From: Trueperaceae bacterium
GTDB taxonomy: Bacteria; Deinococcota; Deinococci; Deinococcales; Trueperaceae
NCBI GenBank assembly: GCA_965213925.1
Contig: OZ243927.1
Coordinates: 2,368,001 to 2,432,000, forward strand
Direction of reading: 5' to 3'
Length of the DNA stretch: 64,000 nucleotides
The notes beneath the pieces were generated by a model. The model did no database searches. It was not told the origin of the DNA and saw nothing but the letters and a program-made list of their open reading frames with translations. Position numbers and translations under genes: made by a program. This document shows, one piece after another, positions 1-64,000 of this stretch (its first letter is position 1; the number at the start of each line of letters is the position of its first letter).

Positions 1-1
1 C

Positions 2-172
2 ACCTACTTTAAGCTCGCCGAGACGGACGAGCGCTTAACCTTGACCTCCGAAGGTGTCAGCGCGTGGGTGCCCGACGAGAACAGCCGCCACGAGAGGATG
101 CTGCGTGTCATGCCCGAGGAGGAGCTAGAGCGCATCATAGAGGCGCTGCTTGTCGCGCCGCCGCGCAACTAA
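2..172 (+). CDS. 3' end of a gene running in from the left edge; function unknown
   Basis: Open frame TYFKLAETDERLTLTSEG...EALLVAPPRN ending at TAA 170-172; codon usage like neighbours. Confidence 0.55.
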   Translation, partial: TYFKLAETDERLTLTSEGVSAWVPDENSRHERMLRVMPEEELERIIEALLVAPPRN

Positions 173-346
173 ACCGGCGGTGTGTTGTAGGCGCGAGGCG
201 CGTAGAAGTAAAAATGTAGAAGCAGAGATTCGCAAGGGAGAATACAGTGTTCTTTTGTATTCTCCCTTTCCTGACGCCTTCTCCGCCTCGGGCAACCGAG
301 CGTGATAAAATAATCAAAGCGCAACGAGTCGCGAAAAGGAGCTGGG

Positions 347-646
347 ATGCAGCGCACCAAAGAAGAGCTGAGAGCGATGGAGCACGCCGAGCTGGTCTCG
401 AGGGTCTTAGAGCTTCAGGACCTGCTCCGCGAAGGATTGGTCGTGAGGGACGCGCTGCACCGCGTCATGAATGACCTCTTGAAAGCGAAGGCGGACGAGG
501 TCGAGGTCTACGCCGACGCCGACCCGCAAACCTTGAGCGCCGACGAGCGCAGGGTCAAGGAGGCGTGGGCGAAAGCCCGTCACGCGCTCTCGAACCCCTT
601 AGGCGTCGCCGAAGCGCTAAAGCGCGGTGAAGAGGTGGCGCGTTAG
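347..646 (+). CDS. hypothetical helical protein (99 aa)
   Basis: AAGGAG RBS upstream of ATG; amphipathic sequence; converges on the next gene. Confidence 0.65.
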   Translation: MQRTKEELRAMEHAELVSRVLELQDLLREGLVVRDALHRVMNDLLKAKADEVEVYADADPQTLSADERRVKEAWAKARHALSNPLGVAEALKRGEEVAR

Positions 647-1290
647 TTCTTAGGGCTGCCCATCCCCTCTTTGACCCCGAAGCGAATCAGCAGCGCGTTC
701 ACCGGGTATGCGGCGGCGAGCCCGAGCGTCAGCGAGACTATTAGCGACGACCAGAAGCGCACGTCGCCCATTGTCGCCTCACCCGCCAAGAAGAGGTCGG
801 CGGAGATGGCGACCGCTTCCATCACCACGATCGAGGCGCTCTCACTGTAAATAGCGTCTTTAAGCGCCTCGCCGAACGCCATGCCCCCTTGCAGCAGCGG
901 CCCGACCGTGAGACCCAAACCGAAGAGGTAAGCGAAGCTAAAGGTGACGGCGACGACCCAGGGCGTACTGAGCGCGAGCAACCCCACCGCGATGATGAGC
1001 CCCGTGACTTCGCCCGCGCCGCAGCCCGAGTAGCAGTGCGCCACCGAGCGGCACGCCCGCCGCCAGAGCGAGTCGTGGGGTATCTCTTTACGCCCGCTGT
1101 AGTAGTAAACCGCCAAACCGAACAACCCGGAGTACAGGACCGTAAGCGCCCACACCACTTTCATGAGGGGCGGGATATGGCTGTTGTCGACGCTGAGGTC
1201 GCGGATGAGCACGACCTGCGCGAGGAGCATCTGCGCCGCCCAGACGATGAAAAACCAGGGACTCGAGAGCGTTTGTATAATAGATTCCAT
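643..1290 (-). CDS. DUF4396-type integral membrane protein
   Basis: Multiple TM segments; HCYSGCGAGE, FAYLFGL, MEAVAI and AAYPVNALLI..GVKEGM motifs; start taken at MESIIQ. Confidence 0.75.
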   Translation of the reverse strand: MESIIQTLSSPWFFIVWAAQMLLAQVVLIRDLSVDNSHIPPLMKVVWALTVLYSGLFGLAVYYYSGRKEIPHDSLWRRACRSVAHCYSGCGAGEVTGLIIAVGLLALSTPWVVAVTFSFAYLFGLGLTVGPLLQGGMAFGEALKDAIYSESASIVVMEAVAISADLFLAGEATMGDVRFWSSLIVSLTLGLAAAYPVNALLIRFGVKEGMGSPKN

Positions 1291-1375
1291 CTTGACCCCC
1301 ACCCACCAGGGTAGCCTTAGAGGTAAGTGATGTTTGTAGTGTGGCGCAGTGTAGCGAAGGCAAAAAGCTCGCTAA

Positions 1376-1543
1376 GTACACCGTAAACTAAGTATTGATA
1401 TCTATTACTGATGTCACCCTGAGCCGAAGGCGTGAGGGTCTCGTCCCGCAATCTCAGCTAGTTGGGAATGGAAGACGAGATTCTTTCACTTCGCTACCGC
1501 TACGTTCAGAATGACATCACTCATTCTTTAGTTGACAGAGTAC
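1376..1543. mobile_element. MITE family A, copy 1
   Basis: Imperfect TIRs GTACACCGTAAACTAAG / CTTTAGTTGACAGAGTAC, TAA on both flanks, internal TGTCACCCTGAGC...TTCAGAATGACA; homologous to 35768-35998 and 41716-41932. Confidence 0.75.
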
Positions 1544-1597
1544 TAAGACGCTTGACCTCTATCCGCACATTGCTGCGGCCACCAACATGGAGATACG

Positions 1598-2068
1598 ATG
1601 CCTAAACCTGAATTCACCCATACGAATAAGCGCTGGATCGACCGCTACTTCTGGCACAGCCTAGTCAGCCTCATCGTGCTCGGCACGGTCGCCAACGTGC
1701 TCGTTTGGTTCACGCCGCGCCAAGAGACCCAGGTAGAGACCCAGGTCACGCTGCCCTCTTACGATGTGAACCAAGTCATGGCGGGGCGCGAACTCTACGC
1801 GGCGAACTGCGCGACGTGCCACGGAGCCGAAGGTCAGGGCTACGCCCAAGCGGGCGTTCCTGCGCCCGCGCTCAACGGCGATATGCACGCCTGGCATCAC
1901 CCGGACTCGCAGATTGCATCGTTCATCCGCTACGGTCAGGGTCAGATGCCCGCTGTCGGCGCGTCCTGGAGCGACGAGGAGATCGCGGCGGTGCTCGCCT
2001 ACATCAAGCAGTGGTGGGAGCCCGAGCAACTCGCCGCGCAGACGCAGACCTCGCAGCAGAACCCGTAA
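1598..2068 (+). CDS. membrane-anchored c-type cytochrome
   Basis: N-terminal TM helix, CATCH heme motif, distal QMPA methionine ligand. Confidence 0.9.
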   Translation: MPKPEFTHTNKRWIDRYFWHSLVSLIVLGTVANVLVWFTPRQETQVETQVTLPSYDVNQVMAGRELYAANCATCHGAEGQGYAQAGVPAPALNGDMHAWHHPDSQIASFIRYGQGQMPAVGASWSDEEIAAVLAYIKQWWEPEQLAAQTQTSQQNP

Positions 2069-2081
2069 TAGAAACTGCCCG

Positions 2082-2906
2082 TTACTCGAGCCCCGCGAAG
2101 AGGTCGTCCACAGGCGTCGCCGGGAAGCCGCCGCGCAAGCCGCCGAGCGTGAAGGTCTCCTGGGTGAACATCGCCTCCCACACCTCTCGCTCGCGCTCCT
2201 CCGACATCCCCGCAAATGACGAGGACGGCCCTACTTGAGAACGGTGCGCCCTGACCGCCGCCTCTTTCTGCTCGCGGTAGCGCGAAATGTCGAGCACCGC
2301 CGCGAACGAGTCCTCCGAGACACCGTACAGCTCGGGGTCCAGCTTCGAAAGTGGCGAGTCTTCGCGCATCGCTTGCATCTGTTTCATCTGCTCCGCCGCC
2401 ATCACGCTGTAAAAGAGGCGCTTGGGCGCAGGTTTCATCACCTTGCCCGCCGACCAGAAGGCGGCGGTCGCGGCGCGGTGTATCTTGATGTGGTCGACGT
2501 GTCCATAGATGCCGTGCGGGTCGAAGGTGAGGACGACCTCGGGCTGGGCCTCGCCGATGTGGGGCAAGAGGGCTCGCTCCAAGTCCGCCTCGTCCACGTT
2601 CATAAGCGCTTTGGGATCGTCGTAGCGGGTGCGCTCTTGTCTGCCCGAGTCGTGAAAGTCTAAGAAAACGGGCGCGTCCAAACCCATCGCCTTGCACGCT
2701 TCTCTGAGTTCTTGCTCGCGCAGCTCGGCGACGTCAGAGGCGGCGTCGATGTCGGGGTCGGTGATTTTGCCCGATTCACCTCTTGTCGCGCAGATGAGTT
2801 TGACCGTTTTGCCTTCGGCGGCGTAGCGCGTGAGCGCGCCGCCAGTGCCAAAAGCTTCGTCGTCGGGGTGGGCGAAGATAGCGAGGAGGGTCATGGCGCT
2901 CATCAT
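2082..2906 (-). CDS. PIG-L family deacetylase (MshB/BshB-like)
   Basis: AHPDDE, TRGESG, YGHVDH and AHRSQ motifs. Confidence 0.92.
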   Translation of the reverse strand: MMSAMTLLAIFAHPDDEAFGTGGALTRYAAEGKTVKLICATRGESGKITDPDIDAASDVAELREQELREACKAMGLDAPVFLDFHDSGRQERTRYDDPKALMNVDEADLERALLPHIGEAQPEVVLTFDPHGIYGHVDHIKIHRAATAAFWSAGKVMKPAPKRLFYSVMAAEQMKQMQAMREDSPLSKLDPELYGVSEDSFAAVLDISRYREQKEAAVRAHRSQVGPSSSFAGMSEEREREVWEAMFTQETFTLGGLRGGFPATPVDDLFAGLE

Positions 2907-3280
2907 ATGGTCAAATGACCGAGAGGCAACGTGCGCTGCAGGTCATTCGCGTGAGAAATTGGCTCGAGGCTGCAGGGCGCTTCTCGAAAAAGGGCAGTAT
3001 TCTTATTCGGCGGTTACAGCAACGTTGCGCTGGCGTAAATAAGGAGCGGCAACCTCTCGTTCTGCGAAACTCGTGCGCAGCGAATTCGGAAGTACTCGAG
3101 AATACCCCGTTACCGCTCGAATAGAGCGTCCAATATCAATCAAGTAGGTGCGTCGCAATAACCTAAATTAGAAAATGTCAACGAAGTTCGTACTGAGCGC
3201 AAAAACTTCCTCGAGGTAGTCAGATTATTGAAGCCGAAGTACTTAATTGATGACACGGCAGATGCAAACTAGATCGAGCC

Positions 3281-3910
3281 TCAGTTCGCACCTCGAGCCG
3301 CGTTCTGAACTGACACCTCGCTCCCCAAGCGGCGGTACGCCTCTTCGGATAACAGCAAGTCCGCGCCCGTCACCGCGCCGCTCACGACGCGCGTGAGTAG
3401 CGGTTGGCTCTGCTCAGAGCGTAAGAGGAGCAGCTCGCCGGGTTCGTGAAAGCGCGACATAATTTGAAAACCGCTCAGGCTGGTAGAGGGCGCAACCATA
3501 AGACGGTCGGGCGCGGCGCTCAGCAGCTCCAACCTAACCTGCGCCGTACCGCTGCCGATCATGTCGATGCGCTCGGCGGCGGCGCGCGAGAGGTCGATGA
3601 TGCGCCGCCCGACAAAAGGTCCCCGGTCGTTGATGCGCACCACGACGCTGCGGCCGTTCTCCAGGTGGGTGACGCGCACGAGCGTGTCGAAGGGTAAAGT
3701 CTGATGCGCGGCGGTGAGTTGCGAGGGGTCGAAGATTTCACCGTTCGCCGTAGGTCGCCCGACGAAGTTCGGACCATACCACGAGGCGACCCCGTCGTCG
3801 TACAAGGTGGCTGAACGTCCGGTTCCCGTTGTTGTGGGCTCGGCGGGGCGAGTTCGCGGGGCGCAAGCTGCGAGGCTGAGGAGGAGCAAAAAGAGCAAGG
3901 GACGAGTCAT
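3281..3910 (-). CDS. rlpA: septal ring lytic transglycosylase RlpA family lipoprotein
   Basis: Lipobox LAAC; ASWYG...TANGE..LTAAH.TLPF...VRINDRGPF...IIDLS; TATAGT 6 nt before ATG. Confidence 0.9.
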   Translation of the reverse strand: MTRPLLFLLLLSLAACAPRTRPAEPTTTGTGRSATLYDDGVASWYGPNFVGRPTANGEIFDPSQLTAAHQTLPFDTLVRVTHLENGRSVVVRINDRGPFVGRRIIDLSRAAAERIDMIGSGTAQVRLELLSAAPDRLMVAPSTSLSGFQIMSRFHEPGELLLLRSEQSQPLLTRVVSGAVTGADLLLSEEAYRRLGSEVSVQNAARGAN

Positions 3911-4120
3911 AGGTTTACTATACCCAACTGTTTTGATGGTCATCTAAGCAAGGCTTTCTCGGTCGGTTGGGAGTCGGACGAGTCTTGTCTAAGTATGAAG
4001 CGTATGACTCGAATGAACGTTGAAGCATTTGGAGGTTCGAGGCTAGCAAACATCAAAAGAACAGGAGGTCGCGGTGGGCGCGACCTCCTGTTCCGGTTCA
4101 GAAATTTGGAGCTACGACGC

Positions 4121-6175
4121 CTAGCCCTGCGACGCTTTCTGAGGTTGCGCCGAGAGCATCCGCACCCCACGCCTGAAGCTGATCTCCACGCGCCGCTGGA
4201 TGAGGAAGAGCGCCACGACGAGTGCCACGCCGACGATGTCCGTCCAGACCGGCGTCATGTAACATAAAAAGGTCGCGCCTGCCAAGAGAAGCCACTCGGG
4301 AATCGTCGTCCTGCGCTGCAAAAAGCCGATCGTTACCGCAGCAAAAGCGATCGTCCCTAGCGTCGCCGAAATCCACGACGTGATGACGTGCATGTCTACA
4401 GCGCCGCCGGGTTCAATCAGAATCGGTGTATAGGCAAATAGCAGCGGCATCACGTAGAGCAGCTTGGCGTACTTAAAGGCGGTCCACCCCGTTTTCCACG
4501 GGTCCCCTTGCGCAATCGCCGCACCCGCGTACGCCGCGATGCACACGGGCGGCGTGATGTTCGAGTCTTGCGAAAGCCAATAGACGATCATGTGCGCCGC
4601 TAAAACGGATACGCCGAGGTCGCCCAGCGCGGGTACGGCTAAGACCGCCGTCACTAAGTAGGACGCCGTAACGGGCATCCCCATGCCGAGAATCAGCGAG
4701 GCGAGCGCGACCAAGAGAATCGCGAGGAGCGTCGAACCGCCCGAAAGCGTCAAGAAGATGGTGGTGAATTTCTGCGATAAACCCGTAAGGTTAATAACCG
4801 CCAAGAGAATCCCGATAATCCCCACCGTCGCGCCGATGACGAGTGTGTTGCGCCCACCCTCGACGAGCGCTTCCCAAATTTGCCTGAGCCCCATCTTGCT
4901 GTCCTTGGTAAACCACGAGACGGGAATCGTCGCCGCTGTGCCCCAAAACGCGGCGTAACCGGGCGAGCGTCCCATAATAAGGAGCGTCACGAGCAGGATG
5001 AGCGGAAGCGCTAGAAACCAGCCGCTCTTCAAGGTCTCGCTGAGTTTCGGCAGGTCGGCAACGGGTACGCCTTTGAGCCCCAACCGTTTCGCTTCAAAAT
5101 GCACGTTCATCCAGATGGAAAGCACGTAGATAAAGGCGGGCACGATCGACGCGAGCATGATATGGGTATACGGGATGCCCGTGAGTTCCACCATCACGAA
5201 CGCGCCCGCGCCCATGACGGGCGGCAAGAACATCCCGCTGATGCTCGCCGAGGCTTCTACCGCCCCCGCCATCTCCGGCTTGAAGCCGGTCTTTTTCATC
5301 AGTGGAATCGTGAGTGTGCCCGTCGAGACGGTGTTGGCGATCGCCGAGCCCGAGATCGAGCCCATGAGCGCGGACGCCAAAACCGACACTTTGGCAGGTC
5401 CACCCGTCGCGCGGCCCGCGACGCCCAGCGCTAGGTCGATGAAGAACTGCCCGACGCCCGAGCGGTTCAAGAACGCGCCGAAAAAGATAAAAATGATAAC
5501 GAAGTTGACCAAGACCTGCGCCATCGTGCCCCACACGCCGCGCTCGTCCAGGAACACAGCCTCGCCGATGCGGTCCAGGTCATAACCTCGGTGCGCAACG
5601 ATAAGGGGCATGTACGGTCCGAAATAAGCGTAGACCATGAGGACGAGTCCGACGATGGGCATGACCCAACCGAGTGCGCGCCTGCCTATCTCGAGCGACA
5701 AGATAATCATCAAGAGAGACATGGTGTGATCGAGCGACGTGGCGGAACCTGCGCGGTACGTCAAGGCTTGATAATTGATGACCCAATAACTGACGACCGC
5801 GACGGACAAAACTGCAAACCCGATGTCTAAAATCGTAGGTCTAAACTTCAGAGAGCCGCGTTTTAAGGGATAAACCAAAAAGATAAGGGCGTAGGTGAGC
5901 CCGACATAGACGCCTAAATAGACCTCTAAACGCGTCGCGCCGAAGAGTGCGGCGTAGAGGTAATAAGACGACATTGCCGCCGCCAGAATATTGACGATGA
6001 GTTCCCAAGGACGCTCCAAGGGCGCGTTGCCGCTGACGGAGGCCTCGAGCGCCTGAACGTCCTCTCGCGCCGCCTCCGCATCTTCGGGCGCAACGTTGTC
6101 CGCAGGCGCGGTGACCTCACCGGCTTCAGTGTCTTCGATGTTCTGTTGACGGCGTTTATCAGGGTGTTCTGCCAT
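4121..6175 (-). CDS. TRAP transporter fused 4TM/12TM permease
   Basis: GGPAKVSV, GSISGSAIAN, PPVMGAGAF and ITPPVC motifs. Confidence 0.95.
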   Translation of the reverse strand: MAEHPDKRRQQNIEDTEAGEVTAPADNVAPEDAEAAREDVQALEASVSGNAPLERPWELIVNILAAAMSSYYLYAALFGATRLEVYLGVYVGLTYALIFLVYPLKRGSLKFRPTILDIGFAVLSVAVVSYWVINYQALTYRAGSATSLDHTMSLLMIILSLEIGRRALGWVMPIVGLVLMVYAYFGPYMPLIVAHRGYDLDRIGEAVFLDERGVWGTMAQVLVNFVIIFIFFGAFLNRSGVGQFFIDLALGVAGRATGGPAKVSVLASALMGSISGSAIANTVSTGTLTIPLMKKTGFKPEMAGAVEASASISGMFLPPVMGAGAFVMVELTGIPYTHIMLASIVPAFIYVLSIWMNVHFEAKRLGLKGVPVADLPKLSETLKSGWFLALPLILLVTLLIMGRSPGYAAFWGTAATIPVSWFTKDSKMGLRQIWEALVEGGRNTLVIGATVGIIGILLAVINLTGLSQKFTTIFLTLSGGSTLLAILLVALASLILGMGMPVTASYLVTAVLAVPALGDLGVSVLAAHMIVYWLSQDSNITPPVCIAAYAGAAIAQGDPWKTGWTAFKYAKLLYVMPLLFAYTPILIEPGGAVDMHVITSWISATLGTIAFAAVTIGFLQRRTTIPEWLLLAGATFLCYMTPVWTDIVGVALVVALFLIQRRVEISFRRGVRMLSAQPQKASQG

Positions 6176-6249
6176 ATCGTGCTCCTGGACGCTTAGATGA
6201 GAATAAGAAAGAGGAGGTGAGACCTCTCACCTCCTCTTGGTCTGGTACT

Positions 6250-7254
6250 TTACTGCGGCTGCGCCGCCTCGGGAATCTCGACGCCGACCTCTTCCCAGTA
6301 GCGCGCCGCGCCCGGATGCAAGGGAATCTGCACGCCGACAAGCGCGTTGTCCGGTCCCATCTCCGAGGCGACCGCCGTCACTTGGTTCATGTGGTCCAAG
6401 CCCGGTTGGTCGTAGATGATCTTGGTCATCTGGTAGACCAACTCTTCGTCCGCCTCAGCCGAGACAATCCAGAGCCCCGCGTCGCGAAACGTCGTCACGT
6501 CTTCGTCCACGCCGTTAAAGGTGCCCGCGGGAATCACGTACTCCGAGTAGAAGGGGTACTGCTCGAAGAAGCCCGCCTCTTCCGCCGCGTCGTAGGTGCT
6601 CAAAATCACGACGTTGTTGGTCGAAGAGGTGTCGGTCACGGTGGCGTTCGGCACCCCGAAGAGCGCGTGGTACGCTGAAACCTGGCGGTTTTTAAGCTGG
6701 TCCGAGGCGTTTTGACCCGCGACTAAAACGGGGTCGATTTCGCTGTAGATGCCGAGCGTGGTCAGCAGGCGTTCCAAGGAAAGCTGCGTGCCCGAGCCCG
6801 CACCGCCGACGGCGACGGGTTCGCCCGCCAACTGGTCAACGGAGGTGATGCCTGTCTCTTCCAAGGTCACGAGTTGTGACACGGCGCTATATAAAAAGCC
6901 GATCGCACGGATGCCGTCGTAAGGACCGCCCTCGGAGAAGACGCCTTCACCGTTATAACCTAAAAAAGCGTCGCCCGCGAAAGCGATACCCATATCCATG
7001 TCGCCCTCTTGGATGCGGCGAATATTCTCCGCCGAGCCCGCCGAGCCCTCCACGGTGAGGTTGAGCCCATCGAGATTTTGCGATAAGAAGTCGCCGACGC
7101 CCGAGGCGAAGGTGTTGAAGGTGCCGCCTGTAGACCCGCCACCGATCGAGAGAAATTGACGCTGAGCGAACGCGGTGCCGAACGCGAGCGCAGCGCATAG
7201 GACGAGGATGAAGCCGCCAATAAGGGAGCTTCGCCAAAGTTGATGACGCATCAT
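6250..7254 (-). CDS. TAXI family TRAP solute-binding protein
   Basis: Signal peptide; SIGGGSTGGTF, GSAENI and IPLHPGAARYW motifs; upstream of the permease. Confidence 0.93.
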   Translation of the reverse strand: MMRHQLWRSSLIGGFILVLCAALAFGTAFAQRQFLSIGGGSTGGTFNTFASGVGDFLSQNLDGLNLTVEGSAGSAENIRRIQEGDMDMGIAFAGDAFLGYNGEGVFSEGGPYDGIRAIGFLYSAVSQLVTLEETGITSVDQLAGEPVAVGGAGSGTQLSLERLLTTLGIYSEIDPVLVAGQNASDQLKNRQVSAYHALFGVPNATVTDTSSTNNVVILSTYDAAEEAGFFEQYPFYSEYVIPAGTFNGVDEDVTTFRDAGLWIVSAEADEELVYQMTKIIYDQPGLDHMNQVTAVASEMGPDNALVGVQIPLHPGAARYWEEVGVEIPEAAQPQ

Positions 7255-7345
7255 CTGGCCTCCAAAGGTTGAGTTTGCCCGAATGGACAATTTAAGCATA
7301 ACCTACAGTTGGCAATAAGTAAAATAACAATATCCTAGTAAAATG

Positions 7346-7360
7346 ATAAGTTATACTTAT
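7346..7360. promoter_or_regulatory. putative LysR-type binding site overlapping the -10 box of the LysR gene
   Basis: Palindrome ATAAG-N5-CTTAT (fits T-N11-A) containing TATACT 5 nt before the LysR ATG; between divergent TAXI and LysR genes. Confidence 0.6.
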
Positions 7361-7362
7361 GG

Positions 7363-8274
7363 ATGGACGAGAAACTTCTTCGCTCCTTTGTCGTTGCAGT
7401 CGAAGAGGGCAACCTCACCCGCGCCGCCGAGCGCTTGAGGGTGTCGCAGCCCGCGCTTTCGCAGCAGCTTAAAAAGCTCGAGCGCACCCTGGACATCGTT
7501 CTCTTGGAGCGCAGCAAGCGCGGCGTCACCTTGACTTCGGCGGGGGGCGCTTTTCTGCCCTACGCGCGGCGCGTCCTGAGAGAACTCCACGAAGCGCGGC
7601 TCGTTATGAGCGAAACCCAGAATTTAGAGCGCGGACACCTCGCCATCGGCACGGTGCAGAGCGTCAACATCAACCTGATGCCGCGCGCTTTAGCGAAGTT
7701 CGGGCGGCGCTATCCAGGCGTGTCGATTAACATTCGCGAGTTAGCGAGCGACCAGATCGAGCCGCAGCTCGCGAGAGGTGAGTTCGACGTCGGCATCGGC
7801 TTTTTGTGGGAGCATCAGCCCGACTTCGTGACCGAACCGCTCTTCCGAGAAGAACTCGTGCTCGTCGTGCCGGACACGCACCCCTTTTGGGGACGGCGGG
7901 AGGTCGAGGTGGCGGAGCTAAACGGCGCGGCCATGGTCAACATCGTGCCGGGCTCTAAAGGTATCTGGGAGGCGTGCTGCGAGGCGGCGGGCGTCCGCAC
8001 GCACACGGTTGCCGAGATGAGTTCTATTGCTAGCGTTATCGTAAGCGTGCGCTATATGGCGGCGGCCGCAGTCGTGCCCGCGATGGCGCTGACCTCTTCG
8101 GCTAACGCTCATGTGAGGGGGATTCCTCTACGCAACCCTAAGCCAGAACGCACCGTAGGCTGCTTGTGGCGGCGGCAGCAGTACAGGTCACAGCTTTCAA
8201 AAGTTCTCGCCACGATGCTGCGTGAGGCGGTAGCGGAGCTGGAGAGCCCGTGGACTCTACCGCTCGAGCCCTAA
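7363..8274 (+). CDS. LysR family transcriptional regulator (CynR-like)
   Basis: HTH motif LTRAAERLRVSQPALSQQLKKLE plus substrate-binding domain. Confidence 0.95.
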   Translation: MDEKLLRSFVVAVEEGNLTRAAERLRVSQPALSQQLKKLERTLDIVLLERSKRGVTLTSAGGAFLPYARRVLRELHEARLVMSETQNLERGHLAIGTVQSVNINLMPRALAKFGRRYPGVSINIRELASDQIEPQLARGEFDVGIGFLWEHQPDFVTEPLFREELVLVVPDTHPFWGRREVEVAELNGAAMVNIVPGSKGIWEACCEAAGVRTHTVAEMSSIASVIVSVRYMAAAAVVPAMALTSSANAHVRGIPLRNPKPERTVGCLWRRQQYRSQLSKVLATMLREAVAELESPWTLPLEP

Positions 8275-8330
8275 ATAAATCTTCGGGTGTCTCTGCTATA
8301 ATGTTCTCGCCCTACGAGAAAGGTGACTGC

Positions 8331-8747
8331 ATGGCTGAGCTGGAGATAATTTTTGAGCCAGAACCGAAGATCGTTGACGCCATTGACGGCGGGCTCACGG
8401 AGTACAACCTAACTAAATTAGGCGGCTGGGCGTGCCACCACCTCGCCGTCGTTGCCAAAAATGACCAGGTGATAATCGGTGGACTTTACGGGACGCTGCA
8501 GTGGGACTGGCTCGAGATTGACTTCGCTTGGGTGGACGAGTCGCGTCGCGGAGAGGGTTTCGGTACAAAACTCGTCAAAGCGGCGGAAGTTGCCGCGGTC
8601 TCGAAGGGTGTTCATAACGTCCACCTGAGAACGGGTAGCTGGCAAGCGGTGGGTTTCTACGAAAAGCTAGGGTACAACCTCTTTGGTCAGCTCGAGGACT
8701 ATCCAGACGGCTTCACCACCTACTTTATGAAAAAGAGGGGCTTGTGA
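8331..8747 (+). CDS. GNAT family N-acetyltransferase
   Basis: WVDESRRGEGFGTKL and QAVGFYEKLGY motifs; AAGGTG RBS. Confidence 0.9.
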   Translation: MAELEIIFEPEPKIVDAIDGGLTEYNLTKLGGWACHHLAVVAKNDQVIIGGLYGTLQWDWLEIDFAWVDESRRGEGFGTKLVKAAEVAAVSKGVHNVHLRTGSWQAVGFYEKLGYNLFGQLEDYPDGFTTYFMKKRGL

Positions 8748-8847
8748 GTTAGCCTCGGCTCCTTTTGAGATGGGCGCGTGCGTCCACTCGAAAACACGCA
8801 CCGTGAGACAATTGCATGGCGAGAGGTTGAGCGTGGTAGAAAACCCT

Positions 8848-9741
8848 ATGCCAAATTCATCTCCGGGTGAGACGGATATAGACTGGCAGCTCGAGTGGCG
8901 CGACGTTCACAGCCAAGGTCAGCGTGTGCGTACTCGTTACGCTGTCGCCGGAGACGCAGAGCGTCCACCTCTCGTCCTCTTACACGGCATCGGGCGCAGT
9001 TTGGAAGACTGGTCAGCGTCAGTACCACTCGCTGAGTACTACCGCCTCTACGCCCCTGACCTTATCGGCTTCGGCTATACGGACAAGCCGGACATTTCTT
9101 ATACGCTGGCGCAGCTAGCGACGTTCGTCAAAGACTTTTTGGAGAGCGTAGGGGAGGCGAGACCCGTTGCTTTGCTAGGCAACTCGCTAGGCGGCGCAGT
9201 CGCGCAGACCTTCGCCGTGCAGTATCCAGAACGCTTGTCGGCACTTGTACTCGTGGCGAGTGCAGGTTTCGGCAAAGAGGTCATCCTCGCGTTAAGGCTT
9301 ATTACGGTGCCCGGTCTAGGCGAACTGCTCATGAAACCCTCGAGGCGTAGCGCCGAAAACACCGTCCGAAGCTTCGTTCATGATCCTGATTTGGTGACGG
9401 AGGAGCGCACCACACACACTCTGAATTTGGCGCGGCAGCCCGGCGCGGCGAGGGCGTTTCTCGCTGCGGCGCGCAATTTGGGCACGTGGCGCGGCGTCAG
9501 GGCGGCGTGGCGCGAGGAACTGGGCCGCCGTCTCGCCGAACTCGAGCTGCCTACCCTCGTCATCTGGGGCGAATACGATGAGGTCTTACCCGCAGAGCAT
9601 TTGGAAAGCGCCACGCAACGCTACCCACATGCGCAAACGCACCTTTTTAGGGATACGGGGCACGCGCCGCAGCTCGAGCGGGCGGACGACTTCAACGCTT
9701 TAGTGCTGAACTTTTTAGAAACCCTGGAGGTACAACTGTGA
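8848..9741 (+). CDS. alpha/beta fold hydrolase
   Basis: LLHGIG, PDLIGFG, GNSLGG nucleophile elbow, GHAPQLE. Confidence 0.92.
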   Translation: MPNSSPGETDIDWQLEWRDVHSQGQRVRTRYAVAGDAERPPLVLLHGIGRSLEDWSASVPLAEYYRLYAPDLIGFGYTDKPDISYTLAQLATFVKDFLESVGEARPVALLGNSLGGAVAQTFAVQYPERLSALVLVASAGFGKEVILALRLITVPGLGELLMKPSRRSAENTVRSFVHDPDLVTEERTTHTLNLARQPGAARAFLAAARNLGTWRGVRAAWREELGRRLAELELPTLVIWGEYDEVLPAEHLESATQRYPHAQTHLFRDTGHAPQLERADDFNALVLNFLETLEVQL

Positions 9742-10670
9742 AGACCTCTCAAAAAGCGCTTATCGGCACCTGTCTCGCAGGGCTGGGCGTCGCGGCGGCG
9801 CTCAGCCTGCGGGCGAAGCCTTCCCCGCACCCTTTTGTGTTCGGCGATGGCGTCGCCCTTCTCACCGGCGCGGCGAGCGGCATCGGGCGGGCTTTGGCGG
9901 AGGGGTTAGCAGCGAGAGGTACGCACCTCGCCCTAGTAGACCGCAACGGAGAAGAGCTGGAAAAGGTGGCGGCGCGGGCGCGTCAGCACGGCGTGAAGGT
10001 GAGTACGCACATCGTAGACCTTTCTCAACACGAATCGGTTGACGCGCTTGTAGGGGACGTTTTGCGCGAACATGGACGCCTCACGCTGCTTGTCAACAAC
10101 GCGGGCGTGGCGCTCGGCGGGCGCTTCGAAGAGGTCAGCTTGGAGGAGTTCGAGTGGCTTATGGACATCAACTTTCGCGCGGTGGTGGCGCTCACCAAGG
10201 CGTGTCTGCCGCACCTTCTCCGCGTAGAGGGGGCACATCTGGTGAATTTATCCAGCGTCTTCGGCATCATCGCCCCAGAAGGGCAAGCGGCGTACTCGTC
10301 GAGCAAGTTCGCCGTGCGCGGCTTTAGTGAGGTTCTGCGCCACGAGTTGGCGGGGCGACTCGGCGTGAGTGTCATTCATCCAGGCGGCGTCAGGACGAAC
10401 ATCGCGCTCGGGGCGCGCGTGGCGGCTAAAGTTGACCCTGTGATCGCGCGCCGCGAGATGGAGCGCTTTAGCAAGAGTTTTAGAACCGCGCCCGAGGAGG
10501 CTGCCGAGGTGATTTTACGCGCCGTCCAGCGCCGCCAGAGCCGCGTGCTCATCGGTGTGGACGCGCTTATTATCGACGTGACACAGCGCCTTTTACCTAC
10601 CTCGTATTGGCGGATTTTAAGAGGTGCGTTCGAGCGCGGTATAGGAACGGGGCGGACGAAGTCGACGTGA
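9738..10670 (+). CDS. short-chain dehydrogenase/reductase
   Basis: TGAASGIG, NNAG and YSSSK motifs; overlaps the upstream stop. Confidence 0.93.
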   Translation: MKTSQKALIGTCLAGLGVAAALSLRAKPSPHPFVFGDGVALLTGAASGIGRALAEGLAARGTHLALVDRNGEELEKVAARARQHGVKVSTHIVDLSQHESVDALVGDVLREHGRLTLLVNNAGVALGGRFEEVSLEEFEWLMDINFRAVVALTKACLPHLLRVEGAHLVNLSSVFGIIAPEGQAAYSSSKFAVRGFSEVLRHELAGRLGVSVIHPGGVRTNIALGARVAAKVDPVIARREMERFSKSFRTAPEEAAEVILRAVQRRQSRVLIGVDALIIDVTQRLLPTSYWRILRGAFERGIGTGRTKST

Positions 10671-10727
10671 AGCGTTGAGAAAATGCCACAAAAGAAGGGA
10701 CGGTCTCCGGGCTGTCCCTCTTTTGTC

Positions 10728-11789
10728 TCAGAAAGCTAGGTCGATGTCCCCTGTCACTTCCACAAAATCTAGAACGACCTGCGCCAGTTCTTCCCCTTTG
10801 TCCTCTTGCAAGAAGTGTCCTCCGCCCTGGATCGTCGTGTGCGGCTGCCCTTGCGCGCCCGGCACGCGGCGCTGAAAGACGCGCTCGCCGCCGCGCATGA
10901 TGGGGTCGCCGTCGCTAAACGCGGTTAGGAAGGGCTTGTCGAAGCGCTCCAGCGCCGCCCACGCGCGGCGGTTTGCACTCGTAGCGGGGTTGTCTGGGCT
11001 TGTAGGCACGAGCGTCGGGAAGATGCGCGCCCCCGCTTTGTACGCCTCGCTGGGGAAGGGTGCGTTATACGCTTTGATGACCTCTCGGCTCAACTCGGTC
11101 TTCGTCCCCGCTTGGACGATCTGACCGACGGGCAAAACGGGCAGCGCTTGCGAAGCGAAAACCCACGCTCTGAACACATCCGGTAGCGTTTCGTCGCCAG
11201 TCGGGAGTGCGCCGTTGGCGAGCACGACTCGGGCGAAGCGTTCAGGGTGCGCCGCCACGAGCCGCAGCCCGGTGAGTGAGCCCCAGTCTTGGCACACCAG
11301 CGTGATGTCCCTCAGGTCTAGCTTTTGCACCCAGGTCCACAGCCAGTCCACGTGCTGCTGATAGCTGTACGCCCCCTGTTCCGCGAGCTTATCCGACTTG
11401 CCGAAGCCGATGAGGTCGGGCGCGAGCGCGCGGAGACCCGCCGCCGAAAAGCGCGGAATCATCTTCCGGTAAAGGTAGCTCCAGGAGGGTTCGCCGTGGA
11501 GCATCAAGATGACGGGTGCGTCACGTGCGCCTTCGTCGACGTAGTGCATCCGCAAGCTGTCAACGTGGATGTAATGCGGCGCGAAGGGATAGCCGGATAG
11601 ACCCTCAAAGCGTGCTTCGGGCGTTCTCAAAACCTCGCTCCCGCGCCAGTAGCCGACCACGCTGCGCCTGCGCCGACGCCGCAGCGCGACGCCGAGACCC
11701 GCGGCGGCTCCGAGCCAGAGTAGCTTCTTTACAGATTGCTTCACCGTTTCATCCCTCCAAGGCTCACTCGACACTTCATACATGGTCAT
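10728..11789 (-). CDS. haloalkane dehalogenase with N-terminal hydrophobic/poly-Arg extension
   Basis: LHGEPSWSYLYRKM, CQDWG (Asp nucleophile + Trp) and GHFLQED motifs; start uncertain. Confidence 0.88.
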   Translation of the reverse strand: MTMYEVSSEPWRDETVKQSVKKLLWLGAAAGLGVALRRRRRRSVVGYWRGSEVLRTPEARFEGLSGYPFAPHYIHVDSLRMHYVDEGARDAPVILMLHGEPSWSYLYRKMIPRFSAAGLRALAPDLIGFGKSDKLAEQGAYSYQQHVDWLWTWVQKLDLRDITLVCQDWGSLTGLRLVAAHPERFARVVLANGALPTGDETLPDVFRAWVFASQALPVLPVGQIVQAGTKTELSREVIKAYNAPFPSEAYKAGARIFPTLVPTSPDNPATSANRRAWAALERFDKPFLTAFSDGDPIMRGGERVFQRRVPGAQGQPHTTIQGGGHFLQEDKGEELAQVVLDFVEVTGDIDLAF

Positions 11790-11957
11790 AGCTACGTGCG
11801 GCTAGCCTAGCACATGCGTGTTTGGTGCGCGGTGTTCAAACTTCGATGTTTACGCGTTTAGCCTGTCAACCGTTTGACGGTTCTTTGTCCCATGATTGTT
11901 TCATAGTGATGAATCTCGAGGTATCCACACAAGGTAGCGTAACGGTAGAGATGGCGC

Positions 11958-12058
11958 TACACACTTTCCGGGTTATTCCCAAACGAGTAGAAAAGACGGA
12001 TTCTGGTAGTGGCAGCAGCGCTGCAAGCGTTTATGCAGCGGTCAATCGGAATCCGTAT
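11958..12058. repeat. MITE family B (Deinococcus-type small repeat), degenerate copy
   Basis: TTTCCGGGTTATTCC...TTTATGCAGCGGTCAATCGGAATCCGTAT, similar to 13537-13798 and 62871-62916. Confidence 0.6.
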
Positions 12059-12137
12059 TACGGCGTTCTACCGAGTTTGGGGACAGACTCGAGCGAGCGA
12101 TGGACCTTGCCTAAGGGCACTTCACATGGAGGACGAC

Positions 12138-13523
12138 ATGGCAGAGCATTTTGACGCAATCGTTATTGGCGCGGGGCAGGGCGGCGGACCCCTCGCGGGC
12201 GCGCTTTCACAAGCGGGGCACAAGGTGGCGCTCGTGGAGAAAGAGCACGTGGGCGGCACCTGCGTGAACGAAGGCTGCACGCCGACAAAGACGATGGTGG
12301 CGAGCGCGAGGGTGGCGCACGTCGCGCGGCGAGCGGCGCATTACGGCGTACATGTGGGCTCGGGTGACGTGTCTGTCGACATGAAGCGGGTTCGTGAGCG
12401 TAAAAACGAAGTCGTCACGATGTTTCGCGAAGGGAGCGAGAAGGGCGTTCGGAGCAAAGAGAACCTAGAGCTGCTCATGGGCACAGCGAAGTTTTCAGGC
12501 GAGAAGACAGTCGAGGTCGCGCTGAATGACGGCGGTACTAGAGAGCTAAGCGCCGACACCGTCGTCATCAACGCGGGGCAGCGCCCGAACATCCCGCCGA
12601 TTGACGGCTTGGATAGCGTCCCTTACCTGACCTCAACCTCGGTGATGGAGCTTGACGCGGTGCCTGAGCACCTGCTCGTCTTGGGCGGCGGCTACATCGG
12701 CTTGGAGTTCGCGCATATGTACCGCCGCTTCGGGGCGGAGGTGACGGTGGTGCAGAGAAACAGCCAGCTCTTGCCGAGGGAGGATAGAGACGTCGCCGAC
12801 ACCGTCGCCGATATTCTCCGGGACGACGGCGTCACCGTGTTGCTGAGTAGCGAGGCGCAGCGTGTGTCGGACGAGGGCGGCGTCTCGCTCACCGTGGAGG
12901 GTGAAGAGGGCGAACAGTTTCTGCGCGGCTCGCACCTCTTAGTAGCGACGGGGCGCAAGTCGAACAGCGACACGCTGAATCTGGAGGCGACAGGCGTCAA
13001 GGTGGACAAACGCGGTAACATCGAGGTGAACGGAAGCCTGGAAACCAACGTCCCCGGCATCTACGCTATCGGCGACATCAAAGGTGGTCCCGCGTTTACC
13101 CACATTTCGTATGATGACTACCGCATCCTCAAAGATAATCTCTTGAATAACGCGAAAAGGACGATTGACGGGCGCATCGTTCCCTACACCGTCTTCATGG
13201 ACCCGCAACTCGGTCACGTGGGGCTCAACGAGAAGGACGCGAGAGAGGCAGGCTATGACGTCAAAGTTGCCAAAATGCCCCTCTCCTACGCCGCGAGAGC
13301 CATCGAAATCGACGAGACGCGCGGGCTGATGAAAGCGGTTGTGGACGCCGACACCGACCAGATTTTAGGCGCGACGATGCTGAGTTTCGACGGCGGCGAA
13401 GTGGTGACCATTATCCAAACAGCGATGCTCGGCGGGGTGCCCTATCAGGTGCTGCGCGACAGCCCCTTCTCCCACCCGACCTTGGCAGAGTCGCTCAACA
13501 ACCTATTTTCGTCGTTCGAGTAA
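12138..13523 (+). CDS. class I pyridine nucleotide-disulfide oxidoreductase (RclA/'mercuric reductase'-like)
   Basis: GAGQGG, GGTCVNEGCTPTK redox pair, GGGYIG, HPTLAE; no C-terminal Cys-Cys, so not a true MerA. Confidence 0.9.
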   Translation: MAEHFDAIVIGAGQGGGPLAGALSQAGHKVALVEKEHVGGTCVNEGCTPTKTMVASARVAHVARRAAHYGVHVGSGDVSVDMKRVRERKNEVVTMFREGSEKGVRSKENLELLMGTAKFSGEKTVEVALNDGGTRELSADTVVINAGQRPNIPPIDGLDSVPYLTSTSVMELDAVPEHLLVLGGGYIGLEFAHMYRRFGAEVTVVQRNSQLLPREDRDVADTVADILRDDGVTVLLSSEAQRVSDEGGVSLTVEGEEGEQFLRGSHLLVATGRKSNSDTLNLEATGVKVDKRGNIEVNGSLETNVPGIYAIGDIKGGPAFTHISYDDYRILKDNLLNNAKRTIDGRIVPYTVFMDPQLGHVGLNEKDAREAGYDVKVAKMPLSYAARAIEIDETRGLMKAVVDADTDQILGATMLSFDGGEVVTIIQTAMLGGVPYQVLRDSPFSHPTLAESLNNLFSSFE

Positions 13524-13536
13524 AGGCGAGGATTCA

Positions 13537-13798
13537 TACCGTTTCCGGGTAATTCCTTTGGGAATTACCCCGAGTGGAAGAGCCTTCAGCCGGTGGTAGC
13601 ATCAACGAATAGCCAGTACAAGCGACGTCACAACGGCATGATACGCAGTCGCGTGGACCCTAGAACGGGCAAAGCGTCACGCGTGACGTGTTCCCGCTAG
13701 CGGCTGATGGCTCCTTAACGAGTTGAAAAAATACGAATTTCGGTTGTGAACGGAAGAGACTCGCCATAAGTTTATGCAGTGTTCAACCGGAATCCGTA
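13537..13798. mobile_element. MITE family B, long copy
   Basis: TIRs TACCGTTTCCGG / CCGGAATCCGTA with TCA on both flanks; internal hairpin CGGGTAATTCC-TTTG-GGAATTACCCG. Confidence 0.7.
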
Positions 13799-13822
13799 TC
13801 AGTAGACAGATATCAGCAGTCA

Positions 13823-13947
13823 TACGGAATTGCACAGTTTACTTACTCTAACTGAGGGCGTTAGAGCTTTTCAGCGGAGCGCCGAGTTTACGTCCCATCA
13901 CAGATGGGCACGGCTTAGTTTGCAAAACTAAGCCGTGCAACCTCGTA
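13823..13947. mobile_element. MITE family C, copy 1 (nested in a CAG-heptad hairpin)
   Basis: TIRs TACGGAATTGCAC / GTGCAACCTCGTA with TCA duplication; homologous to 14468-14567. Confidence 0.7.
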
Positions 13948-14032
13948 TCAGTAGAACTGTGTTCTGATTACTGATACCTGTCTACTGGCTTAGCTTTGAC
14001 CCAGACGCTCGAGCAAAAGGTACGATGTCAGC

Positions 14033-14461
14033 ATGGCACAAGGCTTATTCAACCTCATCAACATCCTCCCGCTCCCCATCTGGCTCGGGATGCTCCTCTT
14101 CCCGCGCGCGCGCTTTACCGAGCGCTTGGTCCTCGCCTATTGGCCCTACATCGTGCTCGGTGGGGTGTACACGCTCCTTTTGCTCGCCGCGCTCGCGACG
14201 GGCTCGGGCAGCTTCGACCTCTCGTTCGACACGTTGCGAGCAAGCTTCTCGCAGGAGTGGACCTTTTTGGCGGGCTGGGCGCACTACATCGCACTCGACC
14301 TCTTTATCGGCGTGTGGATTTTTCGCGACGCGAAGTATTGGGGCATCAACCCACGCTTATTCGTTTTGCTGACGCTCTTTTTCGGACCGCTCGGTTTAGC
14401 GAGCTACTTATTTATGCGCCAGCGCAAGCAGAAGGATGACCCAGTGCGGGTGCTAAATTAG
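14033..14461 (+). CDS. ABA4-like (DUF4281) membrane protein
   Basis: LP.W..ML..P...T, GWAHYIALDLFIG.WI and FFGPLGL..Y motifs; 4 TM helices. Confidence 0.85.
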   Translation: MAQGLFNLINILPLPIWLGMLLFPRARFTERLVLAYWPYIVLGGVYTLLLLAALATGSGSFDLSFDTLRASFSQEWTFLAGWAHYIALDLFIGVWIFRDAKYWGINPRLFVLLTLFFGPLGLASYLFMRQRKQKDDPVRVLN

Positions 14462-14467
14462 AGGTTA

Positions 14468-14567
14468 TACGAAATTGCACGGTTTACTTATCTTTACTGA
14501 GGGCGTTAGAACTTACCATCGCAGATGGGCACAACTTTGTTTGCAAACAAAGTTGTGCAACCTCGTA
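14468..14567. mobile_element. MITE family C, copy 2
   Basis: TIRs TACGAAATTGCAC / GTGCAACCTCGTA with TTA duplication; the right TTA is the stop codon of the converging gene. Confidence 0.7.
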
Positions 14568-15566
14568 TTAGTCTCGCGTCACTCGGTAGATTGTGCCACG
14601 GCTGAAGTCGCTGACTAAGAGGCTGCCGTCAAGCTCCAAAAGATGCTGCGGCGTCTGTAACCCTGTAATGAACGGCTCGACGTCGCCGCTCTCAGACGAA
14701 ACGCGAACGACGCCCGCCTCCACAGGTCCCCATAACGCGACTAAAAGCGCATCATTCTCGAAAGGCGACATGACAACGCTCGTCGGCGTCGAGTTGGGTG
14801 CGAAAAGTGCTAGGGGAGCCTGTGTCTCCTCACACTGCTCGGCCGTGCCGCCGTAGTTCCGCGCGGCTTCTTGGTTGCCGTAGCACCTCGGCCAACCATA
14901 GTCGCCGCCCTCAGTAATGAGGTTGAGTTCGTCCGGTGGCGCTTGACCGTTCACAGGATCATCGCCAATTTCGGTAGAGAAGAGTTCACCATTCTCGCTC
15001 AAAGCGTGCGCGTAGGCTCCTTTAAGTCCCGTCGCGACGGGTACGGGATTGGTCGGGTCGTCGGGGTTTAGGCGCTGGAGCGTTCCCGAGCCCTCCTGTG
15101 CGCGGTTTCCTGCGCGGCGTCCGCTCGTCTCGAAGAGAAGTTGACCGTCCGGGGTCACGGTGAGGGTGCCGTTCGAGCGACCGTTGAAGGGTAAGTTGCG
15201 TAGCACGGTTTCTGGTTCACCCACACCCGCTTCCGTGAGCGGCGCACGAAGCAGGTCGCGTCCTGCCGCAATCCACAGATGATCGTCTAAAATGGCGATG
15301 CCAGTCGGTTTAGTGAGGTTGTCCAAGAGGACCTCGAGTTCACCCGTGTTCATTGACAGCGCTACAACTTGCCCCGTCCCCGCGTTTTCGCTCCCGGCGA
15401 GTTGCGCCAGCCAGAGCCGTTCGTCCGGTCCCACAATCATCTGCGTCGGACCACGTAAGTTTTCGGCGATAACTGAAGCGCTGTAGCCGTCCGGTAAAGT
15501 GAGTTGGGCTAGAGCAAAACTGAGGACGAGCGTGCTGAATAGAGACAGAAGGGTTTTAGACATCAT
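14568..15566 (-). CDS. secreted PQQ-dependent sugar dehydrogenase-like beta-propeller
   Basis: Signal peptide; LPDGYSASVIAENL and PPDELNLI..GGDYGWP.CYG motifs. Confidence 0.8.
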   Translation of the reverse strand: MMSKTLLSLFSTLVLSFALAQLTLPDGYSASVIAENLRGPTQMIVGPDERLWLAQLAGSENAGTGQVVALSMNTGELEVLLDNLTKPTGIAILDDHLWIAAGRDLLRAPLTEAGVGEPETVLRNLPFNGRSNGTLTVTPDGQLLFETSGRRAGNRAQEGSGTLQRLNPDDPTNPVPVATGLKGAYAHALSENGELFSTEIGDDPVNGQAPPDELNLITEGGDYGWPRCYGNQEAARNYGGTAEQCEETQAPLALFAPNSTPTSVVMSPFENDALLVALWGPVEAGVVRVSSESGDVEPFITGLQTPQHLLELDGSLLVSDFSRGTIYRVTRD

Positions 15567-15626
15567 TCAATGTAACAGCCGCGCCGCATCCGCGCCGTGA
15601 GCTGCGTTCACGCTTTCGGATTACCC

Positions 15627-16631
15627 CTACGGCTGAAGCCAGACGTTGCGGTAACGCACCCTGTAGCGGTGCGCCTGCAAAACGATGGGTCCAAACTCTG
15701 AACCTTCATCGTTACCAAGGCGCGTGGGACCCGGAATCTGTACGTCGTCTTGAATGAGCGTCCCGTTGAGGCGCACGCTGACCCGCGCGTCCTCCACTTT
15801 GGTGTCGCCTTCATAGCGCGGCGCGGTGAAGAGAATGTCGTAGCGTTGCCACTCACCTGCGGGCAAGCTCGCGTTCGTGCTCGCGTCTGAGACGCCGTAA
15901 ACTGCGCCCACGTCGTTCTCACCCTCTAACGTTCGTCCGTACGAATCGAGCACTTGAATCTCATAGCGCCCTTGCAAGTAGACGCCGCTGTTGCCCCGTT
16001 CTTGCTCGCTAGCATCTTCAGGGCTTTCTGGCACGTTGAATTCGATGTGGAGCCAAAAGTCTTTATAGACCTCTTTCGTGCGGAGGTCGTTGTCGCCTAC
16101 GCTGTCGCCGGGAAGGACCTCGAGCGCCCCCTCCTCAACCGTCCACAGCTCGCCGCCCGCTTCTTCCGGCTCCCACGCGGATAAGTCTGAGCCATCGAAG
16201 AGCGCGGTTGCATCCGGTGGGAGAGGGGTGACGTCGAGGCTCGAGTAAGCCGACGCCCCCGCTTCGTTTACTGCGCGGACGCGGTACGTATAAGGTCGCC
16301 CTAAGATGACCTCTTCGTCGCGGTACCCAGTTGTGTCAGCCTCGAGCGTGGCGATAGGTGTGAATGTGTCATCGGATAAGAGGTCTTGGCGCTCGAGTTC
16401 GAACGACGTTTCGTTCTCAGTGTCTTGCCAAGAGAGGACGGCGGCAGATGTGCCCTCCCCGAAATTCGCCGTAACCGTCGACAAGCTGAGACCGCTGGGA
16501 ACAGAAGGAACTTCTGAACTATCTGGCTGGGACGGCTGAGTCGGCTCGGCTTCCCCATTGCAAGAGATCAGCAGAACCAAAAAGCAAAGGAGCACCACTA
16601 GGGCGCTCCTCTTCATGACGATCAAGCTCAT
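15627..16631 (-). CDS. lipoprotein with fibronectin type III and DUF1080 domains
   Basis: Lipobox LISC; FN3 (LSWQD..YRVRAVN.AG.S.YS); DUF1080 (GNSGVYLQGRYEIQVLDS, GEWQ.YDI, VRYRNVW). Confidence 0.85.
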   Translation of the reverse strand: MSLIVMKRSALVVLLCFLVLLISCNGEAEPTQPSQPDSSEVPSVPSGLSLSTVTANFGEGTSAAVLSWQDTENETSFELERQDLLSDDTFTPIATLEADTTGYRDEEVILGRPYTYRVRAVNEAGASAYSSLDVTPLPPDATALFDGSDLSAWEPEEAGGELWTVEEGALEVLPGDSVGDNDLRTKEVYKDFWLHIEFNVPESPEDASEQERGNSGVYLQGRYEIQVLDSYGRTLEGENDVGAVYGVSDASTNASLPAGEWQRYDILFTAPRYEGDTKVEDARVSVRLNGTLIQDDVQIPGPTRLGNDEGSEFGPIVLQAHRYRVRYRNVWLQP

Positions 16632-16639
16632 GACGTCTT

Positions 16640-17893
16640 CTAATTAACCATCTTCGTACGCCGCGACTGAAAGTCCATCAAGACGTACTGCCCGATGGTG
16701 TGCGGCGTGGTGAAGTACGCCTTGCCGTTCGTCATCGCCGAGACGCGCTGCACGAACGCCATCAACTCGGGGTCACGCGCCAGCATAAATGTGTTCACCT
16801 GAATCCCTTGACGGCGGCAACTACCGACCTCTCGGAGCGTTTCTCCTAAGACCATCGGGTCTAAGCCGTAGGCGTTTTTGTAGACGCGCCCGTTAGGGAG
16901 CGTAATCGCGGAGGGCTTCCCGTCCGTAATCATCACGATCTGCTTCATGTCCTTATTCTGCCGCTTCAAAATCTTTTGGGCGAGCCGCAAGCCTTCAGCA
17001 GTGTTCGTGTGATACGGTCCAACTTGCGACTGGGCGAGCTTGGCTAGGGGAATCTCCTCGGCGGAGTTGTGGAACAAGACGAACTTGATCACGTCGCCGG
17101 GGTACTGCGTCTGAATGAGGTGCGAGAGCGCCAGCGCGACCTGTTTGGCGGGCGTGAAACGGTCTTCACCATATAAAATCATCGAGTGCGAGCAGTCGAG
17201 CATGACGACCGTCGCAGCCGACGAGTTGTACTCGGCTTGCATGACCTCTAAGTCGCCGTAATCGAGGTCGAACTTGCCGTCCTCGAAGCCGCGCTGCGCC
17301 GCGTTCTTAAAGGTCTCGGAGAGGTTCAAATTCATCGTGTCGCCGAACTCGTAGGGCTTGGACTCGGCGGTGGCTTCGACGCCCGTCGTTTGAAACTGCG
17401 TTTCGTGTGCGCCAATGGACGACTTGCCTGCGCCGCCTAAGACGTCTTTGAGCGTGCGGTAGCCCAAGAAGTCGATGGCTTTGTTCGTCAGCTCGAACTT
17501 GACCTGTCCGGGGTCGCGGTCGGGTCCTTGTCCGCCCTGTCCGCCAGGTTGGTTGGGGTCGCCCGGCTCTTGCCCCTCTTGCGGCTTGAGGTAGCCCTCG
17601 CGCTCTAAACGCTGCGCCAACTCCTTGACGACTTCGCCGAGCTGCGAGTCCATCCAGTCCTCGTTTTCCATCGCCTGCTCGATCATCTCGTCCGAGACGA
17701 GTTCGTTGTTGATTAAAGCCTCGGCAATAGCGTCGTAGAGGTCTTGCATGGTCTGCTGATAGTTCGGGTCGGGGTCCCAGGGGTTGCGCTGAAAGCCCGA
17801 CTCTAAGAGCCGGTCCTGAATCATCTTCATCAGGTCGGCCATGTCCAAATCGTCGAGGGTGGCTTCGTATTTGGAGTAACGGGTAGCGGACAT
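16640..17893 (-). CDS. VWA domain-containing protein
   Basis: MIDAS DCSHSM, TNT.EGL and ITDGKP motifs; downstream of the AAA ATPase. Confidence 0.9.
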
Positions 17894-17921
17894 AGGTTCT
17901 CCTTCGGAGAAGAAAAGAAAG

Positions 17922-17981
17922 TAGTCAGTAGTCAGAATTCAGCAGTGCTCTCATGCTGTCTACTGAATTCTGACTACTGAT
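17922..17981. repeat. heptad-repeat inverted hairpin (possible terminator or stabiliser)
   Basis: CAGTAGTCAGAATTCAG...CTGAATTCTGACTACTG. Confidence 0.55.
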
Positions 17982-17990
17982 CACCGACAT

Positions 17991-19436
17991 TTAATTCCAG
18001 CGTCTCCTGGCAGCTTGCCCCATATCGGGCTCCGCCGCGCTGTAGCCTCTCTCTTCGCTCCTGGCGACTTGCTTGCGAGCGTAGAGCCCTTCTAAGACGA
18101 ATTCGGCGGCGGCGGCTAGGTCGTCGCTCTCCTTGCCTTCGGCGAGTTGCCCGGCGGCGCTCATAAGTCCGGGCACGCTGCCCAAGACTTCGGGGAGCTG
18201 TTCGGTGCGGAGCGTGTCGGGAACCTTGAGGGTGTTGTCCGTATCGAAGTATTCGGTGATGGTGCTCGTCTCGAGATTCACACCTCTACGGCTAAAGACC
18301 TGCCCGATGGCGCGGCGCACGATGTCCTTGGCGACGACTTCGCCCCCTTTGAGTTCGCCTTCGTATTCAAGCTCTAACTTCCCCGTCACCGCCGAAAGCC
18401 CCGCATAGAGGTCGATCACGCGGGCGATAGGTGTACGCTCGCCCAACACATAGGCGCGGCGCTCGGCGTTACTCGCGACGTTTTCTAAAAGGCTGATCGG
18501 TAGACGCTGTGACACACCGGAGTGCTTATCTACGCGCGAGTCGTCCCGCGCTTGGAAGGCGACCTCTTCGATGATTTCCGCGACATACGAGGGAATCTTG
18601 ACCTTGTTGCCCTCACCTGCGCTCCGCCCGAGCCACGCCTCTTGCGAGGTGATCGCCATGCTCTCCTCGACGGTGGCGGGGTAGTGCGTACGAATCTCTG
18701 AGCCGATGCGGTCTTTTAAGGGTGTGACGATTTTACCGCGCGCCGTGTAGTCTTCGGGGTTGGCGCTAAAGACCATCATCACGTCTAAGGGCAGGCGAAT
18801 CGGATAGCCCTTAATCTGCACGTCGCCCTCTTGCATGATGTTGAATAGAGCGACTTGCACCTTACCGGAGAGGTCCGGGAGTTCGTTCATGGCGAAGACG
18901 CCGCGATTAGCGCGGGGCAAAAGCCCGTAGTGGACGCTCCTCTCGTCGCCCATCTTGGTGCCGAGCCTGGCGGCTTTGATGGGGTCGATGTCGCCGATGA
19001 TGTCGGCGACGGTGGCGTCCGGCGTGGCGAGCTTCTCGACGTACCGGGCGTCCTTCGGGAGCCAGGTGATGGGCGTCGCGTCGCCCTCCTCTTTGACGAC
19101 CTCTTTGCCTACGGCGCTCACGGGGTTGAAGGGGTCGTCGTTGAGTTCGCTATCCGCAATCACCGGAATTTCGTCGTCTAAGAGGTCCACGAGCTGGCGC
19201 AAGATGCGCGTTTTCGCCTGACCGCGCAACCCTAACAAGATAAAGTTGTGGCGGCTCAAGAGGGCGTTGACGATCTGCGGTGTGACCGAGTTCTCGTAGC
19301 CGACGATGCCGGGGAAGATGGCTTTATTCTCTTTCAAGCGGCAGATTAAATTGTCGCGCAGTTCTTGCTTGACGCTGCGCCCGGACTTGGTGCTCCAGGG
19401 CGTGGCGCGTAAGTCTCCTAATGTGGTCGCTTTCAT
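17991..19436 (-). CDS. magnesium-chelatase-like AAA+ ATPase, partner of the VWA protein
   Basis: Walker A variant GLRGQAKT, ANRGVFAMNELPDL, SANPEDYTARG. Confidence 0.9.
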   Translation of the reverse strand: MKATTLGDLRATPWSTKSGRSVKQELRDNLICRLKENKAIFPGIVGYENSVTPQIVNALLSRHNFILLGLRGQAKTRILRQLVDLLDDEIPVIADSELNDDPFNPVSAVGKEVVKEEGDATPITWLPKDARYVEKLATPDATVADIIGDIDPIKAARLGTKMGDERSVHYGLLPRANRGVFAMNELPDLSGKVQVALFNIMQEGDVQIKGYPIRLPLDVMMVFSANPEDYTARGKIVTPLKDRIGSEIRTHYPATVEESMAITSQEAWLGRSAGEGNKVKIPSYVAEIIEEVAFQARDDSRVDKHSGVSQRLPISLLENVASNAERRAYVLGERTPIARVIDLYAGLSAVTGKLELEYEGELKGGEVVAKDIVRRAIGQVFSRRGVNLETSTITEYFDTDNTLKVPDTLRTEQLPEVLGSVPGLMSAAGQLAEGKESDDLAAAAEFVLEGLYARKQVARSEERGYSAAEPDMGQAARRRWN

Positions 19437-19661
19437 ACCTTACTCCTCACCCGTATCGCTCACGGCGTGTGCGTTTTTATATATGACCATGTTCTATGTT
19501 AGCATCCCTAAAGCTGTGAGCTATGTGTAGGAGGGACGCATTCGTCTTCATCGTTTGCGCTGGTGACAGCGTGGACGGGGGATAAAAGTGAGACTATACA
19601 CCAAGGCATTCACGCAACTTCACGTTGATAAGCTAAAAGCGCTCTAAATTGGTCCGTATTC

Positions 19662-19766
19662 AAAAAAATTTGCCCCGCACGGGGGAGGCGCGGGGCACTT
19701 AGAGAGGAGATGGTGGAGACCCGGCTCGAAGTCCTAGCCTCCGTCGTTTAGCGCTTGGCTAAACTG
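19662..19766 (-). ncRNA. candidate small regulatory RNA (~105 nt)
   Basis: TATACT -10 at 19772-19777 (minus), two hairpins, single-stranded CU-rich CAUCUCCUCUCU, GC terminator with U7; no ORF. Confidence 0.5.
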
Positions 19767-19870
19767 AGGGTAGTATAGTCGAAGAACTCTTACAAGATTC
19801 TTACATGAGTCCTCAACTCCGAATACTCGAGAATGAGCCGGGTTGTAGAGACTGAGGTCTAAATTCAAGC

Positions 19871-20854
19871 TCAAGGCGTCCAGCTCAGTGGGCCATTGGG
19901 CACGTTTGTACTGCTGTCGGCCGGGAAGTTGAGCGCGTAGCCCTCGCCCGTCTGTAGGTCAGTGAAATAGACAGCCGGATCGTACTGGTCTTGATACGGC
20001 GTCCCGAGATAGGCGAGCGCCGCGCCGTCGGGCGAGAAGGTCGGGTAGCGCAGGCGTTTAGGTCCCGTTATAAGCTCGCGCACCCCTCCGGTAGAGAGGT
20101 CTAAAAGCCAAATCTGCTGGTTGTACTCGAAAGCGACGAATGTTCCCGAGGGGTCAACATCCATGTTACTTACTGGTCCGTTGAGCTGATTGCCGTCTAT
20201 CCGGACGGGGTTTTGTAGCTGTGCGTCGGTCATATATATACCCCTGTCACGTGTGGCAAAGAGTAGGCGTCCGTCGGGCGTCCAGGTAGGCGCATAGCTC
20301 CCTTCGAAGGTCGCCAGGAGCGTGCCGGAGAGGTCGTAAACGTAGGTATCGTAGACGTTGCCTTCACTAATACTGACGTAGTGACCTATTTCGGCAGCAA
20401 CTTTCTGCTGGTCAGGTGATAGGCGAGAGAACTCAAACTCGTTACTCGAAGCTTCAGGATACTCGATCTCGCTGCTACAAGGCGTGACGGGCCTGATAAG
20501 GCCGCCCTCGGCCAGCACGATGCGGTTCGCGAGCTGGCCGCACCCTTGCGCGAATACAATCTTGCCGCTCGGGTGCCGCCACGGATAAATGCCATCGAGA
20601 ACGCGCGTCTTCTGCCCCGAAGCGAGGTCTACATCGATAATCCCCAGTCGCGGAGTATAAGTAGAAAGCCAGTCGTACTCATCCATCGTCAACGTACCCG
20701 TAAAAGGTACGCCCGGTGCACCTTCATCTGACGGTGGGGTGGGCGTCGGGTTCGGTGTCGGGCCGACAGGCGTCGTGGTGGACGAGCAGGCGACAAAGGT
20801 GATAGCGAGGAATAGGGCAACGACAAGCTTCACGATCACACGCTTTAATCTCAT
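19871..20854 (-). CDS. TolB-like beta-propeller lipoprotein
   Basis: Lipobox FVAC, PT-rich linker, PD40-like repeats (LSPD, PTWTPDG, PTFSPDG). Confidence 0.8.
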   Translation of the reverse strand: MRLKRVIVKLVVALFLAITFVACSSTTTPVGPTPNPTPTPPSDEGAPGVPFTGTLTMDEYDWLSTYTPRLGIIDVDLASGQKTRVLDGIYPWRHPSGKIVFAQGCGQLANRIVLAEGGLIRPVTPCSSEIEYPEASSNEFEFSRLSPDQQKVAAEIGHYVSISEGNVYDTYVYDLSGTLLATFEGSYAPTWTPDGRLLFATRDRGIYMTDAQLQNPVRIDGNQLNGPVSNMDVDPSGTFVAFEYNQQIWLLDLSTGGVRELITGPKRLRYPTFSPDGAALAYLGTPYQDQYDPAVYFTDLQTGEGYALNFPADSSTNVPNGPLSWTP

Positions 20855-20931
20855 GGTGTAAAGAATATCATAATAGCGTCAGCGGAGGGTAGAGGGGTTG
20901 GGTCAGGATGTTTGCAAGATTGCTCGAGCCG

Positions 20932-21693
20932 TCACCCTAAAAACTGCGCCCCTAGCTTCCTCAAAGTTTGAGCAAAGAGGTTGACTGCTCCTAACTTTTT
21001 CACCTCAATGTCCTCTAAAGAGGTGACGCGGTAGAGGTCTTCTAAAGTTTTGACCATGTCGTCGGGTAAGTCGTGAGCAATATCTTTCAAATGATAGTCA
21101 CCTTTGCTCGGTACATAACGAAGTCGCAAAAGCTCGATAAGAGGTTCCAGAACGTAGACGTGATACCTGTGCAGCGCCTCTAAAAAGTGACCTCTCGCAA
21201 CCGCTTTCTCCACCCAAACCTGCCGCAACTCAAATTCACGCTGTAACTGTTCAGCTCTAAGTTCAACCTCTTGCTTAAATTTCACCTCATCAAAAGGTTG
21301 CGTGAGGAGTACATCAACTTTATCAAATAAGACCTCAAAAGGTTCATCTTTTGCAAACGGCTCATTGCGGCTGTGGCTCTGAATGCACAGATCGAGAATG
21401 AGGTACTTCGAGGCCTCCTCGAGCCTGAAAAACACCTGCTTGATCTTTGGGTGAGGATGGTCGTTGTGATGCTCGAGCGCAATTTCCCCCAAAGACCCTA
21501 AAGCTGCTCTCACAACTGAAACAACCTCTTCTTCGTGACCATCTTCTACGTCTAACCACAGGTCAATATCTGAATAAGCATCTACCCGGTCTAAGGCGTC
21601 GGCACCCTCGAGCCAAGCGGCATAAACCTTTGGATGTTCAAAACAGACCTCTTGAAGCCTTTGAATGATCGTGCTTCTTTCGGTTGATCCCAT
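20932..21693 (-). CDS. Pol-beta-family nucleotidyltransferase with helical C-terminal domain
   Basis: WLEGADA..RVDAYSDIDL motif; TAAGCT 6 nt before ATG. Confidence 0.75.
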   Translation of the reverse strand: MGSTERSTIIQRLQEVCFEHPKVYAAWLEGADALDRVDAYSDIDLWLDVEDGHEEEVVSVVRAALGSLGEIALEHHNDHPHPKIKQVFFRLEEASKYLILDLCIQSHSRNEPFAKDEPFEVLFDKVDVLLTQPFDEVKFKQEVELRAEQLQREFELRQVWVEKAVARGHFLEALHRYHVYVLEPLIELLRLRYVPSKGDYHLKDIAHDLPDDMVKTLEDLYRVTSLEDIEVKKLGAVNLFAQTLRKLGAQFLG

Positions 21694-21746
21694 AAATCAA
21701 GCTTAGCGCGTGAATCACCCCACCTATTCCGCGCTATGCTCCTTTA

Positions 21747-22985
21747 ATGATCAGACGAGCGGAATTTTTGAGCGTCGGTACGGAGCTTTTACTGGGCGAA
21801 ATTGTCGATACGAACAGCGCGTGGCTCGCCCAAGAGGTGGCGCGGCGCGGTGTGGACGTGCTCTGGTCGCAGCGCGTCGGGGATAACTTAGGGCGCATCG
21901 TGGAGGGGCTCAATCAGGCTTTATGGCGCAGCGACCTAGTCGTGATGTGCGGCGGCTTGGGTCCGACGGACGATGACATGAGCCGCGAGGCGATCTCGGA
22001 AACGGTAGGGGAGACGCCCGAGGTTGACGAGGCTTTAGAGCGCACCTTGCGCGAGTGGTTCCAGACATTCAGCCGCACGATGCCTGAACGTAATCTCAAG
22101 CAGGCGTGGCTCATTCCTTCGGCGGAAGCGCTACCTAATCCGTTAGGGACTGCGCCGGGGTGGTTCGTTCGCACAGGTGGAAAGGTGATCGTGGCGCTGC
22201 CGGGTCCACCCAGGGAGCTGCAGAGGATGTGGCGCGAAGAGGTGGTGGGGCGGCTCGAGCTGCCCCAAGCCGCCCTCTACAGCAAAACGTTCAAAACACA
22301 AGGCTTAGGTGAGTCAGCGGCGGCGGAGAAGTTGGGTGAGTTGACCCTACGGGCAAACCCGAGCGTCGCGACCTACGCCAAGCGCGACGGCGTTCACGTG
22401 CGCGTGGCGGCGAAAGCCGAGACGGACGAAGAAGCCGAGAGGCTCGCCGCGCCCGTTGTCCGTCAGGTGCGTGACGCCTTGGGCTCGCGCATCTGGGGTG
22501 AGGATAGCGACGAACTCGCGGCGCTTATCGTTGCGCATTTAGAGGAGAAGGGTCAAACGCTCGCGCTCCTAGAAGGTGTGACGAGCGGTCTTCTCAGTGA
22601 CTTCATCACCTCGGTTGCGGGCGCGTCCGCGGTCTACCCCGGCGGCGTGGTAGCCTACAGTGCGCAGACGAAGGCAGCGTTTGGCGTGCCCAAAGAGGTT
22701 TTGGACGCGCATGGGCACATCTCAGAAGAGACCGCTAAGGCGATGGCGAAGGCTGCCGCGGAGTGCTTTTCGGCAGATTACGGGCTCGCCACAACGGGTG
22801 TCCCCGGACCCTCCAAAGAGGATGGCAAGAGCGTCGGCGAAATGCACTTAGCGCTGCACGTCGCAGCGCAGGAAAAGAGCGAAGCGCGCAGCTTCAAACT
22901 TCCCGAGTTGGAGCGCAACTGGCTCCGCGAACGCACCGCCTACGCCGCACTCGCTTTTTTGTGGGTGCATCTGCGAGGCGAATAA
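21747..22985 (+). CDS. cinA: competence/damage-inducible protein CinA (MoCF + PncC domains)
   Basis: VGTELLLGEIVDTN, GGLGPTDDD, LPGPPRE, ATTGVPGP; upstream of recA. Confidence 0.93.
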   Translation: MIRRAEFLSVGTELLLGEIVDTNSAWLAQEVARRGVDVLWSQRVGDNLGRIVEGLNQALWRSDLVVMCGGLGPTDDDMSREAISETVGETPEVDEALERTLREWFQTFSRTMPERNLKQAWLIPSAEALPNPLGTAPGWFVRTGGKVIVALPGPPRELQRMWREEVVGRLELPQAALYSKTFKTQGLGESAAAEKLGELTLRANPSVATYAKRDGVHVRVAAKAETDEEAERLAAPVVRQVRDALGSRIWGEDSDELAALIVAHLEEKGQTLALLEGVTSGLLSDFITSVAGASAVYPGGVVAYSAQTKAAFGVPKEVLDAHGHISEETAKAMAKAAAECFSADYGLATTGVPGPSKEDGKSVGEMHLALHVAAQEKSEARSFKLPELERNWLRERTAYAALAFLWVHLRGE

Positions 22986-23042
22986 CTCGATTTTAGCTCA
23001 GCAGCTTTACGCTGCTTAATGACTTACGACCTGGAGGAGTTT

Positions 23043-24099
23043 ATGGACGAACAACGAAAACGCAGTTTAGACACCACCCTATCCCAGATCGAGAAACAGT
23101 TCGGCAAGGGCGCGGTCATGCGCTTGGGCGACGAGGGGAGCTTGACTTCCCAGGGCGTCATCTCGACGGGCTCAATGTCGGTAGACCTAGCCCTAGGCGT
23201 AGGGGGCGTGCCTAGAGGCAGGATCATCGAAGTGTACGGACCCGAGTCGGGCGGTAAAACGACGCTGTCACTACACATCGTTGCCGAAGCGCAAAAGCAA
23301 GGCGGCGTGGCTGCTTTCGTCGACGCCGAACACGCCTTGGACCCTTCTTACGCCAAAGCCCTAGGCGTCGATACCGACGAACTCTTAGTCTCGCAACCCG
23401 ATACCGGCGAACAAGCTTTAGAGATTACCGAACTCCTGGTGCGGAGCGGCGCGGTGGACGTGATCGTGGTGGACTCGGTGGCTGCTCTGGTTCCCAGAGC
23501 CGAGATCGAAGGGGAGATGGGCGACTCGCACGTGGGACTGCAAGCGAGACTGATGAGCCAAGCGTTGCGCAAACTCACGGGCGTCCTCTCGTAAAAGCCA
23601 CACCACAGCGATTTTCATCAACCAGATCAGGGAGAAGATAGGCGTCTTGTACGGCAACCCGGAGACCACCCCTGGGGGACGCGCCTTGAAGTTCTACTCC
23701 TCGGTCCGGATGGAAGTGCGGCGTAAAGGGGACGTCAAGAGTGGCGTGGATAAAGTCGGCAACCGCACGAGGGTCAAAGTCACCAAGAACAAGGTCGCGC
23801 CACCCTTTAAGGAGGCGGAGGTGGAGATCATGTTCGGGCGGGGCATCGACAAGCTAGGCGACCTGATCAACATCGCCTCGGACCTAGACGTGGTGCAGAA
23901 GTCGGGCTCGTTCTATAAGTACGAGGGCGCGACCATCGGGCAGGGCAAGGAGAAAGCGTCGACCTACCTAGAGGAGCATCCCGAGCTGATCGAGGAGATT
24001 AGGGGCAAAGTGACTGCTGCGATTCAGGGTGTGCCCTATGAGCCTAAGTTTAGCGGGGATGACCCTGATGATAGTAGCGGGGAGGCTGATGAGGAATGA
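23043..24099 (+). CDS. recA: recombinase RecA, split by one extra T at ~23592 (probable sequencing error)
   Basis: GPESGGKT Walker A, VDSVAAL, then [30 protein letters not shown] in the shifted frame; deleting T23592 restores [13 protein letters not shown]. Confidence 0.95.
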
Positions 24100-25766
24100 A
24101 CGCCCTCCTATTCATCTTCGCGCTGCTCTTGGGCGGGGCGATAGGGGGGACTGTCGGCTTTCTGGTGCGCCAGCGCCGCGACGAAGAGGTCACGGCGAAA
24201 GCGCAGGAGGACGCGGCTGAGCTTAGGCGCAGCGCACAGGAGGAAGCGGAGCGCATCGTCGCGGGGGCGCAAGCGGAGCGGCGTGACCTCATCGGGGCGG
24301 AGCGCGAGCGTTTAGAGGCTGAGGCGACTCGGGCGAGGAACATGTTAGAAGCCGACCTCGAGCGGCTTCGCCAGGTCGCCCAAGACGACCTCTCGAGGGG
24401 TCGCGCTGCTCTGGAAGAGGAGCGCGCCACCGTGCGCGAGTTGCGCGACGAGGTCAAACGCGACCGCGAGCGTGTGGACGCTTCCGAAGAGCGCTTGAAT
24501 CGGCGCGGCGAGCAGCAGGACGCCCGCGCCCTCCGTTTGGACGACCAAGAGGAGCGCTTAGACGAACGTGAAGCGGAGTTGAAAGCTAGGGCGAACGACC
24601 TAGACGCCCAACGCGCCGAGGTCGAGCGCCAACTTTACGAAGTTGCGCAACTCAGCCGCGAGCAGGCGTCTGAGATTATCCTAAACCGTTTAGACGGGGA
24701 GTTGGAGCGCGAAAAAGCCACGCGCATCCGCGCCGAACTCGACAAAGCCGACGCCGAAGCGAAGCGCAAGAGCACGAACATCATCGCGCAAGCGATCCAG
24801 CGGAGCGCCAGCGAAGTTTCTGCCGCGATTAGCGTCTCCGTCGTGCCCATCCCGAGCGACAACATGAAAGGGCGCATCATCGGGCGCGAAGGGCGCAACA
24901 TCCGCGCCTTCGAAGCCCTGACGGGCGTGGACCTCATCATCGACGACACACCCGAAGCCGTTCTCCTAAGCTCCTTTAACCCCATCCGCCGCGAGGTCGC
25001 CAAGCTCGCCCTGACCGAACTCGTCGCGGACGGGCGCATCCACCCCGCACGCATCGAGGAGATGGTCCAAAAGGCGCAGACCGAGATGCAGTCTTACATC
25101 CGCGAGCGCGGCGACGAAGCCGCCCTAGAAGCCAACATCGTCGGCATCAAACCGGGGATGCTGCAACTCTTGGGTCGGATGCACTTTCGCACCTCGTACG
25201 GGCAGAACGTCCTCATCCACTCCGTGCAGGTCGCGTACTTAACGGGCATCATCGCCGCTGAAATCGGCTTGGACGAAAACCTAGCGCGGCGAGCCGGGCT
25301 CTTACACGATATCGGCAAGTCCATCGACCGCGAAATCGAAGGAACCCACACCGAAATCGGCGCGAACTTAGGGCGGCGCTTCGGCGAGTCTCGAGAGGTC
25401 ATCGACGCGATTGCCCACCACCACGACTTAGAACTCTCCGAAACGCTCTACCCGGTCATCGTCTCCGCCGCCGACGCCATCAGCGCGGCGCGTCCGGGTG
25501 CACGCCGTGAGACGTTGGAGACCTACCTCAAGCGTTTAGAGGGCTTAGAGAGCATCGCCACGAGTTTTCCCGGCGTCGAAAAGTCCTACGCCATCCAAGC
25601 CGGGCGCGAAATCCGCATCATCGTCGAGCCCGAAAAGGTGGACGACGCCTCCGCCGTTCTGCTCGCCAGAGACGTGGCGAACCGCATCGAGCAGGACATG
25701 GAGTATCCGGGGCAGGTGCAAGTCACGGTGGTGAGGGAGTCCAGGGCGGTGCAGTACGCGAGGTAG
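24096..25766 (+). CDS. rny: ribonuclease Y
   Basis: N-terminal TM, coiled coil, KH domain ([13 protein letters not shown]), HD domain (LLHDIGK). Confidence 0.96.
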
Positions 25767-25928
25767 GAAAGAAAGTTGAAAGGACTGTTACGTAGTTTCT
25801 GCGTAGCAGAAGGACTGAGAGAAAAGAGGTTTTTACTCAGTCCTTTTCTCTTTTCTCTCACCTTGTACAACCTCGAGCCTCACCCCCTCCACAAGGTAAA
25901 CTAGGGCTATCTTTTCCCTGGAGGCTCC

Positions 25929-28025
25929 GTGCTGACGCTACCCGAAAAACTGCTGTTTGTTGTCTTAGCTGCCGTATCTTTTTATTTCACCTATGTCGGT
26001 TTCAAGCGCGTTGTGGGCGCAGTTCGGCGCGGTGATAAAGGGTATTATCCGCGATTTAATCACCTGAGCGAGCGCATCGGCAAGTCCTTAGCGCGTACGA
26101 TGACGCAGGAATCGGTATTCAAAGACAGACCTGTCGCGAGCGCGTTTCACTCCTTTATCTTTTACGGCTTCGTCTTTTACGCGCTGGTGAACGTGTTTGA
26201 CGGGCTCGAGGGTTTCGTCCCTGCCGCCTACCACCCCGACTGGGGTTTCGTCGGCAACGTGTACCGCTTCGGCGCGGACATCTTTAGCGTGCTTGTTATC
26301 ATTGGCGTCGTCTATTTTCTAGTGAGACGTTTTGTCACTGGTGATAAGAGGTTAGCGTTTAACGACAACACGCCGCTCCACGAAAAGGTCAAGGCGGGCA
26401 GCATCAAACGCGACAGCCTCATCGTCGGTACCTTTATCATCTTGCACGTCGGCTTTCGGCTCTTCGGCGCGGGCTACCTCTTGGCAGCGGAGGGTCACTT
26501 GGACCCGTGGCAGCCCTTCGCTAGTACGGTTGCAAATGTCGCAGGCTTCGGGGATGACCGCATCACCGGCTGGCACGTCGGCTGGTGGGGGGCACTCGGG
26601 CTCATCCTCGCCTTTTTGCCGTATTTCCCGAGGAGTAAGCACATTCACCTCTTCGCGGCTCCAGTGGATTACGCCTTAGAGCGTCGTCACGAAGACGGGC
26701 GCGAAGTCTCGACAGGAGCACTTGAACCTATCGACTTCGAGGACGAAACCTTAGAGCAGTTCGGGGTGGCGAAGCTCGAGCACCTCCGCCAAACCCAACT
26801 CTTAGACGCCTACGCTTGCATTCAGTGCAACCGCTGCACGAACGTGTGTCCCGCGCAGCAAACAGGCAAAGCGCTCTCGCCCGCCGCCGTCGAAATCAAC
26901 AAGCGCTACGAACTCAACCAGGTTGCCCCTCTTCTCGCCGCTGGCGAAGAGACGCCGCGCCCCGTCATGGACTTCGTGCTGGACGAGCCCTCGCTGTGGG
27001 CGTGTACGGCGTGCGGCGCGTGCATGGACATCTGCCCGGTCGGCTGCAACCAGATGATCGACATCATCGACATTCGCCGCGACCAGGTGATGATGCAAGG
27101 GGAGTTCCCCGCCGAACTCGCGAACGCCTTTCGCGGCATGGAGCGTACGGGCAACCCCTGGGGTATTTCGCAGGACAAGCGCGAGGACTGGACGGAAGAT
27201 TTACCAGGGGAGTTAGACGTTCCCACCGTCCGAGAGAACCCCGACTTCGAGGTGCTCTATTGGGTCGGCTGCGCGGGCTCCTACGACCCGCAAGCGCAGA
27301 AGACGGCGCGGTCGATGGCGGCGATTCTCGAGCACGCGAACATCAACTACGCCATTCTCGGGCGCGGCGAGAAGTGTACCGGCGACCCGGCGCGGCGCTC
27401 GGGCAACGAATACCTCTACTATCAACTCGCGTCTGAAAACGTGATGACCTTGAATGAGGTCTTAATCGACGAAACTTTAGACGAGACCAAGAAAAAGCGC
27501 GTCGTCACCACCTGCCCGCACTGCTTCAACGCGCTACTCAATGACTATCCGCAACTCGGCGGCGACTACGACGTGGTGCACCACACGCAACTTATCGAGG
27601 AGCTAATGCAAGAGGGGAGACTCCCACCGCTCGACCTCTCGGGCAACGTCACCTACCACGATCCGTGTTATTTAGGGCGGCACAATGGCGAATACGACGC
27701 GCCTAGAAATATCTTGAAATCGAGCGGCTTGAGCCTCACGGAGATGCCGCGTCACCGCAATAACTCGTTTTGCTGCGGGGCGGGCGGGGCGCAGTTTTGG
27801 AAAGAGGAAGAAGCGGGAACGGAGCGCGTTTCCGAAAACCGCTACCGCGAGGCGAAGGCGACAGGCGCGGAAAAGGTGGCGACGGGCTGCCCGTTCTGTA
27901 AGGTGATGCTCTCGAGTTCGGACAGCGCCGAAGCCGACAACGCGCCCGAGGTGGTGGACGTGGCGCAAATTGTAGCGGAGCGTTTGGCGAGTATTTCTGC
28001 TAGGTTGGGGAGTGCGGCAGATTGA
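25929..28025 (+). CDS. membrane Fe-S oxidoreductase (heterodisulfide reductase-like, FadF type)
   Basis: TM domain, two CxxCxxCxxxCP motifs, CCG domains (YHDPCYLGR, CCGAGG). Confidence 0.92.
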   Translation: MLTLPEKLLFVVLAAVSFYFTYVGFKRVVGAVRRGDKGYYPRFNHLSERIGKSLARTMTQESVFKDRPVASAFHSFIFYGFVFYALVNVFDGLEGFVPAAYHPDWGFVGNVYRFGADIFSVLVIIGVVYFLVRRFVTGDKRLAFNDNTPLHEKVKAGSIKRDSLIVGTFIILHVGFRLFGAGYLLAAEGHLDPWQPFASTVANVAGFGDDRITGWHVGWWGALGLILAFLPYFPRSKHIHLFAAPVDYALERRHEDGREVSTGALEPIDFEDETLEQFGVAKLEHLRQTQLLDAYACIQCNRCTNVCPAQQTGKALSPAAVEINKRYELNQVAPLLAAGEETPRPVMDFVLDEPSLWACTACGACMDICPVGCNQMIDIIDIRRDQVMMQGEFPAELANAFRGMERTGNPWGISQDKREDWTEDLPGELDVPTVRENPDFEVLYWVGCAGSYDPQAQKTARSMAAILEHANINYAILGRGEKCTGDPARRSGNEYLYYQLASENVMTLNEVLIDETLDETKKKRVVTTCPHCFNALLNDYPQLGGDYDVVHHTQLIEELMQEGRLPPLDLSGNVTYHDPCYLGRHNGEYDAPRNILKSSGLSLTEMPRHRNNSFCCGAGGAQFWKEEEAGTERVSENRYREAKATGAEKVATGCPFCKVMLSSSDSAEADNAPEVVDVAQIVAERLASISARLGSAAD

Positions 28026-28187
28026 GGAAAAGCATGTCAGCCAGTCAGGTTTTGCTCTTCCTAAAGGGCTGATACAGGTGAAGCACATAGTGCTCAGGCT
28101 TTCAGCCTCAACCTGTACTGACCAGCTAACTCCTCGAGGACATTTTGCCCTACCAGAAAAACCATCTATAGCTTCTATACTAAAGAT

Positions 28188-28781
28188 ATGAACCGACTTT
28201 GGCTCTTAGCCTCCCTCGCCCTGCTTTCGGTGTGCTTGGCGGCGTTCAGCTTCTACCAACTGAGCCGCGCCTCGTCCGCGGAGCTTTACGGCACCGTCGT
28301 GGATAGCAAACCGGTGGTGGGCGACATCGAACTCACCAGTGGCGACGGAGAGCGCGTCAAGCTCTCGGATTATCAGGGCGACGTACTCTTGGTCTTTTTC
28401 GGCTTTACCAACTGCCCCGACGTGTGCCCTATGACGATGGCGCGTTTAGCTAAAATATACAAAGATATGGGCGAGCCCGAGAATGTACAGGTCGCTATGA
28501 TTACCGTTGACCCAGCGCACGACACGCCCGAAGTGTTAGAGAGCTACGTGAGCGCGTTTCACCCTGACTTTGCAGCCCTAAGCGGGTCGCAAGCGGACAT
28601 TGCGAACGCCGCGAAGACGTTCTTCGTCGGGTATAGAGGGATCGAAGACAACCAGTTCGTTCATACCGATACGGTCGCTGTCTTGGACCGCGAGGGGCGG
28701 ATGCGGCTCGTGTACGGGCAGGATAAGGTCAAGCATATAGGAGAAGATTTGGAGTTGGTACTCGCTCAGCGAAACTGGTAG
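28188..28781 (+). CDS. SCO family copper chaperone
   Basis: FFGFTNCPDVCP, ITVDP.HD, conserved His; TATACT 6 nt before ATG. Confidence 0.93.
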   Translation: MNRLWLLASLALLSVCLAAFSFYQLSRASSAELYGTVVDSKPVVGDIELTSGDGERVKLSDYQGDVLLVFFGFTNCPDVCPMTMARLAKIYKDMGEPENVQVAMITVDPAHDTPEVLESYVSAFHPDFAALSGSQADIANAAKTFFVGYRGIEDNQFVHTDTVAVLDREGRMRLVYGQDKVKHIGEDLELVLAQRNW

Positions 28782-28844
28782 TTTGAGTTGTCCTGAAACC
28801 TGCATTCTGCAATACAAGATGTAGGCTTAAGCTTGGTTTTGAAA

Positions 28845-29492
28845 TCAGAATGATGCATTCACGGCAAAGTCCGCAAGCTCCCCCTGATTGAAGCTGTAGC
28901 GTCCGCGCGTGCCGCTGATCACGCCTTCGTCGCGCATCTCACCTAGCGTTGCGGTGGTCGTCTCACGGGCTGCGCCCACCATCGCGGCGAAGTTATCGTG
29001 GGTAAGCGGCAACGTCAAACGAACCTGACCCTCTTCGGAAGCGTGACCGAAACGCTGACCGAGTCGCAAGAAAGCTCGAGCTAACCGCGCATTCACAGGC
29101 AAATCCGTGTCTTCTAAGGCGTCGCGAAGACGGGTGAGATAGAGTCCCGAAGCAGCGTGTAGAGCGTCCTGAATTTCAAGCTGCTCTTTCGGTAATACGC
29201 TCACGCGTACACGCGGCGAGAGCGACTCGGCGTTCTCCTGATACGTGTGATGCAGCGGCGTAATCGCGCCGAGATAGTCGCCCGGTCCCACGATGCTGAC
29301 GATACGCTCGCGCCCACTCAAGAGGTCGAGGCTTAATTTGAGGAGTCCTTCTTCGACGTGGTAGACCGCGCTGGCGTCGTCGCCCAAGTGATAAAGTGTG
29401 TCGCCCTTGCTCAAATTCCGGCTCGGATAGTCGTGCGTCGCAGGTGGCGGCGGATTCCCCTGAGGATGCTGGACAAAACTTAACGCTGACAT
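28845..29492 (-). CDS. Crp/Fnr family transcriptional regulator
   Basis: cNMP-binding domain and HTH LTH...AAMVGAARETTT. Confidence 0.9.
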   Translation of the reverse strand: MSALSFVQHPQGNPPPPATHDYPSRNLSKGDTLYHLGDDASAVYHVEEGLLKLSLDLLSGRERIVSIVGPGDYLGAITPLHHTYQENAESLSPRVRVSVLPKEQLEIQDALHAASGLYLTRLRDALEDTDLPVNARLARAFLRLGQRFGHASEEGQVRLTLPLTHDNFAAMVGAARETTTATLGEMRDEGVISGTRGRYSFNQGELADFAVNASF

Positions 29493-29528
29493 AAATGATT
29501 ATACTCGCTGATTTACACGCAGCGAGTA

Positions 29529-30833
29529 TCACATGTCATGTTGAGGATAGGGTTGGGTCGGTGTTAGAGACGAGGTTGCTCGGTAGACCGCCTTACCGCG
29601 CACAAATGTTAAACGTGTCCAACCTCTTAGAGATTGAGCCTCCCACGGGCTAAATTTAGCTTTGCTCTTAAACGTTTGAGGGTCAACGGGTCGCTCTAAG
29701 TCTAGGTCAATCACCGTGAGGTCGGCGGGTTGACCTACTGCTAACGTCGGCGCGTTCCAGCCCATCACGTCCGCCGGTCCTCCTTGCAAGAGGTCAAGAA
29801 GTTTTTCTAACGACAACACACCCGTTTGCACCAGTTCGGTATAGAGCAGCGGAAAAGTGACTTCGATGTTGGCGATGCCGAAGGGAGCCTCCAACATATC
29901 CCTCTCTTTTTCCGCTCTTGTGTGCGGCGCGTGGTCCGTTCCGATCGAGTCCACCACGCCGCGCTTCACCGCGTCGCGCAAATACTCCACGTCCTCTTGC
30001 GTGCGAAGAGGTGGCGCGACCTTGTAGATGGGGTCAAACGACGCTAAAGTCTCATCCGTCAAGGTGAGGTGATGCGGCGTGACCTCACAGGTGACGGGTG
30101 CGCCCTGCTCTTTGAACCATTCGACGACCTGCATTCCTCTTTTTGAAGAGACGTGCGCAACGTGAACCCTTGCGCACGTCATCAGCGCGATTTCACAGTC
30201 GCGGTAGATCATCGCCGCCTCTGCTGCAACCGGATTGCCTGGTAGCCCCAGCCGCTGACTGACCACACCCTCGTTCATCACTCCGTTTTGCCGCAATGAC
30301 GGGTCTTCCGAATGGGTTTGAACAATCAAGCCGAGTTCGGTAGCATATTCACAGCCTCGGCGCATGAGGTGACTGTCTACTACAGGAATTCCGTCATCCG
30401 TAATTATCACTGCGCCCGCTTCTTTTAGGGCGGCAAAGTCGGTGAGCTGTTTTCCCTCTAAACCTCGGCTCAGGGTTGCCGCTGGGCGCAACCTCGCTTG
30501 CCCGATTCGCTCCGCCTTGGCGATAAGCTCCGCCACCACGCCAGGGTCGTCTACCGGAGGTGATGTGTTTGCCATACTTACGACGGTTCCGAAGCCGCCC
30601 GCCGCCGCCGCTCCTAGCCCCGAGCGCAAGTCCTCCTTGACCTCTTGCCCCGGCTCGCGCAAGTGGGCGTGAAGGTCGATGAATGCCGGCGTGACGAGAT
30701 TGTCCTCGGCGTCGTAAGCTTCGTTCACCTCTCCCTCTAAATTGAAGCCTTCGATGAGACCGTCTTTGAGGTAGAGGTTGGTGGAGGTGTCGGCGTGAAG
30801 CAGGCGGGCGTTTTTAATCAGTATTCTAGTCAT
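29529..30833 (-). CDS. pyrC: dihydroorotase
   Basis: DLHAHLREPG, EVTPHHL and GTDHAPH motifs; in pyr operon. Confidence 0.95.
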   Translation of the reverse strand: MTRILIKNARLLHADTSTNLYLKDGLIEGFNLEGEVNEAYDAEDNLVTPAFIDLHAHLREPGQEVKEDLRSGLGAAAAGGFGTVVSMANTSPPVDDPGVVAELIAKAERIGQARLRPAATLSRGLEGKQLTDFAALKEAGAVIITDDGIPVVDSHLMRRGCEYATELGLIVQTHSEDPSLRQNGVMNEGVVSQRLGLPGNPVAAEAAMIYRDCEIALMTCARVHVAHVSSKRGMQVVEWFKEQGAPVTCEVTPHHLTLTDETLASFDPIYKVAPPLRTQEDVEYLRDAVKRGVVDSIGTDHAPHTRAEKERDMLEAPFGIANIEVTFPLLYTELVQTGVLSLEKLLDLLQGGPADVMGWNAPTLAVGQPADLTVIDLDLERPVDPQTFKSKAKFSPWEAQSLRGWTRLTFVRGKAVYRATSSLTPTQPYPQHDM

Positions 30834-30958
30834 AACGTACCTTTCGCAAATACATCAGGGTCATTAGCATCTCAGCTAGTCAGCCGGTCAGGAAAAGCTA
30901 AAAACCTGAAGTGCTGACTAGCTGAAGTGCTTTTTCACCGGAGGACTTAGTAACTTTC

Positions 30959-31921
30959 CTACCGTTTGCCCACTAATAAGGTATAAAGCACCGCCATCCG
31001 AATCGGCACGCCGTTCGCCACCTGCGTCTCAATCACACTGCGCTCCGAATCCGCCAGCGTCCCCGCGAGTTCCACATCGCGGTTCATCGGTCCAGGGTGC
31101 ATGATGAGGGCGTCGGGGTGAGCATGTCTCATGACCTCTTCGGTGACTTGATAGCGCGTTTGGTATTCGGCTAGAGAGGGAAGAAGCCCTGTGTTCATCC
31201 GCTCCATCTGTAAACGCAACGCCATCACCCCATGTGCGCCTTCGGCGGCATCGTGAGTACTGTTCGTTAGGGTGACGTTGTATTGCTCTAACTCCTTCGG
31301 TAGCAGCGTCCTCGGTCCACAAAGGGTGACTTCTGCGCCCAGCTTCGTCCAGAGTTCGATGTTGGAACGGGCGACTCTCGAGTGCATCACATCCCCAATA
31401 ATCGCCAGCTTCTTCCCTTCAAACCCATCAAAACCGCTGAACTCCTTCGAAAAGGTGTAGGCATCTAAAAGCGCCTGCGTCGGGTGGGCGCGGCGTCCGT
31501 CACCCGCGTTCACAATCGCAGCGTCCGTCCACTTGGTGAGTTGATAGGGCACGCCCGCCGCCCTGTGCCGCACCACGTAGAGGTCGGCTTGCATAGCGTC
31601 CACGGTCTTGAGCGTATCTTTTAAGGATTCGCCTTTGCTGAGGCTCGAGCCCCCTGCCGCAAAGCTCATCACGTCCGCCGACTGCGCCCGCGCCGAGCGC
31701 TCAAAGGAGAGCCGCGTGCGCGTCGAAGGCTCGAAGAAGAGCGTCCCTACCGTAAAGCCTTGCAGCGCCGGCACCTTTTTGATCGTGCGCGTCATGACCT
31801 GCGCCATCACGTCTGCCGTGTTGAAGAGCGCCGTGACCTCTTCGGCGCTCCAGTCCTGCAGATCGAGCAGGTGCCGCTTTTTTGCCTTTGCCGCTTCGGG
31901 TATTTGCACGGTCTGAATCAT
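30959..31921 (-). CDS. pyrB: aspartate carbamoyltransferase catalytic subunit
   Basis: [20 protein letters not shown] and HPGPMNR motifs. Confidence 0.97.
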
Positions 31922-32475
31922 GCGAGTTCCATGAGGTCCACGCCCTCTTCGCCGTCTACAGACTCGAGCTTCACCTTCACCACTTCCTGCTTGCTCGTCG
32001 GTACGTTCTTACCCACGTAGTCTGCCCGAATCGGCAACTCCCTGTGCCCTCTATCCACCAACACCGCATACTGAATGACCGAAGGACGCCCCATATCGAT
32101 GAGCGCGTCTAATGCCGCCCTTGCCGTCCGCCCCGTATAGAGCACGTCGTCACAGAGCACCACGCGCACGCCGTGAACGTCGAAGGGGACTTCCGTGCGT
32201 TTCACCACGGGTTGCAGGGCAATTTCGGAGAGGTCGTCGCGGTAGAGCGTAATGTCGAGCTTGCCGAGCATAGGCTTCGTGCCCTCGAAGCTCTCGATGA
32301 GCCCCGCGAGATGCTCCGCAATCGGCACGCCTCTCGTGTGGATGCCCACCAGCGCCAAGTTCTCCGCGCCCTTATTGCTCTCCACGATTTCGTGGGCGAT
32401 GCGCGTGAGGGCGCGGTTGATTTCTGCTGTGGTCATGAGGGTGGCTTTGTGGGTCATGTTGGCGCTTGCGCTCAT
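31918..32475 (-). CDS. pyrR: pyrimidine operon regulator/UPRTase PyrR
   Basis: [43 protein letters not shown]. Confidence 0.97.
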
Positions 32476-32483
32476 GAGGGGCC

Positions 32484-32582
32484 AAAAAAAAGCGCCGTTA
32501 GCGCGGCGTGAAAGGGCTTGATTGTGTGGTTGACCTCTTGCATGGTTGGTTCCTTTCCGGTCTCGCGGGACCGAGTTAAAGG
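32484..32582 (-). promoter_or_regulatory. PyrR-binding attenuator leader (binding loop plus terminator)
   Basis: Minus strand CCTTTAACTCGGTCCCGCGAGACCGGAAAGG resembles the PyrR binding-loop consensus; then hairpin CGCCG..CGGCG + T8 just before pyrR. Confidence 0.8.
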
Positions 32583-32663
32583 GTGTTGGGAGAGTGTACT
32601 ACTCTTAATACAGCAAGGTCAATGGTAAACCAAAGCTCTTATTATGATGTTACGATTAGCAAG

Positions 32664-33305
32664 ATGAGTTTGGAAACACAAAAATACTTGAGGATATTCG
32701 TGCCTGGGGTTCTAATTTTACTTTTAGGAACTCCTCTTTTTTTAGAAAGCTTCGGTATAACCGATGTAAAATCCTTCCTTAGTTTTGAAAACGCTCTACT
32801 AGTTCCGTTAGCAGTTGTTTTGGGCGTCTTTTACCACGTTTCTAGTGTAAGAAGCTTCGTTAAACAGATATTTACTCAAAAGACAGATAAGAAAATAGTT
32901 GATAGATTGCTCTCAGTATCTGACGAATCTATTGAAGTAAGAAACGTAGCAAAATGGTGTAACGGTAAAACTGCTAACAGTATTTTTTACAATATCGTTG
33001 ATAATGACTCAAGTCTTTCGGAAAAGGTCAAGATAATACGTTTCAACGGAGTAATATGGACTTCATTTATTGACGCATCTACAATATGCTTCCTTTTCTC
33101 AGGTGTCTATCTAGGAAGCTATCAATTTGTCGAACGGTCTCACTTTATCACTCTTGCATTAGTGCTTTGGATAGCGAGCATCGTTTGCTTTCTTCTAATT
33201 TTCCCTACAGTCAATCGACATTTAGAGCTACAAGATGAGCAGATTGACGCCCTAATCGCAAATAAAAAGTCTGAGCTACTATCCAAGCTTCACGAGAACT
33301 TATGA
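32664..33305 (+). CDS. uncharacterised 4-TM membrane protein (213 aa), AT-rich
   Basis: TACGAT 7 nt before ATG 32664; four hydrophobic segments around a ~70-aa soluble loop. Confidence 0.75.
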   Translation: MSLETQKYLRIFVPGVLILLLGTPLFLESFGITDVKSFLSFENALLVPLAVVLGVFYHVSSVRSFVKQIFTQKTDKKIVDRLLSVSDESIEVRNVAKWCNGKTANSIFYNIVDNDSSLSEKVKIIRFNGVIWTSFIDASTICFLFSGVYLGSYQFVERSHFITLALVLWIASIVCFLLIFPTVNRHLELQDEQIDALIANKKSELLSKLHENL

Positions 33306-33327
33306 AGAAAAATAGCCTCTACACACT

Positions 33328-34368
33328 GTGATTTATGCTCTTCATGAAAAAACTATTCTTTTGATTCAAAAAGAGTATGTTGGCTCTTCTAACCCTTGGT
33401 ATTTAGGGTTCAGTGGAGGTAAAGATTCTTCTGCGCTGCTAAAGCTCGTTTTCACTGCTCTGCGAGAATTACCGGAAGTCTATAAACCGATAACCCTTAT
33501 CTACGTAGATACAGGCGTAGAAATCCCGCTTATTCGTGACCTTGTTATTGAAACTGTAAATGGCGTTCTGGAAGAGTCTGCGACTCATAATATTCCTGTG
33601 AAAGTAGAAATCGCAACACCAAAGCTTGAAGACCGCTTTTTCGTCAAGGTCATAGGAAGAGGTTATCCGCCTCCGACTAATAAATTTAGGTGGTGTACGG
33701 ATAGGCTACGTATTAACCCTGTTAAGAGAGTTTTAGATTCGGTCAAGGAAAAGCAAAGTCTTATACTGCTGGGCATAAGACACGGCGAAAGTAAGGAGCG
33801 AGACAGGACAATAGAGCGCCACAAGCAAGACAAAGAGTTTTATTTTCGGCAGGCGAACAACCGAAATACGCTTATATTCAGCCCTATTGTTGAGTATAGT
33901 ACGAAAGATATCTGGACAACGCTTGCACTTCTTACTGAGCCTGTTAGCTTAAATGCTATACGCTTGTTTGAACTTTATACAGAGGCTAGTGGTGAGTGTC
34001 CGACAGTTCGTGATCCGAAAGGTACTCCATGCGGAAAAGGAAGATTCGGGTGCTGGACGTGTACGGTAGTGCGAAAAGACCGTGCAGTTACGAGTATGGT
34101 GAAAGAGGGGCATCATAGCCTAGCCCCTTTGCTCGAATTTCGAAATTGGCTAGCCGAAATTAGAGATTTGCCTCAGTACCGATGTAAGGTGCGGCGTAAT
34201 GGACAACGCGGTCTAGGTCCGCTGACCCTCGCTGCTAGAAAAGAGACTCTTGCTAAACTACTTCACGCACAAATCGTTAGCCGCTACAAGCTAATAGATG
34301 GGGAAGAACTTTTGCTAATCGAAGAGCTTTGGAAGAAAGATGTAAACTCGACATCTTATCGTGAGTAA
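33328..34368 (+). CDS. stand-alone DndC-like PAPS-reductase-family protein
   Basis: PP-loop FSGGKDSS, DTGVEIP, FFVKVIGRGYPPP..KFRWCTDRL, GECP, CGKGRFGCWTCTVV; start uncertain. Confidence 0.85.
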   Translation: MIYALHEKTILLIQKEYVGSSNPWYLGFSGGKDSSALLKLVFTALRELPEVYKPITLIYVDTGVEIPLIRDLVIETVNGVLEESATHNIPVKVEIATPKLEDRFFVKVIGRGYPPPTNKFRWCTDRLRINPVKRVLDSVKEKQSLILLGIRHGESKERDRTIERHKQDKEFYFRQANNRNTLIFSPIVEYSTKDIWTTLALLTEPVSLNAIRLFELYTEASGECPTVRDPKGTPCGKGRFGCWTCTVVRKDRAVTSMVKEGHHSLAPLLEFRNWLAEIRDLPQYRCKVRRNGQRGLGPLTLAARKETLAKLLHAQIVSRYKLIDGEELLLIEELWKKDVNSTSYRE

Positions 34369-34378
34369 TGCGAAAAGT

Positions 34379-34687
34379 ATGATTGCGCTTCTCAACCAAA
34401 ACCGCCCCGCCCTCGAGCACCTCTGCCGCCAATTCTTCGTAGAGCGCCTAGAGGTTTTCGGCTCTGCCACAACGACCTCTTTTGACCTCGAGCACAGCGA
34501 CCTAGACTTTTTGGTGCGCTTTCAGCAGCCTGCCCCCATAAACCTCTCCGACCAGTATTTCGGACTCGCAGAAGGATTAGAGGCGCTCTTTGGTCGTAAG
34601 ATTGACTTAGTGATGGAGGGGGCGCTTAAAAATCCTTACTTTATCGAGAGCGTGAATGAGACGAGAGAACTACTCTATGCAGCGTAG
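34379..34687 (+). CDS. minimal nucleotidyltransferase (MntA-type antitoxin)
   Basis: VFGS......D...SDLDFLV, LFGRKIDLV....LKNPYF. Confidence 0.9.
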   Translation: MIALLNQNRPALEHLCRQFFVERLEVFGSATTTSFDLEHSDLDFLVRFQQPAPINLSDQYFGLAEGLEALFGRKIDLVMEGALKNPYFIESVNETRELLYAA

Positions 34688-35016
34688 AACGCTCAAAATG
34701 TTAGAGGACATCAGAGATGCGGCGGCGTTTATTCTTGAGCAAACGAGGAATGTGTCCCTAACGGACTTATAGACAAGACCGCCTTTTGCGTCAAGCTGTC
34801 GAGCGTAACTTTGAAATCATCGGTGAGGCGATTCGCCGTTTGCGAGACCATGACCCCAAGGTGGCGAACAAAATAGGCGAATCGGGGCGTATCATCTCAT
34901 TTCGCAACACGCTTATTCACGGCTACGATTTGATAGATGACGCTCTGGTGTGGGATGTGGTGGAGAATAAACTTCCTGTACTACTTCATGAGGTCGAAGC
35001 GTTGATGCAAAGTTAA
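34677..35016 (+). pseudogene. HEPN (DUF86/HepT-type) ribonuclease toxin with a +1 frameshift at ~34767
   Basis: MQRRTLKMLEDIRDAA... then AVERNFEIIGEA and RNTLIHGY (Rx4HxY) in the next frame; removing one T joins them. Confidence 0.8.
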
Positions 35017-35767
35017 GAGACTAACGTTTTGAAGTTGTCACCGCGCTTCTCAACCAGAACTGCCCCGCCCTCGAGCCTCATTCTACAAAGCCAGCCAAGT
35101 ACATCCGTAGAAACCAGATAGACTGAACCTCATGAGGTTTACCGAAGCAGAACTTCGCGCAGCAGGGCTGTCAGAAGAGGAAATCGGGGCTATAAAAAGG
35201 CAGCATCTAGGCGGCACATCTGGCGGTGAAGGGCTTCGCTACGAAGAGGAATACGCGGTTTATCGGCTCATCACTGCTATGTTTGACTATATTGAGCAAG
35301 GCAGAGATTTTGGCGTTCTTCTTCAGGATATGTGTCCGGTTGATGACGTAGTGATTGACGCGGAGACTCGAGAATACTGCCAACTCAAGACGGGAGCTGC
35401 GGAAACGTGGGGCGCGAACTCCAGCAAATTAGAGAGGCAATTCAAGCTGCAAAAGAGGCTTTGCGAGGCTAGAGGTGACTCAGCATTTCTACTAAGGTTG
35501 GTCACGCCGCATGAGGAGCGCTACAAGAGCTTCAACGAAAACTTGCCCGCAGAGCTTAAACGCTGCACGGAAATAACGCTTTTTAGGCAGTTGGGGGGGC
35601 GCAGGGAGATGTGGTCCGAAACGAGTCCTTGCTACGAAGAACTCCGCGAACTCTGCGCGTATGAACCGGACAGCCCTTCGCACCGAGAGGTCGTCGTGGC
35701 GCTTTTCTATGACCGGCTTCAAGCAACGTCGCCCGGCGAATGGTATCTGAGCGCGATTTCTGACTAT

Positions 35768-35998
35768 TACACTGTCAACTAAGTATTGCTACCTCTTGTA
35801 TGTCACCCTGAGCCGAAGGCGTAAGGGTCTCGTTTGGTTACTGCCAAAACTTTGTAACTCGCATCTCGGCTGGTTGGGAATGAAAGACGAGATTCTTTCA
35901 TCGTTCATCCCCGAAAGGGGGCTCCACGGAGCCTGTCCTGAGCTTGCCGAAGGGTTGCGTTCAAAATGACATCACTCATTTTTTACTTGACGGTGTAC
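35768..35998. mobile_element. MITE family A, copy 2, inserted in the nuclease gene
   Basis: TIRs TACACTGTCAACTAAG / TTTACTTGACGGTGTAC, TAT on both flanks. Confidence 0.8.
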
Positions 35999-36145
35999 TA
36001 TCTCAAAAGCAATGAAGATTTAGCCTTCGCTGTTCCGATGGTACTTAGCGACGTTGAGCCTCCGCCTCGGTGGGAAGAAGCCGTCGCAACTGCTGAGCGC
36101 ATTTCGGGCTTGACGCTACACATCAATGGTGATTTCTGCTACTAT

Positions 36146-36260
36146 TAGCAGGTATCATCTGGTTTGAGACACTCTCACTCTAAAAAACAGCGTCTAGCAC
36201 ACACGTTATGAGATGATACCTGCGGCATTCTCTCTCAGTATGTTGCGGAACTGCTACTAT
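36146..36260. mobile_element. 115-bp insertion (MITE or IS remnant) in the nuclease gene
   Basis: CTGCTACTAT repeated at 36136-36145 and 36251-36260; internal 13-bp IR GCAGGTATCATCT/AGATGATACCTGC. Confidence 0.65.
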
Positions 36261-36394
36261 AGTTACATTTACAATTCGGGCGCTTTTGATAGCGGAGCCA
36301 TCGGAAGAGTAGGGAGTGACAGGCTTCACAGGTTTTTGGACAGAATCGTGAATACTAAACCTGGTGTTATAGATGAGTTTTGGGAGCAACTGCT

Positions 36395-36922
36395 ATGAAC
36401 AGAACTATATCTGAGATGGTCACACCTAGAGCGGAAGATAGCCTCAACGAACTCTTGAACGCCAAGGGCGACGTACCCCACTATCAAAAAGCGATGACAG
36501 CGCTCGGTCAGGAGTTGGGGAGGCACATCTCGAGCCAACTCTTAGAAACCTCTTCTGTTTGTTTAGTATTCACCGTAGAAGATGCCGACTTCTTGGCGCG
36601 TGGTCTCTTAAAAAGCATCTCAGGAGTAGTTGACGCGGATAATATTCATGTTGTTTGCTTTTGGAACAAGCGTGAGCAATTGGGCGGCGTGAGCGTCGCT
36701 CCTATCATTCGCCGCTACATCGAGCCCTTTGACAAGGTGGACGCCGTCATCGTGCTCAAGTCAATCATCTCGAGTTCATGCGTTGTCAGAACGAATCTGA
36801 TGGAGATATTAAGCAAAGCGGAGCCAGAAAGGGTCTTCGTTACGGCTCCAGTTATGTTTGTAGGTTCTACTAAAATGTTGGAGCAAGAGTTTTCGGCGGA
36901 TATCGCTTCGAAGTTTGAGTAA
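36395..36922 (+). pseudogene. UPRTase/PRTase-fold protein, 3'-truncated by IS982
   Basis: ATGA overlap with the nuclease stop; N-terminal helix YQKAMTALGQELG and degenerate PRPP-loop-like VIVLKSIISSSC; stop codon supplied by the IS end. Confidence 0.55.
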
Positions 36923-37916
36923 CCTAAGTTCGGAGTTTCCAAATAGCATAAGCATCTCCTAGAATGAGGGTGTTGAAGGCTCAAAAAAGGAGATGCTTAG
37001 GATGAGTTTACTAGAATTGTTCTGCGAGGTGGATGACTTCTGCAGAGGCTTCGCGCTCTGGGCACATAAACAGCAGCTTGCTGAGAGTAGAAAGCGTGGT
37101 CCTAAGTGCCGCTTGAGCGTAAGCGAAGTGATGACGATCATGATTCACTTTCACAGTTCAGGCTACCGAGACTTCAAGAGCCACTACCAGAAACACGTGT
37201 GCAAGCAGCTTAAAGGTGAGTTTCCAGCACTGGTATCGTACTCGCGCTTTGTAGAACTGACCTCAGAGGTTTTGCTGCCGCTTTGCGCCTATCTGCGAGC
37301 GAGTATAGGTGAAGTAACAGGTATCAGCTTTGTAGATAGCACGCATGTGGCAGTGCGCCACAACAAACGTATTGAACGCAACAAGGTCTTTGCAGGCTTA
37401 GCAGCGCGTGGCTGTACCGGCATGGGTTGGTTCTATGGTTTCGAGCTGCATCTCATCATCAACGATAAGGGTGAACTGCTCGCCGTCTATCTAACGCCTG
37501 GCGATACGGATGATCGCAAGCCGCTCGGTGTACTTACGCAAAACCTGTTCGGTAAGCTTTTCGGTGACAAGGGTTATCTCTCACAAGACCTCTTCGAAAA
37601 GTTCTTTGAGCAAGGCATAGAACTCATCACGACCATCCGCAAGAACATGAAAAGCGCGCTGAAGCTTGAGGACAAGATTCTCCTGCGCAAGCGGTTCATC
37701 ACCGTTCGTCCAGCTTGACTGGATCGAAACGGTGAACGATCAGCTCAAGAATATCTCGCAGATTGAGCACACCAGACACCGAAAGCCTGCTAACTTTGCT
37801 GTCAATCTCATCGCTGGACTCATCGCCTATCAGCACCAGCCCAAGAAGCCTTCGCTGAATCTGGGAGCTGACATTGACCCTCTCCCTGTCCTGATTTGAC
37901 TTCGAACTTAGGTTAC
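36919..37916 (+). mobile_element. IS982-family insertion sequence (copy 1)
   Basis: 14-bp TIRs GTAACCTAAGTTCG / CGAACTTAGGTTAC; near-identical left end at 63679; no target duplication. Confidence 0.9.
36993..37899 (+). pseudogene. IS982 transposase frameshifted by a 22-bp insertion (37701-37722)
   Basis: [43 protein letters not shown] split by ACCGTTCGTCCAGCTTGACTGG. Confidence 0.85.
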
Positions 37917-37937
37917 ATAATGATAGGCGCCTTACTT

Positions 37938-38820
37938 ACGCCAATTCGGAAAAGATTTGACAGCGGGAGAAGTGAGGGTTGCAATGATGTATGCGCAAAA
38001 TCCCAACCCTCGAAGAGATTATACAAGCCGTCGAACGTTTACCCCTCAAGAAGCGTAGAAAAGCCCCTCAAGGACGTGCTCCTGTTTTTCCAGACTCGTT
38101 CATCATCGCCTTAGCGGTCTATCAGAAGCTGTCGAGTTTTCGCTATAGCCGGAAGATGCTTGAAGTTGCTGCATCGTTCGGCGTGGACGTACCTGTACCC
38201 TCAACGTTTTGTGAGCGTAAGCGCCTCCTGATAGGACAGATTATTCTCGCGGTTAAACAGCTTTGCACCGGGCATAACACGACGAAACAGCACCTCGACT
38301 CGAAGAAACTAGAAGTAGTAGATTTTGCCCGTGCTAAAAGGACCAAGCTTGCGGGCAGTTATGGGCGTGACCACGTCCATAACACCACCTTCTATGGCTT
38401 TCGGCTTCATGCGCGTGTGGACGATACAGGCAGACTCTGTGAGGTACTGCTGCGAGGCGCGAACGAACATGATGTTAAGGTCGCGCCTCGCCTACTAGAC
38501 AAACTCACTTACGCCATTGTAACCGCCGATAAAGGCTATATCAGCTCCGAGCTTAAAGCCGACGTTGCCTCCCAAGCGGTTGACCTTATAACCCCGCGCC
38601 GCAGCAACCAGCTACCCCCGCCCAAGCGTGAGCAGAGGCTTTACCAAGGACACCGCATCGTTGAGTCGGTCTTCTCGTCCTTGGATAGACTTGGACTCTC
38701 TGACAGACCCTACCGCTCGACGGTGGGCTGCATCCTGCACGTTTACACCACCTTGCTCGCTTACCAACTCAGCCGTTTAGGGGCATTTGAGCTTTGAATT
38801 TCCCTTTTCCGAATTGGGGT
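37938..38820 (+). mobile_element. second, distinct IS982-like insertion sequence
   Basis: 17-bp TIRs ACGCCAATTCGGAAAAG / CTTTTCCGAATTGGGGT (1 mismatch); TTACTT duplicated at 37932-37937 and 38821-38826. Confidence 0.88.
37991..38797 (+). CDS. DDE transposase (IS982-like), intact
   Basis: HLDS, FYGFRLH, NEHD, ADKGY and RIVESVFS motifs. Confidence 0.88.
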   Translation: MRKIPTLEEIIQAVERLPLKKRRKAPQGRAPVFPDSFIIALAVYQKLSSFRYSRKMLEVAASFGVDVPVPSTFCERKRLLIGQIILAVKQLCTGHNTTKQHLDSKKLEVVDFARAKRTKLAGSYGRDHVHNTTFYGFRLHARVDDTGRLCEVLLRGANEHDVKVAPRLLDKLTYAIVTADKGYISSELKADVASQAVDLITPRRSNQLPPPKREQRLYQGHRIVESVFSSLDRLGLSDRPYRSTVGCILHVYTTLLAYQLSRLGAFEL

Positions 38821-38920
38821 TTACTTTATTATATTCACAAAGCCTTAACTATGAAGCGAGCAGCAGACCCTTGAGGACAGCGTAGCTTCAGCTTTAGGGG
38901 GCTGCAAGAAAGGAGAAGAC

Positions 38921-39085
38921 GTGAGCGACGCAGAACTCCGAAAATTGCATCAGCATTTGCGTAAGGCGTCACAGAAAACGGCGGGGCTTAGTGTAAAGAC
39001 GTTCCCGGAGATGATGACGATGCTCGCGCTGCGGCGCGAACTGAGCCGCGCGCTCAGCGTTGTTGAGCGGAGCATGAAAGATTGA
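38921..39085 (+). CDS. small hypothetical protein (54 aa), below the ORF-track cutoff
   Basis: AAGGAG RBS, GTG start, MSDAELRKLHQHLRKASQKTAGLSVKTFPEMMTMLALRRELSRALSVVERSMKD. Confidence 0.5.
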   Translation: MSDAELRKLHQHLRKASQKTAGLSVKTFPEMMTMLALRRELSRALSVVERSMKD

Positions 39086-39207
39086 CGCGCTGGCGTTCGT
39101 GAGAGGGCTCGATATTTCGAATCTTTACACAGTGGTCGCCTCGCGCGGTGACGCCCTTCAGTTTTTCTGGTGTAAATAAATGGTGCCGAGGCGCTGACGA
39201 GCCACTT

Positions 39208-39393
39208 TCACTTAGGCTTGTTGTCCGTTTCTTTAGGCTTATTGCCCCGGCGAAACATGTAGAACGTCGCGCCTACGCCCCCTAGCAAGCTGAGCCCCAA
39301 GCTCCAGAAAAGGGGCGTGCCGAAAGCGAGAAGGCCGATAAAGAGGAGCGCCGTTGCGCCGATTCCCCAAAGCATCGCGTCTTCAAAATCCAT
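39208..39393 (-). CDS. small two-TM membrane protein
   Basis: Two hydrophobic segments and a basic tail. Confidence 0.65.
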   Translation of the reverse strand: MDFEDAMLWGIGATALLFIGLLAFGTPLFWSLGLSLLGGVGATFYMFRRGNKPKETDNKPK

Positions 39394-39600
39394 AGTTCCA
39401 TGCTGCTAGGAAAAGAGAGGCGTTGCAAGTGAAGGTACTACATTTATGAAGACATAGTTTATGAAGACATACGGACCCCACTTCACTCCCTATCACTGAG
39501 AGAAGGCCTCGACGACGTAATTCGATTTTGCAAGACGGCGAGTAACCGAGCACGCTACAAGATATTGACATTCCTGTGTTAAGAAGCTCACTATAGGGGT

Positions 39601-40392
39601 ATGAATCAGCGTCAGATTGACCTTGCCCTGCTCGCCGGAATCGGCGTTCTGCTCGTCGCCATCCTCGTGCTCGCCTTGAGCGCCGCGCCTATGCGGGGCG
39701 GCTCGGCGGAAGACCCGCCTAACGCGGAGCAGACATCGAACGACGCCGCGAATCCTTCTGGAAATCCGGCGGAAAACCAAGCGGAGCAAGGGGAAGCCGC
39801 GCAGAATCAGCCCTCGGAAGAGGTGAGCGCCGTGGACGTGACGCCCGAGGAAACGAGCGCCGCTGAGGGTGTGTCCGTAGAGAACGCGGAGGACGACGCG
39901 GCGCAAACGGCTGAAGGCGACGCTGCCGAGAGCGCCGCACCCTCGGAGGGAGAAGGAGGGGGCGAAGCGGACGCCGAGGGTGCGTCAGATGCAGAGGCGA
40001 ATACCGCGGATACTGAGGCGGGCACGGAGGGCGCGCAAGCGGGCGAAGAGGCGGCGGCTCCCGTAGAGGGGGCGCAAGCTACCCCGACTGGAGCGGTCAA
40101 CTTGAGCCGCGTCGGTTTCGCGTTCATCACCGCCGAGTCGGGCGCGTGCAGCATCCCCTTACAGCCCTGGCGTCAGGTCGCAGTGAGCCGCGACCTCTTG
40201 GCACAGTACGGCTGCGGCGCGACGGTCACGCTCGACTTAGCTGACACCGTCAACGGCACACAGCAAGTTACCGCGCAGATCGCCGACACGATGAACCCGA
40301 GTTTCGAACGCACCGTGAATATCTTTGTTGGGGAGGAGGAGCCGGCGCTCGAGTACGGCATCACTACCGGCACCCTGCAAGGTGGGCCATAA
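39601..40392 (+). CDS. membrane-anchored protein with acidic linker and C-terminal 3D/DPBB-like domain
   Basis: N-terminal TM, E/A-rich linker, VAVSRDLL...IADTMNP motif; TTGACA upstream. Confidence 0.7.
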   Translation: MNQRQIDLALLAGIGVLLVAILVLALSAAPMRGGSAEDPPNAEQTSNDAANPSGNPAENQAEQGEAAQNQPSEEVSAVDVTPEETSAAEGVSVENAEDDAAQTAEGDAAESAAPSEGEGGGEADAEGASDAEANTADTEAGTEGAQAGEEAAAPVEGAQATPTGAVNLSRVGFAFITAESGACSIPLQPWRQVAVSRDLLAQYGCGATVTLDLADTVNGTQQVTAQIADTMNPSFERTVNIFVGEEEPALEYGITTGTLQGGP

Positions 40393-40498
40393 GTTGAACC
40401 TCCACGTGTTTATGTACGAGTAGCTTTACGAAAGTTGAGAGGACTGAGGTAAAAGTTTTCTCTTAGTCCTCAGTCCTTTCCTCTTGTATTCTGTTCCT

Positions 40499-40828
40499 AT
40501 GCGCCGCTTCACCGCTCAAGGAACCAACACGGGCTTCGCCTGCGTCCACTGCGGCCGCGACGTGCCGCCCCTCGCGAACGGCTCGTACCGCAACCACTGC
40601 CCGCACTGCCTCTACTCGCTTCACGTCGACGTTTTCCCCGGCGACAGGGCGAGCGACTGCGGCGGCGTGTTGGAGCCCGTGAGCGTGGATTACAGCGGCA
40701 AAAAAGGCTGGGTCATCGTTCACCACTGCCAGACGTGCGGCGAGGTGCGGCGCAACAAAGCCGCGCTCGGTGACGCGGCAATGCCCGACGATTACGACGT
40801 GATTTTGGAGCTTAGTCAGCGAGCTTAG
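40499..40828 (+). CDS. RNHCP domain protein
   Basis: CVHCG, YRNHCPHCLYSLHVD..PGDRA. Confidence 0.9.
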   Translation: MRRFTAQGTNTGFACVHCGRDVPPLANGSYRNHCPHCLYSLHVDVFPGDRASDCGGVLEPVSVDYSGKKGWVIVHHCQTCGEVRRNKAALGDAAMPDDYDVILELSQRA

Positions 40829-40908
40829 CGAGGTACACAGACGAGGTATCTGAACGGCGTGGTTTTAAGCTGGTACCTAATCGCTCGCCCCTTTCGAAAG
40901 GACCCCTT

Positions 40909-41700
40909 ATGGCTTACGCACCGCCGGACGTCGAGACGCTCGAGCTGACCCACCAAGACGCCGCCCTGCGAATCACCCTCAACCGCCCCGACGTGCTCAA
41001 CGCCCTCTCGCTAGACCTCTTAGGTGAACTGCGAGACGCGCTGCAAGAGGCGGCGGCGGCGGACGACGTTCGCGCCGTTCTCTTGACGGGCGCAGGGCGC
41101 GGCTTCTCGGCGGGCGCGGACCTCGCCTCGACGCCCGTAGACGGAAACTTCGAAGACCTCATCGAAACTTACTACAACCCCGTCGTTCGGGCTATCGCGA
41201 CGATGCCTAAGCCCGTTATCGCGGGCGTCAACGGCGTGGCGGCGGGCGCGGGAATGTCTTTAGCGCTCGCATGTGACACGCGCTTACTTTCATCCGCGGC
41301 CGCCTTCGCCGTCGGGTTCACGGGCATCGGCTTGGTCATGGACGCCTCGGCGAGCTACTTTTTGCCGCGCCTAGTCGGCCGGGGACGCGCCTTCGAACTG
41401 ACCTACACCGGGCGAAAGGTGGGAGCAGAGGAGGCGCTAAATCTAGGCTTAGCCGAGCAAATCGTTCCGGCTGAGGACTTCGCGGAGACCGCCTGGGCGC
41501 TGACCCGGCGTTTGGCGCAGGGACCCACCAAGGCGTTCGCGCTGGTCAAAGAGGAGATCAACGCCTCGGCGCATCACGACTTAGAGGCGCAGCTCGGGCT
41601 CGAGGCGAAACTCCAAGAAGTCGCCTCGAACACCGCCGACGTGCGCGAAGGGGTCGCCGCGTTTAGAGAGAAACGCGCGCCGAACTTCAAGGGTGAATAG
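40909..41700 (+). CDS. enoyl-CoA hydratase/isomerase (PaaG-like)
   Basis: LNRPDVLNAL, FSAGADL, GVAAGAG, EGVAAFREKR. Confidence 0.92.
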   Translation: MAYAPPDVETLELTHQDAALRITLNRPDVLNALSLDLLGELRDALQEAAAADDVRAVLLTGAGRGFSAGADLASTPVDGNFEDLIETYYNPVVRAIATMPKPVIAGVNGVAAGAGMSLALACDTRLLSSAAAFAVGFTGIGLVMDASASYFLPRLVGRGRAFELTYTGRKVGAEEALNLGLAEQIVPAEDFAETAWALTRRLAQGPTKAFALVKEEINASAHHDLEAQLGLEAKLQEVASNTADVREGVAAFREKRAPNFKGE

Positions 41701-41715
41701 CGTTTGAGCATATTA

Positions 41716-41932
41716 GTACACCGTTGATCAAGTTTCGCAACACTGTTGTCACCCCGTTCACGTAGTCGGGCGTAGCCTTGCGAAGCGAAGCGCAGTCGAG
41801 GGGTCTCGCCTCGCAATCTCTCACGGAGGAGAAGGCGAATGCAGAGATTCTTTCACTCCACAGCCTGCCCTGAGCAAAGTCGAATGGGTTACGTTCAGAA
41901 TGACATTACTCATTCTTTAATTAACAGAGTAG
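41716..41932. mobile_element. MITE family A, copy 3
   Basis: GTACACCGTTGATCAAG...CTTTAATTAACAGAGTAG with TTA on both flanks; shares GAGATTCTTTCACT and TTCAGAATGACA. Confidence 0.7.
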
Positions 41933-41945
41933 TTAGTATGGCGCG

Positions 41946-42488
41946 TCAGCGCTTCTTGCGCCGCCGCTTGCGTCCTTTCCACATGTGGTCAGGCTGGATA
42001 CCGTCCGCTAAGAGGTGGAGCCACTGCGAGAGGTAGTAGCCCGCGAGCGCGCCGACGGCGAGTTCTTGCCAGTTTTCACGTAAGGCTAGGCGGATGCGGA
42101 AGGTGTAGCCGAAAAAGGGCGAGAGCGCCGACACGCCCCACCCTAGCGCGAGCGCGACGAGCGCCATGTAGAGAAGGCGGGTCAGCGGACCAACGAGCCA
42201 GGAGTGCGAGAGCCCCCGGTGCTTGAAGAGCTTACCGTAAGGCACCCAGAGGAGCCCCAAGAGCCCCCAGTTACTCTTCGCGCGCACGCGGTTCTCGGCG
42301 AGGTCGAGGTCGGGGGTGACGAGATACGTGCCGGTAAAATACGCCGCCGTAAAGACGCCGACCGTTTCGGGCGCTAAGAGCACGTCGTATTCGGCGGTGT
42401 AGCCCTGCGACTGGGCGAGCGCGTAGCCGCTCACGAGAAGACCGAAGGCGGTGAGGTTGATGGCTTCGTGGGTGCGTCCGCTAGGCAT
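41946..42488 (-). CDS. DUF2227 putative metal-binding membrane protein
   Basis: MPSGRTH, PDLD, HRGLSH and HLLAD motifs. Confidence 0.88.
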   Translation of the reverse strand: MPSGRTHEAINLTAFGLLVSGYALAQSQGYTAEYDVLLAPETVGVFTAAYFTGTYLVTPDLDLAENRVRAKSNWGLLGLLWVPYGKLFKHRGLSHSWLVGPLTRLLYMALVALALGWGVSALSPFFGYTFRIRLALRENWQELAVGALAGYYLSQWLHLLADGIQPDHMWKGRKRRRKKR

Positions 42489-42754
42489 CTCTTCACCATA
42501 AAGGCTGAAGGTGAAAGGAGCCGTAAGGGAGTTCTCGCTTCTGTTCAGGCTCGAGCATGACTTCGCAGGATTAAAAAATCGGGGTCGTGGCGCTATCTGG
42601 AACGGTGCAAGGGTCAGATTAAAGGGTTGCAAAGGTCTGGTTGTAGTAGCGCGCCTCGACGGGAGTACGCAGAAACATTCGACTTGGAGCCGCTGACATC
42701 TCAACGGGAAGCTAACTCATGGTGACGCCTAACCCCGGGTTGCTACACTGTCCT

Positions 42755-44011
42755 ATGAAAACTACAGTATACCTATGCAGCCTTTGGTTGCTGCTCTTGA
42801 GCACGGCTGCGGCGCAGCGCATCGCTTACGTGACGCCGGCGGGCGAGCTGGCGACGGTGGAGCCGGACGGATCGCAAACAAGAATTCTTGCGGAACCGGG
42901 ACGCTACCAGTTCCCGGCGTGGTCACCTGACGGCGAGCGGATTGCCGTTATCGGCGCGGACGCGGAGGGCGCGGCCGTCTTTAGCGTCGCGGACGCGGCG
43001 TGGGGCGAACCCGCGCGTCACTACAGCAGCCAACGCGAAGCGCCCATCTATCTCTACTGGTCGCCCGACTCCGAGACCATCAGCTTTCTCGCCAACCGCC
43101 CCGAGGTCGGGCTAGCGCTGCACCTCGCGCCTGTGAGCCGCGAGGACAACCCCGAAGAGAGCCGACTTCTCTCGACGGGGAGCCCTTTTTACTGGCAGTG
43201 GACCGAGGACGCGCAGCGTTTGCTCGTGCATACCGGACTGACGGGAGAGGACGCGCGGCTCGGCTTCATGGCGGCGGCGGAGGATAACCTCACCGAAAAC
43301 CTCTCCAACCCCGGGCTCTTCCAAGCGCCGGGCATCTCGGCGAGTGGCGACTACATCGCCTACGCGGAGATAGACGCTGCGGGGCGCGGTCGCGTCGTCT
43401 TAGCGGACACAACGGAAGGGGCAGGCGAAAGCGAGCGGCGTGAGGTGCCGCACCAGGGGCTCGTCGCCCTGTCGTGGAGCCCCGCTGAGGACACGCTCGC
43501 GCTGATGAGCCCGCCCGTTGCTGCGCCGCATACCTACGGACCGATTCGCCTCCTAGACGCCGCGACGGGCGACCTGACGCCGCTCGTCGAGGAGGTCGCC
43601 ATCGCCTTTTTCTGGTCGCCGGACGGCAGCAAAATCGCCTACCTCTCGCCGCTGACAAGCGAGGACGAGGGACAACAGGCGCGAGCGCCGATGACGCAGG
43701 TCAGCTTGCGTACCCCAACCTCCCAGCCCAGGGCTCCGCTGCTCCTCAACCTCTCGGTTGTTGATGTGGCGAGCGGCGTGAGCGAGCGGCTCACGACCTT
43801 CGCGCCGAGCCCTCTGTTCATCGGTCAATATCTGCCCTTTTTCGACCAGTACGCGCTCAGCCACCGCCTCTGGTCGCCAGCGAGCGACGCGCTCGCACTG
43901 CCGATGTTGACGGTGGAGGACGGGCAACCGAGGTCACAAGTGGTCGTCGTGCCCCTTCAAGGGGAGCCGCGTCCTATCGTGCCGGGTGACATGCCGTCTT
44001 GGAGTCCCTAA
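42755..44011 (+). CDS. secreted TolB-like beta-propeller protein
   Basis: Signal peptide; repeated WSPD motifs; TACACT 5 nt before ATG. Confidence 0.8.
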   Translation: MKTTVYLCSLWLLLLSTAAAQRIAYVTPAGELATVEPDGSQTRILAEPGRYQFPAWSPDGERIAVIGADAEGAAVFSVADAAWGEPARHYSSQREAPIYLYWSPDSETISFLANRPEVGLALHLAPVSREDNPEESRLLSTGSPFYWQWTEDAQRLLVHTGLTGEDARLGFMAAAEDNLTENLSNPGLFQAPGISASGDYIAYAEIDAAGRGRVVLADTTEGAGESERREVPHQGLVALSWSPAEDTLALMSPPVAAPHTYGPIRLLDAATGDLTPLVEEVAIAFFWSPDGSKIAYLSPLTSEDEGQQARAPMTQVSLRTPTSQPRAPLLLNLSVVDVASGVSERLTTFAPSPLFIGQYLPFFDQYALSHRLWSPASDALALPMLTVEDGQPRSQVVVVPLQGEPRPIVPGDMPSWSP

Positions 44012-44240
44012 CGTCCGTTCAATGAGGTGCGTCTGCTTTAGATGTCGAGCTGAGTCTGCGAGCTACCGAACTGCGCTCGAGAGGTCTTGAAAGATACCTA
44101 CACTACGAGTTCCTGGGCGTTCCTCAAGATAACCTCACGAGTCCCCAAGAGGTCGAGTGAGGTGAGCCGAGTGGTGAAGCGGTCAACCTACACGAAAAAG
44201 CGCACCTCGAGGTGCGCTTTTAAGCGTTTAGAACGCGGTA

Positions 44241-46688
44241 TTACTGGGAGAGAAACTCTGGCGCGAGCGCGACCGACTCGGCGTTATCGACGTCTACCGA
44301 TGTAGACGGTTTAATGTTCCAGTCGCCCTTGTCGTAATCTAGGATGTTATTGAACGCGAGCACGCTGTCCTTGGTCTTCTCCGCGACGAAAAGGGTTTCG
44401 CCGTCAAAGGTGATGTCTACTGGGTTACCCAGTGTCGTATTGGGTCCGCGCACGCGCGCGCTCACTTCAACATCGCCATTCGCACTGCTCGCGTCGGTCA
44501 GGACGTAAAGTGCGCCGTCCGCGTCGAACCCGTCTTGGTCGGGCGTGGTCGCCGCGCCTACGTCCGAGAGGATGAGCAGGTCTTGGTCCGCGACGTGGAC
44601 GATACCGTGCAGGTTCGCTGAGGCCTTTTCGCCCGCTCTCGTCGGGGTGATTTCGCGCTCGGGACCGTCATCATAGTCTTCGGTGTAGTTTTCATAAACG
44701 AGCACGACGCCGTCCGTTCCCGCCGCGAAGAGGGTGTCGCTCGCGGGGTCGTAGTCCAAGTCCCAGACGCTGCGCTCGTCGTTGCCGAGGTCGGTGGTGT
44801 AGCGCGGGGCGGCGTTGCCCTCCGCGTCAGTGCTGAACACCTTGATGTCCTTTGCGCCGAAGTCAGCGACGATGACGATACCTAGCGAACTTACGACGTC
44901 CAACCCTTTGGGCGCGACGAGGTTTGTCTTATCGCCCATGATAGTGCGGCTTTCTTCAACCTCTCCGCCGTCCTGCGCTGCTAAGCCATCGACGAATAAG
45001 ATGCCGCCTTCGCTAGGCGTGTCGCCATTGTCAAAGGTAAGGTAGCCGTTCCCACTAGTATCAAAGGTGAGGTTCTCGGGGTTGCTGGTCACGTCTGACG
45101 TGTCGAACGCGCCGAGGCTTTCCGAGAGGTCGGGCGCTAACTTGACGACGAAATCGTCGCCCGACTCGGGCGCGTTGCTGACCGCGAAGAGCGCGTCGAT
45201 CTCTATTTCGGCGTCGTCGATGTCGGTCACGTCAGGGTTTTGTGTAGGCTCAGGAGTGGGTTCTGGGTTGGGCTCGGGGCTTGGCTCAGGCGCGTCGAAG
45301 TCCATCGGCGCAGCCACGAGCGACTCGGGCTTCGTCTCGGGCTTGACCAGGTCCGGCATGACCTCGCCGTCCGGTGCGTCCGGCGCGAAGAAGTCGTCGA
45401 AGATGAGCAAGACATCGTTGGCTTTTTCAGCGATGCGAACCTCGTCGTAACCGTTGAAGATCACATCAACTGGGTTGCCGAGGAGTGTCCAGCGACCTCT
45501 GATAAGGCGGTCCGGGGTAGCGTTGCCGTCCAAGGTGCTCGCGTTTAGGAAAGCGTAGATGCTGCCGTCAGTCTTGAAGCCGGGCTGGTCAGGCGTGGTC
45601 GCCGCGCCGACGTCCGTGACGACGAGTGTGTCCGAGCCTGAGTCGTAGGCGACGCCGTGGATGTTGTCCGAGATTTTTTCGCCGTCTTGAGCGGGGGTGA
45701 TGAGGCGGCTGGGGCCATTCGCGCCGTAGTCCTCTAGGTAGCTGTCAAAGACGCCGATGGTACCGTCCGTGATCGCAACGAAAAGGCGGTCCGTGTTCGG
45801 GTCGTAAGCGACGTCCCAGGGCGCGGCGTCCAGCGCGGTCGTGGCAACAGGTGAAGCGTTGCCGCTGTCTGAAGCGTTAAAGACCTTGAGGTCGCCGTCG
45901 CCGAAGTCGGCGGCGATGATGAGACCCGCGTCCTCGGCTAGCTCGATACCCTTAGGAGCCACGAGACCGGTTGCGTCACCGCTGATCTCACGGTCTAGCT
46001 CAGGGTCGAATTCGCTTGCGTTCTCCGGTCTGTCGTAGAGCTGCGCAATGATGCGGATGCTGGGGCCGTTTTCCCCGTCGCCCGCTTGGTACACGTTGCC
46101 GAAGTGGTCCACCTCAACGCCCTCGTTGTTGCCCGCGTTAAAGGTGCTCTGTAACTCGAAGCGCTGGTTGAAGGTGTCGATGAGACCGGCGTTTTCCGGG
46201 CCGTTATTGGAGACATAAACAGTGCGCTCGTCGGGAACGAAGCCGCCGGACGCAGGATTCACAACCACCACGACGACAACAGTGAGCGTGTCGCCGTCCG
46301 TCGTTTGGACGGTGATGGTGACCGTGTAGCCGCCCATCGCGAGGTCGGAGAGGTCAATCGTGAAGGTGCCGCCGTCCAGCGTGACGGGGTTGTCCGCGCT
46401 GATGACCTCGTCGGTACTGCCTTGCACGGTGTAGCGCATGTTCGTTACCGGGACGCTCACGGTGCCCGCGAGGGTCAGTGCGTCGCCGCTCAACATGAGC
46501 GTGCAGTCGCCCGAGACGTCCGTGCAGACGGCGGGCTCGCTCAGCGTCACGGGGGACGCGCTTGGGTCATTTGGTGCTGGCTCGGTTGGCTCAGTGAACG
46601 GCGTGCCGCACGCGGCGAGCAGTCCGGCGGTGAGGAGGAATACTAGTAGTCGGTATGGACGTTTCTCTTTGCGGGTTGGTTGCGTCAT
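44241..46688 (-). CDS. acidic lipoprotein: Ig-like domain plus two tandem beta-propeller repeats
   Basis: Lipobox LAAC; duplicated LVAPKG, WD..YDP..D.LF.A.TDG, DVGAATTPDQ.GF..DG, LGNPVD blocks separated by a PE linker. Confidence 0.8.
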   Translation of the reverse strand: MTQPTRKEKRPYRLLVFLLTAGLLAACGTPFTEPTEPAPNDPSASPVTLSEPAVCTDVSGDCTLMLSGDALTLAGTVSVPVTNMRYTVQGSTDEVISADNPVTLDGGTFTIDLSDLAMGGYTVTITVQTTDGDTLTVVVVVVVNPASGGFVPDERTVYVSNNGPENAGLIDTFNQRFELQSTFNAGNNEGVEVDHFGNVYQAGDGENGPSIRIIAQLYDRPENASEFDPELDREISGDATGLVAPKGIELAEDAGLIIAADFGDGDLKVFNASDSGNASPVATTALDAAPWDVAYDPNTDRLFVAITDGTIGVFDSYLEDYGANGPSRLITPAQDGEKISDNIHGVAYDSGSDTLVVTDVGAATTPDQPGFKTDGSIYAFLNASTLDGNATPDRLIRGRWTLLGNPVDVIFNGYDEVRIAEKANDVLLIFDDFFAPDAPDGEVMPDLVKPETKPESLVAAPMDFDAPEPSPEPNPEPTPEPTQNPDVTDIDDAEIEIDALFAVSNAPESGDDFVVKLAPDLSESLGAFDTSDVTSNPENLTFDTSGNGYLTFDNGDTPSEGGILFVDGLAAQDGGEVEESRTIMGDKTNLVAPKGLDVVSSLGIVIVADFGAKDIKVFSTDAEGNAAPRYTTDLGNDERSVWDLDYDPASDTLFAAGTDGVVLVYENYTEDYDDGPEREITPTRAGEKASANLHGIVHVADQDLLILSDVGAATTPDQDGFDADGALYVLTDASSANGDVEVSARVRGPNTTLGNPVDITFDGETLFVAEKTKDSVLAFNNILDYDKGDWNIKPSTSVDVDNAESVALAPEFLSQ

Positions 46689-46845
46689 TGTTTCCTCTCG
46701 CGAGTCGCGTTGAGATGATCTGAGGTTTCTTTAGGCTCGAGATGTTGCCGAGGTGAAAAGCTTCTCTAGGGCTGCCTCCTCCTGAACTAGAACGCGCCGC
46801 CGAGCCGCTAGCTGACCCTCGGCGCTTTTTCCCTTTAACTCACCT

Positions 46846-46871
46846 AACGCATGAAATTTCACTTTGGATGC
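46846..46871 (-). promoter_or_regulatory. putative ECF-sigma promoter for the lipoprotein gene
   Basis: Minus strand GCATCC-N16-CGTT, matching motifs at 46940 and 47217. Confidence 0.55.
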
Positions 46872-46939
46872 GTCCGCGTGATGAAATTCGGCGCTGCACA
46901 GCCCGAGTGAGCGAAGAGGGAAGACAGACGGCTTCTCGC

Positions 46940-46965
46940 GCATCTAAAACGCTCTGGCGCGCGTT
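46940..46965 (+). promoter_or_regulatory. putative ECF-sigma promoter
   Basis: GCATCT-N16-CGTT upstream of the 74-aa ORF. Confidence 0.5.
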
Positions 46966-47006
46966 TCTTTACAGATGAAGCGTGAGGAAAGGGCATTGAC
47001 GACGCT

Positions 47007-47231
47007 ATGGTAAAACGTAGATACAGTGCGGAAGCCGGCGTAGGGGTGAAGCTGAGCGACATCCAGTGTCTCCCGAAAGATGACCTCTTGGTCCTTATCC
47101 ACCAGGTCGAGGAAGCGGTCGTCCGAGGTACGGCGCAGATGAGGGACTACGAGACGTTCGTGCGCTGCCAAAAGGAGCTGTTGAGGCGTGAATTTTTCCA
47201 CTTTGAACGTGACAAAGCATCCAAACCCTGA
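47007..47231 (+). CDS. small hypothetical protein
   Basis: Amphipathic 74-aa ORF after a promoter motif; true start may be the GTG near 47046. Confidence 0.45.
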   Translation: MVKRRYSAEAGVGVKLSDIQCLPKDDLLVLIHQVEEAVVRGTAQMRDYETFVRCQKELLRREFFHFERDKASKP

Positions 47232-47243
47232 GGTGCGCGCGTA
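47217..47243 (+). promoter_or_regulatory. putative autoregulatory ECF-sigma promoter
   Basis: GCATCC-N17-CGTA just upstream of the sigma gene. Confidence 0.55.
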
Positions 47244-47257
47244 AAGATGGGTAGAGC

Positions 47258-47851
47258 GTGAAGGGCTCGCCGCCAGATTTGCCGCCAGATTCGTCAGTCG
47301 ACCCGCCGGTGGACCCGGAGGCAGCCCTCGTCATCCGTCTAGGGCGCGGCGACGAAAGCGCCCTGGATGAGCTTTACACTCGTCTAGGTGGAGGCGTTTT
47401 TGCACTAGCGTTCGAGTTACTCAGGAGCAGAGAGGAGACTGAAGAGGTCGTGCAAGATACGTTCCTAACGTTGTGCCGCAAAGCGCACCTCTACAACACG
47501 CCCGAACGCTCGCCTCGAGCCTTCGTCTTCACCGTCGCGCGCAATAAAGCGCTCTCGAGGCTGAGACGGCGCAAAGCGCGTCCTACCAAAGCGAGCGGCT
47601 GGGACGTGCACGAGCCCAGCGTCCCCTTCGTCGCGCCTCAGAGCGAGCAGACGACGCGCCTCTACGCCCAAGACCTCTTGGCGACGCTGAGTGGCGAGGA
47701 GCGGGAGCTTGTCGAGGGCGCGTTCTACAAGGGGTACACGCACGCCGAACTCGCCGAACTGACCGGGCTGCCCCTGGGCACCTTGAAGAGCAAGCTGCGC
47801 CGCGCGCTGCTCAAACTCAGAGATCACGCAAAAGCAGGGACGAAGCGATGA
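47258..47851 (+). CDS. ECF RNA polymerase sigma factor (SigK-like)
   Basis: EEVVQDTF, VARNKA and YTHAELAE.TGLPLGTLKS motifs. Confidence 0.93.
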   Translation: MKGSPPDLPPDSSVDPPVDPEAALVIRLGRGDESALDELYTRLGGGVFALAFELLRSREETEEVVQDTFLTLCRKAHLYNTPERSPRAFVFTVARNKALSRLRRRKARPTKASGWDVHEPSVPFVAPQSEQTTRLYAQDLLATLSGEERELVEGAFYKGYTHAELAELTGLPLGTLKSKLRRALLKLRDHAKAGTKR

Positions 47852-48936
47852 GTGAGCCTCTGACCATGTCGAGCGACCATCCCAAAGACCTCTTGCCCGA
47901 CTACGTGCTGGGACTGCTCACCCCCGCAGAGGTCGCCGCGGTCGAGGCGCACCTAGCGGGTTGCGCCGAATGTCAAAACGAGGCGTGGGACCTAGCCGAG
48001 CCGCTCGTCGTGCTGAGCGAAGCATTGCCGAGCGAGCCGCCACCCGAGCGCCTTTTACGGGCGGTCAAAGCGGAGCTGGCGGGCGCGCGACTCCCTGAAC
48101 TTGCCGAATTTGTGTCGGATGAGCCTCGAGGCGGTAAAGCCAGCGAGGTCCGTGACACCACACCCCTTCCGCTGCCGACGACGCGACCAAGCGTGTCTTA
48201 CGCTTGGCCGCTCGCCGCTGCTTTCGCGTTTGTGCTCGCCCTTGGTGGGTTCTTGTGGGGCTTCGATACCTACGGAACCCTCCAGCAAGTCCGCGCCGAC
48301 GAACGCCTCTTGAGCCATTACCTCGCGCGCCCAGAGGTACAAAAGGTCGTGCTCGAGAACGTCTTAACAAGCGACCGCACCGAGCCTATCGGCAGCGCCC
48401 TTTTAGTCTCGGAAAGACCCGCCGAGGTGCTCTTCGTGCTCAGTGAGAACGCACCTCAAGGGCGCACCTACCAAGCCTGGGGGCATACCAGCAGCGACTG
48501 GGACCCGGAAGGTGGGGAGACTTTGGAGTCCCTTCTCACCTCGCGAGACGACGTCTTTGAAGTGGACGCGGGCGGATTCGCCTCGCTCTACTTGAGCCTC
48601 GAGCCCGCTGGCGGCAGCCCGCAACCGACGAACCCGCTGAGCAAAGTGTCACTCCTCAACCCGGTCGCGAACGCGCCCCTCGAGATCACTACGCCCGAAG
48701 ACGGCAGCACCGTGTCGGCGGACAGCCTCATCGTCAGCGGCGCGCTCGACCCCTCCATAAGAGACCTCAGCTACACCCTGAATGGCGGCGAGCCCACCCG
48801 AACGAGCGCGGCGAACAACCGCTTCAGCTTCACGGTAAACGGGCTGCGCGAGGGGCAAAATACGCTCGAGGTCGTCGCCACGGACAGAAACGGCGAGCGT
48901 GTAACCGCGTCTGTGCAGGTGACCTATACGCCCTAA
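47848..48936 (+). CDS. RskA-like anti-sigma factor with zinc-finger, TM and extra C-terminal Ig-like domain
   Basis: HLAGCAEC (ZAS), TM helix, YQAW and SLEPAGGSPQPT RskA motifs, then GLREGQNTLEVVATD. Confidence 0.88.
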   Translation: MSEPLTMSSDHPKDLLPDYVLGLLTPAEVAAVEAHLAGCAECQNEAWDLAEPLVVLSEALPSEPPPERLLRAVKAELAGARLPELAEFVSDEPRGGKASEVRDTTPLPLPTTRPSVSYAWPLAAAFAFVLALGGFLWGFDTYGTLQQVRADERLLSHYLARPEVQKVVLENVLTSDRTEPIGSALLVSERPAEVLFVLSENAPQGRTYQAWGHTSSDWDPEGGETLESLLTSRDDVFEVDAGGFASLYLSLEPAGGSPQPTNPLSKVSLLNPVANAPLEITTPEDGSTVSADSLIVSGALDPSIRDLSYTLNGGEPTRTSAANNRFSFTVNGLREGQNTLEVVATDRNGERVTASVQVTYTP

Positions 48937-49042
48937 CGCTCGTCACCCAACCTCACCCCAACTTTGTACTTCCCCTTGCACTGTGACCTCCATGACGAGC
49001 TGTTAAACTGTCCTTGCGGACCAAATCAGGGAGGCTTGTGCT

Positions 49043-50182
49043 ATGAAGAGACGAAATGTATGTGTGTTCAGGGTCAAGACGCTCTTGTCCGCCCCCCTAT
49101 TCGCGCTGTTCGTAGGAGGCTGGGTCGGGGAGTTACCAGGACCGGGCTTCGCCCTCGCGCGGGGTGAAAGCGCCGACGTGATCATCGTGAGCAAGCCGCC
49201 GCCGCCCACCGTGCCGAGCGACCCCTCTCAAGGGCTGATCTTTCGCGCGCCCCTCGACATGTCCGCCTCGAGCATCACCTTCGACACCTCCAACACAGTG
49301 GAAGGTGAGACTACGGACGTGCCTAAAAGCCTCGAGTACCTCCGCTTAGACGCCGCTGGCGACGCCTACATCACCTTCGACGACGGACCCGCCGAAGCTG
49401 CGCCCGGCGGCGTTATGGTCATCGAAGACTTCATGAACCGGACGGGCTTCGATTCGTCCAGAGACCGCCTTATCACGGGCGAAGCGGCGGGTTTAGTGGG
49501 ACCGAAAGACCTCGCTTTAGCGGACGACTCAGGCGTCGTCATCGTCTCGGACTTTGCCGAGGCGAAGGTGGCTGTTTTCGACACTCGAGCCGGTAGTGAC
49601 GCCGCGCCGCGCTTCGTCACGTCCGAGCTTGGTCTGACGGAAGCGGGCGAGCCGCGCCGTCCTTGGGGTCTCGCCTTCGACACGGCGGCGGACAGGCTTT
49701 TCGTCGGCGGCACCGACGGCACGGTGCTCGTCTTCGACGACTACCTCGTCAACCGGGGCGAGGGCGGACCGGACCGCGTCATCACGCCCTTTTCAGGAGG
49801 CGGACAGGCATCTGCTAACATCCACGACCTCGTCTACTTAGCGGACGAAGACGTGCTCATCGCAACGGACGTGGGCGCGGCGACCACCGCCGACCAGCCG
49901 GGTTTCGACACGGACGGCAAGGTGTTTGTGCTCGAGAACGCGAGCACCGCCGAGGGCGAGACCGAAGTCAAGGCGCAACTCGCCGGACCGAGCACCATGC
50001 TGGGCAACCCCGTCGGCGCAGCATCCCACGGCAGCGACCTCTTCATCACCGAAAAAACGAAGGACACCGTGCTTCGCTTCGGTAACGTCCTTGGCATGTT
50101 GGGCGCGGTGAACGCCGCGCCGACGGGCGCAGTCACGGTGGCGAAACCCGAAGCGGTGGCGCTGGTGTCCGAGGAACGCTAG
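49043..50182 (+). CDS. secreted beta-propeller protein paralogous to the repeats of 44241-46688
   Basis: Shares AYITFD, LVGPKD, TDGTV.V.D.Y, DVGAATT.DQPGF.TDG, LGNPV. Confidence 0.75.
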   Translation: MKRRNVCVFRVKTLLSAPLFALFVGGWVGELPGPGFALARGESADVIIVSKPPPPTVPSDPSQGLIFRAPLDMSASSITFDTSNTVEGETTDVPKSLEYLRLDAAGDAYITFDDGPAEAAPGGVMVIEDFMNRTGFDSSRDRLITGEAAGLVGPKDLALADDSGVVIVSDFAEAKVAVFDTRAGSDAAPRFVTSELGLTEAGEPRRPWGLAFDTAADRLFVGGTDGTVLVFDDYLVNRGEGGPDRVITPFSGGGQASANIHDLVYLADEDVLIATDVGAATTADQPGFDTDGKVFVLENASTAEGETEVKAQLAGPSTMLGNPVGAASHGSDLFITEKTKDTVLRFGNVLGMLGAVNAAPTGAVTVAKPEAVALVSEER

Positions 50183-50383
50183 ATGAAGGCTTTATAAAGG
50201 TTTCTCTACACTTTCGCAAAGCGTTTTTGTGTGCTCTGAGCCCGCTTAGCTATATGAAATCCTTATAGTAAAGAAAACAATCTAGGGAAACCTATAGCGA
50301 AGTTGCTGCAGCAGGGCTACCGCTGTGAGAAACGCGCTAAAAAATGCAGCGAAAGCGACGTGCAGACGAGTCAAAGGAGAACC

Positions 50384-52378
50384 ATGAACACGGCAGCGAA
50401 AAGCGTCTCTCGGGTGCCCCACCCTTCCGCACCCGAGTCCACAGGTATCTACACCGCCCCCGAAGGGACGGGGCACGCCGTTTTGGGGCGCACGCTGCCC
50501 TCTTTGCTCGACGAAGCGTGCCGCAACAACCCGAACGAGCGGGCGTTTAATCAGTTTAGGGAGGGCGTGTGGCAGCCCCTGTCTACCGCTGACTTCCGCA
50601 CCCAGAGCGAAGCTTTAGCGCTCGGGCTTACCGATCTGGGCTTAGAGAGAGGCGACCGCGTCGCCTTTTTCACGCACAGCGACCTCTCGTTCTGCCTCCT
50701 CGACATGGCGTGCGCTATCGCGGGCTTGGTCAGCGTGCCGATTTACCTCACGCACGCACCCGAGGCGATACGCTTTATATTAGATGAGACCCAGGCGAAG
50801 GTGCTCGCCGTTTCGGACGGGGCACTTTTAGCCGATATCGAGCCGCTGTTGGGTAATGTGAAGGGGCTCGAGTCCCTCCTCATTTGCGACGCCGAGAACG
50901 CTCCCTCAACCTCTAAGCTCCCTCTTCTCTCTTACAGCGACGTGCAAGAACGCGGTGAGCACGTGCGCCGCGAGCGTCCAGACGCGGTTAAAGCGCTCCG
51001 CGCGGACCTGCAACCGGACGACCTCGCCACCATCATCTACACCTCCGGCACGACGGGTACGCCCAAAGGCGTCATGCTCAGTCACGAGAACCTATCCTCA
51101 AACGCGGTCGCAGCCTTTAGCGGCATCCACGACCTTAAACGCGGCGAAGAGGTGGCGCTCTCCTTTTTGCCCCTCACGCACGTGTTCGCGCGGGCGATCC
51201 AGTACGGCTATATGGCGTGGGGCGTCGCGGTGTACTTCACGACGCCGGACAAGGTCGGCGAGCACCTGCGCGACGTGGAGCCCACTGTTTTTGCCACCGT
51301 GCCGCGCGTGTTGGAAAAGGTCTACGAGCGCATCCTTACGGCGGGCAGCGCCCTCTCCGGCACTAAAAAGCGGCTTTTCGACTGGGCGCTAGAGTTGGCG
51401 CGGCGCTACCGCGTCGGTGAGATGCCTAAGAGCCTCTACGCGCTGCAACTGCGCGCCGCCGACAGGCTCGTCTTAGCGCGTTGGCGCGCGGCTTTGGGCG
51501 GCGAAATGCGCTTAGTCATCGTGGGCGGCGCAGCCTTGCGCCCCGAACTGGTGCACCTCTTCGGCGCAGTCGGCATCGACGTGTTGCAAGGCTACGGTCT
51601 CACCGAGACGAGCCCCATCATCGCCTACAACCGCCCCGAGGCGAACCGCGCTGGCACGGTTGGGCAAGTCTTAGCTGGCGCAGAGGTCAAGCTGAGCGAA
51701 GAGGGCGAAATCTTGACGCGCGGTCCGCACATCATGAAGGGCTACTACAACAACCCTAAAGAGACGAATAAAGTCATTGACGAAGAGGGCTGGTTTCACA
51801 CCGGCGACTTAGGCGAAGTATCCGAAGACGGCTTTCTCAGCATCACCGGACGGGTCAAAAACCTCTTCAAGCTCTCGACGGGCAAGTACGTGATGCCGCA
51901 ACCCTTGGAAGGCGTTTTAGAAACCGACGACCTCATCGAAACCGCGCTAGTCGTGGGCGAAAGCGAGAAGTACACCGCCGCGCTGCTCTTTTTAAGCCAG
52001 GACCAACTTAGGAGCTTCGCCAAGCGCCTCGAGCTAACGGGGGAGATGGCGGATTGGCTCAAATCTGACGCCCTGCAAACGCATCTCAAAGAGGTCATCG
52101 AGCACGCCAACCATAGCCTGCCGCACTGGTCACACGTCAAACGCGCGGCGCTGATTGCGGAGAGTCTGACGCTCGAGGGCGGTCTCCTCACGCCGACGTT
52201 GAAAGTTAAGCGGCAAGAGGTCAAGGCGCACTACAAGGCGCAGCTCGACGCCCTATTCAGTCGCGGCGACGCGCTCAGTGAAGAAAGTAGCGCGCAAGAT
52301 GGCGAGGGACACAGCGGAAAAGCCCCTCCTGCGAGTGCTATTATAGGTGTCGAAACGCAAAAAAGCGTCCAGGCTTAG
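50384..52378 (+). CDS. long-chain fatty acid-CoA ligase
   Basis: YTSGTTGTPKG, GYGLTE and WFHTGD motifs; AAGGAG RBS. Confidence 0.93.
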   Translation: MNTAAKSVSRVPHPSAPESTGIYTAPEGTGHAVLGRTLPSLLDEACRNNPNERAFNQFREGVWQPLSTADFRTQSEALALGLTDLGLERGDRVAFFTHSDLSFCLLDMACAIAGLVSVPIYLTHAPEAIRFILDETQAKVLAVSDGALLADIEPLLGNVKGLESLLICDAENAPSTSKLPLLSYSDVQERGEHVRRERPDAVKALRADLQPDDLATIIYTSGTTGTPKGVMLSHENLSSNAVAAFSGIHDLKRGEEVALSFLPLTHVFARAIQYGYMAWGVAVYFTTPDKVGEHLRDVEPTVFATVPRVLEKVYERILTAGSALSGTKKRLFDWALELARRYRVGEMPKSLYALQLRAADRLVLARWRAALGGEMRLVIVGGAALRPELVHLFGAVGIDVLQGYGLTETSPIIAYNRPEANRAGTVGQVLAGAEVKLSEEGEILTRGPHIMKGYYNNPKETNKVIDEEGWFHTGDLGEVSEDGFLSITGRVKNLFKLSTGKYVMPQPLEGVLETDDLIETALVVGESEKYTAALLFLSQDQLRSFAKRLELTGEMADWLKSDALQTHLKEVIEHANHSLPHWSHVKRAALIAESLTLEGGLLTPTLKVKRQEVKAHYKAQLDALFSRGDALSEESSAQDGEGHSGKAPPASAIIGVETQKSVQA

Positions 52379-52431
52379 TGACGTTGTAGCCGCGAATAGC
52401 AACTAAGTAAAACCCAAGATTGGAGCAACGC

Positions 52432-53785
52432 ATGGCGATTAAAAACCCTATGAAGATGATGGAGCTGATGAACAAGCTCGACGTGGATAAGGTCGCGAAA
52501 CTGTCCGAAAAGGTTGACCTCAACAAGCTCATCGGCATGGTCTCCTCGATGGACGAGAAAACCTTGAACCGCATGATGAAGATGGCTGCACCAAAAGAGG
52601 CGAGCGACTTGCCCCCCGCCAACGGCGACTTCTACGACATGGCTTCGACCTTCACCGAGCGCCAACGCATGATTCAGATGAAGCTCCGCGCCTTTATGGA
52701 GAACGAAGTCGAGCCGATCATCAACGACTACTGGCAGCGCGACGAGTTCCCCCAAGAACTCATCCCCAAGTTCCGCGAGTTAAACCTCATCAAAGAGATT
52801 TTCGACGAGAACGGCGAGCGCACCCCCGACGCTTCGATGATCGAGGGTATCACCACGATGGAGATGTCGCGCATCGACGTGTCCACAACCGTCTTCTTCG
52901 GTGTTCACGCCGGTCTCGCCATGTGCTCGATTTTGGTCGGCGGCTCCGAAGCGCAGAAGCGCAAGTGGCTCCCCAAAATGCGCGATATGGAGAGTCATCG
53001 GCGCGTTCGGTCTGACCGAGCCCGACGTCGGCTCCGCCGTCTCGCAAGGCATGAAGACCACCTGCCGCCGCGAGGGGGACGAGTGGGTCTTAAACGGCGA
53101 GAAGTACTGGATCGGCAACTCGACGTTTAGCGACATCACGATCATTTGGGCTCGCGACGAGGACGACGGACAGGTCAAAGGCTTCATCGTCCGCAACGAC
53201 ACGCCCGGCTTTAGCGTGAAGAAAATCGAGGGTAAGATCGCCCTACGCGCTGTTGAAAACGGTCACATCACCATGCAGAACTGCCGCGTCGCGGAAGAGG
53301 ACCGCCTCCAAAACGCCAACTCGTTCCGCGCCACCGCCAATGTGCTGCGCATGACCCGCGCGGGCGTCGCTTGGCAAGGCGTCGGCTGCTCGATGGGCGC
53401 GTACGAAAAGGCGCACGCCTACGCCCAGAGCCGCACCCAGTTCGGGCGTCCGATTGCCAACTATCAGCTCGTCCAGAACCTCTTAGTGCAGATGCTCGGC
53501 AACACCACCGCGCTGCAAACGATGTGCGTGCGCCTCTCGCAGATGCAAGACCTGGGCGAGATGACCGACGAGCAAGCCTCACTTGCCAAAGTCTTCTCCG
53601 CGAAGCGCTGCCGCGAGTCCGTCGCCCTAGCCCGCGAAGCGTTCGGCGGTAAAGGGATTCTCTTGGAAAACCACGTCGCTCGCTACTTCTGCGATACCGA
53701 AGCGATCTACTCGTATGAGGGGACGAACGAGATCAATACGCTCGTGGTGGGGCGTGCGGTGACGGGGTTAAGTGCGTTTGTGTAG
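52432..53785 (+). CDS. acyl-CoA dehydrogenase (glutaryl-CoA DH-like), +1 frameshift at ~52993
   Basis: N-terminal frame to [10 protein letters not shown], then [14 protein letters not shown]...YSYEGT.EIN in the next frame. Confidence 0.88.
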
Positions 53786-53858
53786 AGGTCGGAATCGATA
53801 AAATTTTAGAGGGTACAGTTCACTGTACCCTCTTTTAATTATCGTATGGCTTGTTAGT

Positions 53859-54821
53859 CTAGCGTAACGACATTACTGGATGGTTCTCGAGCGCATAGTC
53901 AATAAAGGGTACCAAGCCCATCTCGCCGACCTCTGCAAGTGCTCTTTCCGTCACCGGTAGCGTTCCCATCTCTTCGAACGCGGTAACCTGCACCTCGTCT
54001 TGAAGCAGTGCACTTAGAAACGCCCCGGCGACCTCTCCGTTGGATTCTGCGCTGAGGTACGCCTGCGTCATATCTACCCGAGGCTCGAGTCCCTCCGTCA
54101 GAAGGGGTGAGAGGTCGGTCTGCTCTACCGCGCCTAAAAGTTGGCTCGAATGTGCGAACAAGAGGTCGGCTTCGTTTATCGCTAGCTCTGTATCAAGCGT
54201 CTCGATAAGAGCTGCCCAAGGCCAGGACCAAGGGGAAGGCTTAGGTAGCGGAAAGGGAAAGGGATAAGGGGGACCGCCGCACCAGCCGACGAGTAGCTCA
54301 CCTTCTCGTGCTTGACGGAGAATGTCGTTTATCGGTACAGGCGTTGGACCAACGCCACCGTGAGATGTGAAAACGCCCGTGTAGCCCCAACTTACTGGAA
54401 CGCTCAAGTCCAGAGTATCTGTAGGTCCAGGCGGATCGCAAACGCGCGGGTCGCACCGAAAGGGATTTTCGAACCGCTCGAGCAGTTCGTAAATCTCCCT
54501 AGATGAGCGCCAATTATCCTCACGGCACCAGAGCGGCGTACATTCAACATCGGTGATAACAAGGTCGAAGTCAGTGGCCTTCTCCACCAATACGTCTTGC
54601 AGTTCCTCTAGCTCGAAATAGATGATCTCAGCGTTTATTTGGGCGTTGTCAGCCGCTTTCTCATAAAGTGCCTGCGCTTCCTCGCCTTGCGTATGTACGA
54701 TGGTGAGCGCTTCATGCTTGCCGAGCGTTTGTAAACCTGCCTCATCTACATTGCACGCCGCGAGTAGCGCTGCAGTGAGAACGCTCAAGCTTGCTAGCCC
54801 AATCTTCTTACAGTGTTTCAT
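53859..54821 (-). CDS. lipoprotein, divergent solute-binding-protein-like, with Cys/Pro-rich inserts
   Basis: Lipobox LAAC; C-terminal AGAFLSALLQDEVQ...GTLPV resembles ABC solute-binding proteins. Confidence 0.55.
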   Translation of the reverse strand: MKHCKKIGLASLSVLTAALLAACNVDEAGLQTLGKHEALTIVHTQGEEAQALYEKAADNAQINAEIIYFELEELQDVLVEKATDFDLVITDVECTPLWCREDNWRSSREIYELLERFENPFRCDPRVCDPPGPTDTLDLSVPVSWGYTGVFTSHGGVGPTPVPINDILRQAREGELLVGWCGGPPYPFPFPLPKPSPWSWPWAALIETLDTELAINEADLLFAHSSQLLGAVEQTDLSPLLTEGLEPRVDMTQAYLSAESNGEVAGAFLSALLQDEVQVTAFEEMGTLPVTERALAEVGEMGLVPFIDYALENHPVMSLR

Positions 54822-54922
54822 CGGTTTCTCCCTCTATTTAATTGCTCCGTACGAAAGCTGAAGCGAGAATAGGGAAAAGACCCTGAACGCAGCCTGACCG
54901 TGAGGAAAGTATGGGACTTTCT

Positions 54923-55885
54923 TTAGTACCCCCGCTCCTTATCCACCACATGCGTCAGCGCCTCCCCCGCCTCATACCGCCGCAAATTCTCTAAAAAAAT
55001 CTCTAGTGCCCTTTCGTCGTAGTGCGGTGTATCCCCCGAGTAGTGCGCCGTTACAATGACGTTCTCCATCTCCCAGAGCGGCGAGTCTTCCGGCAGCGGC
55101 TCCTCTTCAAATACGTCTAAGCCTGCTCCGGCAATTTGTCCTTCCTGTAGCGCCCAGATGAGGTCAGCCTCGTTCACGGTGCCGCCGCGCCCAATGTTGA
55201 TGAGGTAGCCCGAATCTTTCATCGCCCCGAATTCGTCCGCCGACATCATGTGCCGCGTCTCTTTGGTTAAGGGAACGGTAAGAATGACGAAATCCGCTTC
55301 GGGTAAGAGGGTGTGGAGTTCGTCTCGAGTCACCATCTTTTCCACACACGCAACCTCTTTCGAGGGATCACGCCGTACGCCCCAAACGCGCATTCCCAAG
55401 GTGGCGGCGAGCTTAGCCGTGCGTTCACCGATTGCGCCTACGCCGATAAGCAGCGCCGTCTTGCCTGCAAGTTCGAAGACGCTTCGCTCGTCCGCCTTGC
55501 GCCACCTATGCTGCGCTTGGTCTCGTACCGCGCCCGGCAGACCTCTTGCAAAGGCGAGCATGAACGACAAAATGTGTTCACTAATTGGAACGGCGTGAAC
55601 ACCTGAGACGTTCGTCAGGGTGAAAGGATGCTCGGCAGCGTCGGGGTACTTGAGGAGCCAGTCAGCGCCCGCGCCCCACTGCTGAAACCACCTAAGGTTC
55701 GGCGCTTTCGCCAAGAGGTCCCTGGGAAAAGACCCCGCTGCAACTTCGATATCGCTCAGCGAAGAGGTTACTTCATCCTTGTCTCTCGTGGCGCGAATCT
55801 CTAAGCGCGGCGCAGCGCGGCGCACTTCGTCCCACTGCGCGCCTGAAAAGTGGTCTTCGTTAAAGCCGATCAGAAGGATACCCAT
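54923..55885 (-). CDS. D-2-hydroxyacid dehydrogenase
   Basis: GVGAIG, NIGRG, LDVFEEEPL and VTAH motifs. Confidence 0.94.
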   Translation of the reverse strand: MGILLIGFNEDHFSGAQWDEVRRAAPRLEIRATRDKDEVTSSLSDIEVAAGSFPRDLLAKAPNLRWFQQWGAGADWLLKYPDAAEHPFTLTNVSGVHAVPISEHILSFMLAFARGLPGAVRDQAQHRWRKADERSVFELAGKTALLIGVGAIGERTAKLAATLGMRVWGVRRDPSKEVACVEKMVTRDELHTLLPEADFVILTVPLTKETRHMMSADEFGAMKDSGYLINIGRGGTVNEADLIWALQEGQIAGAGLDVFEEEPLPEDSPLWEMENVIVTAHYSGDTPHYDERALEIFLENLRRYEAGEALTHVVDKERGY

Positions 55886-56149
55886 AGAGATAGCGTTAGC
55901 TAAAACGGTGAATACGTTCGTAAGGTGGCGCGAAATGTCGGGATCAGGTGGCTAAAAAGGGCTTGAGCCCCCTGCACCTCAACCGTTTCGACTGCAACCT
56001 AAAACCCGGACGAAACTCGTTTAGCACCGTTTAGCACGGTGAAACTAGCAGTGAACCTCAGAACAGCCGATTTTCCTGTTCTCAACAGTGTTCTTCAAGA
56101 ACCTCGAGAAGCGTTATGCAGACTTTCGTCTGGGTTTGAGTGCAACCTC

Positions 56150-56178
56150 TTGACGAATAGCGCATACGGGTGTATAAT
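56150..56178 (+). promoter_or_regulatory. near-consensus sigma70 promoter
   Basis: TTGACG-N17-TATAAT. Confidence 0.75.
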
Positions 56179-56203
56179 ATTCCTTACTAGTCAACAAGAA
56201 GAC

Positions 56204-56229
56204 GCGCTCAGGACGAGCGCTTTTTTATT
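56204..56229 (+). terminator. intrinsic terminator just downstream of the promoter
   Basis: GCGCTC-AGGAC-GAGCGC followed by TTTTTTATT. Confidence 0.65.
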
Positions 56230-56331
56230 GCTCTTTTGAGCGGCTGCCGCCCGAGTCTCATCTCTACAGTCTTCCTTACAATGTCTTTGCTCCTGAGTCT
56301 TTATCGTTTCAGGAGGAGGAAGGGGTAAGCT

Positions 56332-56502
56332 ATGAACGAAGACCAGCGCAGAGAGTACGACGCCTTGATTCGCGGCATCATGGACCAGGCCGAAGAGATG
56401 AAAAACCCGGAAGACGACGAAGAGATGCTCTTTAGTAGGGTGAGTGACCTCTCGAGCAAGGTGGACGAACTGCGAGACTTGCTAGGAACGGTCTACAGTT
56501 AA
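56332..56502 (+). CDS. small acidic helical protein (56 aa), below the ORF-track cutoff
   Basis: AGGAGGAAGGGG upstream; MNEDQRREYDALIRGIMDQAEEMKNPEDDEEMLFSRVSDLSSKVDELRDLLGTVYS. Confidence 0.6.
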   Translation: MNEDQRREYDALIRGIMDQAEEMKNPEDDEEMLFSRVSDLSSKVDELRDLLGTVYS

Positions 56503-56548
56503 AAAAGTAGACGATGTTGGGGGCGTGCACCAGAAGGTGCGCGCCCCT

Positions 56549-58339
56549 TCAGTTGCTCGTGAGGGCGTCTCGAGCCGCTCTACTGCCGGTCTGTACCCTC
56601 CACAGTCCCGCGTAAATTCCGCTACGCTCCAACAACGTTTCGTGCTGACCCGCCTCCGCCAACTGCCCATGTTCCAACACATAAATTTTGTCCGCGTTGC
56701 GAATTGTCGAGAGTCTATGCGCAATAAGGATGACGGTGCGGTTCTCCGAAATCGTCTCTAGCGAGCGCTGGATCGCCGCCTCGGTCTCGTTGTCCACCGC
56801 TGAAGTTGCCTCGTCCAGAATCAGAATCGGCGGGTCCTTAAGTACCGCCCTCGCGATCGAGATGCGCTGACGCTGCCCGCCCGAGAGTTTCTGCCCTCGT
56901 TCGCCTACAACCGTGTCGTAACCGTTCGGTAAACCCTGGATGAAGTCGTGCGCTTCAGCAATCTTGGCAGCTTGAATTACATGCTTTTCGTCCGCGTCCA
57001 AGTCACCGTAGACGATGTTTTCCCAGACCGTCCCGTGAAACAAGAAAACATCTTGGCTGACGAAGCCGATAGCTCCGCGTAGGCTTCGCATTCGCAAATC
57101 GCGCAAATCTACGCCGTCTAGCGTGACGCGCCCTGCGGTGGGGTCATAAAAGCGCAACAGCAGTTTGATGAGCGTGCTCTTGCCCGCGCCCGTCGCGCCA
57201 ACAATCGCAGTGGTCTCGCCTTCACGCATGGTCAGGGAGAGGTTGTTGAGGACGTTGGGGCCATCCTTGTAAGCAAAGCTGACCTCTTCTAAGCGAATCT
57301 CGCCGCGCACGTTTGCCAGAACTTTAGAACCGTCAGTCATACTCGAGTCCGTATCGAGCAGATTCAAAATCCGCCTCGTGGACGCCATCGCCCGCTGGTA
57401 AAGGTCCAAAGTTTGCCCGAGCCGCGTGAGGGGCCACAGAAGCCGCTGGGTCATGAAGACGAGCACGCTGTAGACGCCCACCGCCATCGCCCCGCTCGTC
57501 GTCAGGTAGCCGCCATATACAAGCGTTGCAATAAAGCCCATCACGATCGCCATGCGAATAACCGGCACGAAGAGCGAGCTGAGCCGAATCGCTTTCTTGT
57601 TGCTCTCGCGGTACTCATCACTGCCCGCTTCAACCCTTTTAGCTTCGAACGCCTCCGCTGCAAAGCTCTTGATGGTCGCGATGCCGCTCAGGTTATTCGC
57701 AAGCTGCGAGTTGAGGAGCCCGACCCTTTCTCTCACCTCCGCGTAGCGCGGCGCGATGCGCTTTTGAAAGCGGAGCGAGCCCCAGATAATCACGGGCATC
57801 GGCAAAAAGGCGAGCCACGCCACCCCCGGAGCCGCCGCGAAGAAGATCGCGCCGATGATGAGGACTGTTGTGACAAGCTGCACGATGTCGTTTGCGCCCA
57901 CATCTAAAAAGCGCTCCAACTGGTTGATGTCGTCGTTCAACACAGATAAAAGCCCACCCGTCGAGCGGTCCTCGAAGTACGCTAGCTCCAAGTTCTGCAC
58001 GTGGTCGTAGGTCTCTACCCGCAGTTCATGCTGTAAAGTCTGCGCGAGGTTGCGCCACAGCACCTCCGCGATGTAGTCCGTCACCGACTCCAAACCCCAC
58101 ACTAAGAGGGTGATCGCCGCCAACACCCAAAGCTGCGTCATCACGTCTGTGAGCCCGAACCGCGCCAAAAAGGAGTCTTGCTGCTGCACCACCGTGTCCA
58201 CCGCTACCCCGATGAGGAGAGGCGGCGTGAGGTCGAAGGCTTTGTTTCCGACTGAAGCGATAATGGACCAGACCAGGTAGGCGCGGTGGTTGCGGGCGTA
58301 GTGCCAGAGGCGCGTAAGGGGATGAGCGGAGTCCGGCAT
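56549..58339 (-). CDS. ABC exporter, fused TMD and ATPase
   Basis: [23 protein letters not shown]. Confidence 0.95.
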
Positions 58340-58524
58340 GAAGTAGACTCTACCTCATGGACGCTTTAGGCCTCATTGCTTTAGCGCACGAAGTTGCCCG
58401 CCCTGTCTATCCGAGCGAGTCTTGCCAAGCGGGGACCCCGCCTCAACCATCACCGAAAGGCTTTAGTCTCCGTGATAGACTCATCTCACAGCGCTAAGGC
58501 GTCATCTAATATGGAGTCGCAACT

Positions 58525-59478
58525 TTGAAAATCGTTCTTCCAGGAGGTTCAGGGCAGGTTGGGTCGGTGTTGGCTCGAGCCTTTCTGTCAGACGGGCACG
58601 ACGTCACCGTGCTGAGCCGTCAGCCAACCCCTGGCGCGTGTCATACCGCCCTTTGGAATGGTAAAACCCTCGGTCCTTGGGCAGAGACGTTTGAGGGAGC
58701 GGACGTTGTCATTAACTTGGCGGGGAAAAACGTCAACTGCCGCTACACGCCGGAAAATAAGCGCGAGATCATGCGCTCACGGGTCGATTCGACGCGGGTT
58801 GTCGGTGAGGCTATCGCGCAGTGTAAGCGTCCACCTAAGCTGTGGCTCCAGTCGAGCACCGCGACGATTTACGCCCACCGCTACGACGCACCGAATGGCA
58901 AGATAACAGGCATCATTGGCGGTAACGAGCCCGACGCGCCTCGCAAGTGGGACTACAGCGTCGAGGTCGCTAAAGCGTGGGAAGCCGCCGTTGACGAGGC
59001 TAAGGTTCCCCGTACGAGAACCGTTCAACTGCGCTCCGCCATGATCATGAGCCCGGACGAGGGGGGTATCTTCGCGACGCTGCTCCGCCTCATCCAATCT
59101 GGGCTAGGCGGCAAGGCGGGCGACGGGCGGCAGTACGTGTCATGGATTCACGAGCGCGACTTCGTCCGCGCTCTGTACTGGCTCATTGAGCATGAGGAAT
59201 TAGAGGGTGCCATCAACCTCTCCTCGCCCAACCCCTTGCCCTACGCGGACTTCATGCGGCAACTGCGGGAGAGCGCAGGCGTACCTATAGGGCTGCCTGC
59301 AACCGAGTGGATGTTAGACATCGGCACGTGGCTACTCCGAACGGAAACGGAACTCGTTTTGAAGAGCCGGCGGGTTGCGCCGGCGCGGTTATTAGAGAGC
59401 GGCTTCTCGTTCGACTATCCTAAGTGGTCCGGGGCTGCGGATAACCTGTGCGAACGGTTTAAGAATCGGCGTGATTAG
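58525..59478 (+). CDS. TIGR01777 family NAD-dependent epimerase
   Basis: GGSGQVG, VINLAG, SRVDST, SWIH..D, SRRVAPARL. Confidence 0.9.
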   Translation: MKIVLPGGSGQVGSVLARAFLSDGHDVTVLSRQPTPGACHTALWNGKTLGPWAETFEGADVVINLAGKNVNCRYTPENKREIMRSRVDSTRVVGEAIAQCKRPPKLWLQSSTATIYAHRYDAPNGKITGIIGGNEPDAPRKWDYSVEVAKAWEAAVDEAKVPRTRTVQLRSAMIMSPDEGGIFATLLRLIQSGLGGKAGDGRQYVSWIHERDFVRALYWLIEHEELEGAINLSSPNPLPYADFMRQLRESAGVPIGLPATEWMLDIGTWLLRTETELVLKSRRVAPARLLESGFSFDYPKWSGAADNLCERFKNRRD

Positions 59479-60024
59479 GTGAGCAAGAATCTCAAACGCA
59501 CCAGTAAGTTTTTAAGCCTCGTGCTGCGGCATAAGCCAGAAGTTGTTGACTTGTCGCTCGACGCTAGGGGTTGGGTAAACGTTGATACACTTCTTAGAGC
59601 GGCGCAGCGTCACGGACATCCGCTCACGAAAGACCTCTTAGATGAAGTCGTTTTCACTAACGACAAACAGCGCTTTGCTTACAGCCCGGACGGGTCGAAG
59701 ATTCGGGCGAACCAGGGGCATTCGGTGGCGGTGGACTTGGGGCTCGAGCCTACCGAGCCGCCCCCTGTGCTCTATCACGGTACGGTGGCAAAGGTTTTAG
59801 AGTCGATCAAAGCGTCGGGCTTAGAGAAGCGGAGTCGGCAGCACGTTCACCTTTCTGCAACGGTTACAATAGCCAAGCGCGTCGGCGCACGTCGCGGAGA
59901 GCCTGTCGTGCTGCGCATTGACGCAAAGAGGATGAGCAAGGAGGGCTACCTCTTCTACCGCTCGGCGAACGGCGTCTGGCTGACAGAAGAGGTGCCTCAG
60001 CGCTACATCGCCGTCAGTCCGTAG
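59479..60024 (+). CDS. kptA: RNA 2'-phosphotransferase (Tpt1/KptA)
   Basis: SKFLSLVLRH, NDKQRF, IRANQGHS, YHGT, RQHVHLS, NGVWL. Confidence 0.95.
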   Translation: MSKNLKRTSKFLSLVLRHKPEVVDLSLDARGWVNVDTLLRAAQRHGHPLTKDLLDEVVFTNDKQRFAYSPDGSKIRANQGHSVAVDLGLEPTEPPPVLYHGTVAKVLESIKASGLEKRSRQHVHLSATVTIAKRVGARRGEPVVLRIDAKRMSKEGYLFYRSANGVWLTEEVPQRYIAVSP

Positions 60025-60048
60025 AGCCTGCTCTTTGTGACGTTCGCG

Positions 60049-60264
60049 CTACTCGGAACCGCCCGGCAGGTTCTCGTCTGGCCCTTCACGTATCTCGGGC
60101 TCGGGTTGGTCGGGCACCTCTCTAGGCTCGGGCGGTGTTTCTAAGTCGTCTGGCGTCTCTATCGGTCTTTCGGTCGGTGGAGCGGCGGGCGCGTCCATCG
60201 GCGGTGCGGCGGGCGCGTCGTTCGGGCTGGGCATCGTGGGCTGCTGCGGGTTGTAGTCACTCAT
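60049..60264 (-). CDS. small Pro/Glu-rich disordered protein
   Basis: GAGGGG RBS before MSDYNP; DAPAAPP repeated. Confidence 0.55.
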   Translation of the reverse strand: MSDYNPQQPTMPSPNDAPAAPPMDAPAAPPTERPIETPDDLETPPEPREVPDQPEPEIREGPDENLPGGSE

Positions 60265-60339
60265 AGATGTATCCCCCTCTAATCTTACTATGCGCCACGT
60301 CGCGGTGAGAAACAACGTCCTTAGGCTACGATTGACCTT

Positions 60340-60831
60340 ATGGCGAAATTTAACTACGACCTAGACTTCGACAGCATCAACTTTCGCGAGCAGCCCGAAC
60401 TCTACCGCGTCGGCAGGGGGGAGCAGGGCGTTTTGAAAGTCGAGCCCTACAAGAGCGAAATCCTACCGCATTGGCGCTTTAAAACGCCCGACATTGCTGA
60501 AGAGTCTTCGGAGAAAATCCTGGAGATGTTCTACAAATATCTAGATAATGAGGACTTCGTCGGCGCGGACATGGCGCGCAAGTTCTTGCAGATGGGCTGG
60601 ACGCGCTCGAGGCGCTACGCTAACCACAAAGGCGGTAAGAAGTATAAGGGTCCAGTACCAGACGATAAAAAAGGGCAGAGCGGCGCACACGGGCGCGAAG
60701 AGAAGCCTCGAGAAATCGACGAGGAAAAAGCCAAGTCAGCGGAAATTTTTTACGAGAAGTACGTCGAGGCGCGGGAGAACGAGCGGTACAAGGAGATGAA
60801 AGAGGCGCATAAAAAGAGCAATGAGCAATGA
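60340..60831 (+). CDS. DUF4385 family protein
   Basis: YRVGRGEQGVL.VEPYKSEILPHWRFKT, DMARKFLQMG..RSRRYANH. Confidence 0.9.
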   Translation: MAKFNYDLDFDSINFREQPELYRVGRGEQGVLKVEPYKSEILPHWRFKTPDIAEESSEKILEMFYKYLDNEDFVGADMARKFLQMGWTRSRRYANHKGGKKYKGPVPDDKKGQSGAHGREEKPREIDEEKAKSAEIFYEKYVEARENERYKEMKEAHKKSNEQ

Positions 60832-60898
60832 GTAAGGACAAAGGGTTTTCACTCATTGCTCGTTTCTGATTGCTCATTGCTTTTAACTCATTGCTGTT

Positions 60899-61147
60899 TT
60901 AGTCGATCCACCCATACGTATCTTTCTCTTCACCCGGCTGATACGTCCCCTCGCGTCCGCAGTTATCGCACTTCGCTTCGACTTCTGCCGCTTCCTTGCC
61001 GCCACCGCCCTCGGCAGGGTCGCTCGCGAGTTCGACGTGGACGTCCTCAGCGCCGCAGTTGGGACACTCAGTTTTCTCGTTGCGTTGGAAAGTTTGCCAG
61101 AGAGCCTCGAGTTCGTCGTGCGTGTAGTGTTCCTGCGTGGTTGCCAT
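60899..61147 (-). CDS. small zinc-ribbon protein
   Basis: CPNC and CDNC pairs; TACACT 6 nt before ATG. Confidence 0.7.
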   Translation of the reverse strand: MATTQEHYTHDELEALWQTFQRNEKTECPNCGAEDVHVELASDPAEGGGGKEAAEVEAKCDNCGREGTYQPGEEKDTYGWID

Positions 61148-61335
61148 ACTTCAAGTGTACGTGCAACCTTTCACAAAGAAAGTAGACCGCAACCCTGTAG
61201 CGCCGCGGAGAAGTTCACAGTTCTCCGCAGAGGACGCTCACAGAAAATATGACGCTGTCCTACCCTTTCACAAGAGGTGACTCGCTATAGTTCTTGGAGT
61301 GAAGTGCGCTTTTGTACGCATTTGGAAAGGAACCT

Positions 61336-62235
61336 ATGGCACACCAGGAGAACATGCTGGGCAAAGTTTGCTTAGTCACGGGCGCAAGCTCGGGTATCGG
61401 ACACGAAATCGCGAAGGCGTTGGCGAGAACAGGCGCGACTGTCGTAACGGTCTCACGTGGCGGCGGTAGCGGCGACGAGAAGACCTCGCAGATTCGGCGC
61501 GAAACGGGCAACAGCGAGGTTACTTTCATGCCCGCTGACCTCTCGTCTATGAATGAGGTTCGTAACCTCGCGGCGCGGTTCAAGGCGCGCTTTGACAGGC
61601 TCGACGTGCTCGTTAATAACGCGGGCATCTTTATGTCCGAGCGCAAGCTCACTGAAGATGGCTTTGAAAAGACCTTCGCCTTAAACCACCTCGCGCCCTT
61701 TTTGCTGACGCACCTCTTGATGGAGCCGCTTGTCAAGAGCGCTCCTGCGCGGGTCGTCACGACTTCATCTCGAGGCGAGAGCTTTGGCAAAATGCACTTT
61801 GACGACCTGATGTTAGAGAATTACGGCGGCTGGAAAGCCTATGGTCAGTCTAAACTCGCCAACTTGCTCTTCACCTACGAACTGAGCAAGCGTCTAGCCG
61901 GCACGGGCGTTGCGGCGAACGCCTTTCATCCCGGCGGTGTGGCGACGGGTTTCGGGCTCAATAACGAGGGGTTCGTGTCGCTGCTCTTCGGTACAGTGAT
62001 AAGACCGTTTCTCAAAACGCCTGCGCAGGGAGCGCAGAGCGGCATCTACCTCGCTTCGTCACCCGAAGTTGAAGGGGTTACGGGTCGCTACTACATTGAC
62101 GAGATGCCCGCGACCTCCTCCAAACGCTCCTATGACGTGAACGCGCAGCGGCGGCTCTGGACGGAGAGCGAGCGCCTCGTCGGGTTGAGCAAAGAGGAGA
62201 GTGCACCTCTTAATCTTGCGGGCGTGAGCGCGTAG
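61336..62235 (+). CDS. short-chain dehydrogenase (retinol-DH-like)
   Basis: TGASSGIG, NNAG, YGQSKLAN, HPG. Confidence 0.93.
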   Translation: MAHQENMLGKVCLVTGASSGIGHEIAKALARTGATVVTVSRGGGSGDEKTSQIRRETGNSEVTFMPADLSSMNEVRNLAARFKARFDRLDVLVNNAGIFMSERKLTEDGFEKTFALNHLAPFLLTHLLMEPLVKSAPARVVTTSSRGESFGKMHFDDLMLENYGGWKAYGQSKLANLLFTYELSKRLAGTGVAANAFHPGGVATGFGLNNEGFVSLLFGTVIRPFLKTPAQGAQSGIYLASSPEVEGVTGRYYIDEMPATSSKRSYDVNAQRRLWTESERLVGLSKEESAPLNLAGVSA

Positions 62236-62871
62236 ATGAGTTCTTCTAGTTCTGGTCAGCCGGGTAGAACCGTGCAGCCGGACTACCCCATTTTAGAGGT
62301 CATCCGAAAGCGTTGGAGCCCGAGGGCGTTCGCGGACAAACCCGTTGAAAAGGAGAAACTCCTGAGCGTTTTAGAGGCGGCGCGGTGGGCGTCGTCCTCG
62401 AACAACCGTCAGCCCTGGCGCTTTATCGTGGCGCAAAGAGGAGAGGCGAGCTTCGAGGAGCTTCTGGGCTGCCTGCGAGAGGGTAACGTCGGCTGGGCGC
62501 AGCACGCGCCCGTCCTCGTTTTGAGCCTCGCAGAGAAAGCGTTTCCCGCGAGAGGGGACAAGCCCGCTAGGGAGAACCGCCACGCTTGGCACGACGTCGG
62601 CGCGGCGGTCAATACCCTCATCTTGCAAGCGACCGCTCTAGACTTCTACGTCCACCAGATGGCGGGTTTCTACCCCGAAAAAGCGGCGGGAGCGTTCGAG
62701 GTGCCTGAAACCTTTGAACCTGTCGCGGTCTTAGCGCTCGGCTATTTAGGCGATCCCGATAGTCTGCCCGACGCCCTGCGAGAACGTGAAGCTGCGCCGA
62801 GGACGCGCCAGCCACTGAGTGACCTTGTGTTCGGAGAGCGATTTGGTGCAAGGTGGGAGGGGTTGGAGTAA
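62236..62871 (+). CDS. nitroreductase family protein
   Basis: RWSPRAF, AARWA.SS.N.QPWRF, HQMAGF. Confidence 0.92.
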   Translation: MSSSSSGQPGRTVQPDYPILEVIRKRWSPRAFADKPVEKEKLLSVLEAARWASSSNNRQPWRFIVAQRGEASFEELLGCLREGNVGWAQHAPVLVLSLAEKAFPARGDKPARENRHAWHDVGAAVNTLILQATALDFYVHQMAGFYPEKAAGAFEVPETFEPVAVLALGYLGDPDSLPDALREREAAPRTRQPLSDLVFGERFGARWEGLE

Positions 62872-62918
62872 TACGGTTTCCGGGTGATTCCCGTAGGAAT
62901 CACCCGGAAACCGTATTA
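62869..62918. repeat. perfect 23-bp-arm palindrome (minimal MITE family B copy), likely bidirectional terminator
   Basis: TAATACGGTTTCCGGGTGATTCC-CGTA-GGAATCACCCGGAAACCGTATTA; its ends are the stop codons of both converging genes. Confidence 0.8.
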
Positions 62919-63107
62919 AATTCCCTCTGACTGCGGCATCACCAACCACAAGATGATGTAAAGAATCAGCCCGCCCCCCGAGAAAAGCGTCAGGAGCACG
63001 AATACGACGCGCACCAAAGTCGCGTCGATGTCGAAGTAGCGTGCTAAACCGCCGCATACCCCGGCAATCTTCTTGTCTAAGCTGCTGCGTACCAACCTTT
63101 TTTCCAT
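62916..63107 (-). CDS. pspC: PspC domain protein
   Basis: [24 protein letters not shown]...[10 protein letters not shown]. Confidence 0.9.
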
Positions 63108-63258
63108 TTTATCCACCCCTTTTCTCAAAGTTCGTTCAAACCGTACTCTAACAGAAAAGGATGAACGTTCGGCGAAGTGGGAAAGCTGCCTGGTGCACCC
63201 GCTAGGAGCAGAGAGGTTCATCTGCTGACTTTACGCCCACAGCTCACGCCCAGACCTC

Positions 63259-63612
63259 TTATTTTGCGTGGAGGAACTCGAGCCGATTTCCGAACACGTC
63301 GTGCGTGTGAAAACGGCGCACGTTAGGAATATCGTCGCTCCATCGGAGAGAGAAGCCAGCGTCCTCTAACCTCTTCGCAAGTCCATCTAAATCTTCTACC
63401 CGAAAGGCGGGATGCGCTTTTTTAGCGGATGAGAAGGGCGTTTCGACGCCTAGATGAAGCTGATGTTCACCGACTTGAAACCAGACGCCGCCTTTAGACT
63501 TTAAGAGGTCGGGTTTCTCGAGTTCTTCTAACCCTAAGATTTCGCCGTAAAAGTAGCGAGCGTTGTTCTCTTCTCCTTGGGGCATGGCGAGTTGAACATG
63601 GTCGAGCGTCAT
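63259..63612 (-). CDS. VOC/glyoxalase family protein
   Basis: LDHVQLAMP, QLHLGVE, HPAF, DVFGNRLE. Confidence 0.9.
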   Translation of the reverse strand: MTLDHVQLAMPQGEENNARYFYGEILGLEELEKPDLLKSKGGVWFQVGEHQLHLGVETPFSSAKKAHPAFRVEDLDGLAKRLEDAGFSLRWSDDIPNVRRFHTHDVFGNRLEFLHAK

Positions 63613-63678
63613 AAGTGCCTCCAGGCTCGAGTCTGTACCTCTTCTATATGATTTGAAAGCGTTAAAATCATTCTAAAT

Positions 63679-64000
63679 GTAACCTAAGTTCGGAGTTTCC
63701 AAATAGCATAAGCATCTCCTAGAATGAGGGTGTTGAAGGCTCAAAAAAGGAGATGCTTAGGACGAGTTTACTAGAATTGTTCTGCGAGGTGGATGACTTC
63801 TGCAGAGGCTTCGCGCTCTGGGCACATAAACAGCAGCTTGCTGAGAGTAGAAAGCGTGGTCCTAAGTGCCGCTTGAGCGTAAGCGAAGTGATGACGATCA
63901 TGATTCACTTTCACAGTTCAGGCTACCGAGATTTCAAGAGCCACTACCAGAAACACGTGTGCAAGCAGCTTAAAGGTGAGTTTCCAGCACTGGTATCGTA
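63679..64000 (+). mobile_element. IS982-family element (copy 2), cut by the window edge
   Basis: Nearly identical to 36919 onward, including the left TIR and transposase 5' end. Confidence 0.92.

Follow-up and report, generated by a model that had tools for sequence, protein, structure and literature searches.

In current accounts, the minimal machinery of DNA phosphorothioation is composed of a PAPS-reductase-domain enzyme and a P-loop NTPase, as stated in sections of two reports (PMC12914056, PMC10853773). DndC is described in an excerpt of the second as a PP-loop ATP pyrophosphatase that has a 4Fe-4S centre on three cysteines and a cysteine dyad (PMC10853773), and BrxP of BREX type 4 bears, according to a passage of the first, a DUF4007 domain (PMC12914056).

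The window analyzed here is a stretch of 64,000 nucleotides from a Trueperaceae bacterium, in which an earlier note, based on the letters of the DNA and its open reading frames, had described an AT-rich two-gene unit that pairs a DndC-like enzyme with a 4-TM membrane protein. Both ORFs are located on the + strand where the note had placed them, and all the DndC motifs that it quoted (SGGKDS, IGRGYPPP..FRWCTDRL, GECP and RFGCWTCTVV) are present in the translation of the enzyme, which has 346 aa and a GTG start. The unit consists of the following features:

32664..33305, + strand, membrane-protein gene (ORF; start set by alignment with nine homologues; AlphaFold2 model)
33306..33327, + strand, intergenic spacer of 22 nt between the membrane-protein and enzyme genes
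33328..34368, + strand, gene of a short DndC-clade enzyme of the PP-loop/Fe-S sulfurtransferase type (ORF, profile matches)

Comparison of the enzyme with DndC and related proteins

The enzyme was matched by the PADLOC model of DndC with an E-value of 3.5e-92 over profile positions 15-375 of 481, and by Pfam PAPS_reduct with 6.2e-12. Its scores stayed under the cut-offs of TIGR03183 (282.7 vs 290.4 bits) and NF005316 (311.3 vs 536), and the full-length DndC architecture (positions ~376-481) was not found, canonical DndCs running a median of 80 residues past the end of the enzyme. Over residues 13-340, it shares 37-43% identity with the DndC of DndABCDE systems among the best 80 of 486 relatives. 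The PP-loop, five cysteines and most conserved columns are common to both: SGGKDS (residues 29-34 of the enzyme) is present throughout the 37 members of the clade (100%) and in 99% of 69 canonical DndCs, while C123, C224, C235, C242 and C245 each correspond to a position that is occupied by Cys in all of the same 69 sequences. Most other columns conserved in these canonical DndCs are retained as well, including the C-terminal region 260-340. Substitutions specific to the clade include R128, a position at which every one of the 69 canonical DndCs has K, and F105, which replaces a W. The conserved residues mark the enzyme as a true relative of DndC with its predicted catalytic set intact. An AlphaFold2 model of the enzyme (pLDDT 85.2) gave CysH/APS reductases and the [4Fe-4S] tRNA thiolases NcsA/TtuA as best Foldseek matches; a solved structure of DndC was not found by sequence search. 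Members of the clade carry the plain database labels 'DndC' or 'PAPS reductase'.

The surroundings of the gene differ from those of DndABCDE, as the operon lacks DndD, DndE, DndB and DndA and has the membrane protein in their place, and the C-terminal tail of the enzyme is absent. PADLOC analysis of the 63 window ORFs yielded the DndC-like protein and no other Dnd, Ssp or BREX component, and neither DndD, CxC/PbeC nor DndE was detected alongside it, which bears out the description of a DndC relative without dnd or ssp partners in the window. Short DndCs of 376-390 aa that stand with PbeC/CxC-type ABC ATPases and DndE-HerA-like fusions (L027, L044, L059) are also tail-less; however, they group with the canonical DndCs in the tree, are followed by an ATPase of ~690 aa and lack a membrane partner. 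With SspD, the enzyme has the PAPS-reductase/PP-loop domain in common (PADLOC 1.3e-10, residues 26-176), but the N-terminal domain alone matches, and SspB and SspC were not found beside it in the window or beside its relatives at the other loci. Similarly, the match to BrxP (PADLOC 2.6e-13) covers the PP-loop domain alone, the DUF4007 domain is absent, and BrxC, BrxZ and BrxL were not found nearby. Orphan DndC-like PAPS reductases of phages (Thermus phage Tsatsa gp3, Pseudomonas and Rhizobium phages; PHROG 12882/424) resemble the enzyme with 25-38% identity and also lack DndD/E, but they have no membrane partner; in Tsatsa, the adjacent genes encode a replication protein and hypothetical proteins. 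No system in PADLOC-DB v2.0.0 was matched by both proteins, the enzyme matching DndC-type models alone. IbrA/IbrB and the CysH-like proteins of type IV-B CRISPR had also been considered and were dropped, as no such model was among the profile matches.

A conserved membrane protein is encoded upstream

The mechanical ORF of the membrane protein opens at a GTG at 32583, whereas the earlier reader had chosen the ATG at 32664. This ATG is backed by a 10-sequence alignment, in which all homologues start at most two residues from its position. The resulting product of 213 aa is all-helical by AlphaFold2 model (pLDDT 93.2, pTM 0.87) and hydropathy, and is predicted to sit in the inner membrane as the conserved partner of the short DndC. 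Three strongly hydrophobic segments were identified by Kyte-Doolittle analysis (9-27, 38-62 and 161-179). A fourth segment (~129-152) is polar and stays under the threshold of 1.6; in the model it pairs with the last segment to make up a long helical hairpin. The proposed four-TM topology is therefore carried by the three strong segments and the modelled hairpin but not by the hydropathy of the fourth segment, and four membrane helices are likely, not proven. Helices 2 and 3 are separated by a helical insert of ~65 residues that is predicted to be cytoplasmic.

A word-index homologue search matched the window's own membrane protein alone, which reflects a failure of sensitivity and is not evidence for an orphan. 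When neighbour inspection was combined with an HMM, a family of 481 clusters at E<=1e-3 was recovered, with members of 175-268 aa among the top 150 profile matches. Across 110 family sequences R10, P14, L118 and D137 are invariant, the last being an Asp within the polar helix, and R10, P14, D113, S117, L118, N128, G129, D137 and Q193 are strongly conserved, most of them polar. Conserved residues that map to the inner portion of the polar helix or, in the predicted topology, to the interface of membrane and cytoplasm are R10, Y57, R63, N128, G129, W132, T133 and D137. These polar residues argue for a specific function of the protein and not for a generic hydrophobic anchor. A conserved cysteine was not found in the 110 sequences.

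The protein itself has no match in Pfam, PADLOC, NCBIfam or PHROG, its model found no fold in PDB or BFVD at E<=1e-3 (Foldseek), and a sequence profile search of PDB returned chance-level matches (best E 0.26). Atlas searches led to unnamed 'hypothetical protein' clusters or to nothing. When 110 family members were run against Pfam, scattered membrane-protein matches were obtained, with a maximum of 5/110 for any one family; a holin model reached sub-threshold matches in 5/110. Kinship to MotA/ExbB/PomA was considered and dropped, since the best Foldseek E-values were 0.4-1.2 (best 0.43) at TM-scores of 0.2-0.3 (<=0.29); MotA_ExbB was also absent from the 25 listed of the 76 Pfam families matched by the 110 members. 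Taken together, profile and fold searches indicate that the membrane protein founds an unannotated family. Neither the protein nor the pair is catalogued in PADLOC-DB v2, Pfam, NCBIfam or PHROGs, in agreement with the suspected novelty of the unit, and a published description of a DndC and membrane-protein pair was not found in the literature searched.

In Kiwa (KwaA/KwaB) and Zorya (ZorAB with ZorC/D), a membrane sensor is coupled to a partner that acts on DNA. The likeness of the present unit to these systems is a functional analogy only, that of a multi-pass membrane protein encoded alongside a cytoplasmic protein whose expected target is DNA; there is no sequence relationship, and the partner and nine homologues had no PADLOC match. 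Fusions of the membrane protein with DndC (407-2000 aa) were not found in a search that the tool itself rates as weak. With tblastn, the membrane protein had no match in plasmids or in 50,697 phage records.

The pair is inherited together

The comparison of loci covered the best 80 of 486 relatives from a genome scan; these comprise nine loci of the window's clade and 71 other DndC loci. A homologue of the membrane protein (~212 aa) is encoded directly upstream of DndC and on the same strand in 9/9 related loci as well as in the window, and in 0/71 other loci. Conversely, a DndD/PbeC ATPase was present in 62/71 other loci vs 0/9 paired loci within this set, and DndB/C/D/E/A or PbeC-type sets were confirmed by PADLOC in a sample of eight of the 71. 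The pairing of DndC with the membrane protein is far beyond chance, and the conservation of the pair without DndD, a point on which the idea of a dedicated system had been made to depend, was thus observed. At all nine related loci the partner ORF abuts or overlaps the DndC start (gaps of -4 to -83 nt, counted from the longest DndC ORF), so that the two genes would form one transcription unit.

The identity matrix of the membrane protein tracks that of DndC with a Mantel r of 0.80, a value that was reached in one of 5000 permutations. In a phylogenetic tree, the paired DndCs and 27 close database homologues are separated from 69 canonical DndCs by a branch with an SH-aLRT support of 100, and thus form a clade of their own. 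The upstream partner, found in 10/10 cases, and the distinct clade show that the lineage is something other than a dndC that has strayed from an operon. Complex prediction for the membrane protein and the enzyme returned 'no answer' with a score of 0.00, controls not having been run.

Composition and genomic setting

The GC content of the pair is 0.411 (0.407 in 33001-34000), compared with 0.586 and 0.590 in the window to the left and right, which agrees with its earlier description as AT-rich. The stretch of lower GC extends to ~39 kb and contains an MntA/HepT module and two IS elements. In 10/10 cases (nine loci and the window) the GC of the cassette is below that of its flanks, and at each of the nine loci these flanks are unrelated housekeeping genes. 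Between two of the loci, L003 and L004, DNA similarity is confined to the two genes. The clade is spread over Bacteroidota, Alpha-, Beta- and Gammaproteobacteria and Bdellovibrionota. At none of the nine loci is the pair surrounded by genes of phages or plasmids, and the DNA of the IS elements had no match in plasmids. An Rfam scan of 31500-40500 gave no match at E<=0.1, and a scan for promoters and terminators was near shuffle expectation. The best reading is that the two genes constitute a self-contained, horizontally mobile operon; its function is possibly defensive.

Recognized defence or toxin-antitoxin neighbours within ~8 kb were detected in the window and at one to two of the nine loci: the window copy is adjoined by MntA/HepT and PDC-S09, L004 has a PDC-M66 pair near the cassette, and L035 possibly an SNF2 helicase (all by PADLOC). 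The other loci have ordinary metabolic or envelope neighbours. The enrichment near defence genes that the earlier note had proposed as a check is weak, as is the association of the cassette with defence islands.

Possible function of the unit

Our preferred reading, which we put forward as tentative, is that the mobile operon may encode a membrane-tethered DndC-type sulfurtransferase that acts on nucleic acid in a conflict role, with the membrane protein replacing DndD/DndE. A catalytically intact enzyme of the DndC clade would work with a dedicated inner-membrane protein in place of the DndD ATPase and the DNA-binding partner DndE. Because the PP-loop and the five-cysteine set are kept, its chemistry is most likely that of DndC, in which ATP-dependent activation of a phosphate would be followed by insertion of sulfur from an Fe-S/persulfide centre; the sulfur might be supplied by a housekeeping IscS-type desulfurase. 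The membrane protein could dock the enzyme at the cytoplasmic face via its conserved polar patch and thereby localize it or switch it on. The substrate would be nucleic acid near the membrane, for example foreign DNA that is entering or membrane-proximal self DNA, and the role of the module would be one of conflict (defence or self-marking) and not of housekeeping. According to a section of PMC12914056, isolates with a PAPS-reductase-domain gene and no cognate NTPase were without phosphorothioate dinucleotides, and its authors treat the NTPase as required. This counts against DNA phosphorothioation by a DndC without ATPase. Some related genera are tabulated in the same source without an assigned PT system, in a genome table that may or may not include the present clade (PMC12914056).

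The earlier note had favoured another role, in which the DndC-like enzyme makes a signal that is adenylated or carries a thio group, or acts on its partner, and in this way gates a membrane effector. Spelled out further, the enzyme would sense infection and the membrane protein would open as a suicide pore, so that infected cells would be lost as in CBASS, Pycsar or Thoeris-type abortive infection. This we consider unlikely. The layout of an enzyme and a multi-pass membrane protein in two genes is indeed the same as that of these systems, and the AT-rich mobile cassette, its patchy phyletic spread, the toxin-antitoxin module beside the window copy and the sub-threshold holin matches in the membrane-protein family would all be in line with it. 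However, the enzyme superfamily differs: the protein is of the PAPS-reductase/DndC type alone and lies outside the known signal-making families (CD-NTase, cyclase, TIR). It also keeps the full set of DndC residues, including the C-terminal region common to DNA-modifying DndCs, which leans against a small-molecule signal. In the membrane protein, cytoplasmic insert included, no recognizable ligand- or nucleotide-sensing domain was detected, in a search in which only known domains would show. Pore effectors of CBASS, Pycsar and Thoeris tend to be poorly conserved, and invariant polar residues within the membrane are atypical of them; such residues are found in a membrane helix of the partner. 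Defence-gene neighbours are, moreover, few.

A substrate other than nucleic acid seems similarly improbable. Here the partner would present a membrane-bound phosphate (phospholipid, polyprenyl phosphate or envelope glycolipid) or handle sulfur, and the enzyme would thiolate or adenylate it in an envelope or metabolic function. The conserved residues of the partner at the predicted cytoplasmic interface, where a lipid head group could bind, are compatible with this, as are the metabolic and envelope genes that make up most neighbours and the presence of CysH, APS reductase and FAD synthase, which do not act on nucleic acid, within the PAPS-reductase fold. On the other hand, the sequence similarity of the enzyme to DndC (E 1e-92) far exceeds its similarity to every metabolic family of PAPS reductases, the partner has no conserved cysteine to relay sulfur, and the low GC of the two genes, the differing sites at which they are inserted and their scattered occurrence are in keeping with an accessory cassette and not with a conserved pathway.

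It is less probable still that an orphan DndC acts in trans with Dnd, Pbe or Ssp components elsewhere, or marks the self-DNA of a mobile element against phosphorothioate-dependent restriction by the host, with the membrane protein as an accessory: orphan DndC-like 'PAPS reductases' without DndD/E do occur in 17 phage records (e.g. Thermus phage Tsatsa, 36% identity) and, according to an excerpt of one report, a PAPS reductase encoded by a phage can help it to escape the Dnd system of its host (PMC13551039), but the strict upstream partner among the best 80 of 486 relatives and the distinct clade, as well as the absence of the partner from every phage and plasmid record searched and of phage or plasmid genes from the surroundings of the pair at 9/9 loci, stand against it.

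Within the preferred reading of a membrane-tethered sulfurtransferase, a more far-reaching version can be formulated, which we regard as doubtful. The pair would then be an NTPase-free system of the phosphorothioation type, in which a membrane protein with an invariant intramembrane Asp replaces the scanning machinery of DndD/DndE, either by tethering the enzyme at the site of DNA entry or by coupling it to an envelope or ion-gradient signal, and would constitute a two-gene immune or epigenetic module in at least four phyla.

Surveys that follow the NTPase rule discard those DndC homologues that have no NTPase encoded beside them. The relationships described here suggest that a sizeable DndC clade, catalytically intact by its residues, has a dedicated membrane protein in exchange for the NTPase partners. 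Should the pair modify nucleic acid, it would show that the chemistry of DndC does not depend on DndD/E; should it have another substrate or be an immune module, the known uses of the DndC enzyme family would become wider. In either case, a routine mis-annotation is corrected, and the two genes offer a compact unit that is easily tested.

The pair and its surroundings

The two-gene interval described in the earlier note was recovered as two forward-strand ORFs, a membrane-protein gene (the partner) followed after 22 nt by a short DndC-type gene (the enzyme). The longest partner ORF starts with a GTG at 32583 (240 aa), and alignment with nine homologues bore out the ATG at 32664 proposed previously. 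The unit is AT-rich, as had been noticed, with a GC content of 0.411 across the pair (0.407 at 33001-34000) versus 0.586 in the window to the left and 0.590 to the right. The pyrR-pyrB-pyrC genes adjoin the pair on the left, and the reduced-GC stretch extends to ~39 kb, containing an MntA/HepT toxin-antitoxin module and two DDE-transposase IS elements.

Features of the pair and the adjoining low-GC stretch
32664-33305, +: partner gene, ATG start, 213 aa
33328-34368, +: enzyme gene, GTG start, ORF of 346 aa
34361-34687: MntA-type nucleotidyltransferase antitoxin gene (PADLOC PDC-S09, 3.2e-35), overlapping the DndC stop by 8 nt
34656-34772 then 34762-35016: HepT toxin gene, downstream of mntA, split across two frames
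36919-37916: first IS element, with terminal inverted repeats; DDE_Tnp_1_3 transposase in two ORFs (36993-37718 and 37666-37899)
37938-38820: second IS element, with terminal inverted repeats around a DDE_Tnp_1_3 transposase ORF

Judged from the sequence, hepT looks frameshifted. A 34-nt direct repeat (94% identical; 34385-34418 and 35043-35076) flanks mntA-hepT, its first copy falling within the 5' end of mntA, which suggests what is left of a second copy, or else a scar of recombination. The inverted repeats of the two adjacent IS elements measure 18 nt and 17 nt and are 94% complementary; DNA resembling either element was not found in the plasmid collection. Two ORFs of the same island (35132-35782, 216 aa; 36380-36922, 180 aa) had no match in Pfam, PADLOC, NCBIfam or PHROGs and may be further accessory genes. 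Just before the pyrR start, a hairpin of high GC content with a T-run behind it (32493-32508, -) looks like a pyr-operon attenuator; no Rfam family matched within 31500-40500 at E≤0.1. Elsewhere in the window, a 596-aa ORF (56549-58339, -) matched the HerA/FtsK-like ATPase models mad3 (1.3e-34) and mad8 (7.6e-11) of PADLOC, which may be due to a housekeeping ATPase, and a 556-aa ORF (24096-25766, +) showed a weak Cas10 palm-domain match (4.6e-9, residues 400-511) that more likely reflects a GGDEF-type cyclase domain than anything CRISPR-related.

A catalytically intact relative of DndC

The enzyme falls short of DndC proper in two respects, curated score and full-length architecture. It scored 282.7 bits against the NCBI DndC equivalog TIGR03183, slightly below the cut-off of 290.4, and its match to the PADLOC DndC models (3.5e-92) was restricted to profile positions 15-375 of 481. 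Pfam PAPS_reduct was also matched (6.2e-12), while the SspD (1.3e-10) and BrxP (2.6e-13) models of PADLOC covered the N-terminal PP-loop domain only. To compare residues, 37 clade members (10 partnered proteins and 27 close database homologues) were aligned with 69 canonical DndCs from outside the clade. The DndC-type motifs reported earlier in this ~346-aa protein were confirmed: SGGKDS, C123, C224, C235, C242 and C245 are kept, as is nearly every other canonical-conserved column, residues 260-340 included. The differences amount to a handful of clade-specific substitutions (S35 for T, F105 for W, K107 for N, and R128 where all 69 canonical DndCs have K) and the loss of the C-terminal tail, canonical DndCs running a median of 80 residues longer. 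On the strength of these residues, the enzyme is a catalytically intact DndC relative with chemistry inferred to be like that of DndC, and a decayed DndC fragment was rejected.

An AlphaFold2 model (pLDDT 85.2) left only the Cys-rich loop 222-241 poorly defined, and its nearest folds were CysH/APS reductases and the [4Fe-4S] tRNA thiolases NcsA and TtuA; a sequence search found no solved DndC structure. The earlier note had proposed a DndC tree, and in a maximum-likelihood tree of 106 DndCs the 10 partnered proteins and their 27 close homologues split from the 69 canonical sequences with an SH-aLRT of 100, in a quick, unrooted search whose program flags long-branch joins.

The membrane partner is conserved in place of the Dnd components

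Sequence search returned 4252 enzyme homologues at E≤0.001, the best 120 of which are all 323-378 aa long and 51-64% identical, the window's own 100% entry set aside. Whereas the enzyme yielded thousands, a word-index search found no partner homologues. A genome scan was run with an alignment of 28 enzyme homologues as query; of 486 confirmed relatives, the 80 best were kept as loci. In all nine loci with the DndC closest to the enzyme (L001-L008 and L035; 41-55% identity), the DndC ORF is immediately preceded, in the same orientation, by a partner-like ORF of 211-227 aa that shares the N-terminal signature and abuts or overlaps it (the L005 ORF counted as 222 aa after trimming of an over-long start). 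A partner HMM searched against every ORF in the 80 loci matched precisely these nine, which bears out the earlier suspicion that the membrane neighbour is a conserved partner.

The pair is also conserved without dndD/E, a point the earlier note had raised. A DndD/PbeC-type ATPase HMM matched 62 of the 71 other loci (two of which have a DndC running off the contig) and none of the nine. PADLOC analysis of eight of the 71 found DndB/C/D/E/A sets, or DndC with PbeC-type ATPases and DndE-HerA-like fusions. The nine loci have 79 neighbouring ORFs, every one of which was searched with PADLOC (19 + 60) and Pfam; these searches found no DndB/D/E, SspB/C or Brx protein and no third gene common to the loci. 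ATPase and DNA-binding partners are absent in the ten contexts, and the membrane partner is obligate and co-inherited: pairwise identities of partner and enzyme correlate over the ten pairs (Mantel r 0.80, one of 5000 permutations as high), although three closely similar pairs from Bacteroidota help this value. Of the two proteins, the partner is the faster-evolving (median identity 27%, versus 44% for the enzyme).

A profile search covering 1.84 billion representatives placed the partner itself in a family of 481 clusters (E≤0.001; 428 of them at 1e-10). The best 150 matches are all 175-268 aa long, and a search for longer, fused forms came up empty, a result of little weight. R10, P14, L118 and D137 do not vary across 110 aligned members, and conservation reaches 90% or more at Y57, R63, F108, Y109, D113, S117, N128, G129 and Q193. 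AlphaFold2 gave a confident, all-helical model (pLDDT 93.2, pTM 0.87). Of the four transmembrane segments originally assigned, three are strongly hydrophobic by hydropathy analysis; the fourth (~129-152), which bears W132, T133, S134 and D137, is polar. Since the insert 62-128 is Lys/Arg-rich (12), it probably faces the cytoplasm.

No family in Pfam, NCBIfam, PADLOC or PHROGs matched the partner, any one Pfam model touching at most five of the 110 members. A PDB profile search gave a best E of 0.26, Foldseek against PDB and BFVD nothing at E≤0.001, and the Atlas unnamed clusters only. Kinship with MotA/ExbB/PomA was rejected; these were the top PDB chains, but at E 0.4-1.2 and TM-scores of 0.2-0.3.

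The pair behaves as a mobile cassette

The genes around the pair differ at every locus and are mainly metabolic or envelope genes. DNA similarity between L003 and L004 starts 14 nt before the partner gene and stops inside the final 30-60 nt of the DndC ORFs, and in ten of ten cases the GC content of the pair is 3 to 23 points below that of its flanks. The records name as hosts Bacteroidota (four), Alpha- (two), Beta- (one) and Gammaproteobacteria (one) and Bdellovibrionota (one). This is the behaviour of a mobile cassette. The MntA/HepT module of the window was not found beside the pair in the other nine loci (Pfam and PADLOC of neighbours). An IscS/DndA-like cysteine desulfurase gene occurs near the pair in one of the nine, L003 (3971-5113; PADLOC DndA 2.4e-124), 2.2 kb upstream with deacetylase and ferrochelatase genes in between, and is probably housekeeping.

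Possible function

In the favoured but tentative reading, which we consider possible rather than probable, DndC chemistry would be brought to the membrane by the partner. The enzyme would still carry out an ATP-dependent activation step and insert sulfur supplied by a housekeeping desulfurase, the partner would dock or switch it at the cytoplasmic face, and the pair would serve in a conflict, acting on membrane-proximal nucleic acid. The main evidence against this comes from PMC12914056, in whose consulted parts isolates with a PAPS-reductase-domain gene and no cognate NTPase are reported to lack phosphorothioate dinucleotides. The scarcity of recognised defence neighbours also counts against it; PADLOC found these in the window (MntA/HepT, PDC-S09), in L004 and perhaps in L035 (SNF2 helicase). 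The L004 neighbours are a HipA_2 kinase and DUF3037 pair (11685-12843; PADLOC candidate PDC-M66A/B), 2.6 kb downstream of the cassette.

The signal-gated pore put forward in the earlier note is unlikely, and to the same degree so is a membrane-bound substrate other than nucleic acid. Slightly less likely still, the enzyme could be an orphan DndC that works in trans with Dnd components encoded at another site, or could serve a mobile element to mark its own DNA. DndC-like 'PAPS reductase' genes that stand alone, without DndD/E, are present at 25-38% identity in 17 phage records, including Thermus phage Tsatsa (L081, 1710-2669, with a replication gene on one side and hypothetical genes on the other), and a phage PAPS reductase helps to evade host Dnd according to the portions consulted of PMC13551039, but none of these phage genes has the membrane partner.

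Relation to known systems

The pair belongs to none of Dnd, Ssp and BREX type 4 as defined and, in the PADLOC search that had been suggested, matched no catalogued system. No description of a DndC and membrane-protein pair was found in the parts of the literature searched, including passages of PMC10853773, PMC8569181, PMC12914056, PMC13551039, PMC11437467 and PMC13299392. The nucleoid-protein/PAPS-reductase pairing mentioned in bioRxiv 10.64898/2026.04.06.716658 is, from the text consulted, a different system. The neighbourhood survey of PMC12914056, as described in the sections consulted, demanded a P-loop NTPase beside the DndC homologue and would therefore have excluded the paired clade. 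In our assessment the pair joins a known enzyme family to a new partner family, in a conserved two-gene architecture that is itself new.

The tail is also missing from a subgroup on the canonical side of the tree, whose DndC ORFs measure 376-390 aa (L027, L038, L044, L048, L059, L060, L064 and L067). Most of these eight loci encode DndC followed by a ~690-aa ATPase and a ~510-aa protein, with PbeC-type and SspH/DndH/mad8 HerA-like identity confirmed by PADLOC in L044 and L059 only; the arrangement of L027 differs. With this second tail-less subgroup having other partners, loss of the tail accompanies a change of partner more than once in the DndC family.

Follow-up and report, generated by a model that had tools for sequence, protein, structure and literature searches.

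In the systems described so far, control over nuclease effectors of the Cap4 type is exerted by SAVED domains, by SMC proteins, by helicases or by HerA ATPases. In Lamassu (LmuA and LmuB), Hachiman/AbpAB (HamA and HamB) and HerA-DUF4297, a compact operon combines a nuclease gene with one accessory gene, and the nuclease has an N-terminal Cap4-like PD-(D/E)xK domain followed by a short C-terminal part; in CBASS, Cap4 joins the nuclease to a SAVED domain. Type I PRTase folds are found in other mobile accessory modules of defence, namely those of the retron type III-A effector (Retron-Eco11), ShosT/PsyrT and Ophion OpnC. According to the respective reports, the Retron-Eco11 effector, which carries the canonical PRPP motif VVILTDTIGSGNQ, acts by PRPP depletion (PMC12746101), ShosT disrupts purine metabolism (PMC11961720) and catalytic mutants of defence PRTases lose function (PMC12746101; 10.1101/2025.09.30.679545); the legend of Fig. 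4 in the DefensePredictor work (PMC13092281) includes a validated system containing a PRTase. The full-text literature search, whose scope stopped short of the supplementary system lists in which the pair could be named, brought up no paper in which a PRTase- or UPRTase-like protein is the partner of a Cap4/DUF4297 nuclease.

Such a combination is encoded, in broken form, in the 64,000-nt stretch of DNA from a Trueperaceae bacterium that was analysed here (the window; contig OZ243927.1), where gene A, for a predicted nuclease, is followed by gene B, for a protein of the PRTase fold. The locus is read as a dead copy of an uncharacterised Cap4-type nuclease-effector module with a PRTase-fold regulator, with a probability of about 0.55, and the cassette in the window is probably a dead anti-phage module, a role inferred from its context. 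The A and B proteins of the window match nothing in Pfam or in the 2023 PADLOC models, so that a newer name could exist, and the intact homologues of both gave no NCBIfam match. The coordinates of the features are collected in table 1.

Table 1. Features of the A-B cassette, its insertions and the adjoining island (positions in the window).
Feature	Position	Strand	Description
Low-GC island upstream of A	32583..35016	+	240-aa membrane ORF, DndC-like, MNT, split HepT (Pfam, PADLOC, NCBIfam)
DndC-like PAPS reductase	33328-34368	+	in the low-GC island upstream of A
MNT	34361-34687	+	in the low-GC island upstream of A
HepT, split by a frameshift	34656-35016	+	in the low-GC island upstream of A
Gene A fragment 1	35132..35767	+	codons 1-212; predicted Cap4-like PD-(D/E)xK nuclease domain; G..YE, VDD and QLK motifs
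Insert 1	35768..36001		MITE-like, about 230 nt plus 4-nt CTAT duplication; interrupts gene A in frame and introduces a stop
Gene A fragment 2	36002..36145	+	codons 213-260; 84% identity to P0002, colinear
Insert 2	36146..36260		105-nt repeat element plus 10-nt direct repeat; shifts the frame by +1
Gene A fragment 3	36261..36398	+	codons 261-305 and the TGA stop; last part of the small C-terminal domain (tail ...EFWEQLL)
Gene B N-terminal part	36395..36919	+	175 codons; TVEDAD and KSIISSSCVVRTN motifs; UPRTase fold; start overlaps the stop of A
IS copy L	36920..37914	+	995 bp; two ORFs that make up a DDE_Tnp_1_3 transposase (Pfam)
Segment between IS copies	37915..63679		ordinary chromosomal genes over about 25.8 kb (Pfam)
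IS copy R	63680..64000, on to window-equivalent 64674	+	followed by the gene B tail after the GAG duplication

The sequence-only reading had joined three ORF fragments into a 305-aa protein by deleting two insertions, and both the ORF and its two junctions (...SAISDY|LKSNED... and ...GDFCYY|SYIYNSG...) were reproduced: removal of inserts 1 and 2 (234 and 115 nt, respectively) from 35132-36398 leaves 918 nt, that is 305 codons plus stop. The end-to-end alignment, the lack of which was to refute that reading, was also obtained, the rebuilt protein being colinear with two intact homologues, P0003 (305 aa) and P0002 (306 aa), the latter tiled without overlap by fragments 1, 2 and 3 with identities of 81, 84 and 85%. 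Chance is not a credible cause of this colinearity. The TGA of gene A (36396-36398) and the ATG of gene B (36395-36397) share the ATGA at 36395-36398 that had been noticed at the outset, and gene B is predicted from this overlap to be translationally coupled to A. Both inserts are real mobile insertions, of the kind of dispersed MITE-like repeats with target duplications. Insert 1 ends in imperfect terminal inverted repeats (TACACTGTCAA... / TACACCGTCAA...), has CTAT on its flanks and gives 158 blastn matches within the same genome, four of which extend over 85% or more of its length. Insert 2 has a perfect 10-nt direct repeat, CTGCTACTAT, on either side, contains a 13-nt perfect stem and gives 91 matches in the genome, 27 of which cover at least 85%.

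The 175-aa ORF that had been taken for the partner gene proved to be only the N-terminal three quarters of it, intact gene B encoding about 227 aa. This part is 91% identical to an intact homologue of 227 aa (P0005), and the last 52 codons are found on the same strand at C1:2432675-2432833 (window-equivalent 64675-64833, beyond the end of the window), where the encoded piece is 96% identical to residues 175-227 of P0005. The premature stop of gene B is formed by the first three bases of IS copy L, which is 99.8% identical to copy R; four near-identical copies are present in the genome, and GAG is found on both outer flanks of the block that the two copies bracket. The segment between them is translocated chromosomal DNA. 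It encodes, among others, enoyl-CoA hydratase, acyl-CoA synthetase and dehydrogenase, a sigma/anti-sigma pair, an ABC exporter, Tpt1 and an SDR, with a further transposase at 37991-38797, and the part of it that was tested (38900-58800) is largely syntenic with a region of a same-genus genome (G001:C4:3.95-3.98 Mb) that lies about 3.65 Mb away from the pyrR locus of that genome. The earlier description of the module as decayed therefore held, although it fell short of the full damage, as the partner is also broken by an IS-bounded insertion of approximately 27.7 kb that places its C-terminus outside the window. In all, the cassette has been inactivated three times, by two MITEs in A and by one IS insertion in B. 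Through MITE and IS traffic of this sort, gene callers can miss a module that is still recognisable, and parts of one gene may end up 27 kb apart.

The cassette arrived with the low-GC island (46% GC versus 58% for the genome) in a variable hotspot with pyrR on one side and a conserved chromosomal gene on the other. With its DndC-like and MNT/HepT genes, the island looks defence-like. B is present in one of 60 relatives, and is absent from both same-genus genomes (0/2). These data bear on a metabolic interpretation, a housekeeping salvage route in which the nuclease would feed a salvage phosphoribosyltransferase, as might be thought from the UPRTase fold of B and from the JGI names and other automatic names of some relatives, annotated as uracil phosphoribosyltransferase. 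Such a role is hardly credible when the patchy, accessory distribution and the foreign GC of the island are taken into account, along with the loss of the acidic pair in the PRPP loop (see below) and the dispensability of both genes in this host. Furthermore, the host has a full-scoring UPRTase of its own (255 bits against a cut-off of 27 bits) and, beside its aspartate carbamoyltransferase gene, a Pribosyltran-domain gene that we take to be PyrR.

The N-terminal domain of protein A (about residues 28-228) is predicted to be a PD-(D/E)xK DNA endonuclease domain of the Cap4/LmuA/HamA type, in agreement with the Cap4/DUF4297-type nuclease N-terminus first proposed from motifs. The AF2 model of the intact homologue P0002 (pLDDT 96.1) was compared by VIA-align with defence nucleases, yielding Z values of 9.6-11.1 and rmsd values of 3.1-4.0 over 167-173 residues. 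The individual figures were Z 11.1, rmsd 3.5 and 173 aligned residues for LmuA (9nxx), Z 11.1, rmsd 3.5 and 169 residues for Cap4 (6vm5; Z 10.6-11.1 for 6vm5, 6wan, 6wam and 6vm6 together), Z 10.6, rmsd 3.8 and 167 residues for HerA-DUF4297 (9c1m), Z 9.6, rmsd 3.4 and 168 residues for HamA/AbpA (8zue), and Z 9.6, rmsd 3.5 and 167 residues for Avs3 (8dgc). The top structural matches were all from defence systems, and the same five kinds came out on top in a Foldseek-independent search of 48,161 chains. At the sequence level, the best match of the A-family profile among PDB sequences was 8zue (E 0.004), aligned on the GG..G..Y, DD and Q.K motifs; Pfam Cap4_nuclease (PF14130) matched 21 of the 61 family members at E values up to 1 (best, 3.7e-6), with no match for P0002 or the window fragments, and the PADLOC models for LmuA and HamA matched 13 and four of the 61, respectively. 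The G..YE, VDD and QLK motifs that had been picked out by eye are indeed present in A and correspond to conserved columns of the family: G34, D72, Q84, W93 and Q107 are invariant in the 61 sequences, and the conservation of D71, K86 and Y37 is 90% or higher. D71, D72, Q84 and K86 are retained in the window copy. Conservation of the D/D/Q.K residues is as expected of an active nuclease.

By comparison with the known systems, A shares with LmuA, HamA and the HerA-associated DUF4297 proteins the N-terminal nuclease domain, the short C-terminal part and the two-gene operon, but, at about 300 aa, it is smaller than most of those among the PDB matches (304-531 aa), and its accessory partner is a 230-aa PRTase-fold protein with no P-loop rather than an SMC protein, a helicase or a HerA ATPase; LmuB, HamB and HerA genes are not conserved near the pair in 80 genome loci. 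With CBASS Cap4, A has in common the nuclease fold and the motif pattern. However, it lacks SAVED, the Cap4 alignments spanning only residues 29-230 of the model, no CD-NTase gene is conserved near the pair (80 loci, ORFs of at least 80 aa), and any ligand would be sensed by a second protein. After the nuclease domain, A has a C-terminal domain of approximately 75 residues (about 228-306), for which the search of the 48,161 chains gave nothing beyond a match to a kinesin chain with Z 4.7. An ABC-3C CTD1 assignment for A, suggested by the Atlas feature search (score 0.94), was dropped, as no member of the A family matched PF20276 in the Pfam scan.

Protein B was modelled as a single 227-aa domain (AF2, pLDDT 92.9), and its closest structures, at variance with the PRTases known from defence, are UPRTases. 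The latter occupied the first 24 ranks in Foldseek, with TM values of 0.67-0.76 for the top matches (1xtt: E 3.1e-10, TM 0.67/0.73), and TM values of 0.75-0.79 to true UPRTase clusters were found in the Atlas structure search; the B profile (HMMER) retrieved the UPRTase 1vst from the PDB sequences with E 1.8e-4. No match of the window protein to the Pfam UPRTase (PF14681) or Pribosyltran (PF00156) models was detected at E values up to 0.1, and the precomputed Pfam column is empty for all 120 listed B relatives. In the hhalign comparison of the B profile with the Upp of the host, the N-terminal helix alone was aligned, and the mapping of the motifs was taken from the HMMER alignment to 1vst. 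By this mapping the UPRTase-like partner with a non-canonical PRPP loop, as originally described, was recovered. In the canonical loop, a hydrophobic strand precedes a pair of acidic residues (D-P in the case of UPRTase), after which comes a small-residue phosphate loop, and the aligned sequences of the B family depart from it by having K-S in place of the acidic pair: VVLKSIISGAC stands opposite IIADPMIATAS of 1vst, and the KSIISSSC of the window copy is aligned with the ADPMIATAS loop of the Sulfolobus UPRTase. K122 and S123, which fall on the D-P of the UPRTase loop, are invariant in 31 B sequences, and PGIG of B falls on PGLG, the PG(I/L)G loop being presumably the base-binding loop. Thus, B is like Upp and PyrR in its whole-domain fold (TM 0.67-0.79), its N-terminal helix pair and its C-terminal D...PG(I/L)G loop, but the D-P...ATGGS of their PRPP loop is replaced by K-S...SGAC. 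Across the family, 21 columns are invariant. Of the motif residues, E62-D65, E110 and K122-I124 are found at or just past the C-terminal ends of core strands, and C129-T133 open the helix that follows. The invariant acidic E-D-A-D cluster comes after the first core strand, a position that we take to be that of the pyrophosphate loop of type I PRTases, arginine-containing in UPRTases. As judged from E-D-A-D and K-S together, the charge of the pocket appears to be inverted.

It could be asked whether B, and not A, is the effector, so that B would poison nucleotide metabolism through PRPP or nucleotide depletion while A would sense phage DNA, by analogy with retron III-A (Eco11) or ShosT. PRTase-domain effectors are established in defence (Retron-Eco11, PMC12746101; ShosT, PMC11961720; both as cited above), B shares with them and with PsyrT and OpnC the type I PRTase fold in a mobile accessory module, and the PADLOC PRTase_III-A model matches two of 31 B members weakly (best E, 6e-4). 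This assignment of roles is nevertheless improbable, as the remaining 29 members have no such match, A has kept its catalytic D/D/Q.K residues (without exception for D72 and Q84, in 90% or more of the sequences for D71 and K86), and the defence PRTases keep the PRPP motif, as described for Eco11, where B has K-S for the acidic pair. Also at variance with retron III-A, ShosT and Ophion, no reverse transcriptase or DprA-like gene is conserved nearby among the ORFs, and B is devoid of a winged-helix tail.

Of 80 genome loci, drawn from several phyla, 73 have gene A immediately upstream of B and on the same strand, a figure that is counted from the B side only, as the loci were picked by their match to B; the conserved two-gene neighbourhood that had been proposed as a check is thus present. 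The stop and start codons overlap by 4 nt in 58 of the 71 loci that were scored. Two of the seven loci with no A upstream are at contig edges, and five (L005, L035, L054, L059 and L074) have enough upstream sequence. No third conserved gene was detected around the pair in the 80 loci (ORFs of at least 80 aa), the next family being present in at most seven of them. The distance matrices of A and B are correlated (Mantel r 0.94, with none of 999 permutations as high, for 56 pairs), a value to be read by taking into account that kin share both genes and that the loci were B-selected. No A-B fusion was found among proteins of 399-2000 aa, which is weak evidence. The pair is also carried by two cyanobacterial plasmids, and on a 10.4-kb plasmid it adjoins a replication gene. 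It is, overall, a widespread, self-contained and horizontally mobile two-gene cassette. Away from contig ends, about ten of the 73 loci have a split or truncated A (among them L024, L027, L028, L043, L045, L058, L071, L072 and L080), and this recurrent breakage would fit a costly effector; the apparent intactness of B next to a broken A is partly built into a sample of loci chosen by their match to B.

These features would also suit a toxin-antitoxin or addiction module, in which A would be a DNase toxin and B a proteinaceous antitoxin with a recycled PRTase fold and no nucleotide sensing, stabilization of plasmids and islands being the main outcome and phage defence a secondary one. The tight coupling of A and B with no third component, the replication gene next to the plasmid-borne pair, the repeated breakage of A beside an intact B (with the sampling bias just mentioned) and the occurrence of B alone on mobile contigs, reminiscent of orphan antitoxins, all speak for it. 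On balance it is considered unlikely, since the 21 invariant columns of B and the location of its motif residues at the active-site positions of the fold exceed what a pure binding scaffold would need, and since the order of the genes is toxin-first, which is less usual in type II toxin-antitoxin pairs. Toxin-antitoxin function and defence by abortive infection are, moreover, not mutually exclusive.

In IMG/VR, B relatives are found in nine contigs, three of which have A upstream; among GenBank phage records, B found no match. B is present without A in three contigs of one lineage (L095, L096 and L098), in which identity to the A+B form ends 6 nt before the B start, and in L101, a phage-like contig in which B follows a 255-aa multi-pass membrane ORF and adjoins a 567-aa ORF that, by eye, we take to be a terminase large subunit. 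In genome locus L005, B is preceded by a 318-aa ORF of no known kind, which in a comparison with the A profile (hhalign) showed no relation to A (probability 0.1). The dependence of B on A is thus not a strict one. The lineage with its breakpoint close to the B start and the terminase-like neighbour in L101 could be accommodated by a restriction-modification-like scheme, in which B would mark or protect self DNA or nucleotides by glycosyl-transfer chemistry, A would cut unprotected DNA and orphan B on phage-like contigs would serve as an anti-restriction factor; that proteins of the PRTase fold work at C1' of ribose phosphate also speaks for it. This scheme is very improbable, however, as B is a single domain of approximately 230 aa, with no second domain, e.g. 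a DNA-binding one, detected in the AF2 model or by Foldseek, and as its PRPP loop lacks the acidic pair; to our knowledge, there is no precedent for it.

For the preferred reading, a nuclease effector with a PRTase-fold regulator, the following sequence of events is proposed by analogy. A would be the toxic effector that degrades DNA, and B would bind A, probably through the C-terminal domain of the latter, and hold it inactive. A change caused by infection would be registered by the nucleotide-type pocket of B, leading to release or licensing of A, and the infection would end either in abortive infection or in the phage DNA being destroyed directly. The conserved pocket suggests that B may sense or make a nucleotide. 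A more specific version is regarded as distinctly unlikely. In it B, with its PG(I/L)G loop and a pocket of apparently inverted charge, would be an immune sensor or signal-maker of a novel type, reading or synthesising a pyrimidine nucleotide specific to infection and so licensing a Cap4-type nuclease; a modified dNMP specific to the phage, or a shift in the nucleotide pool, would be examples of what it reads. The occurrence of the B family behind unrelated upstream genes (L101 and L005) is the pattern that swappable effectors of a modular sensor would give.

Since the pair in the window consists of pseudogenes, it matters less than the family to which it belongs. Should this be a defence system, a small protein of the PRTase fold whose active site has been remodelled would be a new partner class for Cap4-type nuclease effectors, and, if B does act as proposed, nucleotide-salvage folds would be tied to immune sensing, unlike in the known PRPP-depleting PRTase toxins. 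The family is tractable, with two genes in about 1.6 kb and intact copies available in cultured Pseudomonas, Marinobacter and Paraburkholderia and on cyanobacterial plasmids.

The genomic neighbourhoods of the loci are mixed, in part defence-like and in part housekeeping. A clear defence gene was identified in about eight of 48 loci by scanning the four nearest genes and reading the Pfam names by eye, and many of the 48 have housekeeping neighbours such as ribosomal proteins, GidA, RpiA and PurL. Locus L005 is located between Gabija GajA/GajB and McrBC, L074 is beside a type I restriction-modification system, and SIR2, Eco57I and N6-MTase neighbours are found elsewhere among the loci.

The sequence-only reading of 35132-36922 as a decayed operon, with a nuclease-like gene (A) followed by a PRTase-fold partner (B), was confirmed and extended. 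Three ORF fragments and an ORF of 175 codons lie there on one strand. Deletion of the two inserts by script, with junctions exactly as proposed, gave an open frame of 918 nt, made up of 305 codons and a TGA stop, and the ATGA overlap noted between A and B is present. Fragment 1, searched by word index against 5.8 billion proteins, retrieved two intact relatives, P0002 (306 aa, 81% identity to the fragment) and P0003 (305 aa, 47%). In a joint alignment the rebuilt A matches P0002 end to end, its three fragments tiling at 81, 84 and 85% identity with zero overlap and zero columns lost at the joints. Both inserts are mobile-element insertions rather than arbitrary cuts, because of their repeat structure, target duplications and genome-wide copies: blastn gives 158 hits for insert 1 at other sites of the host genome, and 91 for insert 2, whose 10-nt repeat makes a target duplication; 27 of those 91 are nearly full length. 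The inserts belong to two distinct MITE-like repeat families, both abundant in the host genome.

Features of the A-B region and of compared loci (window coordinates unless a contig or locus is named)
Feature	Coordinates	Description
Membrane ORF and DndC-like gene	32583-34368	240-aa membrane ORF (37% GC), then solitary DndC-like PAPS reductase, 346 aa
MNT	34361-34687	PADLOC candidate PDC-S09, E 3e-35
HepT of MNT/HepT pair	34656-35016	Two frames, break at ~34765-34790 (apparent frameshift)
Insert 1	35768-36001	234 nt, MITE-like; imperfect terminal inverted repeats, CTAT duplication
Insert 2	36146-36260	115 nt, MITE-like; perfect 10-nt direct repeat at bounds, perfect 13-nt stem inside
A/B overlap	36395-36398	ATGA
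IS copy, left	36920-37914	995 bp, DDE_Tnp_1_3 transposase
IS copy, right	63680-64674 (window-equivalent)	995 bp, DDE_Tnp_1_3 transposase
IS transposase	36993-37899; L001:3753-4659	Split over two ORFs (241 + 77 aa), left and right copy alike
IS-bracketed arrangement	36920-64000, on to window-equivalent 64833; L001:3680-4833	
Segment tested for synteny	38900-58800	
Acyl-CoA dehydrogenase	52420-53785	Two overlapping ORFs: N domain 52420-53130; middle and C domains 52901-53785
B, C-terminal part	C1:2432675-2432833	On the host contig
Cargo in same-genus genome	L092:15-1109	364-aa protein, restriction-enzyme HSDR_N-type N-terminus
B without A, Sericytochromatia MAG	L005:785-9955	
B without A, IMG/VR contig	L101:5237-6678	

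The partner of 175 aa was found as an ORF, but the full protein is not so short: B relatives measure 225-240 aa (alignment A1), and its C-terminus lies downstream. For P0005, the closest relative (227 aa, 91% identity), tblastn on the whole genome places residues 1-175 at the window locus and residues 175-227, at 96% identity and on the same strand, some 27.7 kb further downstream, 675 bases beyond the window end. Between the halves of B are two IS copies, 99.8% identical and in direct orientation, of an element with four near-identical copies in the host genome. The stop of the 175-aa ORF is the first three bases of the IS; GAG is found on both outer flanks, as would be left by a 3-bp target duplication, and the inner flanks differ. 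The 25.8 kb between the copies hold ordinary metabolic and regulatory genes, and the part tested is mostly syntenic with a site that, in a same-genus genome, is separated from the pyrR locus by about 3.65 Mb. Since B is split, the IS is paired and the synteny is distant, an IS inserted into gene B, where a chromosomal segment flanked by IS copies is now found. The segment could have arrived by composite transposition or by recombination via the IS, and the arrangement resembles a translocation into gene B of the composite-transposon kind. The decay described from sequence thus comprises two inserts in A and the IS in B, three independent hits on the module in the host genome, and the window copy is a pseudogene pair. 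As side observations, the two-ORF transposase reflects either a programmed frameshift or a defect common to both copies, and the split acyl-CoA dehydrogenase is probably a frameshift.

With P0002 as query, exhaustive HMMER searching of 1.84 billion representatives gave 164 relatives of A at E up to 1e-3, mostly of 280-310 aa, 61 of which were aligned. G34, D72, Q84, W93 and Q107 are invariant in the 61 sequences, and G27, G28, Y37, D71 and K86 are conserved in at least 90%; the G..YE, VDD and QLK motifs singled out earlier coincide with such columns. An AF2 model built on this alignment has a mean pLDDT of 96.1, and its Foldseek E-values are weak (~5e-3), yet all top matches are Cap4-type nucleases. 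These were re-scored with VIA-align, all matches spanning model residues ~28-228.

Structures matched by the A model (VIA-align)
Entry	Protein	Z	rmsd	Aligned
9nxx	LmuA	11.1	3.5	173
6vm5	Cap4	11.1	3.5	169
9c1m	HerA-DUF4297	10.6	3.8	167
9hr5	LmuA	10.4	3.8	171
8zue	HamA/AbpA	9.6	3.4	168
8dgc	Avs3	9.6	3.5	167

A Foldseek-independent search put the same kinds of protein on top, followed after a gap by generic restriction-enzyme cores at Z <7, and the best PDB match of the alignment profile was 8zue (E 0.004), aligned on the motifs. Pfam Cap4_nuclease matched 21 of the 61 members (best 3.7e-6), with no match in P0002 or the window fragments, and PADLOC models matched 13 (LmuA) and 4 (HamA) of the 61. 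Fold (Z 9.6-11.1) and motif conservation agree on the Cap4/DUF4297-type nuclease N-terminus originally proposed. The C-terminal part of A (residues ~228-306) is a small domain of sheet plus helix that ends in a conserved tail; a structure search with the whole model gave no informative match for it.

For B no matching model was found in Pfam, PADLOC or NCBIfam. Its presumed resemblance to UPRTase was borne out by a profile of 31 relatives, which matched Sulfolobus UPRTase 1vst (E 1.8e-4), and by the AF2 model (pLDDT 92.9), for which Foldseek ranks 1-24 are all UPRTases (best E 3.1e-10, TM 0.64-0.76) and an Atlas structure search gave TM 0.75-0.79 to PF14681-carrying clusters. The HMMER alignment sets VVLKSIISGAC of B on IIADPMIATAS of 1vst, and PGIG on PGLG. 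The PRPP loop is therefore non-canonical, as had been noticed, with K-S, invariant in the 31 sequences, replacing the acidic-proline (D-P) pair of UPRTase. B retains the base-binding loop of UPRTase, PG(I/L)G, near its C-terminus, and an invariant E62-D63-A64-D65 follows the first core strand, presumably the position of the pyrophosphate loop of type I PRTases. B has 21 invariant columns in total. In the model, E62-D65, E110 and K122-I124 lie where core strands finish on their C-terminal side or just beyond, and C129-T133 open the following helix. This modelled conservation pattern speaks for a working pocket, not a dead scaffold. Salvage metabolism is a rival explanation for the pair; the host's own Upp is normal (255 bits), and a Pribosyltran-domain gene 3 kb upstream, adjoining an aspartate carbamoyltransferase gene, is read as PyrR.

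A B-motif scan across 185,579 species, each represented by a single genome, gave 203 confirmed relatives. Among the best 80 loci, A (by HMM) lies directly upstream of B on the same strand in 73, as expected of the conserved two-gene neighbourhood, and of the 71 loci scored for it, 58 have a 4-nt overlap between A stop and B start. Two of the seven loci without A are at contig edges (L034, L051); the absences at L005, L035, L054, L059 and L074 are genuine, also under relaxed thresholds. When the 829 ORFs of 80 aa or more around the 80 loci were all clustered, no conserved third gene emerged (B 78 loci, A 69, next family at most 7, all close relatives). Distance matrices of 56 pairs show that A and B travel together (Mantel r 0.94, 0/999 permutations as high), a correlation that kinship alone could also yield. 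By record titles, the 80 loci are from Cyanobacteria (47, one Sericytochromatia), Pseudomonadota (23), Planctomycetota (3), Myxococcota (2), Bacteroidota (2) and Bdellovibrionota (1), with one labelled Bifidobacteriaceae and one unclassified. B was found in 1 of 60 host relatives, at 45% identity, and in neither of two same-genus genomes. The pair, annotated as hypothetical proteins, is also carried by two cyanobacterial plasmids, adjoining a replication gene on one (10.4 kb); on the second it has an N6-methylase on one side and a large helicase of the DEAD-box type on the other. The pair was absent from GenBank phage records, and IMG/VR has B relatives in nine contigs, three with A upstream.

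In the host, the pair is the final element of a low-GC island (46% GC vs 58% for the genome) with the membrane ORF, DndC-like PAPS reductase, MNT and frameshift-split HepT, and the entire island seems to be in decay. The DndC-like protein (PADLOC DndC E 3.5e-92; TIGR03183 282.7 bits, just below the cut-off of 290.4) has no other dnd-type genes among the flanking ORFs scanned, and with the membrane ORF it may form a separate, hitherto uncharacterised two-gene module. In the same-genus genome G001, pyrC-pyrB-pyrR and a conserved 322-aa gene are just 1.7 kb apart and enclose the HSDR_N-type protein and a short ORF that looks like a remnant of an MNT start. Different cargo is thus found between the same flanks, and the interval is therefore a variable hotspot. 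A Pfam scan of the four nearest genes at 48 loci (138 of 243 neighbour proteins, de-duplicated) found clear defence genes at about eight: McrBC and Gabija (L005), SIR2 and MqsA (L017), AAA_15/21 ATPases (L023, L025), methylase or Eco57I (L024, L040) and large helicases (L047, L048). Many further neighbours are housekeeping genes, and this raw count is at most suggestive of a defence context.

Established here are the conserved folds and motifs of A and B, their tight coupling in an operon, their occurrence as a mobile accessory module and their decay in the host. The cassette is rated as a predicted nuclease effector with a predicted regulator of new fold. A would be a DNase effector, which B may control by binding it directly, in analogy to the LmuA-LmuB, HamA-HamB and DUF4297-HerA pairs, and the input would be the nucleotide-type pocket of B. 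In structures of these three systems the C-terminal part of the nuclease protein reportedly contacts the partner. The partner in known Cap4-type two-gene systems is an SMC protein, helicase or HerA, whereas here it is the PRTase-fold B. No description of the pair was found by a full-text literature search, supplementary lists lying outside its coverage. A rival reading makes B a metabolic effector like those of Retron-Eco11 or ShosT: defence PRTases are known from retron III-A effectors, ShosT/PsyrT and Ophion OpnC, and function was lost in catalytic-site mutants of the Retron-Eco11 PRTase and on mutation of conserved Ophion PRTase residues (PMC12746101; 10.1101/2022.05.11.491447; 10.1101/2025.09.30.679545). 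Unlike B, none of these PRTases is paired with a Cap4-type nuclease in these papers. The sequence-only interpretation, a two-gene anti-phage module in which the partner senses or makes a nucleotide that controls a DNase, is partly supported, in its anatomy and pairing; anti-phage function and nucleotide sensing are proposals.

A is split or truncated, away from contig ends, at about 10 of the 73 loci, where an intact B is built into the sampling; such recurrent breakage fits a costly effector. A plain toxin-antitoxin pair and an R-M-like protect-and-cut pair are further rivals. Loci with orphan B allow two readings, reuse of B with other effectors or orphan B as an antidote. These cases show that B has no strict need of A. 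At L005 it follows a 318-aa ORF unrelated to the A profile (hhalign probability 0.1), between McrBC and a complete Gabija (GajA E 3.6e-264, GajB E 1.2e-212), and at L074, next to type I R-M genes, the ORF before it encodes a PIN domain. At L101, the ORF immediately before B (255 aa) has several hydrophobic helices; it may be an alternative effector, or B a phage-borne orphan. This B lies two ORFs upstream of a 567-aa ORF taken by eye as a putative terminase large subunit. Three IMG/VR contigs of one lineage (L095, L096, L098) match the A+B contig L097 at 100% identity from a point 6 nt ahead of the B start onward; upstream of that point L097 has A and the others have unrelated small ORFs, which could reflect replacement of A at the population level or an assembly artefact.
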